A stretch of DNA of 64,000 bases from an uncultured Chloroflexia bacterium (lineage in GTDB: Bacteria > Chloroflexota > Anaerolineae > Anaerolineales > DRKV01), in contig CAWGNX010000002.1 in assembly GCA_963824065.1 (NCBI GenBank), positions 43,243 through 107,242 of the forward strand, written 5' to 3'. Below the pieces are notes generated by a model. It was not told where the DNA came from. It worked only from the letters and a program-made list of their open reading frames with translations, and made no database searches. This document shows positions 1-64,000 of the stretch, in pieces. A program made the translations under genes and the position numbers. Position 1 is the stretch's first letter; the number at the start of each line of letters is the position of its first letter.

Positions 1-181
1 CAAAATAGAGCAGGGCAAACAGCCCCCAGCCCAGCGCCGCGCCCAGGGCAATCGTCAGGCCAAGATTTCGTTTGAGCGGGGTGGATCGGAGCAGTGAGCC
101 GGTGAGAAAAAACCCTGTCATAACCGGAATCAGAATAGAGAGCCCGATCTTGATGACAATCCAGGCGTTGATGAGACTCAC
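1..181 (-). CDS. membrane protein, N-terminal part only (continues past left edge)
   Basis: An unclosed frame runs off the left edge, so it is absent from the ORF track. GTG at 181..179 overlaps the TGA of the upstream ORF (GTGA). The translation VSLINAWIVIKIGLSILIPVMTGFFLTGSLL... is rich in TM helices. Confidence 0.4.
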   Translation of the reverse strand, partial: MSLINAWIVIKIGLSILIPVMTGFFLTGSLLRSTPLKRNLGLTIALGAALGWGLFALLYF

Positions 182-750
182 GGTTTTCCCTCGCGCTCGA
201 CCAGATAGATACCACCGCCACACGATCTGACCAGGGAGTATCCTGGCAGGGGGCTCAGGCTGGATTTGAGGTTATCCGGGGTGAAAGCGATGATGAGTGG
301 ATAGTCTGCCTCGGAGTTGTAGTCGATGGAATCGATCCCCACCGCGTCAAAAACAAACGGTTCCACCCTGCCGGGTGCTGCTTCCGTTCCGCTGACCCCA
401 ACTGCATCCAGGCGCACAGGCGCGACTGCGTACTGTGCCATGCGGAAGAACTGCATGTAATTATCCGTCAGGTTATCGCCGACAATTGGTGACCAGAATC
501 CAATGACCTGGTCGCGGGGCAGGTCAGCCAGCAAACAGGCGAAGCTGTTCAAATAGCGAGTGGCGTTGTCCAGGGCAAGCTCACGGTCTTCGTCGAGCAG
601 CTTTGGGATCAACTTTTCCGGGCTGAAATAACGGTTAAAGTTTACCAGGCTGGTCACCAGCAGCCCGAAAATTAATACCACCGCCGACAGGCTGCGGCGG
701 GAGAGGTGGAAGCGGCTAGCTTCAGGGGGTTCTGGGTGGTTGACATTCAT
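178..750 (-). CDS. hypothetical membrane-anchored protein
   Basis: 190-aa ORF with one N-terminal hydrophobic anchor (LSAVVLIFGLLVTSLV). No family recognised. It is translationally coupled to the next ORF. Confidence 0.55.
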   Translation of the reverse strand: MNVNHPEPPEASRFHLSRRSLSAVVLIFGLLVTSLVNFNRYFSPEKLIPKLLDEDRELALDNATRYLNSFACLLADLPRDQVIGFWSPIVGDNLTDNYMQFFRMAQYAVAPVRLDAVGVSGTEAAPGRVEPFVFDAVGIDSIDYNSEADYPLIIAFTPDNLKSSLSPLPGYSLVRSCGGGIYLVEREGKP

Positions 751-829
751 GGGAATCAGCTAAAGAGGGGACCCGGTCGGTTTTCGCTCCGCATTATAAC
801 GGAGGAAACCGCCCCTGGGTGCGGGCCGG

Positions 830-2920
830 TCAGGCCCGGCGCCGGCGAAGGATAACAATGATACTGAGCAGCCCCAACCCGAGCCAGGCCACCAGGCTGA
901 TGCCCAGGCCATACCAAAGCAGGCGCGGCCGGAAGGTTAACAGAACCGCATGCGCGCCTGCTGCCAGGGGCACGCTGCGCAGCAGCCCGTTGAATCCCTG
1001 GACGGCAACCGGCTCGCCATCGACTTCGGCTTCCCAGCCGGGGTACATAATTTCTGCCAGCACGAGCTGCCCGGGTCCCTGGGCTTCGACCCGCAGCCGG
1101 AAGGGTGTGCTTTCGGTCAGCACGGCGGGGAAAAAAACCTCCCCACTGGGTGGAGCCTCAGGCGGAATGACCCAGGCGCGCGGCCGTGCCAGCTGGTTGC
1201 GGTAGATGCGCGTGCCATCCACTGTATCGACCAGCACCAGGCCCGTCACCGGCGGCAGGTCCGTCTCGGAGAGGATGAACTGAGCGCTCAGCAGTCCTAG
1301 TGCAGCCGGGTCGGGCGGGTAGGCGGCATTGGCTGTAAAGCCGTCTGCCAGGGGGGGCAGGGTTACCGAATATCCGGGGTTCGGGATGTTGCTGGCAGTT
1401 TCCATAAAGGTGACGTAATCCCGCAGTTGGAGCGGGTCGACGCCTTCGACAAGCTCCAGGCCTGAATCATAGGCCTGGAATTGGAGCAAACTGAAGGTAG
1501 GTGAGTAGACCCGAAAGTTACCGGGCTGGCGGACGAGGAAACGCGCCAGGTTTTCTTTAGGCTGCAGGATAGACTCCCAGGAGCGGTATGCAAGCAGAGC
1601 CTGCCCTGCCAAACCGCCATCCAGGACGAGCAGGAGCAGCGCCGCCAGCTGGATCGTGCGTGTGGGGGTCCTGGCAAGCAGGGCCACCCCAATGAGCAAG
1701 GCCGCGGCGAGCATCGCCGCGGCTCCCCAATAAAAAGGCGCCGGGCGTTCAGGCCGGGCAATCACCAGGATCACGACTGCCAGCCCGATTGTAAAGGCAG
1801 CCAGTCCGGCGAGCAGCAGGCGGGCACGCCGGCGCAGGGATGGGTCAGAAGCGATTGTTGGCAGGGCATCGAGACCGGTGCCCGCCAGAGCAGCCAGGGC
1901 AAGCCCGAACAGAAACAGGGTGCGCGGTGGGACGCGCAGCAAGCTCACCAGCGGCAGACGCCCCAGGACCGTGAAGCCGGGCAGGTTCTCACCCAGGGCA
2001 AACAGCAGCGCCAGCAGCGCAACAACAGACCAAAAGGCCACGGTTGGACGCCGCAGCAGACACACAACCGCCAGCAGCGCCAGCAGCAGCACGACGGCAC
2101 CTGGGTAGAGCGTGGTTTCGTGGGCTGCTCCAATCAGCGGGGGGTAGAGCACTCCCAACAAGCCGCCCGGGGAAAGCGAGATGGCGAATATTTCGGTGGG
2201 GTCGAGCGCGGCGCGCGTGCTGAGGGAGATCAATTCGAGCAGCGGCAGCCACAGGCAGGCTGCCAGCAGCAAGGTGAGCAGTACTGCGCCCAGGCATTCC
2301 ATTAAGCGGGCGAACAGGCGCCGGGCTGCAGGGGTCCCTTCAGATTGGCTCCAGGTAAGGTAGACTGCCCAGCCCAGCCACAGCGCCCCGGCATACACCG
2401 CCCAGCGCACATCGGCCAGGAAAACCAGCGCCAGCACCAGGCCGGAGGCGAATAGGCGGATCCATGGGCGGCGGACTCTGGCTGCCAGCAGCAGCCAGGG
2501 AGTCCACGGGACGGCGTAGAGCAGGGTCAGGTGCCCGGCTCCATATTGGGCAAACATCTTGGGTAGCAAGGCAAACGCCAGGCCGCCAAAAATGGCTCCG
2601 CCTGCACCGGTCCCTGACCGGCGCAACAGGAAATACAGCCCCAGCCCGCCCCATGCCAAGTGGAGGCCTACCAGCAGGTTGAACGCCAGCGGCAGCGGCA
2701 GCAGCAGGGCTGGCCAGCCAAACGGGTACCAAAACCCGTTGAGTGGGTTCGCCCCCAATGGGCTGCCGCTCAAAATCGTGGCAGACCACAAGGGCAGCCG
2801 CCCATTGCCGAGCAGCTCATCCCGCAGTGTGGCTGTGTTCAGGTAATGGGTGAGAGTCAGGTCTGAGAATTCAGCATCCCGATCGGGGTAGGCAAAACCA
2901 TTCCCGCCGCGCCCGAGCAC
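830..2920 (-). CDS. YfhO-like polytopic membrane protein (putative GT-C glycosyltransferase); 5' end unresolved
   Basis: 696-aa multi-TM ORF. The N-terminal region (LTHYLNTATLRDELL..GRLPLWSATILSGSPLGANPLNGFWYPFGWP) looks like YfhO-family proteins. The track start is a GTG. An in-frame TM helix (ELFWLLVLAIPFLL) lies upstream with no start codon, next to a G7 run at 2967-2973. Confidence 0.7.
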   Translation of the reverse strand: MLGRGGNGFAYPDRDAEFSDLTLTHYLNTATLRDELLGNGRLPLWSATILSGSPLGANPLNGFWYPFGWPALLLPLPLAFNLLVGLHLAWGGLGLYFLLRRSGTGAGGAIFGGLAFALLPKMFAQYGAGHLTLLYAVPWTPWLLLAARVRRPWIRLFASGLVLALVFLADVRWAVYAGALWLGWAVYLTWSQSEGTPAARRLFARLMECLGAVLLTLLLAACLWLPLLELISLSTRAALDPTEIFAISLSPGGLLGVLYPPLIGAAHETTLYPGAVVLLLALLAVVCLLRRPTVAFWSVVALLALLFALGENLPGFTVLGRLPLVSLLRVPPRTLFLFGLALAALAGTGLDALPTIASDPSLRRRARLLLAGLAAFTIGLAVVILVIARPERPAPFYWGAAAMLAAALLIGVALLARTPTRTIQLAALLLLVLDGGLAGQALLAYRSWESILQPKENLARFLVRQPGNFRVYSPTFSLLQFQAYDSGLELVEGVDPLQLRDYVTFMETASNIPNPGYSVTLPPLADGFTANAAYPPDPAALGLLSAQFILSETDLPPVTGLVLVDTVDGTRIYRNQLARPRAWVIPPEAPPSGEVFFPAVLTESTPFRLRVEAQGPGQLVLAEIMYPGWEAEVDGEPVAVQGFNGLLRSVPLAAGAHAVLLTFRPRLLWYGLGISLVAWLGLGLLSIIVILRRRRA

Positions 2921-3025
2921 CAGCAGGAACGGGATCGCCAGGACGAGCAGCCAGAACAGCTCACGCGGGGGGGATGGCCGGAAGGTTTTCAGGATGACCA
3001 GCTCCGGGAAGTTTCAAAACAGCGG

Positions 3026-3823
3026 TCAATACGTGGTCGGGCGCAGGCGAACTGCCAGCACCGGTGGAATCTCAGAATAGCTGTACCAGGAGAGCGGCTG
3101 CCCGGATTCTGGTACAGGCTGGAAAGCGGGTTCCTCCAGGCCATCGATCACCCAGCCAGCCCGGAAGCACGCTGAGAACAAGATATGCAGCGGGCGGTGG
3201 AAATAATACTGCAGCACCGGTTGGCCGGAAATGGCCTCGCCTTCGGTCACCCGGGGGGTGAGGTAGTGGGTCACTTTAAGCGCATGTTGTACCGCCAGGG
3301 TTCCCTCCAAACCGGATTCGGCAGCCAGGAACGTGCCATACGAATTGAAACACGGGTGCATCAGAGTGAAGACAAATCGCCCGGCAGGGGCCAGCAGGTG
3401 GGGCAGGATTTCCAGGAGGGGCTCGATCGCGGCTATATCCATGAAAGCCATGTTGCACACCGCGGCGCTGTACTGCCGACCGGCTAACTTCTGCATATCT
3501 GCGCGGCTGGTGACATCCAGCTGCAAATATTCAATCTCGCCGCCGCGGGAGCGCGCCAGCCCTAACAGGCTGGGGCTGTAATCCGTTGCGGTCACTTGAA
3601 TCCCTTGGGAGGCCTGACGGCGGGCAAAGGTGCCGTTGCCGCAAGCCAGCTCCAGCAGGCTCTCACCGGGATGCATGGCGAGCAAGCGCTCGGCAGCCGG
3701 AAAAACCAGCTCGATGGCGAACCGGTTGCCAGTTTCACTCATGCGGTTGTCCCAATAGGCCGCGTTTGCATCCCAACGCTGGCGTGACTCTCCCGCCAGA
3801 TGTTCCCATTCTGATGCACTCAT
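3026..3823 (-). CDS. class I SAM-dependent methyltransferase
   Basis: Motif I is LLELACGNGTF, followed by acidic TDYS. I start the gene at the internal ATG 3823 (MSASEWEHL...), 10 nt after the galE stop. The longer track ORF would overlap galE. Confidence 0.8.
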   Translation of the reverse strand: MSASEWEHLAGESRQRWDANAAYWDNRMSETGNRFAIELVFPAAERLLAMHPGESLLELACGNGTFARRQASQGIQVTATDYSPSLLGLARSRGGEIEYLQLDVTSRADMQKLAGRQYSAAVCNMAFMDIAAIEPLLEILPHLLAPAGRFVFTLMHPCFNSYGTFLAAESGLEGTLAVQHALKVTHYLTPRVTEGEAISGQPVLQYYFHRPLHILFSACFRAGWVIDGLEEPAFQPVPESGQPLSWYSYSEIPPVLAVRLRPTTY

Positions 3824-3833
3824 GCAAAGCTCC

Positions 3834-4850
3834 TTAAGTGTCCGGGTAGCCGTCGGGATTTGCTTTCTGCCAGCGCCAGGCGTCGGCGCACATCTGTTCC
3901 AGGGTGCACTCCGCCTGCCAGCCAAGCTCAATGTAGGCCAGGGAGGGATCGGCGTAACTGACTGCCAGATCACCCAGACGGCGCCCGGTGATTTCATAAG
4001 GAATATTGAGCCCGGTGGCACTCTCAAAGGCCTGGATCACTTCCAATACACTGTACCCCTGACCGGTTCCGAGATTGTAGATTTGCGCCCCGGTGTTGAC
4101 CTCCAGACTGGCGAGGGCGCGCAGATGGCCGCGTGCCAGGTCCATAACATGGATGTAATCGCGAATAGGCGTGCCGTCTGAGGTGGGATAGTCACCCCCA
4201 AAAACTTGCAGGCGCGGCAGGTGACCGGTGGCGACCTGGGTGAGGTAAGGCATCAGGTTGACCGGGATGCCGCGCGGGTCCTCGCCGATTTGCCCGGAAG
4301 AATGGGCCCCGACCGGGTTGAAGTAGCGCAGGATGCTGATGCCCCATTCTGGGGCGGAGGCCTGCAGATCTAATAGCATTTCTTCGATCATGACTTTGGA
4401 ACGACCGTACGGGTTAATGGCACGCCGCGGGTAGGATTCTTTGAGCGGGCAGGGATTTTCCGGGCCATAAACGGTTGCGGAGGAGCTGAAGACCAGCTTG
4501 TTTACGCCATTGGCTTGCATGGCGGCGCACAGGTGCAGCGTGCCTGTCAGGTTGTTGTGATAATAACGCAGCGGCTGGGCGAGCGATTCATTCGGGGATT
4601 TCAGTCCGGCAAAGTGGATCACAGCCTCCACCGGTCGTTGAGCAAAAACATCCAGCAAGGCAGTCTCGTCCAGCAGGTCGACCTGGTAAAAATCAAGCCG
4701 GGCCTCAGCCAGGCCTTCCACCCTCCGCAGCGCTTCGCGGCGGGAATTGCTCAAATTATCGACGACACTCACTGCATAGCCAGCCTGAAGCAGCGCCAGG
4801 CAGGTGTGGCTGCCGATATAGCCTGCGCCGCCGGTTACAAGGATGTGCAT
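3834..4850 (-). CDS. galE: UDP-glucose 4-epimerase
   Basis: MHILVTGGAGYIGSHTC Rossmann motif, the YGRSK catalytic motif, and full-length similarity to GalE (338 aa). Confidence 0.92.
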   Translation of the reverse strand: MHILVTGGAGYIGSHTCLALLQAGYAVSVVDNLSNSRREALRRVEGLAEARLDFYQVDLLDETALLDVFAQRPVEAVIHFAGLKSPNESLAQPLRYYHNNLTGTLHLCAAMQANGVNKLVFSSSATVYGPENPCPLKESYPRRAINPYGRSKVMIEEMLLDLQASAPEWGISILRYFNPVGAHSSGQIGEDPRGIPVNLMPYLTQVATGHLPRLQVFGGDYPTSDGTPIRDYIHVMDLARGHLRALASLEVNTGAQIYNLGTGQGYSVLEVIQAFESATGLNIPYEITGRRLGDLAVSYADPSLAYIELGWQAECTLEQMCADAWRWQKANPDGYPDT

Positions 4851-4990
4851 GCTGACCTCGTGATTGGAATCATGGTTTGCGCGGTATTGTACCCCAGAAC
4901 GTGGAGGCGAGATCAGCTAAGCGCGATCGTGGAAAGCGTGGCGCGCTTCCTGGTCAAACCGGATACCGCAAATCTTGACAATTCTCAATA

Positions 4991-5638
4991 ATGAGAATAA
5001 AATCAAAATCGATTATCAACTATGAGAATAAAGGGAAACCCATCCTGAAAGAAACTCGCCTGGATCTCATCCTGCACCCGGTGCGCATCCGGATTGTCAT
5101 GGCCCTGGCCGGCCAGCAGAAAAGCCCGGCTGAGCTGGGTGAGCTGCTGGGTGACGTCCCGCAGGCAACCCTGTACCGCCACATCCAGAAGCTGGTGGCG
5201 GGGGGGCTGCTGGAGGTGGTGGCAGAACGCCGGGTGCGCAACACGGTCGAGCGAATTTACTCGCTTAAGCCGGGGAGCGCTTACCTGTCGTTGGGTGAAG
5301 CGGGCCAGCTGACCCGTGAAGATCATTTGCGGGGGTTTGTAAGCTACCTGCTGGGACTGCTGGACGATTATGCCCGTTTTATCCGCGAGGCAGACCTGCC
5401 AGATGACCTGAACCGGATGGGGTTTCAAAAGCTTGCATTCTACGTATCACCTGAGGAATTTCAGGCTTTTAATCAGCTGATGAATGAAAGCCTGGCTCCG
5501 CAGCTTGCCAAAGGACCGGCGCCCGGGCGCACGCGGCAGCTGCTGGCGTTGATCACCCTGCCCGATGTGACGCTGTCCCCGGATGCCGGGGACGCCGAAA
5601 CTGCCCTGCCAGATGCATCCTGGCCGGAAACGAATTAG
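4991..5638 (+). CDS. ArsR-type winged-helix transcriptional regulator
   Basis: LHPVRIRIVMALAGQQKSPAELGELLGDVPQATLYRHIQKLVAGGLLEVV is a typical ArsR/HTH_20 core. ATG 4991 is the only ATG upstream of this core. Confidence 0.75.
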   Translation: MRIKSKSIINYENKGKPILKETRLDLILHPVRIRIVMALAGQQKSPAELGELLGDVPQATLYRHIQKLVAGGLLEVVAERRVRNTVERIYSLKPGSAYLSLGEAGQLTREDHLRGFVSYLLGLLDDYARFIREADLPDDLNRMGFQKLAFYVSPEEFQAFNQLMNESLAPQLAKGPAPGRTRQLLALITLPDVTLSPDAGDAETALPDASWPETN

Positions 5639-5673
5639 CCCGCAGCGCGGGATCTAATTTAAAGGAGAAATTG

Positions 5674-6666
5674 ATGGAATCCCGTACTCTTGATACCCGC
5701 CGGATCGGTCTATACCTGGTGTTCGCGTTTGGCATCTCATGGGCAACTGGCGGTATTATCTGGTTGACCGGCGGCCTGCAGAACAGCCCGATCCTGGTTC
5801 CCGGCACGACGTTAACCGTGGCCCTGGTGCTGCTGGCAACGTTTTACATGTGGGGACCGGCGCTGGCGCATATTCTCACCCGCCTGGTTACACGTGAAGG
5901 CTGGCAAAATGCCCAGCTCAGAGGCGGCCTGCGGAGGGGTTGGATCTACTGGGTGCTGGCCTGGGTCCTGCCTGCAGTGCTCACCATCCTGGGGGCCGCC
6001 CTGTATTTCTACCTGTACCCGGCCTACTACGACGCAGGGGGCAGCCTGCTGCGCCAACAAATCCTGGCAGTGACAGGTAATGACCTCCAAATACCGCTCA
6101 TGGCATTTGCAGTCTCGCAGACCATACAGGCCGTTCTGCTGGCGCCGATCTTGAATGCGATCCCAACCTTTGGCGAGGAATTTGGCTGGCGGGGCTACCT
6201 GCAGCCGAAGCTGATGCCCCTGGGTGGGCGCAAAGCGGTGCTGCTGGTGGGTGTGATTTGGGGAGTGTGGCACTGGCCGGTGATTGCCATGGGTTACAAC
6301 TATGGGTTTGACTACGCAGGTTTCCCCTGGCTGGGCTTGTTGGGCATGGTGTGGTTCTGCATCGTGTTAGGCGTCATCATTGGCTGGCTGGCACTGCGTG
6401 GGGGCAGCGTTTGGCCGGCAGTGATCGCCCACGGGGCAGTTAACGGGATTGCTGGGATTGGTGGGTTGTTCATTGCTGGGACGCCCAACCTGCTGCTGGG
6501 TCCCACGCCGGTGGGTGTCATCGCTTTGATCCCGTTTACGATCCTGGCGCTGGTGATTCTGCTCGTTCCAGGCGCGCTAAAACCTGCCCAGGAACCCGAG
6601 CCTGGCCCGCTGGTAGATGGAGCCGTCTCTGTGCCGAAGCCGTTGTCTGGCTCAGGCACGCCGTAA
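5674..6666 (+). CDS. CPBP (CAAX) family intramembrane glutamic endopeptidase
   Basis: EEFGWRGYLQP (EExxxR motif) and a downstream HGAVN motif in a polytopic protein. AAGGAG lies 6 nt before ATG 5674. Confidence 0.85.
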   Translation: MESRTLDTRRIGLYLVFAFGISWATGGIIWLTGGLQNSPILVPGTTLTVALVLLATFYMWGPALAHILTRLVTREGWQNAQLRGGLRRGWIYWVLAWVLPAVLTILGAALYFYLYPAYYDAGGSLLRQQILAVTGNDLQIPLMAFAVSQTIQAVLLAPILNAIPTFGEEFGWRGYLQPKLMPLGGRKAVLLVGVIWGVWHWPVIAMGYNYGFDYAGFPWLGLLGMVWFCIVLGVIIGWLALRGGSVWPAVIAHGAVNGIAGIGGLFIAGTPNLLLGPTPVGVIALIPFTILALVILLVPGALKPAQEPEPGPLVDGAVSVPKPLSGSGTP

Positions 6667-6711
6667 TTCCAGGTCTGACCTGCCCTGACCGCCCCATTCG
6701 GGGCGGTTTTA

Positions 6712-7128
6712 TTAATCCCGGTGGCGCAGCAGGTGCAGCAGTCCGGCTGCGGCGAGGAGCGCAGCCGCCAGGGACCCCACGCTTCCCGGGAAGAACCGTT
6801 CCATCCAGGAGGCGAAAAATCGTCCCGGAAAAAGCAACGTCAGCCCTCCAAATGCCCTGAGGGACGGGTAGATGAACAATGCCAGCCCAGCGAACAGGAA
6901 GACACAGGCTGCCGGGCGGTGTTCCCTCGGCCGGCTCCACAGGTAGGCCACCAGCAAAACGAGTATGGCTGCAACCAGGAGGATGAGGGCCTGGACACCA
7001 AGATAATACGGGGGAAAGTTAAACGTCCTGCCAGCCTACATCCGCAGGCGATCCTGCAGACCCGTGGTGAAATAGATCGCCAGGATTGTGCCCAACAAAG
7101 CCAGGATCGGTTTGTAGTAGCTTCGCAT
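6712..7128 (-). pseudogene. small multi-TM membrane protein interrupted by an in-frame TAG (or two separate small ORFs)
   Basis: A 30-aa ORF, MRSYYKPILALLGTILAIYFTTGLQDRLRM, has GAGGA 5 nt upstream of its ATG. It ends at TAG 7038-7036. The same frame continues AGRTFNFPPYYLGVQALILLVAAILVLLVAYLW..., with no start codon until a TTG in the middle of that TM helix. Confidence 0.3.
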
Positions 7129-7180
7129 ATTTATCCTCGCTTTCAGCTCGACCAGCGGCGGGGAAATCCAGGATATGACA

Positions 7181-8284
7181 TCAATCTTCTTCCAGCCCGT
7201 AGACCGGCGCAAGCCGTCGAAATCGGGCTGGAACGGAGAGGATATCTGTGTTGTCAACCCACTGGTCCACCTTGCCGACGCCAAAGGGCAGCGCCTGCAC
7301 GGCGGGATCCGTTATTGCGCCGTGCAGTATGTGCCCGATCGTTTCGCCCTGGATAACCCAAAATGGGCGCTTATAAAACGGTTGGGCCGACTCGGGCACC
7401 GGCGGGCACAGTTCCAGTCGGTTCTGCCGGCGGGCAGCCAGCTGGCAGGCAAGCATGTAAGCATCCTGGCGACTCTGCCAGGTTTGGGCTTGCAGGACCT
7501 CGCTGAGCAGAGGTGCCATCTCTGCTGCACAGTCCAGCTGGAGAAACGCGCTACCAAACCATTTGGAGTAGGGGGCATAGGCTCTTTCCTGCAGCAGGCA
7601 TAGGCGCATCAGGTCCCGCACCAGACGGGCAGTAATCACCTGCGAGCCGGATTCATCCCCCACGCTGCCAGTGCGCCCAATGAAAGGCTCTTCCTGCCCT
7701 ATACGCGCCCACTGGGCAGCCAGTAGGTAGCGCCAGACGTCCTGAGGGTACCAGCGCAGGCGCTCCTGGAAGGGGTGCAGGAGCCCCAGAGCGTCATAAA
7801 ACACCGGCCCCTGGACCAGGCTGCGCAGGATTTGCTCTGGCACCAGCAGCCAGTCCGCCAGGCGGAGGCCGTCCTGCATATCCCGCCCGGTCTGGAGCGT
7901 TAAAAATTGGCCCCATTCCCGGATTATAATGTAAGGGTTGATGGGTCTTCCGGCAGGTTCAGCCGGCAGCAGGGTGCCTGGCTCGTCTGGGGAGGCGGCG
8001 AAGTGGGTCGAGTAGCCTGAAAATTTTTCGGGCAACTGATCGCCCAATGCCTTGAGAATGGAGCCAGCCAGCGCAGCGTGCTCCTGGGGGTGGAGATAAA
8101 GATCCAGGCGCGGCCCCCAGTTGTGATCGCGGGACATCGCCGTGTCAAAGCCCTGCACTTCAGAGCCGGGGCCGAAAAGTGCGGCGGCATAACGCAGCCC
8201 GGGAAAATTGTCCTGCATAATTGGCCGGACGGCGGTATGGTAATATCGGGCAGACAGCTCCCGCCCGGGGAGAAATTCAGGCAT
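7181..8284 (-). CDS. nucleotidyltransferase-fold / DUF4037-family protein
   Basis: The N-terminal ALFGPGSEVQGFDTAMSRDHNWGPRLDL matches my memory of the G-S...D-x-D pol-beta-type NTase signature and the DUF4037 family pattern. 367 aa. Confidence 0.65.
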   Translation of the reverse strand: MPEFLPGRELSARYYHTAVRPIMQDNFPGLRYAAALFGPGSEVQGFDTAMSRDHNWGPRLDLYLHPQEHAALAGSILKALGDQLPEKFSGYSTHFAASPDEPGTLLPAEPAGRPINPYIIIREWGQFLTLQTGRDMQDGLRLADWLLVPEQILRSLVQGPVFYDALGLLHPFQERLRWYPQDVWRYLLAAQWARIGQEEPFIGRTGSVGDESGSQVITARLVRDLMRLCLLQERAYAPYSKWFGSAFLQLDCAAEMAPLLSEVLQAQTWQSRQDAYMLACQLAARRQNRLELCPPVPESAQPFYKRPFWVIQGETIGHILHGAITDPAVQALPFGVGKVDQWVDNTDILSVPARFRRLAPVYGLEED

Positions 8285-8586
8285 CCCGCCTCCAATCTTT
8301 ACCTTGATTTTACATCAGGCCAGCGACTCGGAGTACCTGCCGATTGGGGCGAGGCAAGATCACCCGGAAATGCACTCTGCGGCACTGGCGTAACTATTTT
8401 CTCAGCAGGGGTTAACTTTAAAGAGTGCAAATTGAAGCTCGCATCCGGTATAATCCAAGCAGATTTTGGAAGGAGCACTTTGATCAGCAACCTAAATTTG
8501 AACCTGGGCATTGGTTCATTAATTCGAAATTTGATCCCCCATTTCTGCACACCAACCAACCTTCCGGTTTCCATGGGGAGGCGCGC

Positions 8587-8871
8587 TTGAGTAAGCTGAC
8601 TGGCATGCTGATGATGGATATTATTGGCAGCGCCGATGTGGCGCGCCTGGGTCCTGAACAATATTACGATCTGAACGAGCTCAATTACCGCCGCCTGCAG
8701 GCACTCGCTAATGCCAACCCGCTGGTGGCAACTTTGCTGGAACAATGCCTGGTCATCGATCGTGCCAATGAGACGATTTGCCTGGTGCCGGTTGACTCGG
8801 TCCAGGAGATTCAAACCAGACTGCTGGCTTCTCCAGAACAAGAAAGGAACGAAACAGCCGGTTCGGCATAA
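8587..8871 (+). CDS. hypothetical protein
   Basis: The protein-like part of ORF 8425-8871 starts at TTG 8587, preceded by GGGGAGG. ATG 8605 is an alternative start. The antisense 180-aa ORF has poorer composition. Confidence 0.4.
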   Translation: MSKLTGMLMMDIIGSADVARLGPEQYYDLNELNYRRLQALANANPLVATLLEQCLVIDRANETICLVPVDSVQEIQTRLLASPEQERNETAGSA

Positions 8872-9065
8872 CTGTGCGGGGTTACCGTGCGGGATTACCG
8901 TGCGGGGAACTGTGCGGCTACCAACGGTCTACCGCGTCTTCTACCAGGCACAAGCCCGGTTTTTGAGAAGATCCACCCGGTACGCGGCAAACTTTGCCCG
9001 GGTAATTGCCGGTTGCAGGCTGGCCGAGTTTCGCCCTGGACGAAGGTCCAGGCAGAAAGAAAATT

Positions 9066-9698
9066 ATGATTAACCAAACAATGCGCGCCCAACCGCGCAC
9101 CATGCTGCAAATTATCTCTCAGTTCATCCTGGCACTGTTTGGCTGGAAAGCCAGCGGGCACGTACCTACCTACCCCAAGTACCTGCTGGTTGGTGCACAC
9201 CATACTTCAGGTTGGGACCTGCCATTAACCCTGCTGGTGCTGGGTGCGCTGGGGATTCGCATGAACTGGATCGGTAAAGATTCCATCTTCAACAATCCGT
9301 TCGGCTGGTTTTTTCGCCTGCTGGGCGGGATTCCGGTCAACCGCAGGGAACGCACCAACTTTGTCCAGCAGGTCATCGACAAGTATAACGAGGCCGACGA
9401 ATTGGCCATAGCCATCGCACCCGAAGGCACCCGCAGTAAAACGGAATACTGGCGGACAGGTTTCTATTACATCGCCCAGGGCGCCAACATACCGGTTGTG
9501 CTGGCGTACCTGGACTACCCATCGCGAACTGGCGGCATCGGGCCGTCCATTGTTCCGAGTGGAAATCTGGGGAATGACCTGGCCAAGATCAAGCGATTTT
9601 ACGACGGGGTTACCGGCCGGCATCCGGATCGGCATGGCAAAATTGAGCTGCGGCCTCGAGAATCCGATCTGACCGACTCAGATTCAGCCAGCTCGTAA
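9066..9698 (+). CDS. lysophospholipid / 1-acyl-sn-glycerol-3-phosphate acyltransferase family protein
   Basis: HTSGWD (H-x4-D) and APEGTRS acyltransferase motifs. I start the gene at ATG 9066 (MINQTMRAQ). Confidence 0.8.
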   Translation: MINQTMRAQPRTMLQIISQFILALFGWKASGHVPTYPKYLLVGAHHTSGWDLPLTLLVLGALGIRMNWIGKDSIFNNPFGWFFRLLGGIPVNRRERTNFVQQVIDKYNEADELAIAIAPEGTRSKTEYWRTGFYYIAQGANIPVVLAYLDYPSRTGGIGPSIVPSGNLGNDLAKIKRFYDGVTGRHPDRHGKIELRPRESDLTDSDSASS

Positions 9699-9850
9699 CA
9701 ATTCACCTGCAATTTGCCCCCTTCAGGGGATTGAAACCCGGCTCGCTCCGGGTTTTAATCATTTAATCAGCCGTTTTCTTGAGCGGGCGGCAGCAGCGCG
9801 TAGTAAAAACGCGGCAAAGATCCACGGAATGGATACCGGAGTGTGCCAGA

Positions 9851-10591
9851 ATGCCAAGCGAAACCATCCTTATCGTTGATGACAGCCAGGATATTTTAAC
9901 GTTCCTGAAGAACAGCGCCCTGCTGCCCCTGGGTTACCAGGTGCTGACCGCGTTTAACGGGCAGTTGGGGTTAGACCTGGCTGTGCAGAATGATCCCGAC
10001 CTGATCCTGCTGGACATGAGCATGCCGCAGATGACTGGCATGGAGATGCTTCAGGCCCTGCGCCAGACGTTGTGCCAGGCTCCAGTCATCTTTATGACCC
10101 TGTACGGTTCGGAGAATATCGCCGTCGAGGCATTCCGCCTGGGGGTGCGGGATTACCTTGCAAAGCCATTTACGATCGAAGAAGTGCAGGATGCGGTGGA
10201 ACGCGCCCTGCTTGAGAAACGCACGACGCGTGAAAAGGAGATGCTGCTGCACGATCTGATTGCCTCCGAAGCCATTCGGAAAACGGTGGTGACCCTATCG
10301 CACTATATTAATAATGACCTGTTCATTGTCAGCGGTGGTTTGGGGATGCTGGCTAAATCTTTCGAGCGGAACGACCTGGACGATCCACAGCTTGCGAAGA
10401 TTGTCACCGACAGCCGGCTGAGCTTGGAACGCATTGGGGCAGTGATGCGGGTGCTCAAGCGGGTGATCAACGTGGAGCCGGCGACCTACCATGGCGATGT
10501 ACAGATGATCGATATCGAGCTGGCGCTCAAGGAAGAAATGAAACGTCGCACCGGAGGCCTGGATACAGCACTCTCCCAGGCGACTGATTAG
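9851..10591 (+). CDS. response regulator: REC domain plus C-terminal helical (DHp-like) domain
   Basis: ILIVDDSQD...DLILLDMSMPQMTGMEML...YLAKPF are REC motifs. The C-terminus contains LSHYINNDLFIV, which resembles a histidine-kinase H-box. No output domain is recognised. Confidence 0.8.
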   Translation: MPSETILIVDDSQDILTFLKNSALLPLGYQVLTAFNGQLGLDLAVQNDPDLILLDMSMPQMTGMEMLQALRQTLCQAPVIFMTLYGSENIAVEAFRLGVRDYLAKPFTIEEVQDAVERALLEKRTTREKEMLLHDLIASEAIRKTVVTLSHYINNDLFIVSGGLGMLAKSFERNDLDDPQLAKIVTDSRLSLERIGAVMRVLKRVINVEPATYHGDVQMIDIELALKEEMKRRTGGLDTALSQATD

Positions 10592-10867
10592 CCGTCCGGG
10601 TCACCTGGAGGCGCACCCCCGGCCAACTTTGAAGTGCGCAGCGCCTGTGGGCGAGGCGGATCTGGCCTGGCATGAATCATGACAGGATCTGTGTTTAACC
10701 GGCAGGAAGCTGCAACCATTGGAGGTGGCTTTCTTGAGGATAATTGAGTCAGCGGTGCACAGCGGGATTGCCGAAACCGGCTGGAGGCGCACCGTTCTAA
10801 GAGCACAACCAATGTCAGTTGACGACCCTGCAGAAATCAGTGATCTGTGGGACCAGGAGCGAAACAC

Positions 10868-11671
10868 ATGGCAGCCAGGATCAACCACGAGCTCTCCATA
10901 GCCACACTACCGGCACGCGCACCGGTGACCATGGTTATCCCGACATATAATGAGGCGGACAACCTCAAGCGGCTAATTCCAGTCCTGATGGAGCTGCCGG
11001 TTGATCCGCTGCGGGTCTTGATTGTAGATGATAACAGCCCGGACGGCAGCGGAGTGATCGCGGATGAATTTCACAACCGCTACCCGGAAAGGGTGCAGGT
11101 GCTGCACCGGGCGGCGAAACAAGGGCTTGGCCCGGCCTACCTGGCGGGGTTTGAGCAGGTGCTTAAGACGGATTCCTGGGCGGTCGGCCAGATGGACGCT
11201 GACTTTTCGCACCCACCTGAAGTGATTGCCCGCATGATCGAGCTGATCCGTAGCTACGATGTCGTGATTGGCTCGCGCTACACCCTGGGGGGAAGCGTGG
11301 ACGCCGATTGGCCGCTCCAGCGCAAACTGCTTTCGGCATTTGGAAATACCTATGCACGCACGATCCTGGGGATGAAGATCAAAGATGTAACGGGCGGGTT
11401 CCGCCTGTTCCGTAAAACCATGCTGCAGCGCATGCCACTCAACGAGCTGCAGTCGACCGGGTATGTATTTATGGTGGAATTGATATACTGCGCCCACCTC
11501 GCCGGAGCGCACATCCAGGAAACCCCGATCCACTTCCAGGAGCGGATTTTCGGCAGATCCAAGATGTCCTTGAAAATCCAGATCGAAGCTGCCCTGCGGG
11601 TGTGGCACATCCGGCAGCGCTACCTGCGGCTGTTCGCGGGTGAGGAGCTACCCCTGCCGCTGAGCAGGTGA
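10868..11671 (+). CDS. polyprenol-phosphate mannose synthase (GT2, Ppm1/DPM1-like)
   Basis: VIPTYNEADNL...VLIVDDNSPDGSG...KQGLGPAYLAGF...DADFSHPP...VVIGSRY gives full-length resemblance to Ppm1/DPM1 catalytic domains. Confidence 0.85.
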   Translation: MAARINHELSIATLPARAPVTMVIPTYNEADNLKRLIPVLMELPVDPLRVLIVDDNSPDGSGVIADEFHNRYPERVQVLHRAAKQGLGPAYLAGFEQVLKTDSWAVGQMDADFSHPPEVIARMIELIRSYDVVIGSRYTLGGSVDADWPLQRKLLSAFGNTYARTILGMKIKDVTGGFRLFRKTMLQRMPLNELQSTGYVFMVELIYCAHLAGAHIQETPIHFQERIFGRSKMSLKIQIEAALRVWHIRQRYLRLFAGEELPLPLSR

Positions 11672-11677
11672 AGCTGC

Positions 11678-12412
11678 ATGCCCACCGACAAGAATTTTCC
11701 ATATCTGGACAAACCCGACCCCTGGTCCAGTCATTCAATCATTGCTAACTGGTTAAAGGAACGCCCCGCGGGGACACTCGTTCTTGATGTTGGCGCAGGA
11801 ACAGGTAGCGTCGCTCGATTCTGCGAGGGCTCCGGGCTTGTCTTTCGAGGCGTCGAACCCAACCCGTCCTGGGCGGAGCTTGCCCAACCTTACTATGATG
11901 AAATTTGCAGCGAACCACTGCAAAGGGTAGGGGAAAAATTTTTGCGAGGGTTTCAGGTTGTCGTTTGTGCCGATGTGCTCGAACACTTTCCAGATCCGGA
12001 CAGAGAACTTGCGCGGCTGGTGAATCTGCAGGCAGTGGGAACGCTGTTTTTCATCTCCCTGCCGAATATTGCTAATTTGTGGGTGCGGCTAAAGCTGCTG
12101 TTCGGGCGTTTCGATTACGCGGACCGGGGGATACTCGATCGCACCCATTTACGGTTTTTTACACAGCGCACCCTTGTTGAAATGCTCTTAAACACCGGCC
12201 TGGAGATTCAACAGATCGTACCAACACCAATTCCGCTTAACCTGGTCCATCCATTTTTTACTCGAGCAGCGTTAGGACAAACCAGCCACCGTGCACTCGC
12301 CTCGATGACGCGCCTATTCCCAACTATATTAGGCTATCAATTTGTCGTCCAGGCTCGAAAAAAAACCAGTGGGGAAGAAATACCAGCGAGTAATACCGGC
12401 GGAAGGAATTAG
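11678..12412 (+). CDS. class I SAM-dependent methyltransferase
   Basis: LVLDVGAGTGSVARF (motif I) and VVVCADVLEHFPDP. It lies 6 nt after the Ppm1-like gene. Confidence 0.75.
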   Translation: MPTDKNFPYLDKPDPWSSHSIIANWLKERPAGTLVLDVGAGTGSVARFCEGSGLVFRGVEPNPSWAELAQPYYDEICSEPLQRVGEKFLRGFQVVVCADVLEHFPDPDRELARLVNLQAVGTLFFISLPNIANLWVRLKLLFGRFDYADRGILDRTHLRFFTQRTLVEMLLNTGLEIQQIVPTPIPLNLVHPFFTRAALGQTSHRALASMTRLFPTILGYQFVVQARKKTSGEEIPASNTGGRN

Positions 12413-12563
12413 ACCGTGATGAGATGGCTGGACTAGTGCAGGCAGTCAGCCTTCCGTGAAGATTAATAGCTTGTGGGCAGGCCTCCACGGGCCCAAGTGA
12501 TTCGAATCACAAATTCTCGAGCCGGTCGGGTGAAAACGATTTCTCTTCTCTGTGCATAAATTC

Positions 12564-13358
12564 TCATAAAGCTTTTTGCTGGTTCTGGACTGCAAACGTT
12601 TTTTTCGGTAGCAGCTGCTTGCGTTTAGTAAGGCCTGTTCGAAATAAATAATATTGGAATAAAACCATCAGAACGCCGAATCCATACTTGATGCTGCTCC
12701 TCAAGTTAATCGAGGACGCTTCCGGAAAATAGCGCGTCTCGATAGGGACTTCCTTAAAGAATAAGCCATTTGCCATCCCCTGGGCGATAATTTCCGTGTC
12801 GAAAACAAAATCATCGCTGTTGTCTTCGAAGCAGACAGTCTCCAGATATTTTCGGGTGTAGGCGCGAAACCCTGAGTGGATTTCAGTCATGTAGCGCCCA
12901 AAAGCAACATTTGCCACTGCGGTCAGAAATATATTGGCGATGTACTTCCATTGAGGCATCCCCCCTTCCATGGGATGACCCCCAAGCATGCGCGAGCCAA
13001 AGACGGCATCTGCCTCCTGGCGAAGCAAGGGATAAACTAAATCAGGGATCACCCTGGCATCGTATTGGTGGTCAGGATGCAGCATAATGACAATGTCAGC
13101 CCCCATTTTCAGCGCATGGGTATAGCACGATTTCTGGTTGGCTCCATAGCCCATGTTTTTTTCGTGACGAATGACCTTCAGGCCCAACTCTTCTGCGATT
13201 AAAACGGTATCATCCTGGGAGGCATCGTCCACCAACAAGATGTTGTTCCTCAGCACGGCAGGGATTTCATTGACCGTCAACCGGAGGGTTTTTGCTGCAT
13301 TGTACGCAGGCAGGACAATATAAATTCTTTTGGGATTATTCACGTTGATCTCACCCAT
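12564..13358 (-). CDS. family 2 glycosyltransferase with C-terminal TM segment
   Basis: IVLPAYNAAKTL...LLVDDASQDDT...NMGYGANQK...DHQYD are GT2 motifs. The start ATG 13358 overlaps the stop of the upstream ORF (TGATG). Confidence 0.85.
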   Translation of the reverse strand: MGEINVNNPKRIYIVLPAYNAAKTLRLTVNEIPAVLRNNILLVDDASQDDTVLIAEELGLKVIRHEKNMGYGANQKSCYTHALKMGADIVIMLHPDHQYDARVIPDLVYPLLRQEADAVFGSRMLGGHPMEGGMPQWKYIANIFLTAVANVAFGRYMTEIHSGFRAYTRKYLETVCFEDNSDDFVFDTEIIAQGMANGLFFKEVPIETRYFPEASSINLRSSIKYGFGVLMVLFQYYLFRTGLTKRKQLLPKKTFAVQNQQKAL

Positions 13359-14668
13359 CACATGTTTATCAAAAGTACGACGCCCGTTAAATAATGGAGG
13401 ATCGAGATGAGCATCAGCAGGAAGATGGTGCGGGGCTTCCATTTTCCGATGCCGATACCAGTCAGGAGCAGTAGTGCAACCGTAAAATCGAGTGTATAGC
13501 GCGGGCCAAATTGTACCCAACCGGTGCCCATCAGAAGTAAGATCGGCAGCATTGTAACCAGGATAGTCACTGTTAATAAAATAACCGATAAATCAAGCCT
13601 GCGCTTGAATGCGAAAAACGCACCTAAAAACAGGGGGCTTAACAGGAACAAACTGCCCCCCATTAAACTTTGTTGGGACAGCGGGAATGGATAAAAAATG
13701 TACTGGTAATAGAAATTTGTTGGTAAATAATGTAAGTTAAACGCACCATAAACCGAGTAGTCATTTTGAAAAAGCTGGGCCATCTGGTGATATTCGATCC
13801 CGACTTCCAGCGGATTCCCAAAACGCGCAAAGTTGTAATACCCCAGGAAAATTAAACCAAGGATTATGGGCGCCAGGCCCAATAAACTACTTGTGAATAA
13901 CCAGCGCAAACCACGTTTGCTAAACCGCGTGAGCAAGTAGTAAGCGGGCCAGATACCCATGAAGATCAGGTGATTGCGGGTTAGCGTAGCGGCTGCGATA
14001 CCTAGCCCAGCCAGGAAAAATGCCCAGCGGTTCTCGATAGATATTGTTATCATATAGGTGATCAGAATACACAGGTAGCCAATCAACTGGGCGGTAAACC
14101 AGACCCGACCCAGGGAAGCCAGTGTGAAATGCACGGTCCCAAATGCAAAAAAGACCGTCAGGAAGATCTGATTTTGCCTGGAAATCTGAAAGATTTGGCG
14201 TTGGTTAAGCTGCCGCAGAAATACAAAAGTTAATGCCACATTAAGGGATGCAATCACGAGAGTGAAGAAGATGTCACTGGTTGCAACACCAAACAGGAGG
14301 ACGAAGGGTAAAAGCAGGACCGCTGGAAATGGGGGCCAGTACAGAAAATAGTTTTGGTTGAAATACACCAGGTCGTGGGTGTCGGCAGGAATTAACCGCA
14401 GATGGAACTGGCCGTGTAGGAAAGCATCCGCCAGGTAATTAAAATAAGCATAACCGGATAGGCTGAAAATGGAGAACGAATTCTCACGAATCCAGGCGTG
14501 CAAGCCTGCAAAAACTGCGTAGATACAGAAACTAACCAATAGAAAAAGTGCAGGCTCATAAAGCCAGAGATCTCGAATTTGCTGTTGCGTGTGGAACGTA
14601 CGTGACGTTAATGATCGCATATACGTATTAACTTGATTCCGACCGGAGTCTTGTACTGGCAACCACAT
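13358..14668 (-). CDS. polytopic membrane protein, putative GT-C (ArnT/PMT_2-like) glycosyltransferase
   Basis: 436 aa and more than 10 predicted TM helices, coupled to the GT2 gene. The family assignment rests on architecture and context only. The start (14668 or ATG 14620) is uncertain. Confidence 0.6.
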   Translation of the reverse strand: MWLPVQDSGRNQVNTYMRSLTSRTFHTQQQIRDLWLYEPALFLLVSFCIYAVFAGLHAWIRENSFSIFSLSGYAYFNYLADAFLHGQFHLRLIPADTHDLVYFNQNYFLYWPPFPAVLLLPFVLLFGVATSDIFFTLVIASLNVALTFVFLRQLNQRQIFQISRQNQIFLTVFFAFGTVHFTLASLGRVWFTAQLIGYLCILITYMITISIENRWAFFLAGLGIAAATLTRNHLIFMGIWPAYYLLTRFSKRGLRWLFTSSLLGLAPIILGLIFLGYYNFARFGNPLEVGIEYHQMAQLFQNDYSVYGAFNLHYLPTNFYYQYIFYPFPLSQQSLMGGSLFLLSPLFLGAFFAFKRRLDLSVILLTVTILVTMLPILLLMGTGWVQFGPRYTLDFTVALLLLTGIGIGKWKPRTIFLLMLISILHYLTGVVLLINM

Positions 14669-15291
14669 GCTGCAGCATTAAGATACCTCACGACGAGCAC
14701 AACCTTAGAAACAGGTCTGGCAACTGGCTTTATTCTGATGAGTGGCGGTAATCTGTACAACTAACCTATCCTGTCTCTGATTATAAAACTTCTCGATAAA
14801 ATGCACATTTCAGCCAGCGGGTAAAGTCATTACAATGGGTCAAAATCGTGTACCTTCTGTTATATACGACGCTGACAGCTGACACGGGCAAAATCTCGAA
14901 GGGCAGACCCCAAGAATGCACAGGGTACGAATTCCATAGAGCGACCTTACTACACGATTAGCGACAGGTGCAAGCGCGAATTGGAGATACCCGCCAGCAG
15001 CCTGCTAATAAACATACGAGGCCAGGCAAACCTGGATTTGTGCAGCACGGTTTGGGAATCAGTATTATGAGATGTTTCTGCAAGATTGGGTCGCAAGGGA
15101 GAGATCTTGATTGTAAAAAATATACCGGTATGGCTCGCTGCCCGCAACACTGGCATTCAGAAATATGCACTTATCAACGTATTGCAATGCTAACTGTTAA
15201 TCGGTGACCTATAATGATGATTAATTCAAGGGTGAAATTCATGCGAGAACCATAAGTTGTATCATCATATAAAAACGGGCGAATAATTCTG

Positions 15292-16566
15292 ATGTCTCTA
15301 CCCCAAACTCCCTTTCTGCAGGCCGTTAATATCGACCACGTTTCAGACGAGCCGCGCTGGGATATAAAAAAGACAACTTTGTTGTTTTTTTGCCACCTGT
15401 TGTTTATCATGGTAATTGTGCTGTTGGTTTTGAATATCGGCTTTTACGAAGAGGTCGATTTAAGCTTTGCCGAAATTAATGCCACTCGAGATTCTGTGCT
15501 CGTTCAATCTGATCAAAAAATTCACCAGTATATCAACCTGTGGTACCGCTCGGACACAGCCTTTTATCTAAAAATTGCCGCGCAGGGTTATTCTGCGACG
15601 GACGGCTCGATCGCCTTTGCGCCGCTGTATCCCTTTCTGATCCGAACCCTGGGAAAATTATTGGGCGATAATTATCTGCTGGCCGGGCTGCTGCTCACGA
15701 ATACTGCCGCGCTGATTGGTGTCATCTTACTCTATAAAATTTCGCAATTAGAGATACCAACCGTTAACCCACAGTACTTGATCATTTTTTATTTAACATT
15801 TCCATTCGCTTTTTATCTGGCGGCGGCCTACACAGAGGCATTGTTCCTGCTATTTGTATTCGCAGGATGGCTGCTGGCGCGTAAAAAACAATGGCTGGCA
15901 GCTGCGCTGGTAGGTGTTTTGGCTGCTTTCACGAGGCACCAGGGGATCCTGCTTGCCCCGATATTCCTATTGGTATATTTCCTCGAAGCGGAAAAACTCC
16001 CGAGCGCTGACCAGCAACATTTGTGGAGGGAACTTTTCAATCCGCAGCGCTGGCGGGCTTACCTGACGCCCAAGGTGTTTTTGCCATCGCTGGTATTACT
16101 CCTGCCCATTCTGCCTTTCCCCCTGTTTTCTGCCTGGCTTAGAATGAACCAGTTTGGAAACCTGGAAGACGCGCTCCTCAATTATTTTGATATCCGGACG
16201 GTTCTACCATGGGAGGGTGTTGTCATCATCCTCCAAAAGTTGTTTGCCATTTCATTGACCCTTCCGGATGTGATTGATTTTATTATGCTTGTATTCTTTT
16301 CGTTTTTAACTATCTACAGCTTTCGTCGAATCCATCCTGCATTGACTGTTTACCTGGTCTTAAACCTGGCCCTGCTATTGACAAGGGCAACACCGTTGTT
16401 CCTCATGGATAGTTTCGGTCGGTATGCACTCACACTGTTTCCCGGATTTTTGGCGATGGCGCTGTTATTTCAAACCAAGCCCTCACGGTTGCTGGTTACC
16501 GCCGTATTCTTCATCTTCCAGACGATCTTCCTATACAGTTTTTTGAACTGGTTGTGGGTGGGTTGA
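15292..16566 (+). CDS. PIG-V-like mannosyltransferase (GT-C) membrane protein
   Basis: A polytopic protein. WYRSDTAFYLKIAAQGY resembles the W-D-x-x-W-Y-x-x-I-A-x-x-G-Y signature of PIG-V/GT76-type mannosyltransferases. Confidence 0.65.
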   Translation: MSLPQTPFLQAVNIDHVSDEPRWDIKKTTLLFFCHLLFIMVIVLLVLNIGFYEEVDLSFAEINATRDSVLVQSDQKIHQYINLWYRSDTAFYLKIAAQGYSATDGSIAFAPLYPFLIRTLGKLLGDNYLLAGLLLTNTAALIGVILLYKISQLEIPTVNPQYLIIFYLTFPFAFYLAAAYTEALFLLFVFAGWLLARKKQWLAAALVGVLAAFTRHQGILLAPIFLLVYFLEAEKLPSADQQHLWRELFNPQRWRAYLTPKVFLPSLVLLLPILPFPLFSAWLRMNQFGNLEDALLNYFDIRTVLPWEGVVIILQKLFAISLTLPDVIDFIMLVFFSFLTIYSFRRIHPALTVYLVLNLALLLTRATPLFLMDSFGRYALTLFPGFLAMALLFQTKPSRLLVTAVFFIFQTIFLYSFLNWLWVG

Positions 16567-16584
16567 ACGAAAGGCATCCCAATC

Positions 16585-17811
16585 ATGCCGCTTCCCTTCC
16601 AACAACTTGACCACCAGCAGCGGATCAAACTGATCGAATTATTCCTCACACTCATCCTGCTATGTTTAGCCACAGCTTTATTTTTATTCGCCCTGATTAA
16701 CCACTGGAACAACGACTTTATCCACCTCTGGCTGGGGGGGTACACATTCCTGCATGGCTCCGATCCCTATGTGCAGTTGTTGGCGGTGGGGAATATCCAC
16801 GCCAACGAAAGCACATTTATCAACCTGCCCTGGGTGGGACTTTTTTTTGTACCTTACGCGCTTTTACCATTTGAGACGGCTACCATTGCCTGGATTATCA
16901 CGAACGCCGCATTTTTGTTAGTGTGCCTAATCCTGGCTCAACAAATCCTCGCGGCGCGTCTCCCAGTTTGGGGCATCCGGCTGATCCAGCTTGGCATGCT
17001 CTTTTTATCCTTCCGCACATTTCAAGCGGCCCAAACAACAATCATCCTTACTTTTTTGGGTCTCAATGGGCTGCGCATGCTCCTGCGCCAGAATATTCCA
17101 AGTGCAGGAATTTGGTTTGGTCTGACGATCTTCAAGCCCACCATTTCGTTTGGATTGGTAGCTGCGGCAGTGCTGGGGATCAAACCCGAAAATCGAAAGA
17201 AATTCTTCCAATGGATCAGCATTACTGCATTGGTTATTCTGGGTGCAGCCACCTTGTTCTGGCCGAGCTGGATCAAGACATACCCCCAGGTCGATTTCAG
17301 GCAAACCTTTGGCATCCTGGAAAACGACATCTTTATTCATTATTGGCCCGTCGCCACAATCACAGATTTTACGATTTACGTTCTTGGGATCCAGCTCACC
17401 GGCCTGAATGCGTTCGCATTGAAACTTGTTCCATTGATGTTTGAGGTTGGGCTCATCGTTTTTGCATGGCAATTATTTAATAAAGGAAAATTAGAGTTGC
17501 TGGAATTATGTGCGCTGGGGGCGCTGCTGCCTGCCGTTGTATCCCCCTACATTCGTTATTATGATTATATTTTTCTCAGCATCTGGCTGGTTGGTTTTTT
17601 CGGGGGGTTAAATTTTAGCCAGGCATCGAAAACGATAAAATCGATCACCGTTTGCCTGGCAATTTTCACGTTCCTGATTTTGGCAGGAACGCACCCCGAG
17701 CCCTGGGTCTATCTTATGCCGGTCGGCTTTTCGCTTCTTACCTTTTTTGTATTGATTACTAGATCAAGCCCAACGAAGCTGTCGAACAGCGAGTCCACCA
17801 GTTTGGGGTAA
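16585..17811 (+). CDS. polytopic membrane protein, DUF2029/GT87-like (putative glycosyltransferase)
   Basis: 408 aa and more than 10 TM helices, 18 nt after the PIG-V-like gene. The assignment rests on topology and context only. Confidence 0.5.
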   Translation: MPLPFQQLDHQQRIKLIELFLTLILLCLATALFLFALINHWNNDFIHLWLGGYTFLHGSDPYVQLLAVGNIHANESTFINLPWVGLFFVPYALLPFETATIAWIITNAAFLLVCLILAQQILAARLPVWGIRLIQLGMLFLSFRTFQAAQTTIILTFLGLNGLRMLLRQNIPSAGIWFGLTIFKPTISFGLVAAAVLGIKPENRKKFFQWISITALVILGAATLFWPSWIKTYPQVDFRQTFGILENDIFIHYWPVATITDFTIYVLGIQLTGLNAFALKLVPLMFEVGLIVFAWQLFNKGKLELLELCALGALLPAVVSPYIRYYDYIFLSIWLVGFFGGLNFSQASKTIKSITVCLAIFTFLILAGTHPEPWVYLMPVGFSLLTFFVLITRSSPTKLSNSESTSLG

Positions 17812-17878
17812 TTTTAAGACAGACAGCCTGACAATTAGCTCGATTTTTTCTAATCGTTCTGTCGTGATCCGGTAAGCC

Positions 17879-18382
17879 TCACGGCACGTAAGGCGGCAGG
17901 TCAACCACGAAATATTCATCCCCCTGCGCGCGCACCGTAAGCCCAAAGATGGCCCGGGAGGGTATTTCTGTCTCGCTGGCGCCACAACACGGACCGAGCA
18001 CAAACAAGCTGCCATCCGGGTTGGAAAATTCCACCGTGAAGCGAAACACACCCTCATCCACCTGTTCTACGCTGGTAACCCGGCGCAACGCAAGGCACTG
18101 CAAGCCGTTGATCAGGCAGCCGGCTTCCAGCAGTGCGGCTTCATCCAGAGGATCCATCTCCGGGTTCATGTAGCGCAGGTCATCCAGCGGACCGGCATAC
18201 AGCCGGGCGGAAAGCTGGAAATCCCCGCTGTTCAAAGCAGCCAGGTAGGATTCCAGGGCACTCTGAGCAGCAGCAAATTCATCTTTCGGGCTGGGTGAAG
18301 GGGCGCTTAAGCTGCTACAAGCAGAGGCAAGCAGCATCAGACAGTTCAAGAACACCAAGCGGAGTTTCAAGGTTCTATCCAT
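17879..18382 (-). CDS. hypothetical lipoprotein
   Basis: Signal peptide with a lipobox (LMLLASAC|S). No family recognised. Confidence 0.6.
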   Translation of the reverse strand: MDRTLKLRLVFLNCLMLLASACSSLSAPSPSPKDEFAAAQSALESYLAALNSGDFQLSARLYAGPLDDLRYMNPEMDPLDEAALLEAGCLINGLQCLALRRVTSVEQVDEGVFRFTVEFSNPDGSLFVLGPCCGASETEIPSRAIFGLTVRAQGDEYFVVDLPPYVP

Positions 18383-18429
18383 TTTCGCGCTGCCAGGAAA
18401 GCCGAGTCAAGAGTGAACTCGATCTGGCA

Positions 18430-18443
18430 AGAACATATGTTCT
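18430..18443. promoter_or_regulatory. perfect 14-bp palindrome AGAACATATGTTCT (GAAC-N4-GTTC, Cheo/LexA-box-like)
   Basis: Read directly from the divergent intergenic region. It lies 48 nt upstream of the lipoprotein start and 91 nt upstream of the dienelactone hydrolase start. Confidence 0.35.
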
Positions 18444-18533
18444 ATGTTAAAGTACGGGCAGCCTCTCCGGCAGTCTTGTAACCCGTAGGAGGTACTGCCA
18501 ACAAGGTGGTTTGGTCAGGAACAGGAGGATGGC

Positions 18534-19205
18534 ATGGGTGAATGGATTCAATTGAGATTAGCCAATGGTGAAGCGCGGGCGTATGTTGCCGAGCCACACG
18601 CTCCAGACCCTCCCGGGGTGCTGGTGCTGCATGCCTGGTGGGGTTTAAATGATTTTTTCGTAAGTATGTGCGACCGGCTGGCAGAAGCTGGCTTCCGGGC
18701 GGTTGCGCCTGATCTCTTCCAGGGTAAGACTGCCAGCGAGATCCAGCAGGCGGAAGCTCTGGTGGGAGCAAGCGATTCTGATTTTATTTTCCAGGCAGCA
18801 ACAGCCGCATTAGATGACCTGGCTGCCCGGGCGGACGGGAGCGAGGCGGGTTTGGGAGCCATCGGCTGCTCATTCGGGGCAGCCTGGGCGGTGCTGCTGT
18901 CGACCTTGCGCCCGGATGTGCTGCGGGCCGTGGTCGTATTTTACGGCGCGTATGTGGTGGATTTTTCCACGAGCCAGGCCGCCTATCAGGGGCACTTTGC
19001 GGTAAATGACGAGTGGGAGCCTCTGGATGGGGTGCAGGCGATGGAAGCCGCTATGCAGGCTGCGTCTTGCCAAACTGAATTTTATTACTACCCAGCAGCC
19101 GGGCACTGGTTCATCGAGGAAAATCGCCCCGCCGATTTCCGGCCCGAGGAGGCCCGGGAAGCGTGGGAGAGAACCCAGACCTTCCTTCACAAGAAGCTTC
19201 AATGA
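18534..19205 (+). CDS. dienelactone hydrolase family protein
   Basis: GVLVLHAWWGLNDFFVSMCDRLAEAGFRAVAPDLFQG, a later GCSFG nucleophile-elbow-like motif and a C-terminal GHWF are typical of the DLH family. Confidence 0.85.
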   Translation: MGEWIQLRLANGEARAYVAEPHAPDPPGVLVLHAWWGLNDFFVSMCDRLAEAGFRAVAPDLFQGKTASEIQQAEALVGASDSDFIFQAATAALDDLAARADGSEAGLGAIGCSFGAAWAVLLSTLRPDVLRAVVVFYGAYVVDFSTSQAAYQGHFAVNDEWEPLDGVQAMEAAMQAASCQTEFYYYPAAGHWFIEENRPADFRPEEAREAWERTQTFLHKKLQ

Positions 19206-19215
19206 GCAAATAATC

Positions 19216-19251
19216 AAAAAGCTCCGCATCTACAGCGGAGCTTTTTGATTT
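19216..19251 (+). terminator. Rho-independent terminator (bidirectional-looking)
   Basis: AAAAAGCTCCGC-atctaca-GCGGAGCTTTTT forms a perfect stem flanked by an A-run and a T-run, 10 nt after the DLH stop. Confidence 0.7.
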
Positions 19252-19255
19252 CTCT

Positions 19256-19264
19256 TGTTACAAT
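19256..19264 (+). promoter_or_regulatory. extended -10 element TGTTACAAT
   Basis: TG-n-TACAAT lies about 30 nt upstream of ATG 19296. There is no convincing -35. Confidence 0.3.
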
Positions 19265-19295
19265 GTGGGGATTGCAGACGAATTGATTCCGGGAG

Positions 19296-19703
19296 ATGAT
19301 TTGGATGAATGCAGAATCAGTCCATAAGAAAATGCACGTCAAGCCCGGGGTAAAACTGCTGGTGCTGCACGCGCCCGCCGAGCTGGGGCAAGACCTGGCT
19401 GGAGCAACCGGGGATAGCCAGCAGGCAGGCCACACCGCAGGCACATACCCGGCAGTGCTGCTCTTTGTCCAATCCCAGGCAGATCTGGCTGAGCGCGCTC
19501 CGGCAGCCCTGCGGGCGGTCGAATTTGACGGTTTCCTGTGGATTGCTTACCCCAAGCGCAGCTCGCTGATCAAAATCGATATCCACCGCGACCAGGGCGG
19601 GGAACCGGTCAACGCGGCTGGCTGGGTGCCGGTGACCCAGATTGTCATCGACGAGACCTGGTCAGCGCTGCGCTTCCGCCCGAAAGCGCGGGTGAGGAAA
19701 TAA
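19296..19703 (+). CDS. hypothetical protein (DUF3052-like)
   Basis: The pattern KMHVKPGVKLLVLHAP...LLFVQSQADL...GFLWIAYPKRSS resembles DUF3052-type proteins. This comes from memory only. Confidence 0.5.
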   Translation: MIWMNAESVHKKMHVKPGVKLLVLHAPAELGQDLAGATGDSQQAGHTAGTYPAVLLFVQSQADLAERAPAALRAVEFDGFLWIAYPKRSSLIKIDIHRDQGGEPVNAAGWVPVTQIVIDETWSALRFRPKARVRK

Positions 19704-19704
19704 C

Positions 19705-20239
19705 ATGGCAAGTGTGCTGGTAGCCTCGTCCAACCCGGTCAAAATATCTGCTGTGCAGGACGGATTCAGCCGCATCTTCCCTGACCTGCCCCTGGAAGTC
19801 CTGGGGCTGGATGTGCCCTCCGGGGTAGCCGATCAGCCGGTAGGCGATGGGGAGACCCGCCGGGGGGCGCTGAACCGCGCCCGGGAAGCCGCCCGGCAGC
19901 AGCCCGGGCTCGATTTTTTCGTGGGCATCGAAGGTGGGATAGAAGAGGTTCCGGGGGAGCCCATGCCGCGCCTTCGCCTGGGTAGTGGTGCAGAGCAACG
20001 GGCGGGTGGGCTCCGCGCGCAGCGGGTCGTTTGAGCTGCCGCCGGGGGTCGCGGACCTGGTGCGCCAGGGCGTGGAGCTGGGTGAGGCGGACGACCGCAT
20101 CTTCCAGCGTCATGACTCGAAACGCCAGGACGGGGCCATCGGAATCCTCACGGGGGGCGCGATCGACCGGCGCGAGCTGTATGCACATGCGGTTGGGCTG
20201 GCGCTGGTGGTATTTAAAAACCCCGAGCTGTACGGCTGA
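19705..20239 (+). pseudogene. yjjX: inosine/xanthosine triphosphatase (YjjX family), one +1 frame break
   Basis: The N-half (VLVASSNPVKISAV...VPSGVADQPVGDGETRRGALNRA...FFVGIEGGIEE) is in one frame. The C-half (AFAWVVVQSNGRVGSARSGSFELPP...DGAIGILTGGAIDRRELY) is in the next frame. The break is at about 19963-19972. Confidence 0.8.
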
Positions 20240-20242
20240 GCT

Positions 20243-21745
20243 TCAAGAGGGGGAAAAGTAGCGGCTGATCATGGCTGGCAAGTTGTGCGCCCACACCAGC
20301 AGGAGCAAGACCAGCAGCACCGGGTACAGCCGCGGCCAGCGAGATCGGATTTGCTCCAGGAACTCGGCCCCCAACAGGGTCAGCACCAGCAGGCCGTGCA
20401 GCAGGTAGGTTGCTTTGATCGTCGTACCGGTTTCCAGGAACGGATAGCTGATCAAAAAATACAGGTAGAGCACGGCAGAAACCAGCACAAACAGGGTGAG
20501 TCCAAAATAAAACAGGGCGCGCGAACGCTGTTCGGCTTGCGCACGCAGCAGGTGCAGGCCGGCAAGCGCTCCGGTGAGCAGGCCCGCTGCGAACAGCAAG
20601 GTGGGGTAAAGCGAGACCAGGTTCACCCTCCCCAGGTAGGGGTTTATCTCGGCCTGGTTGGCATACCCGAGCAGGCCGAGGTAGGATTTGTCCCGGATAA
20701 AGACCATGTAGCCCCAGTAATCGCCCCACATCTCCGAATAAAAAATAGGGATCAGCATATTATCAAACACACGCCGGGTAGGTTCGCGAAAAAGCTGGAA
20801 ATCATCCAGGCCCGTGTGGCGGTAAAACTCGTAGGGCTGGTTGGCGAAAGAGAAGCCGGACGATTTCTCGTTGAACGCCAGGAATGTATCATAACGGGCG
20901 TATAAATACAGGTAGAACCAGCCGCCGACCAGGAACGCGACGATCAGGCTGGTGGTAAACGCAACCACCAGACCCCGCGCCTGCCGTTTTTCCAGTGCCA
21001 GCACCAGCAGCACCACCAGGCCCAGCGCTGGAAAAAGCATGAAGCCCCACTGGCGGCTGAGGATTAGGAGCCCCAAAATCACCCCCAGTCCAACGCCATC
21101 CTTCCAACCGGCCGTTTCCCGGTTGAACAGGAGCTTCGCCAGCAGGTACAGCGCCCAGGCGGTGAACAACACGACATACGGCTCGCCGCGCACCTGGGCG
21201 AAGGTCTTGTAATACACGGTCAGGGTACCCAATAGTGCAAGTGTGGAGAATCGCAGGGTGCGGCTGCCCGGGCGCAGCTGGATACAAATCTGCAGCAGCA
21301 GGTAGGTAGCCCCCAAGGATAGCAGGACATTGATTCCCTGGGAAAATTTACCGGCTGTTTTGCGGCAGGTTTCAAAGCTTTGTTCGTCAAGCCCGCCGGC
21401 GTTTGCCAGACAGGCTTTATTCACCAAAGAAGGCAAAATATAGGGCAGGGGGGCGGAGAAATACTCGTTTGTGTCCTCGGGACCGGGCAGCCGATCGGGC
21501 AGGGTCTGTATATAAGCGAGGTGGTCGATTGCATCGTAGCCCATTTCCGGGTTGTGGCGCACCGCGTTCACCAGGACAATGAGATTGATCGCCAAAAAGA
21601 GCACGATCACCAGCCAGTCAAAATTGCCAGCCGTCTTGAAAGGCGCCAGGAAGCGCCGGGTGCGGGATATTGGTGGCGAGGAAAGGGATGCATCCATGAA
21701 AAGGTTGGGGTTTATTCCACCGCAAGAGTTGATCGCGGGCGACAA
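20243..21745 (-). CDS. polytopic membrane protein, putative GT-C (ArnT/PMT_2-like) glycosyltransferase
   Basis: 500 aa and more than 10 TM helices, with a periplasmic loop after TM1 (MGYDAIDHLAYIQ). The assignment rests on architecture. Confidence 0.6.
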   Translation of the reverse strand: MSPAINSCGGINPNLFMDASLSSPPISRTRRFLAPFKTAGNFDWLVIVLFLAINLIVLVNAVRHNPEMGYDAIDHLAYIQTLPDRLPGPEDTNEYFSAPLPYILPSLVNKACLANAGGLDEQSFETCRKTAGKFSQGINVLLSLGATYLLLQICIQLRPGSRTLRFSTLALLGTLTVYYKTFAQVRGEPYVVLFTAWALYLLAKLLFNRETAGWKDGVGLGVILGLLILSRQWGFMLFPALGLVVLLVLALEKRQARGLVVAFTTSLIVAFLVGGWFYLYLYARYDTFLAFNEKSSGFSFANQPYEFYRHTGLDDFQLFREPTRRVFDNMLIPIFYSEMWGDYWGYMVFIRDKSYLGLLGYANQAEINPYLGRVNLVSLYPTLLFAAGLLTGALAGLHLLRAQAEQRSRALFYFGLTLFVLVSAVLYLYFLISYPFLETGTTIKATYLLHGLLVLTLLGAEFLEQIRSRWPRLYPVLLVLLLLVWAHNLPAMISRYFSPS

Positions 21746-21793
21746 GGTTGGTGAAATATCAACTCATTATAAACCTTTCTTAAATGATACAAT

Positions 21794-22246
21794 TTGTCTG
21801 TGAGTGACCCGGAGACGAAAAGCGCGCGGAGTTTGCAGGCAGATGCTGCACGGGGAGAGCCAGATAACGCGCCGCGCCCGTATGTCTTTGTGGATGTCCT
21901 TTTCGAAGCCGGTTTGCTTTATCTCAGTGTTGAAAACACGGGTGATCGCCCCGCATTTGGGGTGAAGGTGGATTGGAAGCCCGGGCTGCGTGGCCTGGGC
22001 GGCACCCAGGAGACATCCGCTCTGCCGCTGTTCAAAGACCTGCCATTCCTGGCACCCGGCAGGTGCATCCGGACATTCCTCGATGACAGCCAGGCGTATT
22101 TCAGAAGGGGGGAACCCACTCGTCTACACGCGCGAGTCACCTATCGTGACGAGGCACGTCACAGCTACCAGCTGGATATCGATTTTAATCTGGAAATTTA
22201 CCGGGACCTGGTTTACCTGCCGCAGGGCAGGAATTCCGGATCATAA
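21794..22246 (+). CDS. hypothetical protein
   Basis: 150-aa ORF with normal composition, directly upstream of the tail-tube-like gene. No family recognised. Confidence 0.5.
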   Translation: MSVSDPETKSARSLQADAARGEPDNAPRPYVFVDVLFEAGLLYLSVENTGDRPAFGVKVDWKPGLRGLGGTQETSALPLFKDLPFLAPGRCIRTFLDDSQAYFRRGEPTRLHARVTYRDEARHSYQLDIDFNLEIYRDLVYLPQGRNSGS

Positions 22247-22293
22247 CAATGCAAAAGGCAAATGCGCGGCGTGTGCAAAAAAGGAGGCATCCG

Positions 22294-22854
22294 ATGGCTG
22301 TTCAGCGTGAGAATCCCTACTCCAACTATAATTTTCTGGTCGACCTGGGCACGGGCGATACAGAAAGTGTGCTGGCAGGTTTTACACAGGTGGTTCTGCC
22401 AGAAATCCAGGTGGAAGTCCTTGAATACCGGAGCGGCAACGAGCGTGTGTCTGCCAGCCGCATGCTGCCGGGGCGGATTAATTATGGCGATCTCGTGCTG
22501 CGCAGAGGTGTGATCGGAGCACTGGATCTCTACGAGTGGATCAATCAGATTCGCATGGGCAGCGTGAATGCGCGGCGCAACGTGCGTATCCAGCTCCAAA
22601 ATGAGGATCAAACAGCCACCGTCTTCACGTGGTTGTTTCGGAATGCCTTTCCGGTAGAATTGAGCTTCAGCGAGCTGGATGCTGTTGATGAGGATATCTT
22701 GATTGAAACTCTGACCCTGGCGGTCGAATCCGTGGAGGTTGAATCGAGCACGGAAAATCAGTTGAAGGAGTTGAAAAACCGGTTGCAAGACCGTGATGGA
22801 TTTACGCTGGATCACGTCTCTGTTGGCATGGGACCAGAGCACGTATATGCCTGA
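22294..22854 (+). CDS. phage tail-tube-like protein (T4 gp19 / TIGR02241 'phage tail region protein' family)
   Basis: AAGGAGG lies 6 nt before ATG 22294. YSNYNFLVDLG...GFTQVVLPEIQVEVLEYRSGNE...LPGRINYGDLVLRRGV...LYEWI...RNAFPVELSFSELDA...ILIETLTLAVESVEV matches the family pattern over about 150 aa. The last ~38 aa of the ORF are not tube-like. Confidence 0.85.
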   Translation: MAVQRENPYSNYNFLVDLGTGDTESVLAGFTQVVLPEIQVEVLEYRSGNERVSASRMLPGRINYGDLVLRRGVIGALDLYEWINQIRMGSVNARRNVRIQLQNEDQTATVFTWLFRNAFPVELSFSELDAVDEDILIETLTLAVESVEVESSTENQLKELKNRLQDRDGFTLDHVSVGMGPEHVYA

Positions 22855-24259
22855 GGGCGGTGCGCCGGCACGCGGCCGCCAGTCAGCGTGGATTTCACAG
22901 CTGGCGCAGGAGAAAATTGCCGACCCGGAAATCGGGCGACTGCTTGACCAGCTTGAGCCGTATGCGCGCAGCCTGCCTGATGACAATGATGATGCTGCAA
23001 TCATCCGGGCCACACGGCGCGAGTACGACCAGCTGATGAAAGTGCCGCCGGATCTCATCGGCGCGGTCTACAGCCATGCCGCTCACAGCTACCAGGTATG
23101 GATCAAAGCCCGCCCGGACAATGATTTTACGGCGGTGCGACCCGAGCTCGAAAAAACCCTGGATCTCAGCCGCCAGCTCGCGGATTGTTTCCCGGGATAC
23201 GAGCACATTGCAGATCCCTTGATCGATTTTGCTGATTATGGGATGAAAGCTTCTGATGTGCGCCGGGTGTTCGGTGAGCTGCGGGAGCAGCTGGTGCCCA
23301 TCGTGCGGGCGATTAGCGCCCAGGAACCCGCCGATGATGCGCCTCTGCGAAACAAATTCGCCAAAGAAAAGCAGCTTGCTTTTTCCGAGTTCCTGTCCCG
23401 GGAAATTGGCTATGATTTCAAACGCGGCCGCCTGGATCTGACCCATCATCCGTTTATGACCAAATTTTCGCTGGGTGATGTGCGCATCACCACCCGGGTG
23501 GATGAGGAAGACCTGGGGAACTGCCTGTTTTCCGTGCTGCACGAATCAGGGCATGCCATGTACGAGCAGGGCATATGCCAGGATTACGAGGGGACCGTGC
23601 TGGCGTGGGGACTTCGGCAGGCGTGCATGAAAGCCAATCGCGCACCTGGGAGAATATCGTCGGGCGCAGCCGGCCGTTTTGGGAGCACTATTATCCCCAG
23701 CTCCAAAAGACCTTTCCCGAACAGCTCGGTCATGAAAACCTGGATCGATTTTACCGGGCGATCAACCGTGTCGAGCGCTCGCTGATCCGCACCGAAGCGG
23801 ATGAGGTCACCTATAATCTGCATCCGATGATCCGTTTCGAACTGGAGCTGCAATTGTTGGAAGGCAGCCTGGAAGTGAAGGACCTGCCGGATGCCTGGAA
23901 TGTCGCGCTATGAGCACGACCTGGGCATTACCCCGCCCGATGACCGGATGGGTGTGATGCAGGACGTGCATTGGTTTTCGGGTATCATCGGAGGTGCGTT
24001 CCAGGGATACACACTCGGGAACATCTTGAGTGCCATGTTCTACGAAAAGACGCTTGCCGCCCATCCTGAAATACCTGATGAAATCGGCCAGGGAAAATTT
24101 GATACGCTGCGCGGCTGGCTGACTGAAAATATCTACCAGTACGGCAGCAAATACACCGCCCCAGAGCTCATCGAACGAGTCACCGGGGGCGGGCTGGACG
24201 TGGATCCCCTTATCCGCTACCTGAAGCAAAAATACGGCGAGCTGTACAACTTGAGCTGA
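22732..24259 (+). pseudogene. M32 carboxypeptidase (carboxypeptidase Taq family) split over at least 3 frame breaks
   Basis: WDQSTYMPEGG, HPF, HESGHAMYEQG (HExxH), GVHESQSRTWEN, IRTEADEVTYNLH and GVMQDVHW all appear in the M32 order, but they alternate between two frames. Breaks are near 22791, 23607-23610 and 23898-23906. Confidence 0.85.
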
Positions 24260-24295
24260 ACAAACACTCTGCGGCGTACTCCCTTGGTTTATTTG

Positions 24296-24334
24296 TGGGG
24301 CACGGATCTCATGATCTGTACCCCAGTTTTTTTT
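24296..24334 (+). terminator. Rho-independent terminator
   Basis: TGGGGCACGGATC-tcat-GATCTGTACCCCA forms a 13-bp stem with 1 wobble and 1 mismatch, followed by G + T8. It lies 37 nt after the M32 stop. Confidence 0.65.
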
Positions 24335-24478
24335 ATTCGCCATACCTGCTGATGCATTCCTATTGAGAAAGAATTGTTTCGCTTGATGATTGATTCCCCG
24401 ATCTACGAGGACGATTATTAAGATACTTTCACCGAACTGCTCGAGCCAGGGTGCCGCGGTCAATTATAATTTCCGCCA

Positions 24479-25489
24479 ATGAAGCAATTCCTGTTATCCC
24501 TGATTGTGTTCCTCTGCCTGAGTGGAGTATTGGCAGCCTGCGCGCCCGCGTCTGCATCGCCCATCCAGCAGGCTGCGACGGCTACCTTCACAACCGAGCC
24601 GCCCACATCCACGGTCGAGGCCACTGCCGCACCGACCCAACGACCGGCAGCGACCCCAACCGGCGAGCCGACCGCAGCGGAAGTCGTTCCCGTGATGCAG
24701 CCCACGGCTACGCTGCCTGAGCCAACTCCGCTGCCCACCCTGGGTCCGGAGGATTGGAAGACCCTGCCCATTATTCCAGAATCCATCAGCGAACGCATGC
24801 GCCAGGTGTACCGTTATGGGTTGGAATTGGGCAACAATCCCACAGCATTTTCAAAAGTGGGCGACTGCGGCAGCACGCCTGCCTGGTTTCTGGGAGACTT
24901 TGACGGACCCCCCGAGTATTACAACCTGGGGAAATATACCGAACTCCAACCTCTGATCGAGACATTCAAGGGTTCCTGGGATCGCACCAGCGTCGCTGCA
25001 AAATCGGGGATGACGACTGCGGCTATGTTCATTCCGCTGTGGACCGGCGCGCAAGAGTGCACCGCCCAGGAATCACCCCTGGAGTGCGAATACCGGCTGC
25101 AGCGGCCCAGTTTCGTGTTCGTGATGCTGGGCACGAATGATGTCTGGCGCCCAGAACGATTTGAGCCCAATCTGCGCATGCTGATCGAGTACTTCCTGGA
25201 TAACGGTGTGGTGCCAATATTATCTACCAAGGCCGATAACCTGGAAAAGGATAGCTCGCTCAACCTGACCATCGCACGCCTGGCGCAGGAATATGAGCTG
25301 CCGTTGTGGAATTACTGGAGGGCAGTCCAGGACACGCCCAACGCGGGCCTGCAGGAGGACGGAGCTCACCTGACCTATGGCCGCAGCTTTTTTGACGACC
25401 CGAATGAGCTGCAAACTGGCTGGACCCAGCGTAATCTGACCGCACTGCAGGTGCTGGATGCTGTGTGGCGCGGGGTTACGGATTCTTGA
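24479..25489 (+). CDS. lipoprotein, SGNH/GDSL-hydrolase-like
   Basis: Lipobox LAAC, then a Pro/Thr-rich linker. KVGDCGS, MLGTNDVW and EDGAHLT are arranged like SGNH blocks I, III and V. Confidence 0.6.
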   Translation: MKQFLLSLIVFLCLSGVLAACAPASASPIQQAATATFTTEPPTSTVEATAAPTQRPAATPTGEPTAAEVVPVMQPTATLPEPTPLPTLGPEDWKTLPIIPESISERMRQVYRYGLELGNNPTAFSKVGDCGSTPAWFLGDFDGPPEYYNLGKYTELQPLIETFKGSWDRTSVAAKSGMTTAAMFIPLWTGAQECTAQESPLECEYRLQRPSFVFVMLGTNDVWRPERFEPNLRMLIEYFLDNGVVPILSTKADNLEKDSSLNLTIARLAQEYELPLWNYWRAVQDTPNAGLQEDGAHLTYGRSFFDDPNELQTGWTQRNLTALQVLDAVWRGVTDS

Positions 25490-25528
25490 TCCTCCGCGTG
25501 GACCGCTTATTTTTAAGGAGAATTAAAG

Positions 25529-26014
25529 ATGGAGACCATCGAACGCCAGGAAAAATTGGAGCTTTATGCCCGGGCTTATGAACTGCTGGTGGATGCACTG
25601 GCACAGTTCCCCCGTGAAATGTGGCATTTTCGAGCCGCACCGGACGACTGGACTATCCATGAGATTGTCATCCATATTGCGGATAGTGAAGCCAACAGTT
25701 ACATCCGGGCACGCCGCCTGGTCGCCGAACCGGGTCTGGCAATCATGGCGTATGATGAAAGCCGCTGGGCGCAGGTGCTTGAATACAACCAGCAGGATGC
25801 GGTGAACGCCCTCGAACTGTTTCGCTGGCTGCGCCAGAGCACATATGACCTGGTGAAAAATCTTCCGGAAGCCACCTGGGGCAACACCGTCGATCACCCG
25901 GAGGCCGGGGTGATCAGCCTGGATGATTGGCTGGAGATCTATTCCCGCCATGTGCCGAACCACATCGAACAAATGGAAAGCGTCTACGCGGCCTGGCTCG
26001 AAAGTACAGCCTGA
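25529..26014 (+). CDS. DinB-family (DinB_2) protein
   Basis: WTIHEIVIHIADSEANSYIRARR...YSRHVPNHIEQM is a typical DinB four-helix-bundle His pattern. Confidence 0.8.
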   Translation: METIERQEKLELYARAYELLVDALAQFPREMWHFRAAPDDWTIHEIVIHIADSEANSYIRARRLVAEPGLAIMAYDESRWAQVLEYNQQDAVNALELFRWLRQSTYDLVKNLPEATWGNTVDHPEAGVISLDDWLEIYSRHVPNHIEQMESVYAAWLESTA

Positions 26015-26104
26015 CCTCACGCAGGGGGTCAAAATACCAGCCTGGTGAAAATGGCCTGGAAAGCGGGCGGCGCGGGTAAGATGCGCTGCCGGGCAGCCTG
26101 CGCT

Positions 26105-27517
26105 TCACAGGGTTCCATCGCTGAAGGTGAAGAGGAACGCCAGGTCATTGACATTGGTTAACGTCGGTCCGGGCTTGAGCAAATCTCCCAATGTTCCAAA
26201 AAAATTATAGGAATCATTGCGCTGCAGGTGATCGGTCACAGATAGGCCCGCCGCGGCGGCGCGTCGCAGGGTCGCCCCGCTCACCACGGCTCCCGCGGCA
26301 TCCGTTGGCCCATCGCCGCCGTCGGTTGCCAGGGTTACCAACAGGACGCCGGGCAGACTATCCAGGTCCTCCACTGCACCCAACGCCAGCTCCTGGTTGC
26401 GGCCTCCGCGCCCATCTCCCTGCAGCTTGACGGTCGTTTCCCCGCCTACGACCAGGCAGGCCGGAGCCGGGAGCGGCTCCCCGCTGGCAACCTGCTGGCG
26501 GGCGATGGACGCCAGCAGGCGTCCCGCCTGGCTGGCTTCACCCTGCAGGTAGGTTGTCAGCAGCAGGCTGAAAAATCCTTCCTGGCGAGCCTGAGCCAGC
26601 ACGGCCCGCGCCGCCTGGAGATTGCTGCCGACGACAACATTGTAGACCCGCTGGAAGAGCGGATCCTCACTTTTCGGGGTATCAGGCAGTTTTCCATCCC
26701 GGCCGCGCCGCAGCCGGTCGTGGATAGCCGGCGACAGGCGGCTGGTCAGATCGTAGCGCTCCAGGATGCTCCAGGCAGCCGCAAACGTGCTGGCGTCGGG
26801 CACAGTTGGGCCGGAGGCGATTACATCCAGCGGGTCACCGATCACGTCCGAAAGGACCATGGTGATCAGCTCAGCCGGGGCAGCGGCGCGCGCCAGCCCA
26901 CCGCCTTTCACTAGGTCCAGATGCTTGCGCAGCGTGTTGATTTCATTGATCGTCGCCCCACTTGCCAGAAGCAAACCGGTCAGAGCCTGGAGGTCGCCCA
27001 GGTTGAGCTCAGGAGCCGGTTGGGTAAGTAAGGCCGAGCCACCACCTGAAATCAAGCAAATGACCAGGTCGGCAGCGGTGGTATTGGTCAGCAGGTCGAG
27101 CAAGCGGCGGGTGGCTGCCAGGCCGCGCTCATCCGGCAGGGGATGGCCGGCTTCCAGAAGCTCCAGGCGCGACCAGTTGGTGGGTAAAGGCAGCTGCGGG
27201 TTCAGGCTGGCATAACCTTCTTTGACAATCACAACCCCGCCGGTAAAGGCATCCTCCAGGCATTCGCTGGCAGCCAGGGCCATCGGGGTACCGGCCTTGC
27301 CCGCACCGACGATATATATATGCGCATAGTCGTCCAGGTAATACAGGCGCTGGTCATCCGGCGGACCAATAAACAGGTGGCGGCCCTCGCGGCGCAGGTG
27401 CATACGCACTGCCTCAGCAGGCTCGACTGCAGCCAGCGCGGCGGACAAAATCCGCTGGATGGCGGCTCCCTGGGGATGAGACGCGAGTGTGGTTGTCGAA
27501 AAATTAAATCCAGGCAT
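26105..27517 (-). CDS. glycerate 2-kinase / hydroxypyruvate reductase family (DUF4147 + MOFRL)
   Basis: IYIVGAGKAGTPMA, LISGGGSALL and VVGGETTVKLQGDGRGGRNQELAL are family hallmarks. 470 aa. Confidence 0.88.
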   Translation of the reverse strand: MPGFNFSTTTLASHPQGAAIQRILSAALAAVEPAEAVRMHLRREGRHLFIGPPDDQRLYYLDDYAHIYIVGAGKAGTPMALAASECLEDAFTGGVVIVKEGYASLNPQLPLPTNWSRLELLEAGHPLPDERGLAATRRLLDLLTNTTAADLVICLISGGGSALLTQPAPELNLGDLQALTGLLLASGATINEINTLRKHLDLVKGGGLARAAAPAELITMVLSDVIGDPLDVIASGPTVPDASTFAAAWSILERYDLTSRLSPAIHDRLRRGRDGKLPDTPKSEDPLFQRVYNVVVGSNLQAARAVLAQARQEGFFSLLLTTYLQGEASQAGRLLASIARQQVASGEPLPAPACLVVGGETTVKLQGDGRGGRNQELALGAVEDLDSLPGVLLVTLATDGGDGPTDAAGAVVSGATLRRAAAAGLSVTDHLQRNDSYNFFGTLGDLLKPGPTLTNVNDLAFLFTFSDGTL

Positions 27518-27578
27518 AGCTTAATTTTATCCGATCTTTGGGGAATGCCAGTGCAGCCGCGCGGGAGTACAATAAACC

Positions 27579-27998
27579 ATGCGTTACTCACAACGAATAC
27601 GGCGATTCCGCTGGCTGGCGGCCGGATTTTTCGGGTTCCTGCTGTTGATTGTTGTGGCTGCTGACAGCGGGCACCTGAGCGGGCTATTTGGTCTCGTGAA
27701 CAGCGTACCGTTCGGGGATACGGTCAGCCATTTTGTCTTGGTTGGCACGCTGAGCCTGCTGGTTAACCTGGCGCTCGGCGGGCGCAAGGTGAAACTGATG
27801 GGCGTTCAGGTTGGATTGGGCATCCTGCTGGTGGGAGTCTTGGTGACGTTGGAAGAGATCAGCCAGATCTGGTTTGCCACGCGGAGTTTTTCACTGCTCG
27901 ATTTGGCGGCTGATTGCGCCGGCATCCTTTTGGGCAGCTGGCTGGCCTCCCGCTGGCAGCGGGCGCAACGACCTCCGGCACACCTCACGGTGCGCTGA
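27579..27998 (+). CDS. VanZ-like membrane protein
   Basis: A 139-aa 4-TM protein with GDTVSHFVLVG and a C-terminal LDLAADCAGILLG, arranged like the VanZ family. Confidence 0.5.
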   Translation: MRYSQRIRRFRWLAAGFFGFLLLIVVAADSGHLSGLFGLVNSVPFGDTVSHFVLVGTLSLLVNLALGGRKVKLMGVQVGLGILLVGVLVTLEEISQIWFATRSFSLLDLAADCAGILLGSWLASRWQRAQRPPAHLTVR

Positions 27999-28040
27999 AC
28001 CCCTTTTGCGCAAACCTGCATTTAACGGTAAAACCAAGCC

Positions 28041-29710
28041 ATGTTTCCAATCTCAAGGGCAGAACGGCACTGGGTGCTGTGGTTCGCTCTGGCTGTGATC
28101 ATCCTGACGAGCGTGCCTTACCTGGTGGCAGCAAGTTCCCAGGGGGCCGACTGGCGCTTTACCGGTTTTGTTTTTGGGGTAGAAGACGGCAACTCCTACA
28201 TCGCCAAAATGCTCAGCGGGGCGCAAGGAGCCTGGCTGCTGCACACCCCCTACACTGCTTTGCCCCAAAATGGAGTGCTGGCGTTACTGCCTTACATATT
28301 ATTGGGCAAGCTCAGTGCGCCCCCCGGGCAGCACGAACAACTGGTTGCCCTGTTCCACTTATTCCGTGCACTGGGTATCTGCCTGTACTGCCTGGCAACG
28401 TATGATTTTCTGGCCTGGTTTATCCCCGGAACCTGGCTGCGGCGAATAGGGTTGGTGCTGGCGGCGCTCGGCGGCGGGATGGGCTGGCTGGTTTTATCCC
28501 TGGGCCTGAACGAAACCCTAGTCAGGCTGATTGGCGGGACTGCGCCCGGATTGGACCAGCCCCTGGCTTTTTACTCCCCCGAGACGTTTGGTTTTTTAAT
28601 GCTGTATGGCTTACCGCACCTGGCGGTAGGTAGGGCGCTGCTGTTGTGGGGTCTGCGGGCTGTGCTGTCGGGAGCCGAATGGCTGCGCCTTCGACCTGCG
28701 CTGGGGCGGCTGCCGTTCCATGTACCCGGAGCGGGCGTACTGGCTGGGTTGTGTTTCCTGGGTTTGGGCATGATGCAGCCGCTGACTGTGGTCAGTGCGT
28801 GGGTAGTATTAGGCGCGTTCGCGGCGGCTGTACTGTTGGTCACCCGCCGCTGGGCAGCTCTGCGCAGCCCGCCTTACCTGGATCGAATCCTGTGGGCGGG
28901 GGTTATCTCAGCCCCACTGGTGATTTATAACCTGGCTGCGTTTACACTCGACCCGGTCGCCAGCCGTTGGGCAGACCAAAACCGGATCATTTCTCCCCAT
29001 CCGCTTTACTACATTTTGGCCTTCGGGCTGCTGCTACCGTTTGCTGTGCTGGGAGCCAGGCGATTGTGGCGGGCGGTGGGCGTGCCGGGCCTGCTGCCGG
29101 TTGCCTGGGTTGTGATCTTTCCCCTGCTGGCCTACCTGCCCTACAACTTGCAGCGGCGCCTGCCAGAAGGGGTCTGGACAGCCTGGCTGGTCCTGGCTCT
29201 GGCGTCTGTCGCCGGCTATGCCGGGCAGGCCAGGGTGTCGCGCCGCCGGCAAATTTTCCTGGCAGGTGCCGGAGCGGCTGCCCTTGGTTCAACATTGATC
29301 CTGCTGGTGGGCGGGTTGTTCAGCGCCTTTCAGCCGCAGATGCCCTTGTTTCGCCCGCAGGAAGAAGTGCGCGCTTTCGAGTGGCTGGCGGAAAACGCCC
29401 TCCGGGGGTCGTGGTGCTGGCGGCTTATACGACCGGCAATGCGCTGCCGGCCTGGGCTCCCGTGCGAGTAGTAATCGGGCACGGGCCAGAATCCGTAGAC
29501 CTGGCAGCCCTTGAGCCACGCGTCGCTGATTTTTTTGCTGCAATTGGCACGAATGAGGCGCGCCTGGAACTGCTGCATCAATTTGGGGTTGAATATGTGT
29601 TTTGGGGTCCCGCCGAAAAGGACCTGGGGAACTGGAACCCTTCAAGCGCCGGGTTCCTGGAGGAAGCAGCCCGGTTCGGGGATTACCTGATCTTTCGGGT
29701 TTTACCCTGA
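28041..29710 (+). pseudogene. polytopic GT-C-type (ArnT/PMT_2-like) membrane protein with one frame break
   Basis: ORF 28041-29471 (multi-TM) and the tail of ORF 28967-29710 (VVVLAAYTTGNALPAWAPVRVVIGHGPES...YVFWGPAEKDLG) join as EWLAENA|PPGVVVLAAY. The break is at the CCC/GGGGG runs at 29398-29408. Confidence 0.65.
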
Positions 29711-30324
29711 ACTGCTTTGTGCCAAAATACCTTCCAGGTGTTCTTTCACGTCCGGCCATTCTGCGGCGAGGATGCTGTAATACACCGAACTGCGCAGCGT
29801 ACCATCGGGGCGCAGCATATGCTGACGCAGGACGCCTTCGCGTACAGCCCCCAGCCGCTCGATGGCAACCTGCGAACGCACATTCAGTAAGTCGGTTTTA
29901 ACTGCACGCGCACCACCCCCAGGGTTTCAAAGGCGTGCCGCAGGAGCAGGTATTTCGCCTCGCTGTTGACCGCCGTGCGCTGGTAGGCGAGGCCGTACCA
30001 GGTCCCGCCAATTTCAAGATTTCGGTGATCCGGGCGGATATCCATGTAGCGGGTGCAGCCCGCCAGCCTGCCGCTGGGCAGGTGGACGACGACAAATGGC
30101 AGATCGGTGCCCTGTGCCTGGCGTTCCAGCAAATCCGTGACAAACGCCTGCATCTTTTCCGGTGAATTTACTTCTCCGTACAGCATGAAGCGCCAGATTG
30201 AAGGTTCCAACCCAATTTCTGCCAGAGCGGGGCTGTGTTCGAGTGCCAGGGGTTCCAGGCGCACAACGCTACCCACCAGGGTGACTGGTTCTACTCGAGG
30301 GGGGGTTATCTCAACAGGGGGCAT
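29702..30324 (-). pseudogene. GNAT N-acetyltransferase (RimJ/RimL-like) with one frame break
   Basis: MPPVEITPP...VRLEPL...NLEIGGTWYGLAYQRTAVNSEAKYLLLRHAFETLGVVRVQLK continues in another frame as TDLLNVRSQVAIERLGAVREGVLRQHMLRPDGTLRSSVYYSILAAEW. The break is at the T4 run (A4 on the coding strand) at 29896-29899. Confidence 0.75.
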
Positions 30325-30365
30325 CGTTCTATTCCGATTCAATTGCGAATATAGTTCGCAGCTTT

Positions 30366-30734
30366 TCAACCTCCAGCCGCCGCCGGGTTTGCCAGTCTGC
30401 CTCGCATGTTTTGATTGGAAAGCCAGTCCAGGCTTTCGGCCCGTTCGTTCCCAATTCGCTCCGCACTGGCGGCTGCCATTGGTAGGCAGTCTGGGCAGAT
30501 GGACCATTCACCGCTGCGGTCCACCGCCTGTAGTAAAGGAATGGCCTTCTCACGATGGCTCAGCTCTCCGCACACGTGGCAGATCATGGAGCGATCTTCC
30601 GCTGGTTCAACGCGAATTTCCAGTTGGCTGTTTTGTCCAGATATGCCGGATCTGGTCAGTATGGATTCTTGTTGACAGCCGGGCTCGGAAATTGAAAACG
30701 ATTTCTTCCCAAGATTTAAATAGGCTATATCCAT
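30366..30734 (-). CDS. hypothetical zinc-ribbon protein
   Basis: CHVCGEL...CPDC are paired CxxC motifs. The start (30734 or 30587) is uncertain. It is the last gene of a three-gene minus-strand string. Confidence 0.4.
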   Translation of the reverse strand: MDIAYLNLGKKSFSISEPGCQQESILTRSGISGQNSQLEIRVEPAEDRSMICHVCGELSHREKAIPLLQAVDRSGEWSICPDCLPMAAASAERIGNERAESLDWLSNQNMRGRLANPAAAGG

Positions 30735-30802
30735 TCTAGCCAATCGGACAAAAAATGCAATGGGTGGAGGGTCCTCAGCCATTCCCGGCCAGGGTGCACG
30801 GG

Positions 30803-31336
30803 TCAGGGAGCCGGTTCGAAGTCACCGGATTGGACAGGAATGCCCCCTGGTTGGTAAACCACAACCTGCGGTACGTAATAAAACACCTTGTGATTATCCA
30901 CTCCAAACCAGCGTTCGACCAGTTCCCGCCGCCACAGCTGGCGGGTAGTTTGCAGGGTGTCCGGGCTGAAAGGCAAGCGCGACCGGCTGCCATCCAGCTC
31001 ATAAGTAACGCAGGCCCATTCCGGGTCGATGCGGTCCAAAGGTATCGCAAAGCGGGGTTTATCATACAGAAAGGATTCCGGCAGCAGGCGGAAATCTATC
31101 GGGCTGAGAAAGATGCCTGAATTAATATAGGGTTTCTGCACAACTGGCTCGGCAATTTCCCGGTACAACCCTTCGAAAAAACCCGGCAGGGCTGCCTGGA
31201 TTTCTTGCCAGCGGGCGCTGTCTGGAAAGTCACTCAGGGGACGCAGGCCTATCTTAAGGATCGACTCAGCCTGGGCGGAATCGTTCGAAAATAGATAATG
31301 GAACAATGAGTCAGCGCTGCAGATCAGGTCATTCAT
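30803..31336 (-). CDS. hypothetical protein
   Basis: 177-aa ORF overlapping the upstream DUF867 gene by 8 nt. No family recognised. Confidence 0.6.
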   Translation of the reverse strand: MNDLICSADSLFHYLFSNDSAQAESILKIGLRPLSDFPDSARWQEIQAALPGFFEGLYREIAEPVVQKPYINSGIFLSPIDFRLLPESFLYDKPRFAIPLDRIDPEWACVTYELDGSRSRLPFSPDTLQTTRQLWRRELVERWFGVDNHKVFYYVPQVVVYQPGGIPVQSGDFEPAP

Positions 31337-31970
31337 AGGTGGTATCCTCCTGGGGCCGCGGTTGGTGGGTCAGGGTTTGCTGCAGGGTGGTTACAAACTG
31401 GAAAAAAGCGGCTGTTTTAAAGCGGCGGCCTGACTGGTCGAGACTGGCGAACAGGCGGCTGCGCAGACCTTCCGTGATTTCGAGCTGCACGCCGCGCTGC
31501 CGGCGGCCGCGGTTACACAGGTTGGCAGGGTGCGAACCGCCGCGCTGCGGGATATCAACCCGGGCCTGGAACCCGGCTGCACTGAGATTGCGAATAATGG
31601 CGGAACGCAGGTGCCTGTCAAGACCACCCGTATATACGGCAGGCTCCTGACCAGCGCAGCCGTGCACGGTGAGGACCGTTTCTGCGGATTGGATCAGCTC
31701 CAGGCAGCGTGGTTCGTCGAAGCGGGTCGAGGTGATGTGCAGGACAGCGCTGCCAGCCTGCTTGAGCCCTTCGAAGACGTATAAAGAATGTACATCCCCA
31801 GCCAGGGCAGCAGCCAGCTCTCCCGTTCCAGGCTCGATCCCACCCGCGTGCGGGGCAACTACCGCCAGAGGGGAGGACCGCCAGGTGAGGTGGACGCGGT
31901 AATCGCGGCCTTCTAACTCGTTTCTGGCCAGGTGTTGGTAGCTGGTATAAGCGTCCGGGTTCTGCACCAT
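31329..31970 (-). CDS. poly-gamma-glutamate hydrolase-like protein (DUF867/UPF0714, YjqB/PghP family)
   Basis: VVAPHAGGIEPGTGELA, LHITSTRFDEP and LTVHGC match the metal-ligand pattern I recall for the family. Confidence 0.7.
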   Translation of the reverse strand: MVQNPDAYTSYQHLARNELEGRDYRVHLTWRSSPLAVVAPHAGGIEPGTGELAAALAGDVHSLYVFEGLKQAGSAVLHITSTRFDEPRCLELIQSAETVLTVHGCAGQEPAVYTGGLDRHLRSAIIRNLSAAGFQARVDIPQRGGSHPANLCNRGRRQRGVQLEITEGLRSRLFASLDQSGRRFKTAAFFQFVTTLQQTLTHQPRPQEDTTYE

Positions 31971-32301
31971 AAAATTTTACCAAATGCGGCTATGAAAACT
32001 GCCCGCGATTGACCCGGCAGGGAAACTCCGGTTGCCGGCACCCATGGCTGAGCCACCGGACCCAGGCTTTCCACCCGCAGACGTTTGGGATTGCCAGGCC
32101 GTGCAGCGGATGAAACGAACCGGTGAGGCATTTTGTCCGTGAATTGGCGGCGGTCGTTCTACGATCGGCTGTGGCTTTTTTGTGAAAACCGGGCTGCGGA
32201 ATTAGACGGGGGTTCAAAAATCCAGTTTTTATGATATAAACAAAGTCAGCACGATTGTTCTAATTGGCAGGCGGTAAAAAGCTTTGCTGGAGCAGACCTG
32301 C

Positions 32302-32541
32302 ATGGAAACCAAACCAATTTTATTCCAGGATCGGTCGGGAGGACAGTCGGATGCCCGGCCGCAGCCCACCCTGCCGGATGGGTGGCGAAGCGAGCACGCG
32401 CCGCTGCTGGCCTTGTTTGAGCGGCTGCCGCCGGTCGACCAGCAGGAGATGCTGGCAATTGCCCACCAGAAGCTGCACTTGCGACAGCTCAGCGCGGCAG
32501 CAGCGGATGCGAGCGGAGAGGGGGCTGTCCATGACGATTGA
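32302..32541 (+). CDS. hypothetical small protein
   Basis: ATG 32302 (METKPILFQ...). The stop overlaps the next ORF by 11 nt. No family recognised. Confidence 0.4.
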   Translation: METKPILFQDRSGGQSDARPQPTLPDGWRSEHAPLLALFERLPPVDQQEMLAIAHQKLHLRQLSAAAADASGEGAVHDD

Positions 32542-32962
32542 CGAAGGGAGCGGGCACGCCCAACGGCGGGCTGCGTGGATCAAACTTCTACCTGACCTGA
32601 CGGGCGATGAGCTGCACCAGCTGCAGCAGCAAATCCTGCTCAGGTTGTGGCGTAATCGTCTCCAATTGCTCCGGCACCTGCCGGCGGCGATTAAACTCGG
32701 TCTGACCTATTCCAGCCTGGCGTTCCTGGCGATGCTGATCGTACCGCTCCCGGACGACCAACCGCTGTTTGTACCCTTGCTGATCGCGGCCACCGGAAGC
32801 GTGGCGATCACATTGGTGGCCGTATTGGATCTGGTTCTCGGGCTGGTGCTGGTGCGGGTCAGGCCACAGATGCCGGCTTTCGATGACTTCGCAACAGTCG
32901 ATCGATCTCCGAACTCACAGCAACCGTATTCCATCTCGTGTGTACAGGGAACCCAACTATGA
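32531..32962 (+). CDS. hypothetical membrane protein (2-3 TM)
   Basis: ATG 32531 (MTIDEGSGH...), with a hydrophobic C-half (LAFLAMLIVPL...LLIAATGSVAITLVAVLDLVLGLVLV). Confidence 0.5.
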   Translation: MTIDEGSGHAQRRAAWIKLLPDLTGDELHQLQQQILLRLWRNRLQLLRHLPAAIKLGLTYSSLAFLAMLIVPLPDDQPLFVPLLIAATGSVAITLVAVLDLVLGLVLVRVRPQMPAFDDFATVDRSPNSQQPYSISCVQGTQL

Positions 32963-33192
32963 AAGATCTCGATGAGCTGCGCAAATCCTTAGAACAATCC
33001 ATGAACGAGCTGACTGGCGTGCTGCCCGAAGCCCTGGATTGGCATCCAATGTTGGTTTACATGCTCGAAATCCTGGACCACCAGGCACGCCTGACGGCTC
33101 AGGAAGAGAATTTTTCCCGACTGCTCCTTCAGCTGCGCGCTGACCTTGTTGTGCGGATCGATTCAGGGAGCTGGGCACCAAAACCGGATTAA
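32959..33192 (+). CDS. hypothetical small helical protein
   Basis: The ATG overlaps the upstream stop (ATGA). The protein MKDLDELRKSLEQSMNELTG... is predicted helical. Confidence 0.45.
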   Translation: MKDLDELRKSLEQSMNELTGVLPEALDWHPMLVYMLEILDHQARLTAQEENFSRLLLQLRADLVVRIDSGSWAPKPD

Positions 33193-33211
33193 CTATTCAT
33201 TCCTGGCTGAC

Positions 33212-33261
33212 CAACCGGAGCGCCCGCCTGCTGCACTGGCTGGGAGCGCCGGTTGTTTTTT
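33212..33261 (+). terminator. putative Rho-independent terminator
   Basis: CAACCGGAGCGCCC ... GGGAGCGCCGGTTG forms an imperfect stem (2 mismatches) followed by T6, 20 nt after the stop at 33192. Confidence 0.45.
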
Positions 33262-33530
33262 ATTGCCCTGAGCTTAACCCCCCTCCCATAGTTTATTCGG
33301 CATTCGCCGGCAGTTGATGTTTTTCGGTTCTATGTTAGGATTCTTTCTCAAGGTGGAGCTTTGTTGATGGCGTGTCTGGAACTTATTTCAAAAATCCATG
33401 CTCGTACTGGGCTGGAAGCATGAGCAGATCGGAGTATTCAGTAAGGCAGAGATGCAAGCAGAACATCCTGGGAGTTTTCTTCCTTGACCGACCGTTTCTT
33501 CGTGCCTCTGTCTTATAACAAGGGACTCTC

Positions 33531-34785
33531 ATGACGGGAAAAGCTTCCAGCACGATCTACCCCCTCTCCGCCCTGAGAGCGGTCGTGCTGCATACCCAGC
33601 TCCTCACGACACCTGATGGGGCATCACCTGCCCCCACCCCCGAGACCATCGTCGACCTGGTGAAGGCGCTCGGCTATGTGCAAATCGATACGGTGCACGT
33701 GGTCAACCGCGCTCAGTACGTTACCCTGTGGGCGCGTTTCGGAGCGTATGGCATGGACGACTTCCACAAGCTGCTCTATACCCCCAATCAGCGCATACTT
33801 TATGAGGGTTGGGGGCATGCTGCCAGCATCATCCCGCTGGAAAATTATCGCTACCATAGGTGGCGGACAGATCGGAGCATCAGCTACAACCCCAGCTTTC
33901 ATGAATGGGTGAATAAAAAAAACAATCGCGAACTGGCTGAGCAGACCTTGGAGCGCATCCGCACGGATGGTGGGCTGCGCGTTGGGGATTTCGAGCACAA
34001 AGGTCCCGAAAAAGGTGTGTGGTATGACTGGAAGCCCTCCAAGATGGCGCTGGAGGCGCTGTTCGCCTGGGGCGACCTGATGGTGGCGGATCGCGTGAAC
34101 TTCCAGCGCGTATATGATATCAGGGACCGCGTGCTGCCAGAGTGGGTTGACACCACGCCTGTCGATCCCGATGAGGCGCTGCCGCTTCTGCCTGGAACAG
34201 GCAGCGAAGTCGCTTGGTGTATTCGAGCCGCGCCATCTCACCCTTTACGCTTACATGAAATCTACGCCTGCCCAATTGATGATCAAAACCCTTATCAAGG
34301 AAGGCGTGCTGGTCGGGATTCGGGGTGAGTCTATGAACGGCGTTAAAACGTGGCTGGTGCATCGCGACAACCTGCCGCTGCTGCAGCGAGCTGCCGATGG
34401 CGATCTTAAAGCGGAACGCACCACCTTTCTTGCCCCTTTCGATTCGCTTTTCTGGGCGTGGGATCGGGATCAAAAACTGTGGGGCTTCAAGCAGCTGCTG
34501 GAGTGCTACAAGCCTGCTGCAAAGCGAGTCTATGGGTACTTCTGCTTCCCGATCCTGCATAAGAATCGGCTGGTAGGGCGTTTCGATCCGAAACTGGATC
34601 GCAAATCCGGTGTGCTGAATTTGAATGCCCTCTACCTTGAGCCGGGCATCGAGCCAGAAGACGAGCTTGTCGCGGGAGTCGCCTCTGCTATGCGCAGCTT
34701 CCTAGCATGGCATGGCGCGCAGAGTCTCAACATCGTGAAGAGCGATCCATCAGCGTTTGGCGAAAAACTGCTGAGCGCCCAGTAG
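33531..34785 (+). pseudogene. AlkZ/YcaQ-like winged-helix DNA glycosylase with one frame break
   Basis: LGYVQIDTVHVVNRAQYVTLWARFGAY...ILYEGWGHAASIIPLENYRYHRWR in the N-half, and FLAPFDSLFWAWDRDQKLWGFKQLLECYKPAAKRVYGYFCFPILHKNRLVGRFDPK in the C-half, are the YcaQ-family signature. The frames join near 34176-34186. Confidence 0.8.
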
Positions 34786-34964
34786 AAGCCCTGTTCTCGT
34801 AAAGCACCTTGACTGCTCGCGATTATCCTGTGGTGGACCGACCGAATTTTGAAATGAGTTCTCTTGAGCCTACTTTTAATCGAGCAAAGCCATGTCTTTC
34901 AACCTGCTCGATATTTGGATAGATACGAATTGGATGGCTGGTCAGCCTGTGGAGGTTCTCAAGA

Positions 34965-35453
34965 ATGAAAGAAAAAGCATTTCAGGATTATTACCCGGAT
35001 GATACTGCCCATTGTTATGGCTGCGGGCGGTTAAATGAGCACGGCCTGCATCTCCAGAGCTATTGGGAAGGCGCCAGCGACGAGAGTGTATGTATTTTCA
35101 CTCCAAGCGCGTACCACACAGCCATTCCGGGTTATGTGTACGGCGGGTTGATTGCCTCGCTGATCGACTGCCATGCGACCGGCACTGCTGCGGCAGCGGC
35201 GTACCGGGCTCAAAACCGGGAGCAGGACAGCCTGCCCTCGCTGCGTTACGTCACTGCCTCCCTCCAGGTTGATTACCTGAAACCCACTCCGCTCGGGGTT
35301 CCCCTGGAAGTGCGCGGCCGGGCGGTTGAGATCGGCAGCCGCAAGGTGATCGTGGAGGCGTGGTTGGATGCGAATGGGGAAACATGCGCTCGCGGCCGGG
35401 TGGTATGCGTGCAGATGCCGGAGGGCATGCTCAATTCAGGGGGTGACCCCTAA
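34965..35453 (+). CDS. PaaI-family hotdog thioesterase with N-terminal zinc-finger-like CxxC
   Basis: CYGCGRLNEHGLHL followed by GYVYGGLIASLIDCH is a typical PaaI/4HBT arrangement. Confidence 0.8.
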   Translation: MKEKAFQDYYPDDTAHCYGCGRLNEHGLHLQSYWEGASDESVCIFTPSAYHTAIPGYVYGGLIASLIDCHATGTAAAAAYRAQNREQDSLPSLRYVTASLQVDYLKPTPLGVPLEVRGRAVEIGSRKVIVEAWLDANGETCARGRVVCVQMPEGMLNSGGDP

Positions 35454-35921
35454 AATTTCTGCCAGGCGGGACAGCACCAGACCTTCGTCGTCACTGACCA
35501 GCGTGCTCCCAATACCGAGGAAGCCGCCTTCGCGGGCAGCTTCAGCCGTTGATACAGCAATTTGGTATAACCAATCCCTGAATCCGGATGCGACCTCAGG
35601 AGTGACCCGGCTATTCACCAGATCAAGCAGCACTGTCAGGCGCTGGTAGAGGGTTTCCAGATCCTTTTCTGCCTGCATTGGCGCCCCGTCCTCTGTTGTG
35701 GAATTTTCCTGGTTCAGGATTTCAACGACCAGAGCCTGAGCGAGGGGATTACCATCCGGGTCCGCGGCGACCCGGCTGAGCTCGGTATACAGTGCTTTGC
35801 CCTCCTGCGCCAGTCCACTTATCCCGCTTAAATCTCCTGCCATGACCGCGGCTGCCGGCAGGAGCAGCGTATCGCGCAACTCTTGCCATTCCTCCGGTGT
35901 AAACAGGTCTTTAATTTCCAT
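35436..35921 (-). CDS. hypothetical protein
   Basis: I start the gene at ATG 35921 (MEIKDLFTPEEW). An acidic helical protein; no family recognised. Confidence 0.5.
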   Translation of the reverse strand: MEIKDLFTPEEWQELRDTLLLPAAAVMAGDLSGISGLAQEGKALYTELSRVAADPDGNPLAQALVVEILNQENSTTEDGAPMQAEKDLETLYQRLTVLLDLVNSRVTPEVASGFRDWLYQIAVSTAEAAREGGFLGIGSTLVSDDEGLVLSRLAEILGVTP

Positions 35922-36168
35922 AGTGGCCTCTTGCTGAAGCGAACGCTGCCTTGCGAACGATTTTAACCGCATATTTGCCAGTCCTGCCAATCAGCCTGCC
36001 AGAGCCAGCCCTTGCACATGGTTCTAGCGCTACCGCGGGCTCCCCTGCTCGGAGAGTCCCGCGGCTTGCATAGATAAACTCAGTTTATGAATAGAGTATC
36101 AACAGGTTTCAGTATTAATTTCTCATCCCAAATTCAAGCGGCGACCAGGGATCAAAACCCGGCTGACC

Positions 36169-37380
36169 TTATTCGATGTGCGGCACCCACCACAGGCCAA
36201 TGTTGTTTTTCGTACCACCGTTGGCATCGACAATCAAGAAGAGTTCAATCGTCTTGCCGCTCAAGAAAGAAAGGTCGACATTCACCGTGGTGTACTGCCC
36301 ATCGTAGACCTCGCGCCAGCTGCCCAATTCAACCATCTGCCCGCTGCCTTCGCGATACGCCAGGCGGAAAATGATGTCACAGCCCTTGGTGTTATCGCCG
36401 CACATCACACCGGCTTTGAAGCGATACCCATTCTGGATGCGGATGCCCCCAAATCGGCCCTGGATGTAACCGTTATTTTTGTTATTGGGGACGACTTGCA
36501 GAGCAGGTTCGTTTTCGAGGCGACCGGATTCGAGCACCGGGTTATCGAGGATGTTCACAGATCCATCGGCGCTGCCCGAAACGCCCGGACAGGGCAGCCG
36601 CGATTGCGAGCCGCTGCTCCATTCACCGTCACAAACACTGTAAACAAAGTCGTATGCATAATTTGAGTTGACTTCCGCCACTCTGATCTGGACCCAGAAG
36701 GGATTGTTATAGCTGCTGCCAATCCCAAACAGGTTACCTTGCGGATCGCGCAGCATCCAGTTGCCGCGGTATGTGCCAGCATGGTTGGGGGCGACCAACT
36801 CGACGCTCAGGTCGACGGACTGGCCCGGGAGAACATTGATAGCCAGCCCGAGAACATTCGGAGCACCCATTCGCTCACCGCTGACAAACGCCAGGGCGTA
36901 CTGTGATGTCCAGGTGCAGGTGCCAACGTTCCGCAAGCGCCAAACTTTTGTGAAGCGTGCGTTCGGTGGGAAGATTGTCCCGTCTGGAATGGTCACATCG
37001 CTGACAAACTGGGCTGCATTACAGGGCAGCGGGTTCAGCGTCGGCGTAAAAGTGGCTGTCGGCCGCGGTGTGTTTGTGATCGTGGGGGTCGGGCTGGGCG
37101 GTTCCGGGGTGAAGGTCAGGGTTGGTGTAGGTGTCAGGGTTGCAGTGGGAGCCGTATTGGTCAGCTCCGCTGCCACCGTTTGGGCTGCCTGAGTCATGAT
37201 GGCATTCACATCCGGAGCAGCAGCCGTCTGGGTGAGATCGGCAATGACGGTCTGGGCAGCCTGGGTGTACACCGAGGCTGCGTCCGTAGTTGGCGGAGCC
37301 TGGGTACCCAGGTTGCAGCCTGCCAACAGCAGCGCAAGCAAGATGATAAACGGCAGCAGATATTTCCGGGTGTTCCTCAT
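36169..37380 (-). CDS. lipoprotein with Pro/Thr linker and NBR1-like Ig domain
   Basis: GAGGAG precedes ATG 37380. Lipobox LLAGC. FVSDVTIPDGTIFPPNARFTKVWRLRNVGTCTW...GQSVDLSVELVAPNHAGTYRGNWMLRDPQGNLFG resembles the NBR1-like domain. Confidence 0.65.
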   Translation of the reverse strand: MRNTRKYLLPFIILLALLLAGCNLGTQAPPTTDAASVYTQAAQTVIADLTQTAAAPDVNAIMTQAAQTVAAELTNTAPTATLTPTPTLTFTPEPPSPTPTITNTPRPTATFTPTLNPLPCNAAQFVSDVTIPDGTIFPPNARFTKVWRLRNVGTCTWTSQYALAFVSGERMGAPNVLGLAINVLPGQSVDLSVELVAPNHAGTYRGNWMLRDPQGNLFGIGSSYNNPFWVQIRVAEVNSNYAYDFVYSVCDGEWSSGSQSRLPCPGVSGSADGSVNILDNPVLESGRLENEPALQVVPNNKNNGYIQGRFGGIRIQNGYRFKAGVMCGDNTKGCDIIFRLAYREGSGQMVELGSWREVYDGQYTTVNVDLSFLSGKTIELFLIVDANGGTKNNIGLWWVPHIE

Positions 37381-37810
37381 TTTGTTCTCCTCGCCGTACA
37401 GGCAGTTCGTTTGAGCGGCCTGGATTGGGCTTTTCCTCGTGTTACTGGCGAATAATCGGTGCCTACCAGGACGGTTTTTCGCCATGAATTATTCTCGCAA
37501 GGGTACGAGCAACCGTCCGGAATATTTTTTCGGGCCAATTTCGGTCCATCTATAAGATAGAACGAAACCCGACGCATGGCAAGTACCTGTGCATCCTTGT
37601 ATGGCATAGACGTGTGAGCGGATATTTTCGTTCCAATCCAATCCCAAATTACCGGTCAAATGGTACTTTTCGTCCATTTACATAAACCAGCGAGCGAAGT
37701 ATGTTAAAATCACCTGCCAAAACTAACAATTATGCAAGGTTAGCTATCGTGCAGGCAACACTGCACCCTTGATTGGTGTGTGTTTCTTAATGGAGAAATA
37801 AGGAGAATTT

Positions 37811-38878
37811 ATGAAATTACGATTTGCGACCCTCATCCTGGCTGTCCTGGTTGGACTGGCGCTGGTGCCGCAGTGGCGTGTGCTCAGCTCTCAGCTCAAG
37901 CAGACAACCAATGAACCTCCCGTATACCTACCTTTGGTTGGATACCTGGGAGGCTCCAATCCCAATCCGACCCCCTCGCCTACCGGTTCGCCAACCAGTG
38001 TGCCAACCCTGCTGCCAGAAGGTTTTGTAGTTTCCAACCACAATTCTGTGGCATTGTTTGACCAGATCCCAACCCAATACAGGGAGGCAGCCGCCAACCT
38101 GCACATGCTGTATATCGATGCCTCGGTGGGTATGAATATCTCGTTGGGTCTGGACTGTCTGAGCACGCCCTCAACCAGCGCGTCAACCTACTGCAAGCGC
38201 TGGGAGCACGTCGATGACAATTATTCGGTCAGCCCCTCCGAATTTGTCTGGCCTGGAACGCACGATCGCAGCAATTGGGTGTACCAGACCTGGGTTGAGA
38301 ACTGCTCCACCTGGGATGAAAAAGTAGGCTGTTTCATGAATATGGTTCGCCCGCTGATGAATCAGTATCAGGTCGTGTCTTACCAATTTTCCTACCTTGA
38401 TGTGTATGCCGGTTCGAGCATCGCTGACATGCCGGGTGGTTTCTTTGACAACAATCCCAATTTGCTGGATGTCTACGATCTGGAGACCTTTGAAGCCCAG
38501 AATCCTGGGAAAGTCTTCATTTATTGGACGACCAGCCTGGCGCGCAGCAATGGGACCGATACATCGACTCAATTTAATGAAATGATGCGCCAGTATGCGA
38601 TCGACAATAATCGCGTGCTGTTTGATGTGGCCGATATCCTGTCTTATACCCCGGATGGCAGACGGTGTTATGACAACCGGGATGGGATCCCGTACGACAA
38701 CGGGAATAATTTTGAAAACTACCCCGATGACGGGCAGAATACCCCCGCCATATGCCAGGAATACACGACCGAGACCGACGGCGGGCACCTGGGTTCTGTG
38801 TCTGCTGGGATGATCCGGGTCGCAAAAGCTTACTGGGTGCTGATGGCCCAGATTGCTGGTTGGGACCCAACCCCCTGA
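37811..38878 (+). CDS. secreted hypothetical protein (possibly SGNH-like)
   Basis: AAGGAG RBS and a signal peptide, then VYLPLVGYL and a Pro/Thr/Ser linker. LFDVADI and a late DGGHLG are weakly SGNH-like. Confidence 0.55.
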   Translation: MKLRFATLILAVLVGLALVPQWRVLSSQLKQTTNEPPVYLPLVGYLGGSNPNPTPSPTGSPTSVPTLLPEGFVVSNHNSVALFDQIPTQYREAAANLHMLYIDASVGMNISLGLDCLSTPSTSASTYCKRWEHVDDNYSVSPSEFVWPGTHDRSNWVYQTWVENCSTWDEKVGCFMNMVRPLMNQYQVVSYQFSYLDVYAGSSIADMPGGFFDNNPNLLDVYDLETFEAQNPGKVFIYWTTSLARSNGTDTSTQFNEMMRQYAIDNNRVLFDVADILSYTPDGRRCYDNRDGIPYDNGNNFENYPDDGQNTPAICQEYTTETDGGHLGSVSAGMIRVAKAYWVLMAQIAGWDPTP

Positions 38879-38895
38879 TCCCTCAGCTCTGACCG

Positions 38896-38930
38896 CAGCC
38901 GGACGCATATCGCCTCCGGCTGTTTTTTTT
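38896..38930 (+). terminator. Rho-independent terminator between convergent genes
   Basis: CAGCCGGA-cgcatatcgcc-TCCGGCTG followed by T8. Confidence 0.6.
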
Positions 38931-39135
38931 ATTCGCCGCTTAGGTATGGTACGCCAGTCAGATCATAGGCAGCGCGGCGGCGGTCTTCCTCCTGCTCGGC
39001 GCGACTCCCGCAATCGCAGGGGCGATTTTGCATACAATCGAAACAGCAATATTCGCGGTGATGATCGAGTAGCGGTCCCCAGGTGATTTCCACACCGCAG
39101 CCATCACACCAGTATGTATCCAGATAGCGAGCCAT
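38929..39135 (-). CDS. small Cys-rich metal-binding protein (metallothionein-like)
   Basis: A 68-aa protein, WCDGCGVEI...HHREYCCFDCMQNRPCDCG, with 8 Cys plus His in the first 45 residues. Confidence 0.45.
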   Translation of the reverse strand: MARYLDTYWCDGCGVEITWGPLLDHHREYCCFDCMQNRPCDCGSRAEQEEDRRRAAYDLTGVPYLSGE

Positions 39136-39167
39136 TGTTCACCTCCAACCTCAACCAGACCTGTTCC

Positions 39168-40089
39168 TCAAATCACCTCCCCGGTGCGCACGATCAGCAC
39201 AGAGCAGCCAGCATAATGGAGGAGCTTGCGGGAGACGCTGCCCAAAAGCCAGCCGCGCACCTGCCCGAGGCCGCGGCTGCCGGCAATGATTAGATCGATC
39301 TCGTGCTCACGGGCGTACTCGATCAGCTCGCTGGCGGCATCCCCTCGCAGAAGGACCGGGACGGCCTGCAAGCCAGCCCGCTCAAGGCTGACGGTAGCAT
39401 CCTCAAGCAGGCGGCGACCTTCTTGCTCCTCCATTTCTGCCTGGCGTTGAAAACCTTGTTCAATCTCTGCCAGGGGCATCCCACCTGAGACCTGTAGGTC
39501 AAGCGGCCAGGAGCGGGCGATCACCTCCGATGTTGGCATCGGCGGCAGGACGTGGACAAGGCGCAGCCGGGTGTTGGCGGGAAATTGGAAGCTGGCGGAG
39601 TACTCGAGGGCACGCCGCGCCTGGGCGGAACCGTCGGTGAGCAGGGCAACCCGCTGCAGACCGGTGTACGGTGCCCGGACAACAAGGACGGGCCAACGGG
39701 CATATTCTACGACCTGCTGGGCCACACCTCCCAACAGGATCCCCAGGGTCAGCGCGCAGCCCTCTGGCACCAAGGACGATCAGCTCTGGCTGAACCTGAT
39801 CAGCATGCTGCACGATCTGCTCAGCAGGATAGCCAGTGAGAAGTTCTGTGATCACTACACAACCTTGCTGCTCCAGCAGATACCGGGCCTGTTCGAGAGC
39901 GTCCTCCAGCAAGGCGTGGGTGGAGGCCTGGCGCGGCAGCATCACTGCAACTACTCTGATCACGCAACCAGTCGCACAGGGCAGTTCGGACAGCAGCCGG
40001 GCAGCTGCCATGGAATGTTCGGATCCGTCGACTGCCAGCAGGATGCAGCGGCTGGTGGGGGTTGTGGAGAATGGATGTTCAAGGGTCAT
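39168..40089 (-). pseudogene. tandem universal stress protein (UspA x2) with one frame break
   Basis: ILLAVDGSEHS...ELIVLGARGL joins, in another frame, to TLGILLGGVAQQVVEYARWPVLVVR, which is followed by a second Usp domain (VALLTDGSAQA...DLIIAGSRGLGQVRGWLLGSVSRKLLHYAGCSVLIV). The break is near 39750-39765. Confidence 0.8.
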
Positions 40090-40370
40090 GGCGCACCTCC
40101 TGCACTTCGGGTGAGAAGCAAAATCCGCCGGACAACCTGGCGGATTACGATGAGGGCGGGTTGCGGGCAGACCGGATACAGGCTGCCTTCCGCGTGTATT
40201 CGATTTCTTTCATTGTACAAGGAACTTATGGACGAATCAAGGGAATTTTTGCCGCGTGTGAGCGTCCCGGAGGCTCAAAACATCTCTCGGGTCGATAAAT
40301 CACCGCCGGTGTTTATCCAGCAGCTGCGCCTGACCTGATCGCGCAGCTGCTGGGTTTACACGCTGGCTGG

Positions 40371-40667
40371 TCAGCGGCGGATCAGCGGTGAAAACACCTT
40401 AAACCGGTGTACACCTGTCCAAAAACCGCTTGTGACGACAAAATTCCCACCGGATGCGCGATTGGCGTCCGGCTGACCCAGCGTGCCGGTCAGCACGAAT
40501 ACGGATCCCTGGCTGCGCCCCCCACCTGCATCGACTGTCCACCAGGAAATACTGAAGTCGTCGGCAAGGTCAGATGCGGGCATAGAAATGCCCTCAGACC
40601 GGGCGGCACCAACCAGCAGCAGGCACACCAGGCTTGCGCCGAGAATGATTACAAGTTTATGCTTCAT
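40371..40667 (-). CDS. small exported protein, paralogue of 60235-60516
   Basis: Signal peptide MKHKLVIILGASLVCLLLVGAARS. It shares the motifs F-x-I-x-W, GGG, T-[LV]-G-Q, GFW and a C-terminal FKVFSPLIRR with the other copy. It lies 9 nt downstream of the fibre-like gene. Confidence 0.65.
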   Translation of the reverse strand: MKHKLVIILGASLVCLLLVGAARSEGISMPASDLADDFSISWWTVDAGGGRSQGSVFVLTGTLGQPDANRASGGNFVVTSGFWTGVHRFKVFSPLIRR

Positions 40668-40676
40668 GCCAGCCGC

Positions 40677-42107
40677 CTAGCGCAAGGTGACGAAAACCGG
40701 AATGGTGGACTGACCCGGGACCGGTGCGCTGAGGGCGACCCCGATGACCGGCGCACCTTCGGTTACGAGCATGCCGTTCACTTCCTGGCTCATTAACGGG
40801 CGGGCGTACCCGGCGAGGTTGGAGGCGGTCAGACGCTGCCCAGGCGTGATTTGGGCTGCGGGATCGACGTTCACCTCGGCGATGCCGTAGATGGTGAGGG
40901 CCACGTATTCACCTGGTTGGGCGGGTCCAGCGGCGCTGTGCAAAGCCATCTCGCCCTCCGCTTCCTTGCCGGGGGCGACCTCATACAGCATGCGGCTGCT
41001 GACTACCACGATCACCCCGTTAAAAGTGGCTGAATCGGCCAGGCGCACCAGCGGCATGGCGGCGCCTGTTACTGCTACAAGGTCACCCACATTCAATGGC
41101 TCGGGACCAGTCACCTGGCTGACCAGGGTATAGGCCTGGGCTAACCCGTTACCAGCCTGGATGTTATCAACCGAGTACAGCGCCCACTGGCCGGCGGCAT
41201 TGGCTGTGTTCGGCCAAAGGCCGTAGCCACTGACGCCCGGACTGGGGGAGTACATACCGTAACTGGGGAAATACGAACTGCTGCCGATCTGGATGCCATC
41301 GTCGCCCGTGTCGAAGATGCGAACGCCATCATTGTTGGTGGTGTTGCTGATCACCAGGCCGAAGTCCTGGCTGGGACCAATCCACAGCCCACCCTCATTC
41401 GGCGCTTTCAAGCGAATGCCGGCATTATAGAGCTGCCAATCCCCGGTAGTGCCGTCGTAGTAGGTCCAGGCGCGGAAGGAGCCGTTGGTGGCATAGCCGT
41501 AAAACGGCCAGCCGCTGGCATTGGATGTCTCGACATACATCCCGCCGTACTGGTTGTCACTCCCGTTGAAGCACACGCCGAACACTTCATTGCCGGAAAT
41601 GCGGAAATCGCGCCCGATCCCCACGAAATTGACGCTTTCATTGGTGTAGACGTTGGGCAGCGCCAGGGCATACGGCGCGGGCGTCAGCTCCTGGCGCGGG
41701 GCCAAAGTGGTGAAAGCGCCGGCACTGGCTCCTGGGCGCACATTGATCTCCAGCCAGCGTTCACCGCCGCCGAATGCGCTTACCCGAAATCCAGGTTGAC
41801 CTGGAAATAGCCGTTATCAACCGGCAGGTCACCGATCGTCTGGGTTGCACCTATCTGGACACCTGCAGCCGCGGCGTCAAACAGCAGGAACTGGAAGTCA
41901 AACGGGCCGTTGGCCGGACTGCCGCTGCTTTCCAGGTGACCCTGGTAGGTAAAGCCCGTGCCAACCGGGGCCAGGCTGGCACGAGGCAGCCCGCGGCTGA
42001 GGGCAATGCCAGCTGGCAGGCTGAAGGCCAGCAGGACGCCTGCCAGAATTGCCAAGAAAATCGAAAGATGGGGGTGGCGGTTTTTGGCCTGCTGTGCTCC
42101 TGAACAT
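40677..42107 (-). pseudogene. fibre-like exported protein (cassette A), two frame breaks
   Basis: Three frame segments join as MFRSTAGQK|NRHPHLSIFLAILAGVLLAFSL...GFTYQGHLESSGSPANGPFDFQFLLFD...YFQVNLDFG|SAFGGGERWLEINV...APRQELTPAPYA... The breaks are at T5 (42081-42085) and C3 (41783-41785). ATG 42173 is an alternative start. Confidence 0.6.
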
Positions 42108-42470
42108 GGGTGGGATAATTTGGATGGGTAGAAACCGGTCGTATTCCTGTTTAAATGGGGGATGCCTGGCCATTGCCAGGTTAAACCGGAGGACCCCCGG
42201 TCGAAGCTGGAAAAACAGCCGCAGTCAAGAAAAACATTGCTCAGGATGTAAAAATTATTCAGGCTAGTGGGAGTGATAGCGAGTTGTTGGTAGGTATTTT
42301 TGCAGGATCCGGCGGGCGGTGTGGGAGCGTGCAGCCGGGCTGTTGATCGTAAAGCGAGAAAATTTATAATAAAGACAAGAAATAGCGGATTTACAATACC
42401 AGTATAGAAAATTTCTTTAAAATTCAATCGCTCGATTTATCGAACGGCTGAAAACCAGCCTGTTACACAC

Positions 42471-43821
42471 TTATGATTGTTCTTTTGTGGAAATAAAAAA
42501 GTCGATCCAACTTTTGAAAATACCCCCCAGTAAAAAGATGCTGCCAAAAAAGATTAATTGCCTGAGGCCAATGGTTTCATTGATCTGCCACAGCAAGCGA
42601 ATATCATACAATTCTGGATCATTTAATTTTTCCCAGTCGATTAGGAAAGGGATCTCGGCGATTGGGTAGTGGTAGCTTCCATCAAATGCAATCTGCTCGG
42701 CAGCTGATAAACAGGTGAATAAGAGCGCTTGAAACGTTGCTATGGCGCCCAAAACCAGCAGCAATAGCAACAAGGCAAGTTTCCATTTTCTGAAGGCCTG
42801 GTTTTGTTTGGTGAAAAAAACCAGCAAAACGAGATAGGGAATGTTTGGGATTAAGAATCTAGGCCCTCAACTGTAACCTGCATCCCAATCCTCCCAGAAC
42901 GAATACATCAATATACTCCCGAGAATGGTGCACAGGAGAATAATCCCGATCAGGCGGTCCTGCTTGATTAAGACTGCCAGCCCAAAGAAACTGAGAAAGA
43001 AGAGCGGGAAAAACAACAATAGCCCTCTTTCTGGACTCAAAATATTTCCAAGGAGGGCGGTAAACACGGCAATTCCATTGAAATTAAATTCGGATCCTGG
43101 CTGGTATCCCAAACCAAACCAGGATCCAAAGCGCATATAGTTGATATATTGATTCAAGACGAAAAAACCGATCACAGGCATTGCGATCCAAAGTAGATTC
43201 TTTATCCGATCTACCAAAGATAGAGGCTCGCCCTGAGGTTGGGGGTTTATAAAATAAGTCGCGACAACAAAAACAAGCACGGGAACCAATGCCATTTCTG
43301 TGCGCGCGAAGGATCGTAAGTCCCAGAAAAGTGCCAGTTACAACCAGGTTGATTCTCCCGTGTGACCTAGCCCTTACAAAAAATATCAGCGCCAATACGA
43401 CGAATAAGGAAGCCAATGGTTGGGCAAAGTCGAGTTTTGCATACACTGCAGCGGGAGAGGCGATGCCAAAAATCAAGGCCGCGGCGACTGCTCGTTTTTT
43501 GGATAGTCCAAGCTGAATGCACAACCAGTACAGAAACATGGCAGTCAGTGCGGTGATTAGTGGATTTACAAAAGAACTGTAACGATACGTGCGATCGTAG
43601 AGGAGCAACTCGTTATACGGTATCCCAGGATCGTAGGGAGTGACGCTAAAATTAATATTCTTGAATGGAGGGAATGATGATAAGCCGGCTAAGATCCCCA
43701 TATAAATGAGAGTGAGTCCAATCGCCCACTTACTTACATCGATGACCGCAGGTCCCCACAAAATTGGGGGATTCATCCGAAAAGAACCGCGAAAAAACAG
43801 CGCTTTTGCATACTGAAACAT
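42471..43821 (-). pseudogene. GT-C-type (ArnT/PMT_2-like) membrane glycosyltransferase with one frame break and one in-frame TGA
   Basis: ORFs 43084-43821, 42867-43295 and 42471-42827 are consecutive parts of one polytopic protein. There is a frame break near 43299-43312. TGA 42869-42867 sits in EDWDAGYS*GPRFLIP. Confidence 0.65.
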
Positions 43822-44337
43822 GACAACCCCATCGATTGATTAGTGATGCCCAGACCAAAAAATGAGGTAAATCAACAAGCAGGTAAAAAAAACGGAAACC
43901 ATCAACCTCCAATGCTGCCAGTTTTTTGCAAGGGTCATGTAACATCTCGCACGAGCGATTGGAAATGCATAAGATGGTTTGACTTCAGGTGAGGTTGGGT
44001 ATCCAGATCACCAGGGTATTAAAACACGAAATCGATCAATAAAATGACCAATTTATGGACATTGAGAGAAAACGGGCAATCCAATTTCTGCGAACGTGCG
44101 TATATTAGACTGAATCATCGTTCCTGCGGTACGCAGGCCAAAGCCAGCCAGCGAATTGCAAGCGATTGGTTCTGATTGGCCCTTATCGGTTTCCTCCCAG
44201 TGTGTGCCCCCGCCCCCTCCAGGCGGGGGCCTTTGGTTTGGGAAGCTGGCAGCCTATACGCGGCAATAAACCTGCCCCTTGGACAAACATTGCAAAGGGC
44301 AATTGAATCTGCAATACTTATGAAACGTCAAAACCCG

Positions 44338-44366
44338 TTGACTTTTTGGCACTTTTCTTGTATAGT
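44338..44366 (+). promoter_or_regulatory. near-consensus sigma70-type promoter (TTGACT-17-TATAGT)
   Basis: Read directly: TTGACT at 44338-44343, a 17-nt spacer, and TATAGT at 44361-44366, in an 860-bp AT-rich non-coding stretch. Confidence 0.4.
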
Positions 44367-44623
44367 GATATTACAAAGTAATTTAGTGGTAACTGCATTA
44401 TTACATTATTTTTTGCAGTATATCGTTCTGCCTTTCAAAGGCAATGGCAACTAGCAATCATTTGTTATCTGAGAAAGGAGGGTCTTAGACCTGATTTACA
44501 CCTGAGCAGACCGAGGTTGCTGGAGCCTCCCTGCAAACAGGTTTTCTTCCCGGCCCATCCCAGACCGGGAAAACACAGGGGGTTACATTTTTTGATAAAC
44601 CGTCGTGGTCCTTAAATGTCAGG

Positions 44624-44664
44624 CTCCCGGAGGTCATCCAATATCCCTCCGGGAGTGTGATTTT
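44624..44664 (+). terminator. stem-loop with weak T tract
   Basis: CTCCCGGAGG-12 nt-CCTCCGGGAG forms a perfect 10-bp stem, followed by TGTGATTTT on the plus strand. Confidence 0.45.
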
Positions 44665-44683
44665 AAGTGACCAGAGCCACTGG

Positions 44684-45607
44684 TTAATCCGGCAGGTGAT
44701 CAGGTTCAGCCAGTTGGTGCGGCTGACCCGGAGATAATTGGATGAACAGCACGGCTGCCAGGATCAACGCACACCCCAGCAGTTGAACGGGTAACAGCTT
44801 TTCTCCCAGGATCAGAAAACCAAACAGCGCAGCGAAGACCGCTTCCAGGTTTAAGATGAAGGCGGCATCGGTTTCGGGCGCATAGCGCTGACCGGCAGCC
44901 TGAGTGGTGTAGCCAATTGCTGTCGAAAAGATACCGACGTACAGCACCGCCAGCCAGACCGGAGGAGTCCAGGGGGTGAAAGGCAGCTCCCAGACCAGGG
45001 CCGCGGCGCCGTTCAGCACACCGGCAATCGCAAACTGCCCGAGCGAAAACGGCACCAGGGGCAGCAAACGCACCGCCCAGGCGACCACAATCACATGCAA
45101 AGCCCACATGAATGCCCCTGCCAGCTCCAGCAAGTCACCGCGATTAATACCCAGGTGCGCCCCGGTGGAAAGCAGGTACAGGCCAGCAACCGCCAGCAAC
45201 GCTGCAGCCCAAACCTGCCAGCCAACCCGCCGGTGCAGCACCAACGCCAGCAGAACCGGCACGATGACCACATACAACCCGGTAATAAAGCCGGCATTGG
45301 CCGCGGTCGTGTACTGCAAGCCAGCTTGCTGCAAGGCGCTGCCAAGGAACAAAACTAACCCGGATAATGTGATCGCCAGTCCCGCTTGCGGGATTTTAAT
45401 CCAGCTTCCGGTCTCATGGATGGGGTGGCGACGTTTCCAGACGAGCCAGACCAGGCCCAGGGCCGCGAAGCCGAGCGCAAAACGAACCGCATTAAATGAG
45501 AATATTCCGGTCTCCAAGGCAGCAAAGCGCTGGGCGGCAAATGCCAGCCCCCAGATCACAGCGGTCAGCAGGAGCAGTAAATCGGCTTTGAGGCGGGTGG
45601 AAGGCAT
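44684..45607 (-). CDS. DMT-superfamily (EamA) transporter
   Basis: A 307-aa, 10-TM protein with two EamA-like halves. Confidence 0.85.
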   Translation of the reverse strand: MPSTRLKADLLLLLTAVIWGLAFAAQRFAALETGIFSFNAVRFALGFAALGLVWLVWKRRHPIHETGSWIKIPQAGLAITLSGLVLFLGSALQQAGLQYTTAANAGFITGLYVVIVPVLLALVLHRRVGWQVWAAALLAVAGLYLLSTGAHLGINRGDLLELAGAFMWALHVIVVAWAVRLLPLVPFSLGQFAIAGVLNGAAALVWELPFTPWTPPVWLAVLYVGIFSTAIGYTTQAAGQRYAPETDAAFILNLEAVFAALFGFLILGEKLLPVQLLGCALILAAVLFIQLSPGQPHQLAEPDHLPD

Positions 45608-45612
45608 CAGGG

Positions 45613-46338
45613 TTAACCACCCCCGGAGGTCGGCGAGGGGGTGCGGCGCAGGATCAGGCGATCTCCCCGGCGTTCAACCGGCAGGGAAAAATCGAAACGG
45701 TCCAGCTCCTGAGCGCGCAGCAGATCAGTCTGCAGGGCTGAACCGCCGGGTGCGTTCTGCCGCTGGGGAGTGGGCCGCCAGGTTTGGACGCGTGCCAGGT
45801 AAGGATGGGGGTCAGGAGGCTGCTGCTCCTGGCTGCGCAAACAGTCTGCCAGGTATTCGGCACAGGCCCAGTCTTCGGGCGCCTGGAACACGCCGGGAAC
45901 GTCGCCAGTAATGACAAAAGTAACCGCGGGCGGGTTGATCTGGCGCAGGCGGTGGAGGGTCGCCCCGGCGACGACAAAGCTGGCTGCCAGAAGGTGGTCC
46001 GCCGCGCGGTTGCGGAACACCCCCTGCGTCCCGGCAGAGGTGCGGTGGATGACACGCGCTCCTGCCAGTTGAGCTTCTGAAAGCTGGCTGGGGGAGTTGT
46101 CGAAATCGAATCCAGGCACCGGCAGGCCGTTGACTTCCCCCATCAGGCGCACCGGACCCAGCGGTTCCAGATCGCGGCGCAGGGCAAACGCCTCCTCCAC
46201 GGTGCTGACCAGGAAAATCTCCAATGCACCTGAGGCCAGGGCGTAGGCAGCGGTCGTGAAGGCGCGCATCACATCGATGACCACCACCGTGCCGCCGGAC
46301 TGCCCGCTTTCGTTCAGGCGCAAAAAGTTGATCTCCAT
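45613..46338 (-). CDS. comB: 2-phosphosulfolactate phosphatase family protein
   Basis: GGGGAGG RBS before ATG 46338. VVVIDVMRAFTTAAYALASGA...DFDNSPS is the ComB family pattern. Confidence 0.75.
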   Translation of the reverse strand: MEINFLRLNESGQSGGTVVVIDVMRAFTTAAYALASGALEIFLVSTVEEAFALRRDLEPLGPVRLMGEVNGLPVPGFDFDNSPSQLSEAQLAGARVIHRTSAGTQGVFRNRAADHLLAASFVVAGATLHRLRQINPPAVTFVITGDVPGVFQAPEDWACAEYLADCLRSQEQQPPDPHPYLARVQTWRPTPQRQNAPGGSALQTDLLRAQELDRFDFSLPVERRGDRLILRRTPSPTSGGG

Positions 46339-46569
46339 GCAGGACCTCCCCGCCAAAGTTCGGCTAATTGTATCCGATCAAAGGTGGGAGTACCCTGCGA
46401 AAGCTGGATGGAACACCCCAATTTCTACTCGAATGAGTACAAGCTCAACGTTCAGGCTGCTTTACTTTCAGCTAATCAATCGAATGACAGCGTCTGTCGA
46501 TCTGATTCTGCTTAAAAAGCTGCGCTTTGCGGATAATATAAAATCCGCCAGGAGGGCATCCTGTCGTTT

Positions 46570-48285
46570 TCACGGCTGAGGGATTTCAATAATAAACAAG
46601 CCCATCTGAGGCGGGGAGCCGCCGAGGGTAGAACCGGACACTGCCAGGTACTGCCCGCCGGGAGCCCAATCCAGGTAAGCCGCGCTGAATTTGCCTGTCG
46701 AAAATTCGCCCAAGACCTGCTCACCGGGGAAAGTCTGCACGCGCACTCGTCCAGCGTCCCAGCCCAGCGCCAGGCGGTTGTCTGGGGCGGTGTAGCTACC
46801 GTACAGCCATTCTAAATGATAGGTGTCGCCGAGCAGGGTGAAACCTGGGCCGGGCGCATCGATCTCACGGTAGTAATACGAGCGCTGCTCGTAACCGCTT
46901 GAAAAATCGGTTTCCGCCACCACCAGCCAGGGCTGGTCACCGGGTGCGGGGCGTCCCGCAGGGATAAAGCCAGTATTGAAAACAGATTTGAACGGCAGGG
47001 TTTCTACCCGGGCGTCTTCACTGTGGAAAAGCATGATATCGGGGAAAGCCGCTTCCATACCGGTGCCCAACAGCAGAATGTGCGTAACCCCACCCTCGCT
47101 CGCGACCGGTGAGCCGAAAGCTACCCAGCCGGTGTAGTTGTCCGGATCGGGGTTGACCACATTCTCCACGCCAAACAAACCTTGCGCTACCTCGATCACC
47201 TCGAGCGTTCCGTTCAGGGAAACCAGCAGCGGGCCGCGCTCCAGGGACTGATGCACCAGGAAGGTTGTGTCATCAAGCCATTCGCCTCCCAGGCCCAGGT
47301 CGCCGAGCGCATCCCAGCGGGACCAACCCAGGCGGAACACCTCCCGCCCGCTACTCGCCTCGCTGAACACGGTTTCAGCCTGCAGGATCCCGTTTTCCTG
47401 GCTGAGGATGGTGGTTTCTGCCCGGTAGCTGCCTGCTGTGGACAGGGCTGGATCGTATGCGGGGGGTGGCAGCAGGTCAGCATACTCCGCCTGGGACAGC
47501 GCCCGGAACTCCCCGCACGGCACACCCGCCAGATACTCTCCGCCCTCTGCAACCAGGAATTCACCAGAAGGGGTCCAGGCACCGGGAGCGTAGCTGAGAG
47601 CGGTCACCTCCGGGTGAGGGCAGATCAACCCGCTGGAAGGGTTCGTAAACTGCAGCTCACCCGAGGGCCACGGGCCTCTTGGAGGGGTTTCAGCGCGGCT
47701 GGCAGCGTACCAGTACGCCAGCCACTGACCATCCGGGGACCAGCCGTTGGTGCGGATGCTCTCCCCGCTGATCAGAGGCTCGGCGGGGGAGGCAGTCTGC
47801 GTCGGTTCGGGGATCGCAGTGAAAGTTGCCCGGGGTGTGCTCGATGGCAGGGAAATACCACCGGAAGGAAGCGTTCCGGGATGGGGGGCAGGGGTAACGG
47901 TCTGGGTTGCAGTCGGGATGGCGGTTTGAGAGGCAGCCGGGATAGGGGTAAGGCTGCGCACGACCCAACTGATGACCAGCACCAGCCCCACCAAGGCGAT
48001 GACGCCTGCTGCCAGGCGGGGAATAGAAATTCGATTTGCGGACATGTGTTGTCTCCTGAGCTCATGCTGCACGAGCGCAATGCGCTCGCGGTTGACTGCT
48101 GGTACCGGGAGAGGCCCCGGGAAAGCGGCGGGCAGCTCCAAGACCAACCGGTCGAACAGCTCGGACTCGGCGCGGCAGTCCGGGCAGATCGCCAGATGTT
48201 CAGCCAGCGCGGCATGTTCGACCGGGGAGAGCTGCGGCTGGCGCTGAATCAGGCGGCGCGCCTGGTCATGATTGAGCGGATTCAT
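46570..48285 (-). CDS. anti-sigma factor (zf-HC2) with TM segment and large extracytoplasmic domain
   Basis: AEHLAICPDCRAE (H-x3-C-x2-C) and one TM (IALVGLVLVISWV), then a Pro/Thr linker and WSPDGQWLAYWY propeller-like repeats. The start overlaps the sigma-factor stop (ATGA). Confidence 0.75.
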   Translation of the reverse strand: MNPLNHDQARRLIQRQPQLSPVEHAALAEHLAICPDCRAESELFDRLVLELPAAFPGPLPVPAVNRERIALVQHELRRQHMSANRISIPRLAAGVIALVGLVLVISWVVRSLTPIPAASQTAIPTATQTVTPAPHPGTLPSGGISLPSSTPRATFTAIPEPTQTASPAEPLISGESIRTNGWSPDGQWLAYWYAASRAETPPRGPWPSGELQFTNPSSGLICPHPEVTALSYAPGAWTPSGEFLVAEGGEYLAGVPCGEFRALSQAEYADLLPPPAYDPALSTAGSYRAETTILSQENGILQAETVFSEASSGREVFRLGWSRWDALGDLGLGGEWLDDTTFLVHQSLERGPLLVSLNGTLEVIEVAQGLFGVENVVNPDPDNYTGWVAFGSPVASEGGVTHILLLGTGMEAAFPDIMLFHSEDARVETLPFKSVFNTGFIPAGRPAPGDQPWLVVAETDFSSGYEQRSYYYREIDAPGPGFTLLGDTYHLEWLYGSYTAPDNRLALGWDAGRVRVQTFPGEQVLGEFSTGKFSAAYLDWAPGGQYLAVSGSTLGGSPPQMGLFIIEIPQP

Positions 48286-48860
48286 CAGCTCGATTCTCCT
48301 TCCCCTGGATGCGCGTCCAGCAGCCGGCGAAGCTGCCTGTGGGCGTGGTGCAGCCTGGAAAACACGGTCCCTTCCGGGATCCCTAACACCCCGGCAATTT
48401 CGCGCACCGGGAGTCCCTGCACGTAGCGCAGCAGCACGACTGCCCGGTGAGGCTCGTCCAGCTGTTGGACGGCCTCCCGCAGGCGCAGGCGTGCTTCATC
48501 CGCGAGGTAGGCCTGTTCGGGGGTTGAGTCAGGTGGTTGGGCGAGCCCCACCCGTTGGAGGACGTTTTCCAGCGCCAGACGCCTTTTTTGGCGGCGCAGG
48601 CGATCGCGGCACAGGTTGAGGGTGATGGTGGTCAGCCAGGCGCGGAAATTAGTGCCTGACTGGTAGCGGTGCAGCTGGCGGGCAGCCTGGATGAAAGCTT
48701 CCTGGACGGTGTCCTGAGCCTCGTCCGGGTCGCCGAGGTAGGCATAAGCCAGCCGGTCCAGGTAGCTGGCATAAGTGCTTACCATCAGCTCTGCCAGCTG
48801 CGGGTCGTCGCGGCGGGATTTTTCCAGCAGGTGGTCGAAATCTGTCGTCACGGTGATCAT
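48285..48860 (-). CDS. ECF (sigma-70 family) RNA polymerase sigma factor
   Basis: Region 2 is AQDTVQEAFIQAARQLHRYQSGTNFRAWLTTITLNLCRDRLRRQ. Region 4 is LRYVQGLPVREIAGVLGIPEGTVFSRLHHA. Confidence 0.9.
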   Translation of the reverse strand: MITVTTDFDHLLEKSRRDDPQLAELMVSTYASYLDRLAYAYLGDPDEAQDTVQEAFIQAARQLHRYQSGTNFRAWLTTITLNLCRDRLRRQKRRLALENVLQRVGLAQPPDSTPEQAYLADEARLRLREAVQQLDEPHRAVVLLRYVQGLPVREIAGVLGIPEGTVFSRLHHAHRQLRRLLDAHPGEGESS

Positions 48861-48958
48861 TCTAAGTAATTAACGCAACTCGGGCCGAAAACCTTTAAAT
48901 TTAACGAAAAAACCCCTGGAATGTTCCAGGGAATCGCTCTCCATCTGGTCAAGAAACC

Positions 48959-50188
48959 TCAGGGGCGGGCAAAAACGGCGGTGAAGCGGCCTTTATACTC
49001 GGCAGATTCTGAGGCGGCATAGCCGACCCCAATCTCGGTCACGTTCGGATTGAGGATATTGGCGAGGTGGACCGGGCTGCCGAGCCACCAGTCGACCGCT
49101 CCACGGGGTGTTCCACCAAATGTTGGGTCACCCGCATACACGTTTTCTAGCGCCAGCGCAGCCGCGTAGCCCTGGGCGGCGATGCGGTCGGGCCACGAGC
49201 TGCCGTCGGTGCCGGTGTGGCTGCTGTGGTTGTTGCAGGCCATATCGATGCTGTGAGCCAGGGCAGCCGCATCCAACAACGGATTCTCCGCCAGGGCGGG
49301 CAGGCCGTTCGCCAGGCGAGCCTGGTTAATGTATTGGATCGCCTCCTGGGCATAGCCGGGAGGGCTGGTGTAGGCGCAGCTACCTGCAGTGGCATTTTCC
49401 CCGCTACCTGCAGGTCCACCTGCTCCTGGACTGCCCTGTGACGTGCCGGCAACAGGCTCGCCGGATGGCAGAAAACCCACCTTGATGCGTGTCCAGAAGA
49501 AATCTTTGCTGGCTTTACCCAGGCCGAAGCGATCTCCACTGCTGTTCTGCAGCTCCCAGTTGCTGTAATAGCTGCCGCCTGCATCCGGGGCACGCATGTC
49601 CAGGGCAATGTCTACCGTGCTCCCAGGAGGCACGCTGCGCGGCAGCGGGCTGGTGAGTGGGGCACTGAGCGGGTCACCACTGTTGAAGATCACGGCGTAA
49701 CCGGCATCCCAGGTGCAGCTGCCTTCGTTCTTAATCCGCCACGATTTGGTAAACGGGGTGTCCTGGTAGAAAAACGTATCATCTGGGATGCTCAGGTCGC
49801 CGTAAAACCCAGCCAGGTCCAGGCATGACTCGGCGCTGCCTTCGGGAGAGGCAGCCGAGGGCGGGCTGGTAGGAGCCGCCGGAGAGGGGGAGGCGGGGGT
49901 AGGCGGAGTGGATTGGGATCCAGTCTGGGTGGGGGTATCGGTGGGATGAGCTTCCGGGCTGGAGGCAGGCGTCCCAACGGGATGGGTGGGATCAGGCTGG
50001 GTTGAGGGGGTGGCGGCTTGCAATGGGGTAGGTGTGGATACGGCCTGCTGGGTAGCAGCCGGTGTGGCTGAGGCTGCGGGCTGCGCGGTGGGAGCCTGGG
50101 TTTCAGCAGCACTCCCCTGGCAGCCGGCCAGGAGCAGTGCCATAAATATGCACAATAAAACCAGCAACTGCGGGGAAATTTTCTGCAA
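48959..50188 (-). CDS. lipoprotein: Pro/Thr/Ser linker + NBR1-like domain + CAP/SCP domain
   Basis: Lipobox LLAGC. DTPFTKSWRIKNEGSCTW...GSTVDIALDMRAPDAGGSYYSNWELQNSSGDRFG is NBR1-like. INQARLANGLPAL...HSIDMACNNHSSHTGTDGSSWPDRI...WLGSPVHLANIL is the CAP domain. Confidence 0.75.
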   Translation of the reverse strand: MQKISPQLLVLLCIFMALLLAGCQGSAAETQAPTAQPAASATPAATQQAVSTPTPLQAATPSTQPDPTHPVGTPASSPEAHPTDTPTQTGSQSTPPTPASPSPAAPTSPPSAASPEGSAESCLDLAGFYGDLSIPDDTFFYQDTPFTKSWRIKNEGSCTWDAGYAVIFNSGDPLSAPLTSPLPRSVPPGSTVDIALDMRAPDAGGSYYSNWELQNSSGDRFGLGKASKDFFWTRIKVGFLPSGEPVAGTSQGSPGAGGPAGSGENATAGSCAYTSPPGYAQEAIQYINQARLANGLPALAENPLLDAAALAHSIDMACNNHSSHTGTDGSSWPDRIAAQGYAAALALENVYAGDPTFGGTPRGAVDWWLGSPVHLANILNPNVTEIGVGYAASESAEYKGRFTAVFARP

Positions 50189-50202
50189 AACCAGGAGAAC
50201 TC

Positions 50203-52226
50203 CTACGGTAGATGGGGTGGCGACAACAGCATGGTGGAGAAATTGGCTTCATCGACCCAGCCGGTCAGCTCACCGGCATCGACAAACCACCAGTAAGTGC
50301 CAGTTGCGTACACTCCATTGAGGGTGTTTTCGGGATCGGCGATTTTAAGTTGGCTTTCGACCGGCAGCAGGGCGAATGTGCCGTAATTGGTCCCGGGACC
50401 CTGGCGCAGGTGGGTCTCGCCCAGGGTGTAGACCACATCATCGGTATGGTAGTGACCGTTCTTGATCATGGGTTCGGCGACGATCATCGCCAGGCTGTTG
50501 ACCACAGGACGCTGGCAGATTCCGGTGCGGCTGGTTTCGCCGAGCACGTATCCTGAATTGAGCGCCAGGGCTGCGGGATCCAGCTCCTGCTGGGTCGAGG
50601 GGATGGCCGGGCCGGCAGGGGTTACGCCGCCTTGCCCAGCGGCTTCACCGGGCGGCAGCTCGCCGTCTGTGCCGCGCTGGACGGCGGTCAGGTAAACCTG
50701 GCGGCAGACCATTGGCAGGTAATCCCCGGATTGGGTCACGACCTGCCCGTTGATGTACATGGTAGTCGAGCCGCCGCCATCCAGGTTGGCAGCCCATTTC
50801 ACTTCCAGCTCATCCGCCAGGAACACCGCCAGATCGTCCAGGGTGATGCCCGTGCGCCCGCGGCTCCCATCGGCATTGATCACAGGGTGCCCTTCAGCGG
50901 CGACAAAGTAGATATAGTCGTCACTGGTAGCAATGGCGGTGCGCGGGGCAGGCCCGCCGCCAATCGTCTGCGGTTCTCCGCCGGAGACCAGGGTTGAGTC
51001 GACGCCAATCGCCGCGTAGGCCTCCGTCCAATCGCGGGCCGATTCCACCTTGCAGCGATCGGCTGAGCCATCCACGATCTTCATATTAATGCCCACCCAC
51101 AGGCCTTCGCGACCGCGGGTGTAATCCAGGAGCTTTGTGCCATTTACCCCGTAGGCAGACAGCACGATCTGATCGAAACCGATAGGCGCCGGGTCTTTAT
51201 TGACGCGCACCGCGACGATATGGCCCCAGAACTCGATCGTCCGTGAGCGGGTCTTCGACACCGGCGGGTACGATCAGCAGCGGGTTTTCCAGGCGCACGA
51301 CCACTTCCACACTCTGGGAGCTGGACTTGGGCGCCTGCCCGGTGGTGACACCGAAATGGGAAGTATACAGGAACAGACCCTGGTCAGTCGTGCGCGGGAC
51401 ATTGATGCCGCTGAGCTTGACTTCGCTGCCGGGCTGGGTCGGGTCGAGTAGCACAGTTTGCTCGTTGGGCGGGTGGCTGACACAACCGCCGATGAAGGCG
51501 CGCCGCCCCAGCGTCCAGACGAAGCCGGAGCGATTTTCATAATCTTTAAAGCGGTCGATATACCAGCCGCTCTGGACCATCCCCTGGTTGGGATACCCCG
51601 CCACGGTGATCGGGATATTGTTGTCGTCATTTTGATCCTGGAGATCAATCAGGCTGCCATTGATTGCCACCACGATGTGGTTGCGCTTGCCCCAGTAAGG
51701 CTCGCCGCCCAGCCCGGCATCCCCCCAAAAGTTCAGGCTGTCTTCGGCTTGTGCCACCTGCCCATCCACCCCCTGGAGCGCCCAGGGGACCAGTACCCCA
51801 CCGCCCTTGAGGGTATCCAATGTCAGGTGCGGGTACTGCGGGCCGCGGTTCATCCGGGCAACGTGGATGGGATCGACCGTGCCGGTGATGGCGGAGAATT
51901 GTCGGTAATCGATGCCCGGCTCCAGCTCCACCCAACCCGCGGCTGGATCGGGGCCAGGCAAGGCAAACGGGGCAACCCGGGCATTGGACTCGTTAAAAAT
52001 ACCTGGGGGCAGGGTACGGACCCTGCGGAGGTGGAGGCGGGTAGGCCTCCGCGGTCAGAGCAGGTTCGCCCGGGGCGGTCTGATCCAGGCTCTCGGAGGT
52101 GGGGAGCGCCGGAGCAAGGGTTAACACGGGAGGCAGCGGAGGCGTGCCTGAACAGGCCGCCAGGAACACGAGCAGCCCAACTGCACTGGCGAGCAGAAGG
52201 CGCGGCAGGCGCCGTGGGGCGGTCAT
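50203..52226 (-). pseudogene. phosphodiester glycosidase (NAGPA-like/DUF2233) + SH3b lipoprotein, paralogue of 52232-54112, two frame breaks
   Basis: A lipobox N-terminus (LAAC, 51993-52226), a middle part (51197-51961) and a C-part (50203-51261, with PRTAIA...NLDGGGSTTM and an SH3b tail) lie in three frames. The breaks are at G5 (52005-52009) and near 51236-51250. Confidence 0.75.
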
Positions 52227-52231
52227 GCGCT

Positions 52232-54112
52232 TCAGCGGCCCTCCGGAAGGAACCGCGCCCGGTAAATTTCGTAGGGTACCAGGGCGCGCTCATCCACCCA
52301 GCCCTGCGTTCCGTTAAATTCGATATACCACCAATATGCCCCGGTCGCATACACACCGTTGAGGCTGCTGCCGGGGTCGGCAATCTGGGTGATCGTGCCC
52401 AGCGGCAGCGGGCCAAAGGAAGCATAATTCAGCCCGGGGCCCTGGCGGATGGAGGTGGCGGTGACCGCTGCTACCAGGTCGGGCACGGTGTAGGCCTGCG
52501 ACTGCTGCATGGGGTTGACGACCACCATGGCGATGCCGTTGGGCACCCGGCGGTGGCAGCTCTGCCCGAAGGCGTAATCAACGGCTTCCTCCTGCACCTC
52601 CAGCGGGTCAGCCGGGGCCGGCAGGCGGCTGCCATTGTAAGGGTTCCAGGTGCTGCGGTAGCGGTAGGGAGTGGAGAATGGTTCTTCTGCCTCTACCGCG
52701 GCAGGCGGCGCAGCCTGCTGCGCGGCTGCGGCTGGCTTCAGGATGCCGGGGATGAAAGCCTGCGGGCAGTACAGCAGGTCGGTTGAATGGGTGACGGAGT
52801 AGCCGTCGACCACCATGGTCGATGACCCGCCGCCGTCCAGGTTCATGGCGGAATCGACGCCCAGGAACTGATCCATGAATTTACCCAGATCAAACATGCT
52901 GATCCCGGTGCGGTCGATGTAATCGCCCTGCTGGTTAAAGATGGGGTGTCCTTCGGCAACCACAAAATAAATGTAGCTGGCGCTGTAGCCGATGGCGGTA
53001 CGCGGCGCGACCCCGGCCCCGATGTTGACCGGTTCGCCGTTGTTCACGATTGTCTGCCCGCCGCCAAGGGCGGCATAGGTTTCGGTCCATGAATTCCCGG
53101 TGGGGGTGAAGCAGTCACCTGGGATACCGTCATTGATGCGGAGATTAATCCCAACGATGTCATTGATTTTGGCTTTGTCAAATATTTTGCTTGCACCGCG
53201 TCCATACCCGGAGAGGATTACCTCGTCAAACCCAATGTTCGCCGGCGGCGTGCCATAGGTATGGGTAAAGACATCCTGCGGCGCGTTCGTGCGGATATCG
53301 ACGATGGTTCCGGTGATTACACTGCCTGTGATGAACTCAGTTTCGCCTGAAGGGATTGCTGTAAGAGGTATAGGAAGTTGAACGAGCGCTTCCACCGTGT
53401 AATCGTACTCGGGCGGACGCGTTTGATCTGCGATGATGCCGTATTGGGGTGTGTACAGGTAGATGCTTTCGTCCGCACGGGGGACATTGATCCCGGCAAT
53501 TTTCACTTCATTGTCCGGATTTGGATTTAGAAAATCAAAAATAACTTTCTGCTCATCCGCGGGCTGTTTAACACAGCTGCCAATGAAGATATCCTTGTTC
53601 ATCTTATATACCAGGCCAGACCAGCTCTCATCATCTACATATTTCCAGTTGTACCAGCCGGACTGGAACTGACCCTGCGAAGGGATGAACGTGCTGGTAT
53701 CCCAATAACTGCCGTTGATCGCGGCCACAATGGTGCCGGTGGTGCCCCAATAGGGCTGCCCGCCGCTGCCCAGGTCGCCCCAGGCGTTGAGAGCGCCGTC
53801 CCAGTAGTCCACGTGCTTGTCCATGCCTGCCCCGGTCCACAGGTTGATCCCGCTGGTGCCCACCTGGATATAGCCCCCGGCGATGGTCGTGTCGAGGGTG
53901 ACGCTGGGGTTGCTGCGGTCCATGCGTGTGACGTGGATCGGGTCCTCCGTCCAGTTGGAAGGCAGCTCGGAGGGCTGGTAAACCCGGTAATCAATCCCGG
54001 GAGCGAGTGCTTCCCAATCGCCAGATTGGGCGTAGGCAGGGCCGGGCAGCAGGCTGGTGAGGAAACTTGCCAGGAGCAGAGCGGTCAGGCAGGTGGCGCG
54101 CTTTCGGTGCAT
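52232..54112 (-). CDS. phosphodiester glycosidase family protein (NAGPA-like/DUF2233) with C-terminal SH3b domain
   Basis: Signal peptide, PRTAIGYS...NLDGGGSSTMVV hallmark, and the SH3b-like tail SIRQGPGLNYASFGPLPLGTITQIADP...WWYIEFNGTQGWVDERAL. Confidence 0.8.
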   Translation of the reverse strand: MHRKRATCLTALLLASFLTSLLPGPAYAQSGDWEALAPGIDYRVYQPSELPSNWTEDPIHVTRMDRSNPSVTLDTTIAGGYIQVGTSGINLWTGAGMDKHVDYWDGALNAWGDLGSGGQPYWGTTGTIVAAINGSYWDTSTFIPSQGQFQSGWYNWKYVDDESWSGLVYKMNKDIFIGSCVKQPADEQKVIFDFLNPNPDNEVKIAGINVPRADESIYLYTPQYGIIADQTRPPEYDYTVEALVQLPIPLTAIPSGETEFITGSVITGTIVDIRTNAPQDVFTHTYGTPPANIGFDEVILSGYGRGASKIFDKAKINDIVGINLRINDGIPGDCFTPTGNSWTETYAALGGGQTIVNNGEPVNIGAGVAPRTAIGYSASYIYFVVAEGHPIFNQQGDYIDRTGISMFDLGKFMDQFLGVDSAMNLDGGGSSTMVVDGYSVTHSTDLLYCPQAFIPGILKPAAAAQQAAPPAAVEAEEPFSTPYRYRSTWNPYNGSRLPAPADPLEVQEEAVDYAFGQSCHRRVPNGIAMVVVNPMQQSQAYTVPDLVAAVTATSIRQGPGLNYASFGPLPLGTITQIADPGSSLNGVYATGAYWWYIEFNGTQGWVDERALVPYEIYRARFLPEGR

Positions 54113-54479
54113 AGTTCTCTCTCTCGAAGGGTTGGATTATTCGTTATGGGCTGCAAGTTGGATGCCGGCTGTGTCCGGGTCAGATCCCTTCCACGAAGGC
54201 TGGTGGGGACTGCGCGCAAGGCCTGTCACTTCTCAAGCTGCAATCCGCGCGATACCAGGCGGGCACATTCGTTTCAGACGATTTTTCTCTGGTTTGATCA
54301 GCACAGATTTTACCTTAACTGGCGCGGTTTGCGCCACGCTGAGCGGAATCCGGAAATCCGGGTTCCAACACAGGAAATCAGGTTTACGGCAGGTAGGGCG
54401 ATCCTGCCGGTTGCGGTCTGAGAATACAGGGAAGTGTGTAAGGCTGAAAGTGTTGCTGTTTGGACTAACAACATTGAAA

Positions 54480-54508
54480 GTGAACAAACGCACAATTTCT
54501 CCTATAAT
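54480..54508 (+). promoter_or_regulatory. putative promoter (GTGAAC-17-TATAAT)
   Basis: Perfect TATAAT at 54503-54508, 38 nt upstream of the Flp ATG. The -35 is weak. Confidence 0.35.
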
Positions 54509-54546
54509 ATTTAAAAGCTGTTCGATTGCCTGGGCGGGAGATTCCT

Positions 54547-54696
54547 ATGATCGATCCAACATCCGGTTCCCGTGGGCAGGGGCTGTTGGAGTATGCACTC
54601 ATCATTGCATTAGTAGTCGTTCTTGTGCTGGTTGCGCTGGCGTTTGTCGGGCCGGCAATCAGCGAAATGTATAACACCATTATTCCGATGATTTAA
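54547..54696 (+). CDS. Flp/Fap-family type IVb pilin
   Basis: A 49-aa ORF below the track's length cut-off: MIDPTSGSRGQGLLEYALIIALVVVLVLVALAFVGPAISEMYNTIIPMI. It has the G|QGLxEYALI Flp processing/core motif, a GGAGA RBS and a downstream terminator. Confidence 0.7.
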   Translation: MIDPTSGSRGQGLLEYALIIALVVVLVLVALAFVGPAISEMYNTIIPMI

Positions 54697-54724
54697 TATC
54701 TTGCTCGTGCCCACACGCATCCTC

Positions 54725-54756
54725 GACCCCGGGAATTTCCCGGGGTCCTGGTTTTA
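54725..54756 (+). terminator. Rho-independent terminator
   Basis: GACCCCGGGA-att-TCCCGGGGTC forms a perfect 10-bp stem, followed by CTGGTTTT. It lies 29 nt after the Flp stop. Confidence 0.6.
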
Positions 54757-54868
54757 AGGGCAGTCCTCCAGTTTGTAAGCAGAAAAAGCCTGATTGCTTG
54801 TGAATGCCGCCGGGATGCTTGTGGACCGGGTTGGCGCAGGCTGTCGTGTGTGATTAAATGGTTGGTAC

Positions 54869-55378
54869 ATGACGCTAATTGCATACCATCCGAACGGCTT
54901 GCAGCGTGTGGCGCTCCGATTGGCAGCAACCCGCTGGGCGGGCGAGCTACTGCGCCGTATTTTGCCGCCTCTCGACCGGCAGGTTCTGACGTTGAGCAGG
55001 GGCAGGCACACCCTGAGCGGCGTGCTGACCGGGCTGCCTGTCATCTGGCTGACAACGACCGGGGTGAAAAGCGGGCTGCCGCGCACGACCCCGCTCCTGG
55101 CAGGGGTGGATGGAGAGCGGCTGGTCGTCTTCCCGACCAATTTTGGCGGGCAGCAGTCCCCGAGCTGGCTGTACAATCTCCGCGCCAACCCGCAGGCAAC
55201 AGTAACTTTCCAGGGTGCGGTCCAGCCCTACCTGGCACGCGAGGCCACTGGCAGCGAGCAGGAAGCCTATTGGAAACTGGGGGAGTCTTTTTACCCCGGA
55301 TACGCAGCCTACCGGAGGCGCGTGCGGGGGAGGCACATCCCGGTGGTGGTGCTGGAACCCGCCGCAGCGCAGGAATGA
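54869..55378 (+). CDS. deazaflavin (F420)-dependent nitroreductase family protein (DDN-like)
   Basis: WLTTTGVKSGLPRTTPLL...FPTNFGGQQSPSWLYNLRANPQATV is a typical PF04075-type pattern. Confidence 0.85.
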   Translation: MTLIAYHPNGLQRVALRLAATRWAGELLRRILPPLDRQVLTLSRGRHTLSGVLTGLPVIWLTTTGVKSGLPRTTPLLAGVDGERLVVFPTNFGGQQSPSWLYNLRANPQATVTFQGAVQPYLAREATGSEQEAYWKLGESFYPGYAAYRRRVRGRHIPVVVLEPAAAQE

Positions 55379-55471
55379 CCCCCTGTGCAAGAAAATGCCT
55401 GCGGCGTTCAGCCTGCCGATCTGGTTTCCCATGCAAGGTGCAGCATGACCTGGCGCGAGCGGGTGAATAAG

Positions 55472-57934
55472 TCAGCCTGACGCGCTGATATCCGATCCGG
55501 GGTCGAGGTACAGCCGGTGCTCTTGTGCGCCTTCCTGGGGAGTCTGGGGGAACTGCATCGGGTGGTATGCGCCGCCAAACCAGTCCGTGATCTGGTCGGC
55601 ATAATGCTCGGACGCCGGGCGTCCCGACTGCCCTGGCAGCAGAATGGCGCGTGAATTTGCCAGATTTCCCAGGTCAACAATCATTCGATAGGGCGGGCCA
55701 ACCAGCTGATTGCCCGGCGCCTGGTGCAGGTAACCGCCGGTAGCCCAGACTGTGTTGTGATCGCCGCCAAGCGGGTAGGGACCGCGGTTGAGAAAGGGTG
55801 CCAGGGCCTCCAGCGAACCCAACGGGTGGGCAAGCTTTAGCTGGTGCAGCCTGCTCCAGGCCCAGCCATCCGGGTCGGGACCAAGTTCTGCCCGCAGATA
55901 GTCCCGCGTGGCTGACAGGGCGGTTTTCACGGCTGCGGTGCGCCCCTGCCCGGCACCCAGGTCGTACCAGGGGGACTCTTCCTGGTCGAGCAGCTCCAGC
56001 AGCCATTCCAGGGCGCGCATCCCCATCAACGAGCCCTCCTGCAGCAGGGGAGTGGGTCCCTTGCCAAAGTAATGCTCGCTGAGCCGTAGGCGTTCGGCCG
56101 CCAGTCCACGACCGTCGCTGCCAGCCGGACGGACAACGAATTCGTCCAGCCGTCCGGTGAGCAGCAGCGCCAGCATCTGGCGGTAGAATACTTCATAGAC
56201 CGCAGCCGCGGCGCAATCAGGCTGCAGGCTGCCATCCCAAGCGTGCAGCAGCTCCAGCAGGGGTGCCAGCTCGGGGTCATCAATTGGCAGATCGACAACC
56301 TGGGCGCGCAGGCGGCGCGCCGAGGGGCACACCAGATCAAACTGCATCGTTTCAATAAATTCGGGCGCAACTTTTTCCTGGCTGGCGAGCAGCTCGTGGA
56401 TGCGCAAGGCACGGTCCCCGCTGACTGTCTCGCGGCCCAGGTAGAAGGGGTAATCCGGGCCAACTACCCGGTTGTTGGCGGTGGCAATATAACCCTGGGC
56501 GGGGTTGAGCAGGTGCGGCATGTCCTCGTATGGGATGTACCCCACCCACTCGTAATCTGCCACCCACCCGGGGACGGGAACCTGCCCATCGCCGTTATTA
56601 CGGATGGGGACCCTCCCGCAAAGCGTGTAGCCAATATTGCCTTCCACATCCGCGTAAACTACGTTTTGGGAGGGGGTGTGCCAGTGCCGCAAACCGGCGT
56701 GGAATTCGGCGCAGTTTTTCGCCGCCAAAACATCCTCCAGCAGGCATTCGATCATCATATTCGGTTCCAGGGCAGTCCAGCACAAAGCCAGGGGTGTCTC
56801 TCCAGACAGGTCTGGGGCAAGCTCGTTGATTACCGGCCCGTGGCGGGTGACGACCACCTCGTGCGCGACCGGCGGTTTGCCCTTCACCTGGATAACCTCG
56901 TGCAGCAGGCGCACCGCTTCCCAGCTTCCCATGTATTCGGCTTCCACGCCTCCGGATGCCGTGCGCCGCAAGTGCTCCATGAACAAATCTTGGACGTCTG
57001 GGAAGCCATTGGTGTGGCCCCAGGCCACATGCCCGTTGTGCCCGGCAACGATCCCTGGTATTCCTGGAAATGTCACCCCGGTGACCTGGAGATCGGGACA
57101 CTGCAGGTGGTTTTCGTACCAGATGGCGGGGATGGTGAGCGCCAGGTGCATGTCATTGGCCAGCAGGGGCATCCCGGTGGTCGTGCGCGCCCCTGAAACA
57201 ACCCAATTGTTGCTGCCAACGCCGTCATAGGGTGATGGCCCGCTGAACGGCCTGACCGCGGCAGCTCTTTCGAGGGCGCTCGACCCAATCCCCGAAAAAT
57301 CAAATCCGTACGGGATCACCGTAGGTAGTTCGGCTGCGTAGTCGGGGTCCAGCTGGCGGGCAGCGTCTTTACCCAGGCGGTCAATTAACCGGGCGCGGAT
57401 GATCTCTGTCTCCCAGTTGACTGACAGCGACCAGGCCATCATCTTGATCCAGGCGAGGGTGTCGGCGATGCGCCAGGGCGCGGGCCGGTAGCGCAGCAGG
57501 GTGAATTCCACCGGCAGCGGCTCGAGGCGCAGACAGGCGTTTACGCCGCGCGCATAGGCGCCCAGCATGCGGCGCCCGTTTTCGCTCAGCAATCCAACTT
57601 CAAACTCAGCCACCCGGCGGAGAGTCAGGGTGCGCATCCAGCGGTCGACCGGCAAGCTGACTTCGCCGAGGACTTCAGAAAGCTGCCCGGCGACCAGCCG
57701 GCGGTTGAACTCCATCTGGAAAAAGCGATCCTGGGCGTGCACGAAGCCCTGGGCATAAAACAGGTCGTGTTGGTCGGAGGCAAAAATGTGGGGGATGCCC
57801 CAGTGGTCGCGGGCCACTTCCGCGGGCGCATGCAGCTCCGGCAGAGACAGGCGGCCATCCTGGCGCGCCGGGCGGCTGATTCGTTCCAGGAACGGGGCAG
57901 CAACATTTCCGAGCAGGGTGTTCAGGTTGGGCAT
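55472..57934 (-). CDS. penicillin acylase family protein (Ntn hydrolase, S45)
   Basis: The GSNNWVVSGARTTTGMPLLANDMHL nucleophile region, and about 820 aa of family-like sequence. I start the gene at ATG 57934 (AAAGGA upstream). The track ORF starts at 57964. Confidence 0.9.
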   Translation of the reverse strand: MPNLNTLLGNVAAPFLERISRPARQDGRLSLPELHAPAEVARDHWGIPHIFASDQHDLFYAQGFVHAQDRFFQMEFNRRLVAGQLSEVLGEVSLPVDRWMRTLTLRRVAEFEVGLLSENGRRMLGAYARGVNACLRLEPLPVEFTLLRYRPAPWRIADTLAWIKMMAWSLSVNWETEIIRARLIDRLGKDAARQLDPDYAAELPTVIPYGFDFSGIGSSALERAAAVRPFSGPSPYDGVGSNNWVVSGARTTTGMPLLANDMHLALTIPAIWYENHLQCPDLQVTGVTFPGIPGIVAGHNGHVAWGHTNGFPDVQDLFMEHLRRTASGGVEAEYMGSWEAVRLLHEVIQVKGKPPVAHEVVVTRHGPVINELAPDLSGETPLALCWTALEPNMMIECLLEDVLAAKNCAEFHAGLRHWHTPSQNVVYADVEGNIGYTLCGRVPIRNNGDGQVPVPGWVADYEWVGYIPYEDMPHLLNPAQGYIATANNRVVGPDYPFYLGRETVSGDRALRIHELLASQEKVAPEFIETMQFDLVCPSARRLRAQVVDLPIDDPELAPLLELLHAWDGSLQPDCAAAAVYEVFYRQMLALLLTGRLDEFVVRPAGSDGRGLAAERLRLSEHYFGKGPTPLLQEGSLMGMRALEWLLELLDQEESPWYDLGAGQGRTAAVKTALSATRDYLRAELGPDPDGWAWSRLHQLKLAHPLGSLEALAPFLNRGPYPLGGDHNTVWATGGYLHQAPGNQLVGPPYRMIVDLGNLANSRAILLPGQSGRPASEHYADQITDWFGGAYHPMQFPQTPQEGAQEHRLYLDPGSDISASG

Positions 57935-57994
57935 GGTGAATCCTTTTTGCGAACCAGACTGCATAGATCGGGCCCGGTCTATGCCGGGGGCGGC

Positions 57995-58822
57995 TTAGAG
58001 CCGGGGTTGTTTCCTGCGCATCCGCCAGGCCCAGCCCAGCGCCGCGCCGAGTGAAGCCAGCACAGCCGGGCCCAACCATTCCAGGTTATTCTGGAAGAAG
58101 AGCTGGGCTGCCTGGACCGGGCTGACCTGCACCTCGATCTGGCGCTCGACTACCTGCAGGTCTTTTAAATCTTCGCCGAAGCCAGGGATTTTCACCCGGG
58201 CGGTGACCACCAGGACCAGGTTCTGGGTGCCAGAGGCACGCGGGGTGACGTCCCATGACCACTGCGTATAGGTATCACCTGCAACGATTTGTTCCTCAGA
58301 GCTAAGAGGCAGGATGTCGAATCCGCTGCCGGTCAGGTGGATCTTCATAAATGTTGCGACCTGCAGAGGTTCTTCGATGGGAGCGCCGATGCCGAGCAGT
58401 CCTCCGGACAGGGATTCGTCCGGGTTCAAGCTGATGCGAGCCTCAACCCGCTCGGGCAGACCATATTCCATTTGGGCAGGGGGATTGTACAGCAAGCGGC
58501 CCGTTTCCAGGCGGTCGAGTGCCTGCCGGGCGAGCAGCGCCGGGTCTGGGGCAGGTAAGGCTGCCGACTCCACAGCCGCGGATTCTTCCGCCGGAGCTAC
58601 TGCCGGTGCCTCTTCCGGTGCAGCTGCTTCCGCCGGAGCAGCTTCTTCCGCCGGAGCTACTGCTTCCGCCGGTGCTTCACCGGGCATCTCGGTGGGGGGG
58701 GTTGCGCCTTCCGGTGGAGCGGCTCCGCACCCAGACAGCCCGAGCAGCAGCACTACCAGGATGGGGATCAGCCGGACCAGCGGGATAGGGATGGTTTTTG
58801 GATTTCGGAGCGAGGAATTCAT
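57995..58822 (-). CDS. hypothetical lipoprotein with Pro/Ala/Glu-rich linker and C-terminal TM anchor
   Basis: Lipobox LGLSGC, APAEEAAPAEAAAPEEAP repeats, and a C-terminal LGPAVLASLGAALGWAW + RMRRK. Confidence 0.6.
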   Translation of the reverse strand: MNSSLRNPKTIPIPLVRLIPILVVLLLGLSGCGAAPPEGATPPTEMPGEAPAEAVAPAEEAAPAEAAAPEEAPAVAPAEESAAVESAALPAPDPALLARQALDRLETGRLLYNPPAQMEYGLPERVEARISLNPDESLSGGLLGIGAPIEEPLQVATFMKIHLTGSGFDILPLSSEEQIVAGDTYTQWSWDVTPRASGTQNLVLVVTARVKIPGFGEDLKDLQVVERQIEVQVSPVQAAQLFFQNNLEWLGPAVLASLGAALGWAWRMRRKQPRL

Positions 58823-59112
58823 CGCAACACGCTGCCTTCCACGGTTATTGTATCAAGGAGCAGGAGGGATTACAAATTGGTTCCATGCCGGTAAGAGCCG
58901 ACCCGGACGGGAGGTGCTTCCCGATGCAGCGGGAGGGAGTGGTCATTGCCCTGCGGACACGGTCCTGAAAGATTTCAAAGCCCGAGTGTGCGAAAAGAAC
59001 GGGCGGGACTATGCTACAATCATTGTGTGATCTTTCACAATCGCAAGGCTGGCGCCACTGGCTCGCACGGCGACCGGAATCCAAACGGAAGCGTTCACTA
59101 TCTCCCGCAATT

Positions 59113-59146
59113 GCCGCTGACCAATACTCTCCAGCGGCATTTTTTC
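59113..59146 (+). promoter_or_regulatory. terminator-like hairpin + T6 inside the 5' leader of the fibre-like gene (possible attenuator)
   Basis: GCCGCTG-12 nt-CAGCGGC followed by ATTTTTTC, ending 5 nt before the AAGGAGG RBS of ORF 59163. The candidate extended -10 TGCTACAAT is at 59012-59020. Confidence 0.4.
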
Positions 59147-59162
59147 TATTAAGGAGGATTCC

Positions 59163-60224
59163 ATGCGCACTATCCACAAAATAAAATTTCCTTTCTTCCT
59201 GCTCATGCTGTTTCTGATTGTGATCGGGCTGAGCGCACTGGCATTCGATCTATCGCTGGCTCAGGAACCCCAGCCCCAGCGCCCGGACCGATCCGATGCG
59301 CCGGAGGCCATCAGCGATTTTTTCCCGGTGCAGGGCTATCTGACTGATGAAAATGGTTTTCCTTTGAACGGCGATCAGGTGCTTACCATGCGGCTGTATG
59401 ATGCGAGCTCCGGCGGTACGGCCCTGTGCGAGGATACCCGCACGATTTCAGTGGTGGACGGATTGTTCAGCAAATACATGAATGCATCTACCTGCCCGAT
59501 GGACGGGCGTCAGCTCTACCTGAGCCTCGAAGTAAACTCTGATGGTGAGATGACTCCCCGCCAATTCGTGGATCCAGTGCCCTATGCCTGGACCCTGCGG
59601 CCGGGCGCCACCATCGAGTATGCGCGCGGCAGCGCGTTGCTAAATGTCTCAAACCTTTCAAACGGACCAGGTCTGGTGGCAGAGAGTGCCAGCGGGCCAG
59701 CGATCCGGGCCAGCGGAACAGGCATCATCCAGAGCACAGCGCCGACTTATCTCTGGATCAGCGGCAACGGGGCGCGCCCGTACATGCAGGCGGATTCAAC
59801 CATCATCGATATGGATAACAAAGGCGGGGCGATGATCTACCGGGGCGCGGCGGCGGGGAACAAGAATATCATGCTGCCCATCACCGTCCCAGGTACGCAG
59901 TACGGGCAAACAGCCCAGGTCACCGGGCTGGATGTCTACTGGTCTGGTCAGACGGAATTTGATGGGGTGACGGCTGTCCTGCTGCGGAGGCAGACCGGAG
60001 CCTGCCCCAACTGCTATGCGAGCATCCTGTTTGATACCTCAGACCGCTCCTGCGCGATCGCGGCTCAGCCGGCGGGCTGCATCCAGCATTTCGATTTAAC
60101 CACCAACAACACCTTGAGCAGCAGTTCGGGCGTGCTGTACCTGACGATCGAGTTCAGCTTCAGCGGCGCCTCCACATGGATCAACCTGGGCGGCGTGCGC
60201 CTGACCCTGGAATACGATGGGTAG
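59163..60224 (+). CDS. fibre-like exported protein (cassette B)
   Basis: AAGGAGG RBS and an N-terminal TM/signal (FPFFLLMLFLIVIGLSALAF). The module FFPVQGYLTDENGFPLNGDQVLTMRLYDASSGG...VVDGLFS...RQLYLSLEVNSDGEMTPRQFVDPVPYA is shared with 40677-42107. Confidence 0.7.
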   Translation: MRTIHKIKFPFFLLMLFLIVIGLSALAFDLSLAQEPQPQRPDRSDAPEAISDFFPVQGYLTDENGFPLNGDQVLTMRLYDASSGGTALCEDTRTISVVDGLFSKYMNASTCPMDGRQLYLSLEVNSDGEMTPRQFVDPVPYAWTLRPGATIEYARGSALLNVSNLSNGPGLVAESASGPAIRASGTGIIQSTAPTYLWISGNGARPYMQADSTIIDMDNKGGAMIYRGAAAGNKNIMLPITVPGTQYGQTAQVTGLDVYWSGQTEFDGVTAVLLRRQTGACPNCYASILFDTSDRSCAIAAQPAGCIQHFDLTTNNTLSSSSGVLYLTIEFSFSGASTWINLGGVRLTLEYDG

Positions 60225-60234
60225 GGGGTGGGCG

Positions 60235-60516
60235 ATGCACAGTAGACGGATTGCCTTTCTTATCGCAGCCCTTTGTCTGCTCCTGCTGCTGACTTCCGCA
60301 GTCCAGGCAGCGTCCTCGAATCATTTCCGGATTGATTGGTTGGTGCCGCTCAGCGGGGGAGGCGGGGCAGCCAGCTCGGCTGGTTACGAACTTAAAGTGA
60401 CGGTCGGGCAAACCGGAATATTCCGTTCCACCAGCACAGGATACGCTGCCTCCCTTGGCTTTTGGAGCTTGATGGCGCAGGATTTTCCGGTATTTATGCC
60501 TGTCATCAAACGTTGA
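60235..60516 (+). CDS. small exported protein, paralogue of 40371-40667
   Basis: Signal peptide IAFLIAALCLLLLLTSAVQA, the shared motifs, and a C-terminal FPVFMPVIKR. ATG 60217, which overlaps the upstream stop, is an alternative start. Confidence 0.65.
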   Translation: MHSRRIAFLIAALCLLLLLTSAVQAASSNHFRIDWLVPLSGGGGAASSAGYELKVTVGQTGIFRSTSTGYAASLGFWSLMAQDFPVFMPVIKR

Positions 60517-60556
60517 GCCGCGTTCTCGCAATCGCCAATCGAATTCTGATTTCCCG

Positions 60557-60593
60557 CAGCACCCCGCCCCTGTCTGCGTGGGGCGGGGTGCTG
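60557..60593 (+). terminator. strong stem-loop after the small exported protein gene
   Basis: CAGCACCCCGCCCC-9 nt-GGGGCGGGGTGCTG forms a perfect 14-bp stem. The T tract after it is only weak. Confidence 0.5.
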
Positions 60594-60859
60594 TGGGCTG
60601 CTGATTGTTATTTACCCTGGCTGCCGGGAATACCGCTAAATCTGCAATCTGAAATGCGGAAAACTGCTTCCCAGGACTGGTTCGTTACGTCAATTGTGGG
60701 AAGGATCTGACCAGACAAGCGGGGGTATTAATTCTCGGATCGCATAATGCCTGAAAATCAGGTTTTGTTTCAAATTACCGCCTCGAGTTATTCAGGCTTG
60801 ACCCAACAGGCCAGGTTTGGTTATAACTGGTCTATACCTGTTATCCGGATGGAGAGTGT

Positions 60860-61372
60860 ATGCCTGCCGAAATTCGCCCCATGCCCGACCCCGAGGCTCA
60901 AGTAAGCCTGCGCGAAGTGACTCGCGAGACTGCGCGCGAGATCATGCGCCTGGATGTATCGCCCGATCAAAAGAGATTTGTCGCCCCCAATTCCGTCTCC
61001 ATTGCCCAGGCTTATTTCGACCGCGACCATGCCTGGTTCCGGGCAATTTATGCCGGGGAAGTTCCGGTTGGGTTTGTGATGCTGTATGACGACCCTGAAG
61101 AACCGAAATATTTCCTGTGGCGGTTGATGATCGACGCCCGCTACCAGGGACACGGTTACGGCTGGCGCGCCCTTGAGTTACTGACCGAGCACGTACGCAG
61201 CCGCCCGATGGCGCACTTCCTGTTCACGAGCTGTGTGCCGGTAGAAGGTGGCCCGGGCCCCTTTTATGAAAAATTTGGTTTTCGCTACACCGGTGAGGAA
61301 GATGAAGGTGAGCGGGTCATGAAGCTGGACTTATTCCCGCAACGCACTGGTGGTGAGGTGCAGCCTGATTGA
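60860..61372 (+). CDS. GNAT N-acetyltransferase (diamine/spermidine acetyltransferase-like)
   Basis: [19 protein letters not shown]...FYEKFGF is the acetyl-CoA binding core. Confidence 0.85.
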
Positions 61373-61375
61373 AAC

Positions 61376-61495
61376 CTGGCGGGATACCTGGCGGGATACC
61401 GGGCGGGATACCGGGCGGGATACCGGGCGGGATACTTGGCGGGATACCGGGCGGGAGAACCGGCGGGAGAACCGGCGGGAGAACCGGCGGGAAAA
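61376..61495. repeat. 12-bp tandem repeat, 10 copies (6x ..GGCGGGATAC, 4x ..GGCGGGAGAA/AAAA)
   Basis: Read directly: CTGGCGGGATAC x2, CGGGCGGGATAC x3, TTGGCGGGATAC, CGGGCGGGAGAA, CCGGCGGGAGAA x2, CCGGCGGGAAAA. It starts 4 nt after the GNAT stop. Confidence 0.9.
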
Positions 61496-61589
61496 AACCA
61501 GCTTGCTTTTTTTAAGGTCTGTCTATAGACTTTAATCCAGCGAACGGAGCGAGCACCCCTTGATTGCTTCGGTTTATCGGAGGAGGCTT

Positions 61590-61982
61590 ATGAGTGCAAG
61601 GCAGAATATTTCGTCTGGAACCAGTTGGGAAGCGCTGGGGGGCTATTCGCGTGCCGTCCGGATTGGCAATGTGATTGAGGTTGCGGGCACCGTGGCAGTG
61701 GACGAAAACGGCAACCTGTTCGGTGCCAGCAGCCCGTACAAGCAGGCCATGTATATTTTCACCAAAATTGAACGGGCCTTGCTTACTGCGGGGGGTACTT
61801 TGCAGGATGTCGTGCGCACGCGCATGTACGTAACGGACATCCAGAACTGGGAAGAAATCGCCCGGGCGCACGGCGAGGTCTTCGGCGCAATTCGCCCGGC
61901 GAGCACGCTGATCGAGGTGAAAGGACTGGTGGCTCCAGAGTACCTGGTGGAGATCGAAGCCACCGCAATTCTCAAGATCTAG
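61590..61982 (+). CDS. RidA/YjgF family protein
   Basis: AGGAGG RBS before ATG 61590. GYSRAVRIGNVIEVAGTVAVDENG...VRTRMYVTD...PASTLIEVKGLV..YLVEIEA is the RidA pattern. Confidence 0.88.
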   Translation: MSARQNISSGTSWEALGGYSRAVRIGNVIEVAGTVAVDENGNLFGASSPYKQAMYIFTKIERALLTAGGTLQDVVRTRMYVTDIQNWEEIARAHGEVFGAIRPASTLIEVKGLVAPEYLVEIEATAILKI

Positions 61983-62025
61983 CCGTCCGGTCCAACCGCA
62001 GCCGCTGTCCAGGAGGGAAACTCGC

Positions 62026-62765
62026 ATGGAAACACCGCGTTGGGTGAAACCCGGGGAACAAATGCGGGTGATTGGGCGCGTATTCAGCACACCTGTGGTG
62101 GTGAAGGGCTGGACCTGGCTGCCGGTGCTGCCGGGGGTGGTTTGGCTGCTGCTCGCCTGGCTGGCACGCCGTGGTAGCCCACCGCTCCCGTGGAGAGAAG
62201 CGCTGCTGCGGGGTGCACTCAGCACACCCCCGGTCGTGCTCAGCGAGTGGGGTCATAATTTCGCGCATGCCGGGGCTGCCCACATGGTGCAGCGGCCGAT
62301 GGATTACCTGCGAATCCTCGGCGGCACCCCGCTGGTGGTCTATAACGAGGTTAACGACCGCCAGGTGTCACCTACCCAGCACATGCTGCGCGCCCTGGGT
62401 GGGCCGCTCTTCAACTTGCTGGTGGCACCCCTGGCATGGCTGGCTTACCGGCGGCAGGCGGCTGGCTCACGTGGACAGGCAGTTGCCCGGAATGTGCTGG
62501 CGACCAACCTGCTGATCCCGCTGCTGGGATTGCTGCCGCTGCCCGCCCTGGATGGTGGGCCCCTGTAAAGTGGTCGCTGGTGAGACGCGGCTGCTCCATT
62601 CCCGAGGCCAACCGCGCCGTGCAGTGTGCCAACGCAGCCGGCGCCGCGGCGGGTGGGTTGGTGACAGGGATCGCAGTCCGCCGCCGGAACTGGCTGGGTG
62701 CTATCCTGAGCGCCCAATTGACAGGCATGATGCTGGCTTATGCGCTGGGGTGGCTGCGGGAGTGA
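62026..62765 (+). pseudogene. site-2-protease (M50)-like membrane protein with degenerate HExxH (HNFAH) and one frame break
   Basis: GHNFAHAGAAH and LLPLPALDGGPL are arranged like M50 motifs. The frame continues after the C4 run at 62560-62563 as VKWSLVRRG...LTGMMLAYALGWL. Confidence 0.45.
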
Positions 62766-62802
62766 TAAACTAGCAATATCTCAAAAGATTCAGGAGGCTG
62801 GT

Positions 62803-63039
62803 ATGATCCGCTTGTTTGTTTCTGGCCAATCAGAACCCCTGGCATTGATCACTGACGACCAGCTCAATTTTTTAAAAAACGAGCTGGAAGAAGAATCCCT
62901 GGAAGACCAGGACTATGCAATCACCCAGCTTACCCTGGGGCTGTTCGTTGAAGATGGCATTGACCCCGGTTTGTTAAAGATCTTGCAGGACGCTTTGGGG
63001 GATAAAGACGAAATTACCATCCGCTGGGAAAAGTCCTGA
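62803..63039 (+). CDS. hypothetical small acidic protein
   Basis: AGGAGG RBS 6 nt before ATG 62803. 78 aa: MIRLFVSGQSEPLALITDDQLNFLKNELEEE... Confidence 0.5.
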   Translation: MIRLFVSGQSEPLALITDDQLNFLKNELEEESLEDQDYAITQLTLGLFVEDGIDPGLLKILQDALGDKDEITIRWEKS

Positions 63040-63060
63040 ACCTGCCGTCTTTCATTCAGG

Positions 63061-64000
63061 ATGCTGGCTGAATCAGATCGTTACGATCCAGCTCCCGTCA
63101 CTCGCCTGCGGGAGGGTTTGAAAACCGAAGCCGAGGCGGGATTTTCGGGGGCCATGCGCGTCCAGCAGCAGGAGGCGCATCTCATTGAGGCTGCCGTTGG
63201 ATCCATCCGCGGTGTCGCGATGACGGTGGCAACGCGGTTTTGGATTGCATCCATCGGGAAACAATTTGCGAGTGCGGCGCTTTTCGCCTGTCACGACGAG
63301 CGGCTGGTGGATATTGATGGTCCGATCGCGCGCTACGTGCCCTTTGTGCCGGCAGACAAACAGGCAATTACCCTGCGGCAGCTCCTGGCGCACCTGTCCG
63401 GACTGCCGCAGAGTTATGTCTCAGAAAACGCGGCAAACCGGGCCGATGCCATCACAAGCATTCTTAATCAGCCCCTGGCAGCCCCGCCGGGAACGCGCTT
63501 CATTTATTCAAACGACAATTATCAGCTGGCTGCAGCGATTGTGGAGATCATCACCCGGCAATCCTACCGGACGTTCGTCAGGACCGAGCTGCTCAGCCGG
63601 GCGGGCTTACAAGATACAGATCTCGTGCACCCCGGGCAGGATGCAGGTATTGCTCCGAGCCTTGACAAGCTCCCCAAACGATTAACATCGCTGCAGTGGG
63701 GGCAGCAGGGTTGGTATTCAACCGCTGGCGATTTAGCCACCTGGTATCAGGCGCTCCGTTCGGGCAAAATCCTTTCTGCAGCGAGTCTCACCGAGATGTT
63801 CAGACCCATGGTTGCCATTCAGGAAGGCAGCGCCACCCCTGGCTGGTTTGTCGGGCAGACATCCCGCGGCGAACCGCGAATTTTTGTGCGCGGGAATGAG
63901 GACTTTGGCGCCAATGGCTTGCTGTACGCGTACCCCAGGCAGGGTTTCGTGGTGGCAATCCTCACCCATGCTGGCTACAAGGACTCCGAGCTTACTGATC
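63061..64000 (+). CDS. serine hydrolase (class C beta-lactamase/PBP4*-like family), 3' end beyond window
   Basis: The frame is open from ATG 63061 to the window edge, so it is absent from the track. It has FWIASIGKQF (S-x-x-K), YSNDNY (Y-x-N), and a later HAGY stretch that may correspond to the third beta-lactamase motif, in the usual order. Confidence 0.8.
   Translation, partial: MLAESDRYDPAPVTRLREGLKTEAEAGFSGAMRVQQQEAHLIEAAVGSIRGVAMTVATRFWIASIGKQFASAALFACHDERLVDIDGPIARYVPFVPADKQAITLRQLLAHLSGLPQSYVSENAANRADAITSILNQPLAAPPGTRFIYSNDNYQLAAAIVEIITRQSYRTFVRTELLSRAGLQDTDLVHPGQDAGIAPSLDKLPKRLTSLQWGQQGWYSTAGDLATWYQALRSGKILSAASLTEMFRPMVAIQEGSATPGWFVGQTSRGEPRIFVRGNEDFGANGLLYAYPRQGFVVAILTHAGYKDSELTD

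Follow-up and report, generated by a model that had tools for sequence, protein, structure and literature searches.

The YLP-box proteins are among the described systems closest to the locus reported here. They are represented in NCBIfam by the models NF050076 (sort_motif_YLP) and NF053834 (ultrashort_CTERM), which cover a motif of 10–11 residues only and do not include an N-terminal module, a pairing with a fibre protein or a mechanism. The sorting role of the box is putative and is a hypothesis of the NCBIfam curators. A literature search found no paper on the YLP box or on relevant Chloroflexi sorting signals, and we know of no enzyme that processes the box. The logic is that of the LPXTG/sortase, PEP-CTERM/exosortase, PGF-CTERM/archaeosortase and MYXO-CTERM/myxosortase systems, where the protein has a signal peptide at one end and, at the other, a short signature with a Pro, after which come hydrophobic and finally basic residues. 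The YLP box differs from these classical three-part signals in that about three hydrophobic residues and one basic residue follow the Pro, which is much too short for a membrane-spanning helix. A second comparison is with phage fibres, which are modular, with a conserved base, a variable distal head and a small gene that follows. A third is with the Pam pilus of Candidate Phyla Radiation (CPR) bacteria, where PamT is the predicted tip pilin, a "tail fibre-like protein" is conserved near the pam operon, and the PamA and PamB pilins are reported from CPR only (bioRxiv 10.64898/2026.03.03.709456).

The window, i.e., the whole 64-kb stretch of DNA analyzed here, has two paralogous two-gene operons, copy A (40371–42107, minus strand) and copy B (59163–60516, plus strand), each with a strong hairpin at its end. 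The preliminary description had reported a two-gene cassette present twice, and both copies are found at these positions with large-protein modules and small proteins that align. The N-terminal modules of the two large proteins show 31% identity over 129 aa (E = 4e-7) and the small proteins 29–33% (E = 5e-7 to 7e-6). No third copy was found in the 64-kb window. Neighboring genes encode Usp, EamA, penicillin amidase, RidA and similar proteins. The features of the two copies are as follows.

40677..42107, minus: copy A large gene, A-type; about 476 aa after repair (homologues are intact, about 482 aa)
42023..42107, minus: start codon and signal peptide or signal-anchor of the copy A large gene (MFRSTAGQ.. 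/ ..HLSIFLAILAGVLLAF), from reading frames and homologue alignment
41667..41956, minus: copy A N-terminal module GFTYQG ... PAPYA, a beta-sandwich base common to copy B
41136..41666, minus: copy A middle region, highly conserved, Gly- and aromatic-rich
40680..41135, minus: copy A C-terminal head domain; its fold resembles that of capsid-cement proteins and tail-fibre end domains of phages (AF2, Foldseek, weak Pfam match)
40371..40667, minus: copy A small partner gene, 98 aa
40596–40667, minus: signal peptide of the copy A small protein
40413–40556, minus: module of the copy A small protein
40374–40403, minus: degenerate YLP-type box of the copy A small protein, FKVFSPLIRR
40317..40353, minus: GC-rich hairpin just 3' of the copy A small gene, 13-bp stem, terminator-like but without a T tract
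59163..60224, plus: copy B large gene, intact, 353 aa
59163–59261, plus: signal peptide of the copy B large protein
~59319–59588, plus: N-module of the copy B large protein
59589–60221, plus: short stalk and B-type head of the copy B large protein
60235..60516, plus: copy B small partner gene, 93 aa counted from ATG 60235
60325–60468, plus: module of the copy B small protein
60484–60513, plus: degenerate YLP-type box of the copy B small protein, FPVFMPVIKR
60553..60597, plus: GC-rich hairpin 3' of the copy B small gene, 18-bp stem, terminator-like

The copy A hairpin has a z value of -5.4, and none of 200 shuffled sequences folds as well; z is -4.9 for the copy B hairpin. The small gene of copy B had been described as overlapping the large gene. 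Its start is most likely the ATG at 60235 rather than that at 60217; this ATG is 10 nt past the TAG of the large gene and is preceded by a G-rich stretch. The two genes are thus closely spaced and not overlapping.

Two frame corrections had been called for in copy A. One of these is certain: a 1-nt gap at ~41780–41783 (GGGT-AAGC in the window, GGGCAAAGC in the closest homologue) produces a premature TAA at 41780–41782 within the conserved N-module. The other is probable only, a 1-nt error in the A5/C5 runs at ~42068–42084. Repair here would bring the ATG at 42107 into frame with the hydrophobic signal sequence, as judged by the reading frames; the DNA alignment is poor in this segment. Two in-frame deletions are absent from every homologue, one of 27 nt (9 aa) in the head at ~41063 and one of 15 nt (5 aa) in the signal peptide of the small gene. 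Copy A might then be a decaying pseudogene with real frameshifts or a nonsense mutation, and copy B the sole working cassette in the window. In keeping with this, the premature stop falls inside a conserved module, the site has a base change in addition to the missing base relative to the closest homologue, both deletions are peculiar to copy A, and its box is atypical in that Ser precedes the Pro. However, the frame breaks aside, copy A is 83% identical to an intact homologue over the full length, and both lesions are at short homopolymer runs. In addition, a 1-nt insertion interrupts the adjoining Usp gene, as seen by comparison with its intact 306-aa homologue, an AlkZ-like gene at 33531–34785 is split exactly at profile position 171/172, and several further same-strand ORF pairs overlap in the window. 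Single-base errors therefore look like a property of the assembly. With neighboring genes frameshifted as well, an error of the assembly is more probable than decay of the gene, and we consider the pseudogene explanation unlikely.

The association of the two genes extends well beyond the window. Adjacency in related genomes, on which the interpretation as a unit had been made to depend beforehand, is kept: of 66 small genes from other genomes, 64 are located directly 3' of a large gene whose product has this N-terminal module. The distance between the genes is 7–37 nt, mostly 9–16 nt, with one overlap. The scan of genomes used the majority small-protein subtype, and the 58 loci are thus biased to B-like small proteins; the pairing was also found from the large-protein side (loci L001, L003, L004, L006 and L065). 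In tandem arrays, a separate small gene is present in each cassette. An exception is the large gene at positions 1591–3120 of locus L030, which has no small gene after it. Several cassette copies may be present per genome. The small-protein family comprises about 9,500 sequence clusters at 50% identity, and the two-gene unit is widespread in Chloroflexota and undescribed.

The two genes have diverged jointly. Distances between N-modules and distances between small partners are correlated with a Mantel r of 0.79, which is reached in 0 of 2000 permutations, and within B-types alone r is 0.38. The small partners of A-type large proteins group together across genomes. Linkage and joint duplication alone could give rise to this joint divergence.

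In many genomes the cassette is under a two-component or LuxR-type regulator and is beside genes of secreted beta-helix proteins that have a YLP box. A recurring neighbor group (F500) consists mostly of YLP-box right-handed beta-helix proteins, together with one unannotated family of ~450–500 aa. No protease-like or sortase-like candidate was recognized among the conserved cassette neighbors, i.e., the two-component system, the LuxR-type regulator and the beta-helix proteins. The larger regulated gene cluster is absent from the preliminary description, as are the C-terminal tag and the weak PamT link discussed below.

The large protein consists of a signal peptide, a conserved beta-sandwich base of ~100 aa, a variable and often Gly-rich repetitive middle region and a C-terminal head. 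By inspection, both the large and the small proteins have hydrophobic N-termini with AxA-type cleavage sites. The AF2 model of a homologue of the copy A large protein has a helix at residues 7–31, and its N-module (residues 46–136) is modeled with pLDDT values of 86–93. The A-type head has values of 90–97. There is no confident AF2 monomer model of the A-type middle region; the reason may be a shallow alignment (mean identity about 66%) and not a need to oligomerize. At least six C-terminal head classes are found on one N-module among 58 large proteins, where head type and N-module subtype are mixed. The proposal of a variable head on a conserved N-terminal base, first made from the two window copies, is supported.

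A fibre-like nature had also been proposed. This is supported by the fold of the A-type head, which is the same as that of phage cement or decoration proteins and of tail, fibre and appendage end domains. In Foldseek comparisons with the PDB, the head matches the capsid cement proteins of T1, FCWL1, TW1 and Pam3 (E down to 4e-4, target TM-scores of 0.55–0.61). There are 56 matches in BFVD at E ≤ 1e-3, including phage tail, tail-fibre and preneck-appendage proteins. The cement and tail-fibre end domains are trimeric in phages, and by analogy of fold the large protein may form trimers as well. At the level of sequence families, the A-type large protein scores 15.3 bits with Pfam Phage_cement_2, below the cut-off of 24, and neither large protein matches any Pfam, NCBIfam or PHROG family above cut-off. 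Pfam domains are likewise absent from 59 large proteins with diverse heads from other genomes, and profile searches of solved structures yielded nothing for the A-type large family or the small family. Neither protein of the cassette belongs to a functionally characterized family in Pfam, NCBIfam or PHROG, as had been said. The likeness to "tail fibre domain-containing" proteins that had been suggested is not confirmed: the Peptidase_S74 domain (PF13884) is absent by Pfam from both window large proteins and from the 59 of other genomes, no other match is above cut-off, and there are no phage relatives.

The cement and fibre folds of the A-type head and the phage-like gene order could be read as signs of a prophage or tailocin remnant, i.e., a tail fibre gene with its assembly gene and not a cellular surface system. 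Phage fibres, however, are assembled in the cytoplasm and are without signal peptides, and both cassette proteins have signal peptides. The partner carries a putative cellular sorting tag, which also sets the cassette apart from phage fibre systems. No phage genes are near either window copy or in related loci, PHROGs has no match to the large or small protein, and there are no relatives in IMG/VR or in 50,697 GenBank phage records. The A-type family shows 60–82% identity over hundreds of Chloroflexota sequences at chromosomal sites. A prophage origin was rejected on the basis of the signal peptides, the gene context and the searches of PHROGs, IMG/VR and GenBank phages, and in our estimate it is very improbable.

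The small protein begins with a signal peptide, which is followed by a ~50-aa module (W..GGGG..TxGQ..GxW) and then by a C-terminal box; the mature form is ~70 aa. By inspection, the signal peptide starts with a basic region, continues into a hydrophobic core and has an AxA-type site, and AF2 places a helix at residues 2–24. The box has the form [YFW][RK][VI][YF]LP[LVI][VI]x[RK], is 0–7 residues from the C-terminus and is almost invariant across 302 members of the family. Its core, [YF]LP[LVI][VI]x[RK], is the "YLP-box putative sorting motif" of NCBIfam; in the family it is at the extreme C-terminus of proteins with a signal peptide, and in the two window copies it is degenerate. Only 4–11 residues follow the invariant Pro, which leaves no room for a helix, and the box is not a three-part signal of the sortase type. 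The tag is also on a separate small subunit and not on the fibre itself, unlike in sortase-type proteins.

The YLP-box models are matched by 6 of 36 small-family members. With curated cut-offs of 15 bits (NF050076) and 10 bits (NF053834), the small partner from locus L001 scores 15.7 and 14.2 bits at its extreme C-terminus, and other relatives score 16.9–17.5 and 11.9–13.4 bits. The two window proteins have no match to either model at E ≤ 1. Their boxes, FSPLIRR (A) and FMPVIKR (B), are degenerate relative to the models in that the Leu at position -1 is replaced, giving S-P and M-P in place of L-P. The tails nevertheless align to the box in every column, and both the invariant Pro and the basic residue at the end are kept.

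Module and box also occur in other combinations. The same tag is at the end of the beta-helix proteins that are encoded 3' of the cassette in many genomes. Larger proteins have a signal peptide, the same module, a passenger domain and a YLP box; because a passenger is added between module and tag in these proteins, the two look like a carrier, which in the small protein is without cargo of its own. There are also large surface proteins that have tandem copies of the module at their N-terminus. Proteins with the module only, with the tag only or with both exist.

A pair of cysteines in the small family is either complete (85 sequences) or absent (217 sequences), and no sequence has a single one. 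This perfect covariation fits a disulfide formed outside of the cytoplasm. In a residue covariation analysis of the family (~200 effective sequences), the cysteine pair alone was recovered. The mature small protein is not folded when modeled alone (pLDDT ~45, 120 sequences), while the N-module of the large protein folds confidently, and these models are consistent with a dependence of the small protein on its partner.

The preliminary description left the partner as a chaperone, a cap or an anchor. The anchor is favored here on the basis of the YLP-box ending of the family, and the chaperone and cap are less favored. A chaperone or cap would act outside of the cytoplasm, aid in the folding or trimerization of the large protein, and then leave or cap one end without being an anchor. 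The classic order of phage fibre and assembly genes, with the small gene a few nt downstream, is consistent with this, as are the presence of a co-diverging partner for each large gene, the phage-fibre-like fold of the A-type head and the lack of a confident fold of the small protein alone. On the other hand, the C-terminal tag of the small protein is also found on secreted enzymes unrelated to it and on proteins that carry passengers, which suggests that the small protein is itself a sorted structural protein. Tandem modules at the N-terminus of large surface proteins are also unexpected for a chaperone, and the small protein has no sequence or profile likeness to phage assembly proteins in PHROGs. 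A role as chaperone or cap is therefore judged improbable.

The small protein has a weak likeness to PamT that suggests another role, that of a pilin-like subunit. The YLP strand of one subunit would insert into the next module by donor-strand complementation, the mechanism of chaperone-usher pili and of the Pam pilus. A thin filament tipped by the large protein would be produced, and YLP-only proteins could dock onto this filament. The NCBIfam PamT model (NF058579) is matched by 28 of 36 small-family members, and the first ~50 mature residues of the model resemble the B-type module; mature B-type modules without the signal peptide match model positions 28–78 with E values of 1e-6 to 1.6e-4. 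PamT is predicted to be the tip pilin of a donor-strand pilus. PamT and the small partner are both Sec-exported, presumably as parts of surface appendages, in bacteria described as, or assumed to be, without an outer membrane. An incomplete fold would be expected to be unfolded as a monomer model, as is found for the mature small protein, and the occurrence of module-only, tag-only and module-plus-tag proteins is also compatible with a pilin-like role.

There are, however, several differences. The PamT match covers ~50 of 241 positions (model positions 5/28–78 only) at 21–32 bits, compared with an equivalog cut-off of 240 bits, and A-type small proteins, including that of copy A, have no match. 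PamT is a 241-aa protein with a truncated Ig-like domain, whereas the small partner has ~70 aa in its mature form, with a YLP box at the end. The host of the cassette is a Chloroflexota bacterium and not a member of the CPR. Pfam searches and clustering of neighbors revealed no usher, no PamA/B-type pilin and no PapD-like chaperone, such as the membrane-anchored PamC/D, near the cassette. Tight translational coupling suggests about one small protein per large protein and not the excess of a shaft subunit, and the central, invariant Pro of the box would be better suited to an enzyme recognition site than to a donor strand. No coupling between box and module was found by covariation, which is a weak test with ~200 effective sequences. 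A pilin-like role is accordingly considered doubtful.

We would rate equally low a broader proposal, in which the ~50-aa module and the YLP box are two halves of an unrecognized mechanism by which bacteria that lack an outer membrane assemble or anchor their surface structures. A box would dock into, or be joined to, the module of a second protein. Fibres or scaffolds could then arise from small proteins with both, membrane proteins with the module only and enzymes with the box only, and the phage-fibre-like large protein would form the tip. The PamT likeness would then signify shared ancestry with the Pam pili of the CPR.

The reading we favor, at somewhat less than an even chance, is that the small protein is the base or anchor subunit of its own fibre. 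The large and small proteins together probably build a surface fibre or adhesin. Each copy would be a self-contained operon for a two-part appendage outside of the cytoplasm in Anaerolineae-like Chloroflexota. The large subunit would be exported through its Sec-type signal peptide and the small subunit would be exported as well, with translational coupling providing the two in roughly equal amounts. The proteins would meet outside of the membrane, where the conserved base of the large protein may be bound by its own small protein. The YLP box, a putative "ultrashort" sorting signal common to other secreted proteins of the same gene clusters, may enable the small protein to fasten the fibre to the cell envelope, and the variable head would then point outward as the binding end. 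The N-terminal helix of the large protein might be retained as a membrane anchor, in which case a separate anchor subunit would not be needed.

Anaerolineae-type Chloroflexota are filamentous bacteria that are abundant in sludge, sediments and hot springs, and to our knowledge almost nothing has been described of their surface structures. If the anchor model is correct, the cassette represents candidate adhesin fibres of these bacteria. It would also provide the first concrete client-and-partner pair for the YLP-box "ultrashort" signal, which so far is a database annotation only. The swappable heads on a constant base would then constitute a natural system for the diversification of binding specificity.

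The window contains two cassettes, copy A and copy B, each with a gene for a large exported protein followed by a gene for a small exported partner. The reading frames are the following.

40371-40667, minus strand: copy A small gene, a 98-aa ORF
40677-41741, minus strand: copy A large gene, second ORF, with the rest of the protein (the large gene is split in two frames)
41780-42427, minus strand: copy A large gene, N-terminal ORF, with a hydrophobic N-terminal stretch and the leading two thirds of the N-terminal module common to both copies (N-module)
59163-60224, plus strand: copy B large gene, an intact 353-aa ORF
just after the large gene, plus strand: copy B small gene, a 93- or 99-aa ORF depending on the start

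In copy A, 9 nt separate the large gene from the downstream small gene. For the copy B small gene, 60235 is the most likely start, as this is 10 nt past the large-gene stop and matches the spacing in relatives (7-37 nt, mostly 9-16). The preliminary description stated that the two large proteins, and likewise the two small ones, are alike, and BLASTP bears this out: the large proteins have 31% identity over 129 aligned aa (E 4e-7) and the small proteins 29-33% identity (E 5e-7 to 7e-6). No third copy was found within the 64-kb window. A strong GC-rich hairpin closes each cassette (z = -5.4 in copy A, -4.9 in copy B) and the neighbours are unrelated chromosomal genes (Usp, EamA transporter, penicillin amidase, RidA, a GNAT-like ORF), which indicates that each cassette is an independent two-gene unit.

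Other features of the window are as follows. A 275-aa ORF (57995-58822, minus) is upstream of copy B in the opposite direction; it has a lipoprotein-type signal (..LSGC), a Pro/Ala/Glu-rich region from 18-nt repeats at 58583-58678, and no Pfam match. The 12-nt tandem repeat ACCGGGCGGGAT at 61374-61492 (9.9 copies, 92% matches) separates an ORF ending at 61372, GNAT-like by sequence alone, from the RidA-like gene. Two islands have a GC content of 0.45-0.48 versus ~0.6 in the remaining window. That at 12001-18000 contains a family 2 glycosyltransferase, and that at 42001-44000, immediately upstream of copy A, multi-pass membrane proteins without a Pfam match. A PMT/MptA-type glycosyltransferase is found near the A-type cassettes at two loci outside the window (L004 and L006), which may be a coincidence. 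Two minus-strand ORFs (50203-51261 and 52232-54112) have NAGPA (phosphodiester glycosidase) domains, and SH3_3 is also present in one of them; the two overlapping ORFs in the interval lack a Pfam match. Both NAGPA ORFs may encode additional envelope or surface proteins, and so may the ORF at 36169-37485 (minus), for a 438-aa protein in which N_BRCA1_IG, an Ig-like domain, is present.

Intact homologues of the copy A large protein are ~482 aa, have 60-82% identity to the repaired protein and align with it end to end. The gene order of copy A (large gene, small gene, Usp) is repeated in L065, the homologous locus closest to it. DNA alignment with L065 shows that copy A is 1 base short at ~41782 (GGGT-AAGC in the window, GGGCAAAGC in L065), which creates a TAA stop. 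It also shows in-frame deletions of 27 nt in the head (the C-terminal domain of the large protein) and of 15 nt within the signal peptide of the small gene, and a 1-nt insertion that splits the adjacent Usp gene. A second frame change, within the A5/C5 runs at 42068-42084, would be needed to link the ATG at 42107 with the signal sequence. Of the two frame corrections proposed for copy A in the preliminary description, that at ~41782 is established by alignment and the other is deduced from the reading frames. The tandem Usp gene (39168-40089, minus) is split, with an intact homologue of 306 aa, and further overlapping same-strand ORF pairs, e.g., 12564-14668 and 28041-29710, look split by single-base frame errors. 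An AlkZ-like glycosylase gene (33531-34785, plus) is split exactly at its profile midpoint (Pfam position 171/172). The several split genes suggest that the assembly is of an error-prone, long-read type, and not that pseudogenes are numerous. Since the AlkZ-like gene, at another place in the window, is split too, the frame breaks of copy A are probably assembly errors; genuine gene decay is the less likely explanation.

Homologues of both large families are numerous, with 238 matches for the B-type and >460 for the A-type, and every named match is a hypothetical protein from Chloroflexota or Anaerolineae. One assembled genome, GCA_048499655.1, has both types. In every locus retrieved by way of its large protein, a gene for 93-103 aa lies 8-14 nt behind the large gene. 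A scan for the small gene, with one genome per species and the majority small-protein subtype as query, yielded 58 loci, in Chloroflexota only (Anaerolineae, Thermoflexales, Caldilineales, Promineifilaceae and others). Adjacency in other Chloroflexota genomes, named in the preliminary description as a check on the cassette, is found for 64 of the 66 small genes that have 1 kb or more of sequence upstream; these 64 lie directly behind an N-module gene, and the two exceptions are on fragmented contigs. In tandem arrays each large gene has its own small gene, including the divergent Cys-rich subtype. Distances between N-modules and between partners are correlated (Mantel r 0.79, reached in 0 of 2000 permutations). 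This fits cognate pairs, and linkage alone could yield the same correlation. A conserved, exported, co-transcribed gene pair is well supported.

The Cys-rich partners represent a third subtype (locus L013, 11314-11634 and 9261-9542; locus L063, 5077-5703), with a box of the form CCC[TS][FY]LPC[VI]L and a differing module (..TWY.VERG..). The large genes before them encode heads with ..ILVLVTLQ at the C-terminus. Part of this subtype was missed by the small-protein profile.

The small-protein family has at least 1,103 close matches, and in an exhaustive profile search it comprises 9,559 clusters (50% identity), of which 1,703 have E <= 1e-10. The majority are stand-alone proteins of 90-100 aa, in which a signal peptide is followed by a module of ~50 aa (W, GG, GQ and GxW are invariant) and a C-terminal box, [YFW][RK][VI][YF]-L-P-[LVI][VI]x[RK], with 0-7 trailing residues. 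Of 302 sequences, 299 have the box Pro and 280 the Leu before it. Two NCBIfam models, NF050076 and NF053834, recognise this box under the name "YLP-box putative sorting motif"; several relatives reach their curated cut-offs. The window boxes, FKVFSPLIRR (copy A) and FPVFMPVIKR (copy B), are degenerate at the Leu position and score under both models. A Cys pair around the GxW turn covaries perfectly (both present in 85 sequences, neither in 217, a single one in 0), a pattern that suits a disulfide-bonded exported protein. For the mature small protein alone, AF2 gave no fold.

Without its signal peptide, the B-type module aligns to positions 28-78 of the NCBIfam PamT model (E 1e-6 to 1.6e-4). 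This model describes the predicted tip pilin of the Pam pilus in CPR bacteria (bioRxiv 10.64898/2026.03.03.709456). The B-type score is far under membership level, and the A-type partners, copy A included, do not match the model. That the small protein forms a donor-strand polymer related to Pam pili is improbable.

The module is also found behind the signal peptide of large surface proteins, in 1, 2 or 3 copies. In several of these, passenger domains lie between the module and a YLP box; in others, the C-terminal position of the YLP box is taken by a membrane helix or dockerin repeats. This distribution makes module and box resemble a carrier pair, and the small protein looks like such a pair without a passenger. 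An anchor role, which we infer for it, is plausible but tentative; that it is instead an extracytoplasmic chaperone or cap is unlikely. Five of the large surface proteins (P0363, P0364, P0370, P0372, P0444) have 2-3 N-terminal modules and end in a membrane helix or dockerin-like repeats, and their repeated modules resemble the usage of SLH domains (cell-wall-binding modules).

Many Chloroflexota genomes have a larger conserved cluster around the cassette (loci L008, L016, L023, L026, L035, L045, L051, L056, L058 and others). Upstream is either a PDZ-HisKA_3 kinase with a NarL-type response regulator and another regulator, or a LuxR/MalT-type regulator of ~1000 aa. The large and small genes follow, then 1-3 secreted right-handed beta-helix proteins that terminate in a YLP box like that of the small protein. 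These regulators and beta-helix genes are absent beside both window copies.

The large protein has no family above cut-off in Pfam, NCBIfam or PHROG and no solved structure related by sequence. It consists of a signal peptide, the ~100-aa N-module, a variable middle with Gly-rich repeats that differ in number, and the C-terminal head. The heads of 58 cassettes fall into at least six classes, mixed with respect to N-module subtype. The A-type protein was modeled with AF2 as homologue P0121 (82% identical; alignment of 68 sequences). The N-module is a confident beta-sandwich (pLDDT 86-93), with generic beta-sandwich matches only in Foldseek, and the C-terminal domain is very confident (pLDDT 90-97). 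The middle has no confident structure, which, as the alignment is shallow, is no proof of an obligate oligomer. By Foldseek the C-terminal domain groups with phage capsid cement/decoration proteins (T1, FCWL1, TW1, Pam3), in agreement with a sub-threshold Phage_cement_2 (Pfam) match, and also resembles end domains of phage tail, tail-fibre and appendage proteins. No relatives were found in IMG/VR or GenBank phages, and a phage remnant is a very improbable origin for the cassette. The fibre-like nature of the large protein is moderately supported.

The cassette is most economically read as encoding a surface fibre of two parts. The large protein would form the fibre itself, its base constant and its binding head variable, and the small protein would be the cognate base subunit, which would bear an envelope-sorting tag where the large protein itself has none. 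In kind, the cassette falls among exported surface proteins with C-terminal sorting signals and phage-like fibre folds, which are already known. No paper on the cassette, its ~50-aa module or the YLP box came up in a literature search; the NCBIfam motif models are the sole prior record. The cassette represents a widespread system, putative in function.
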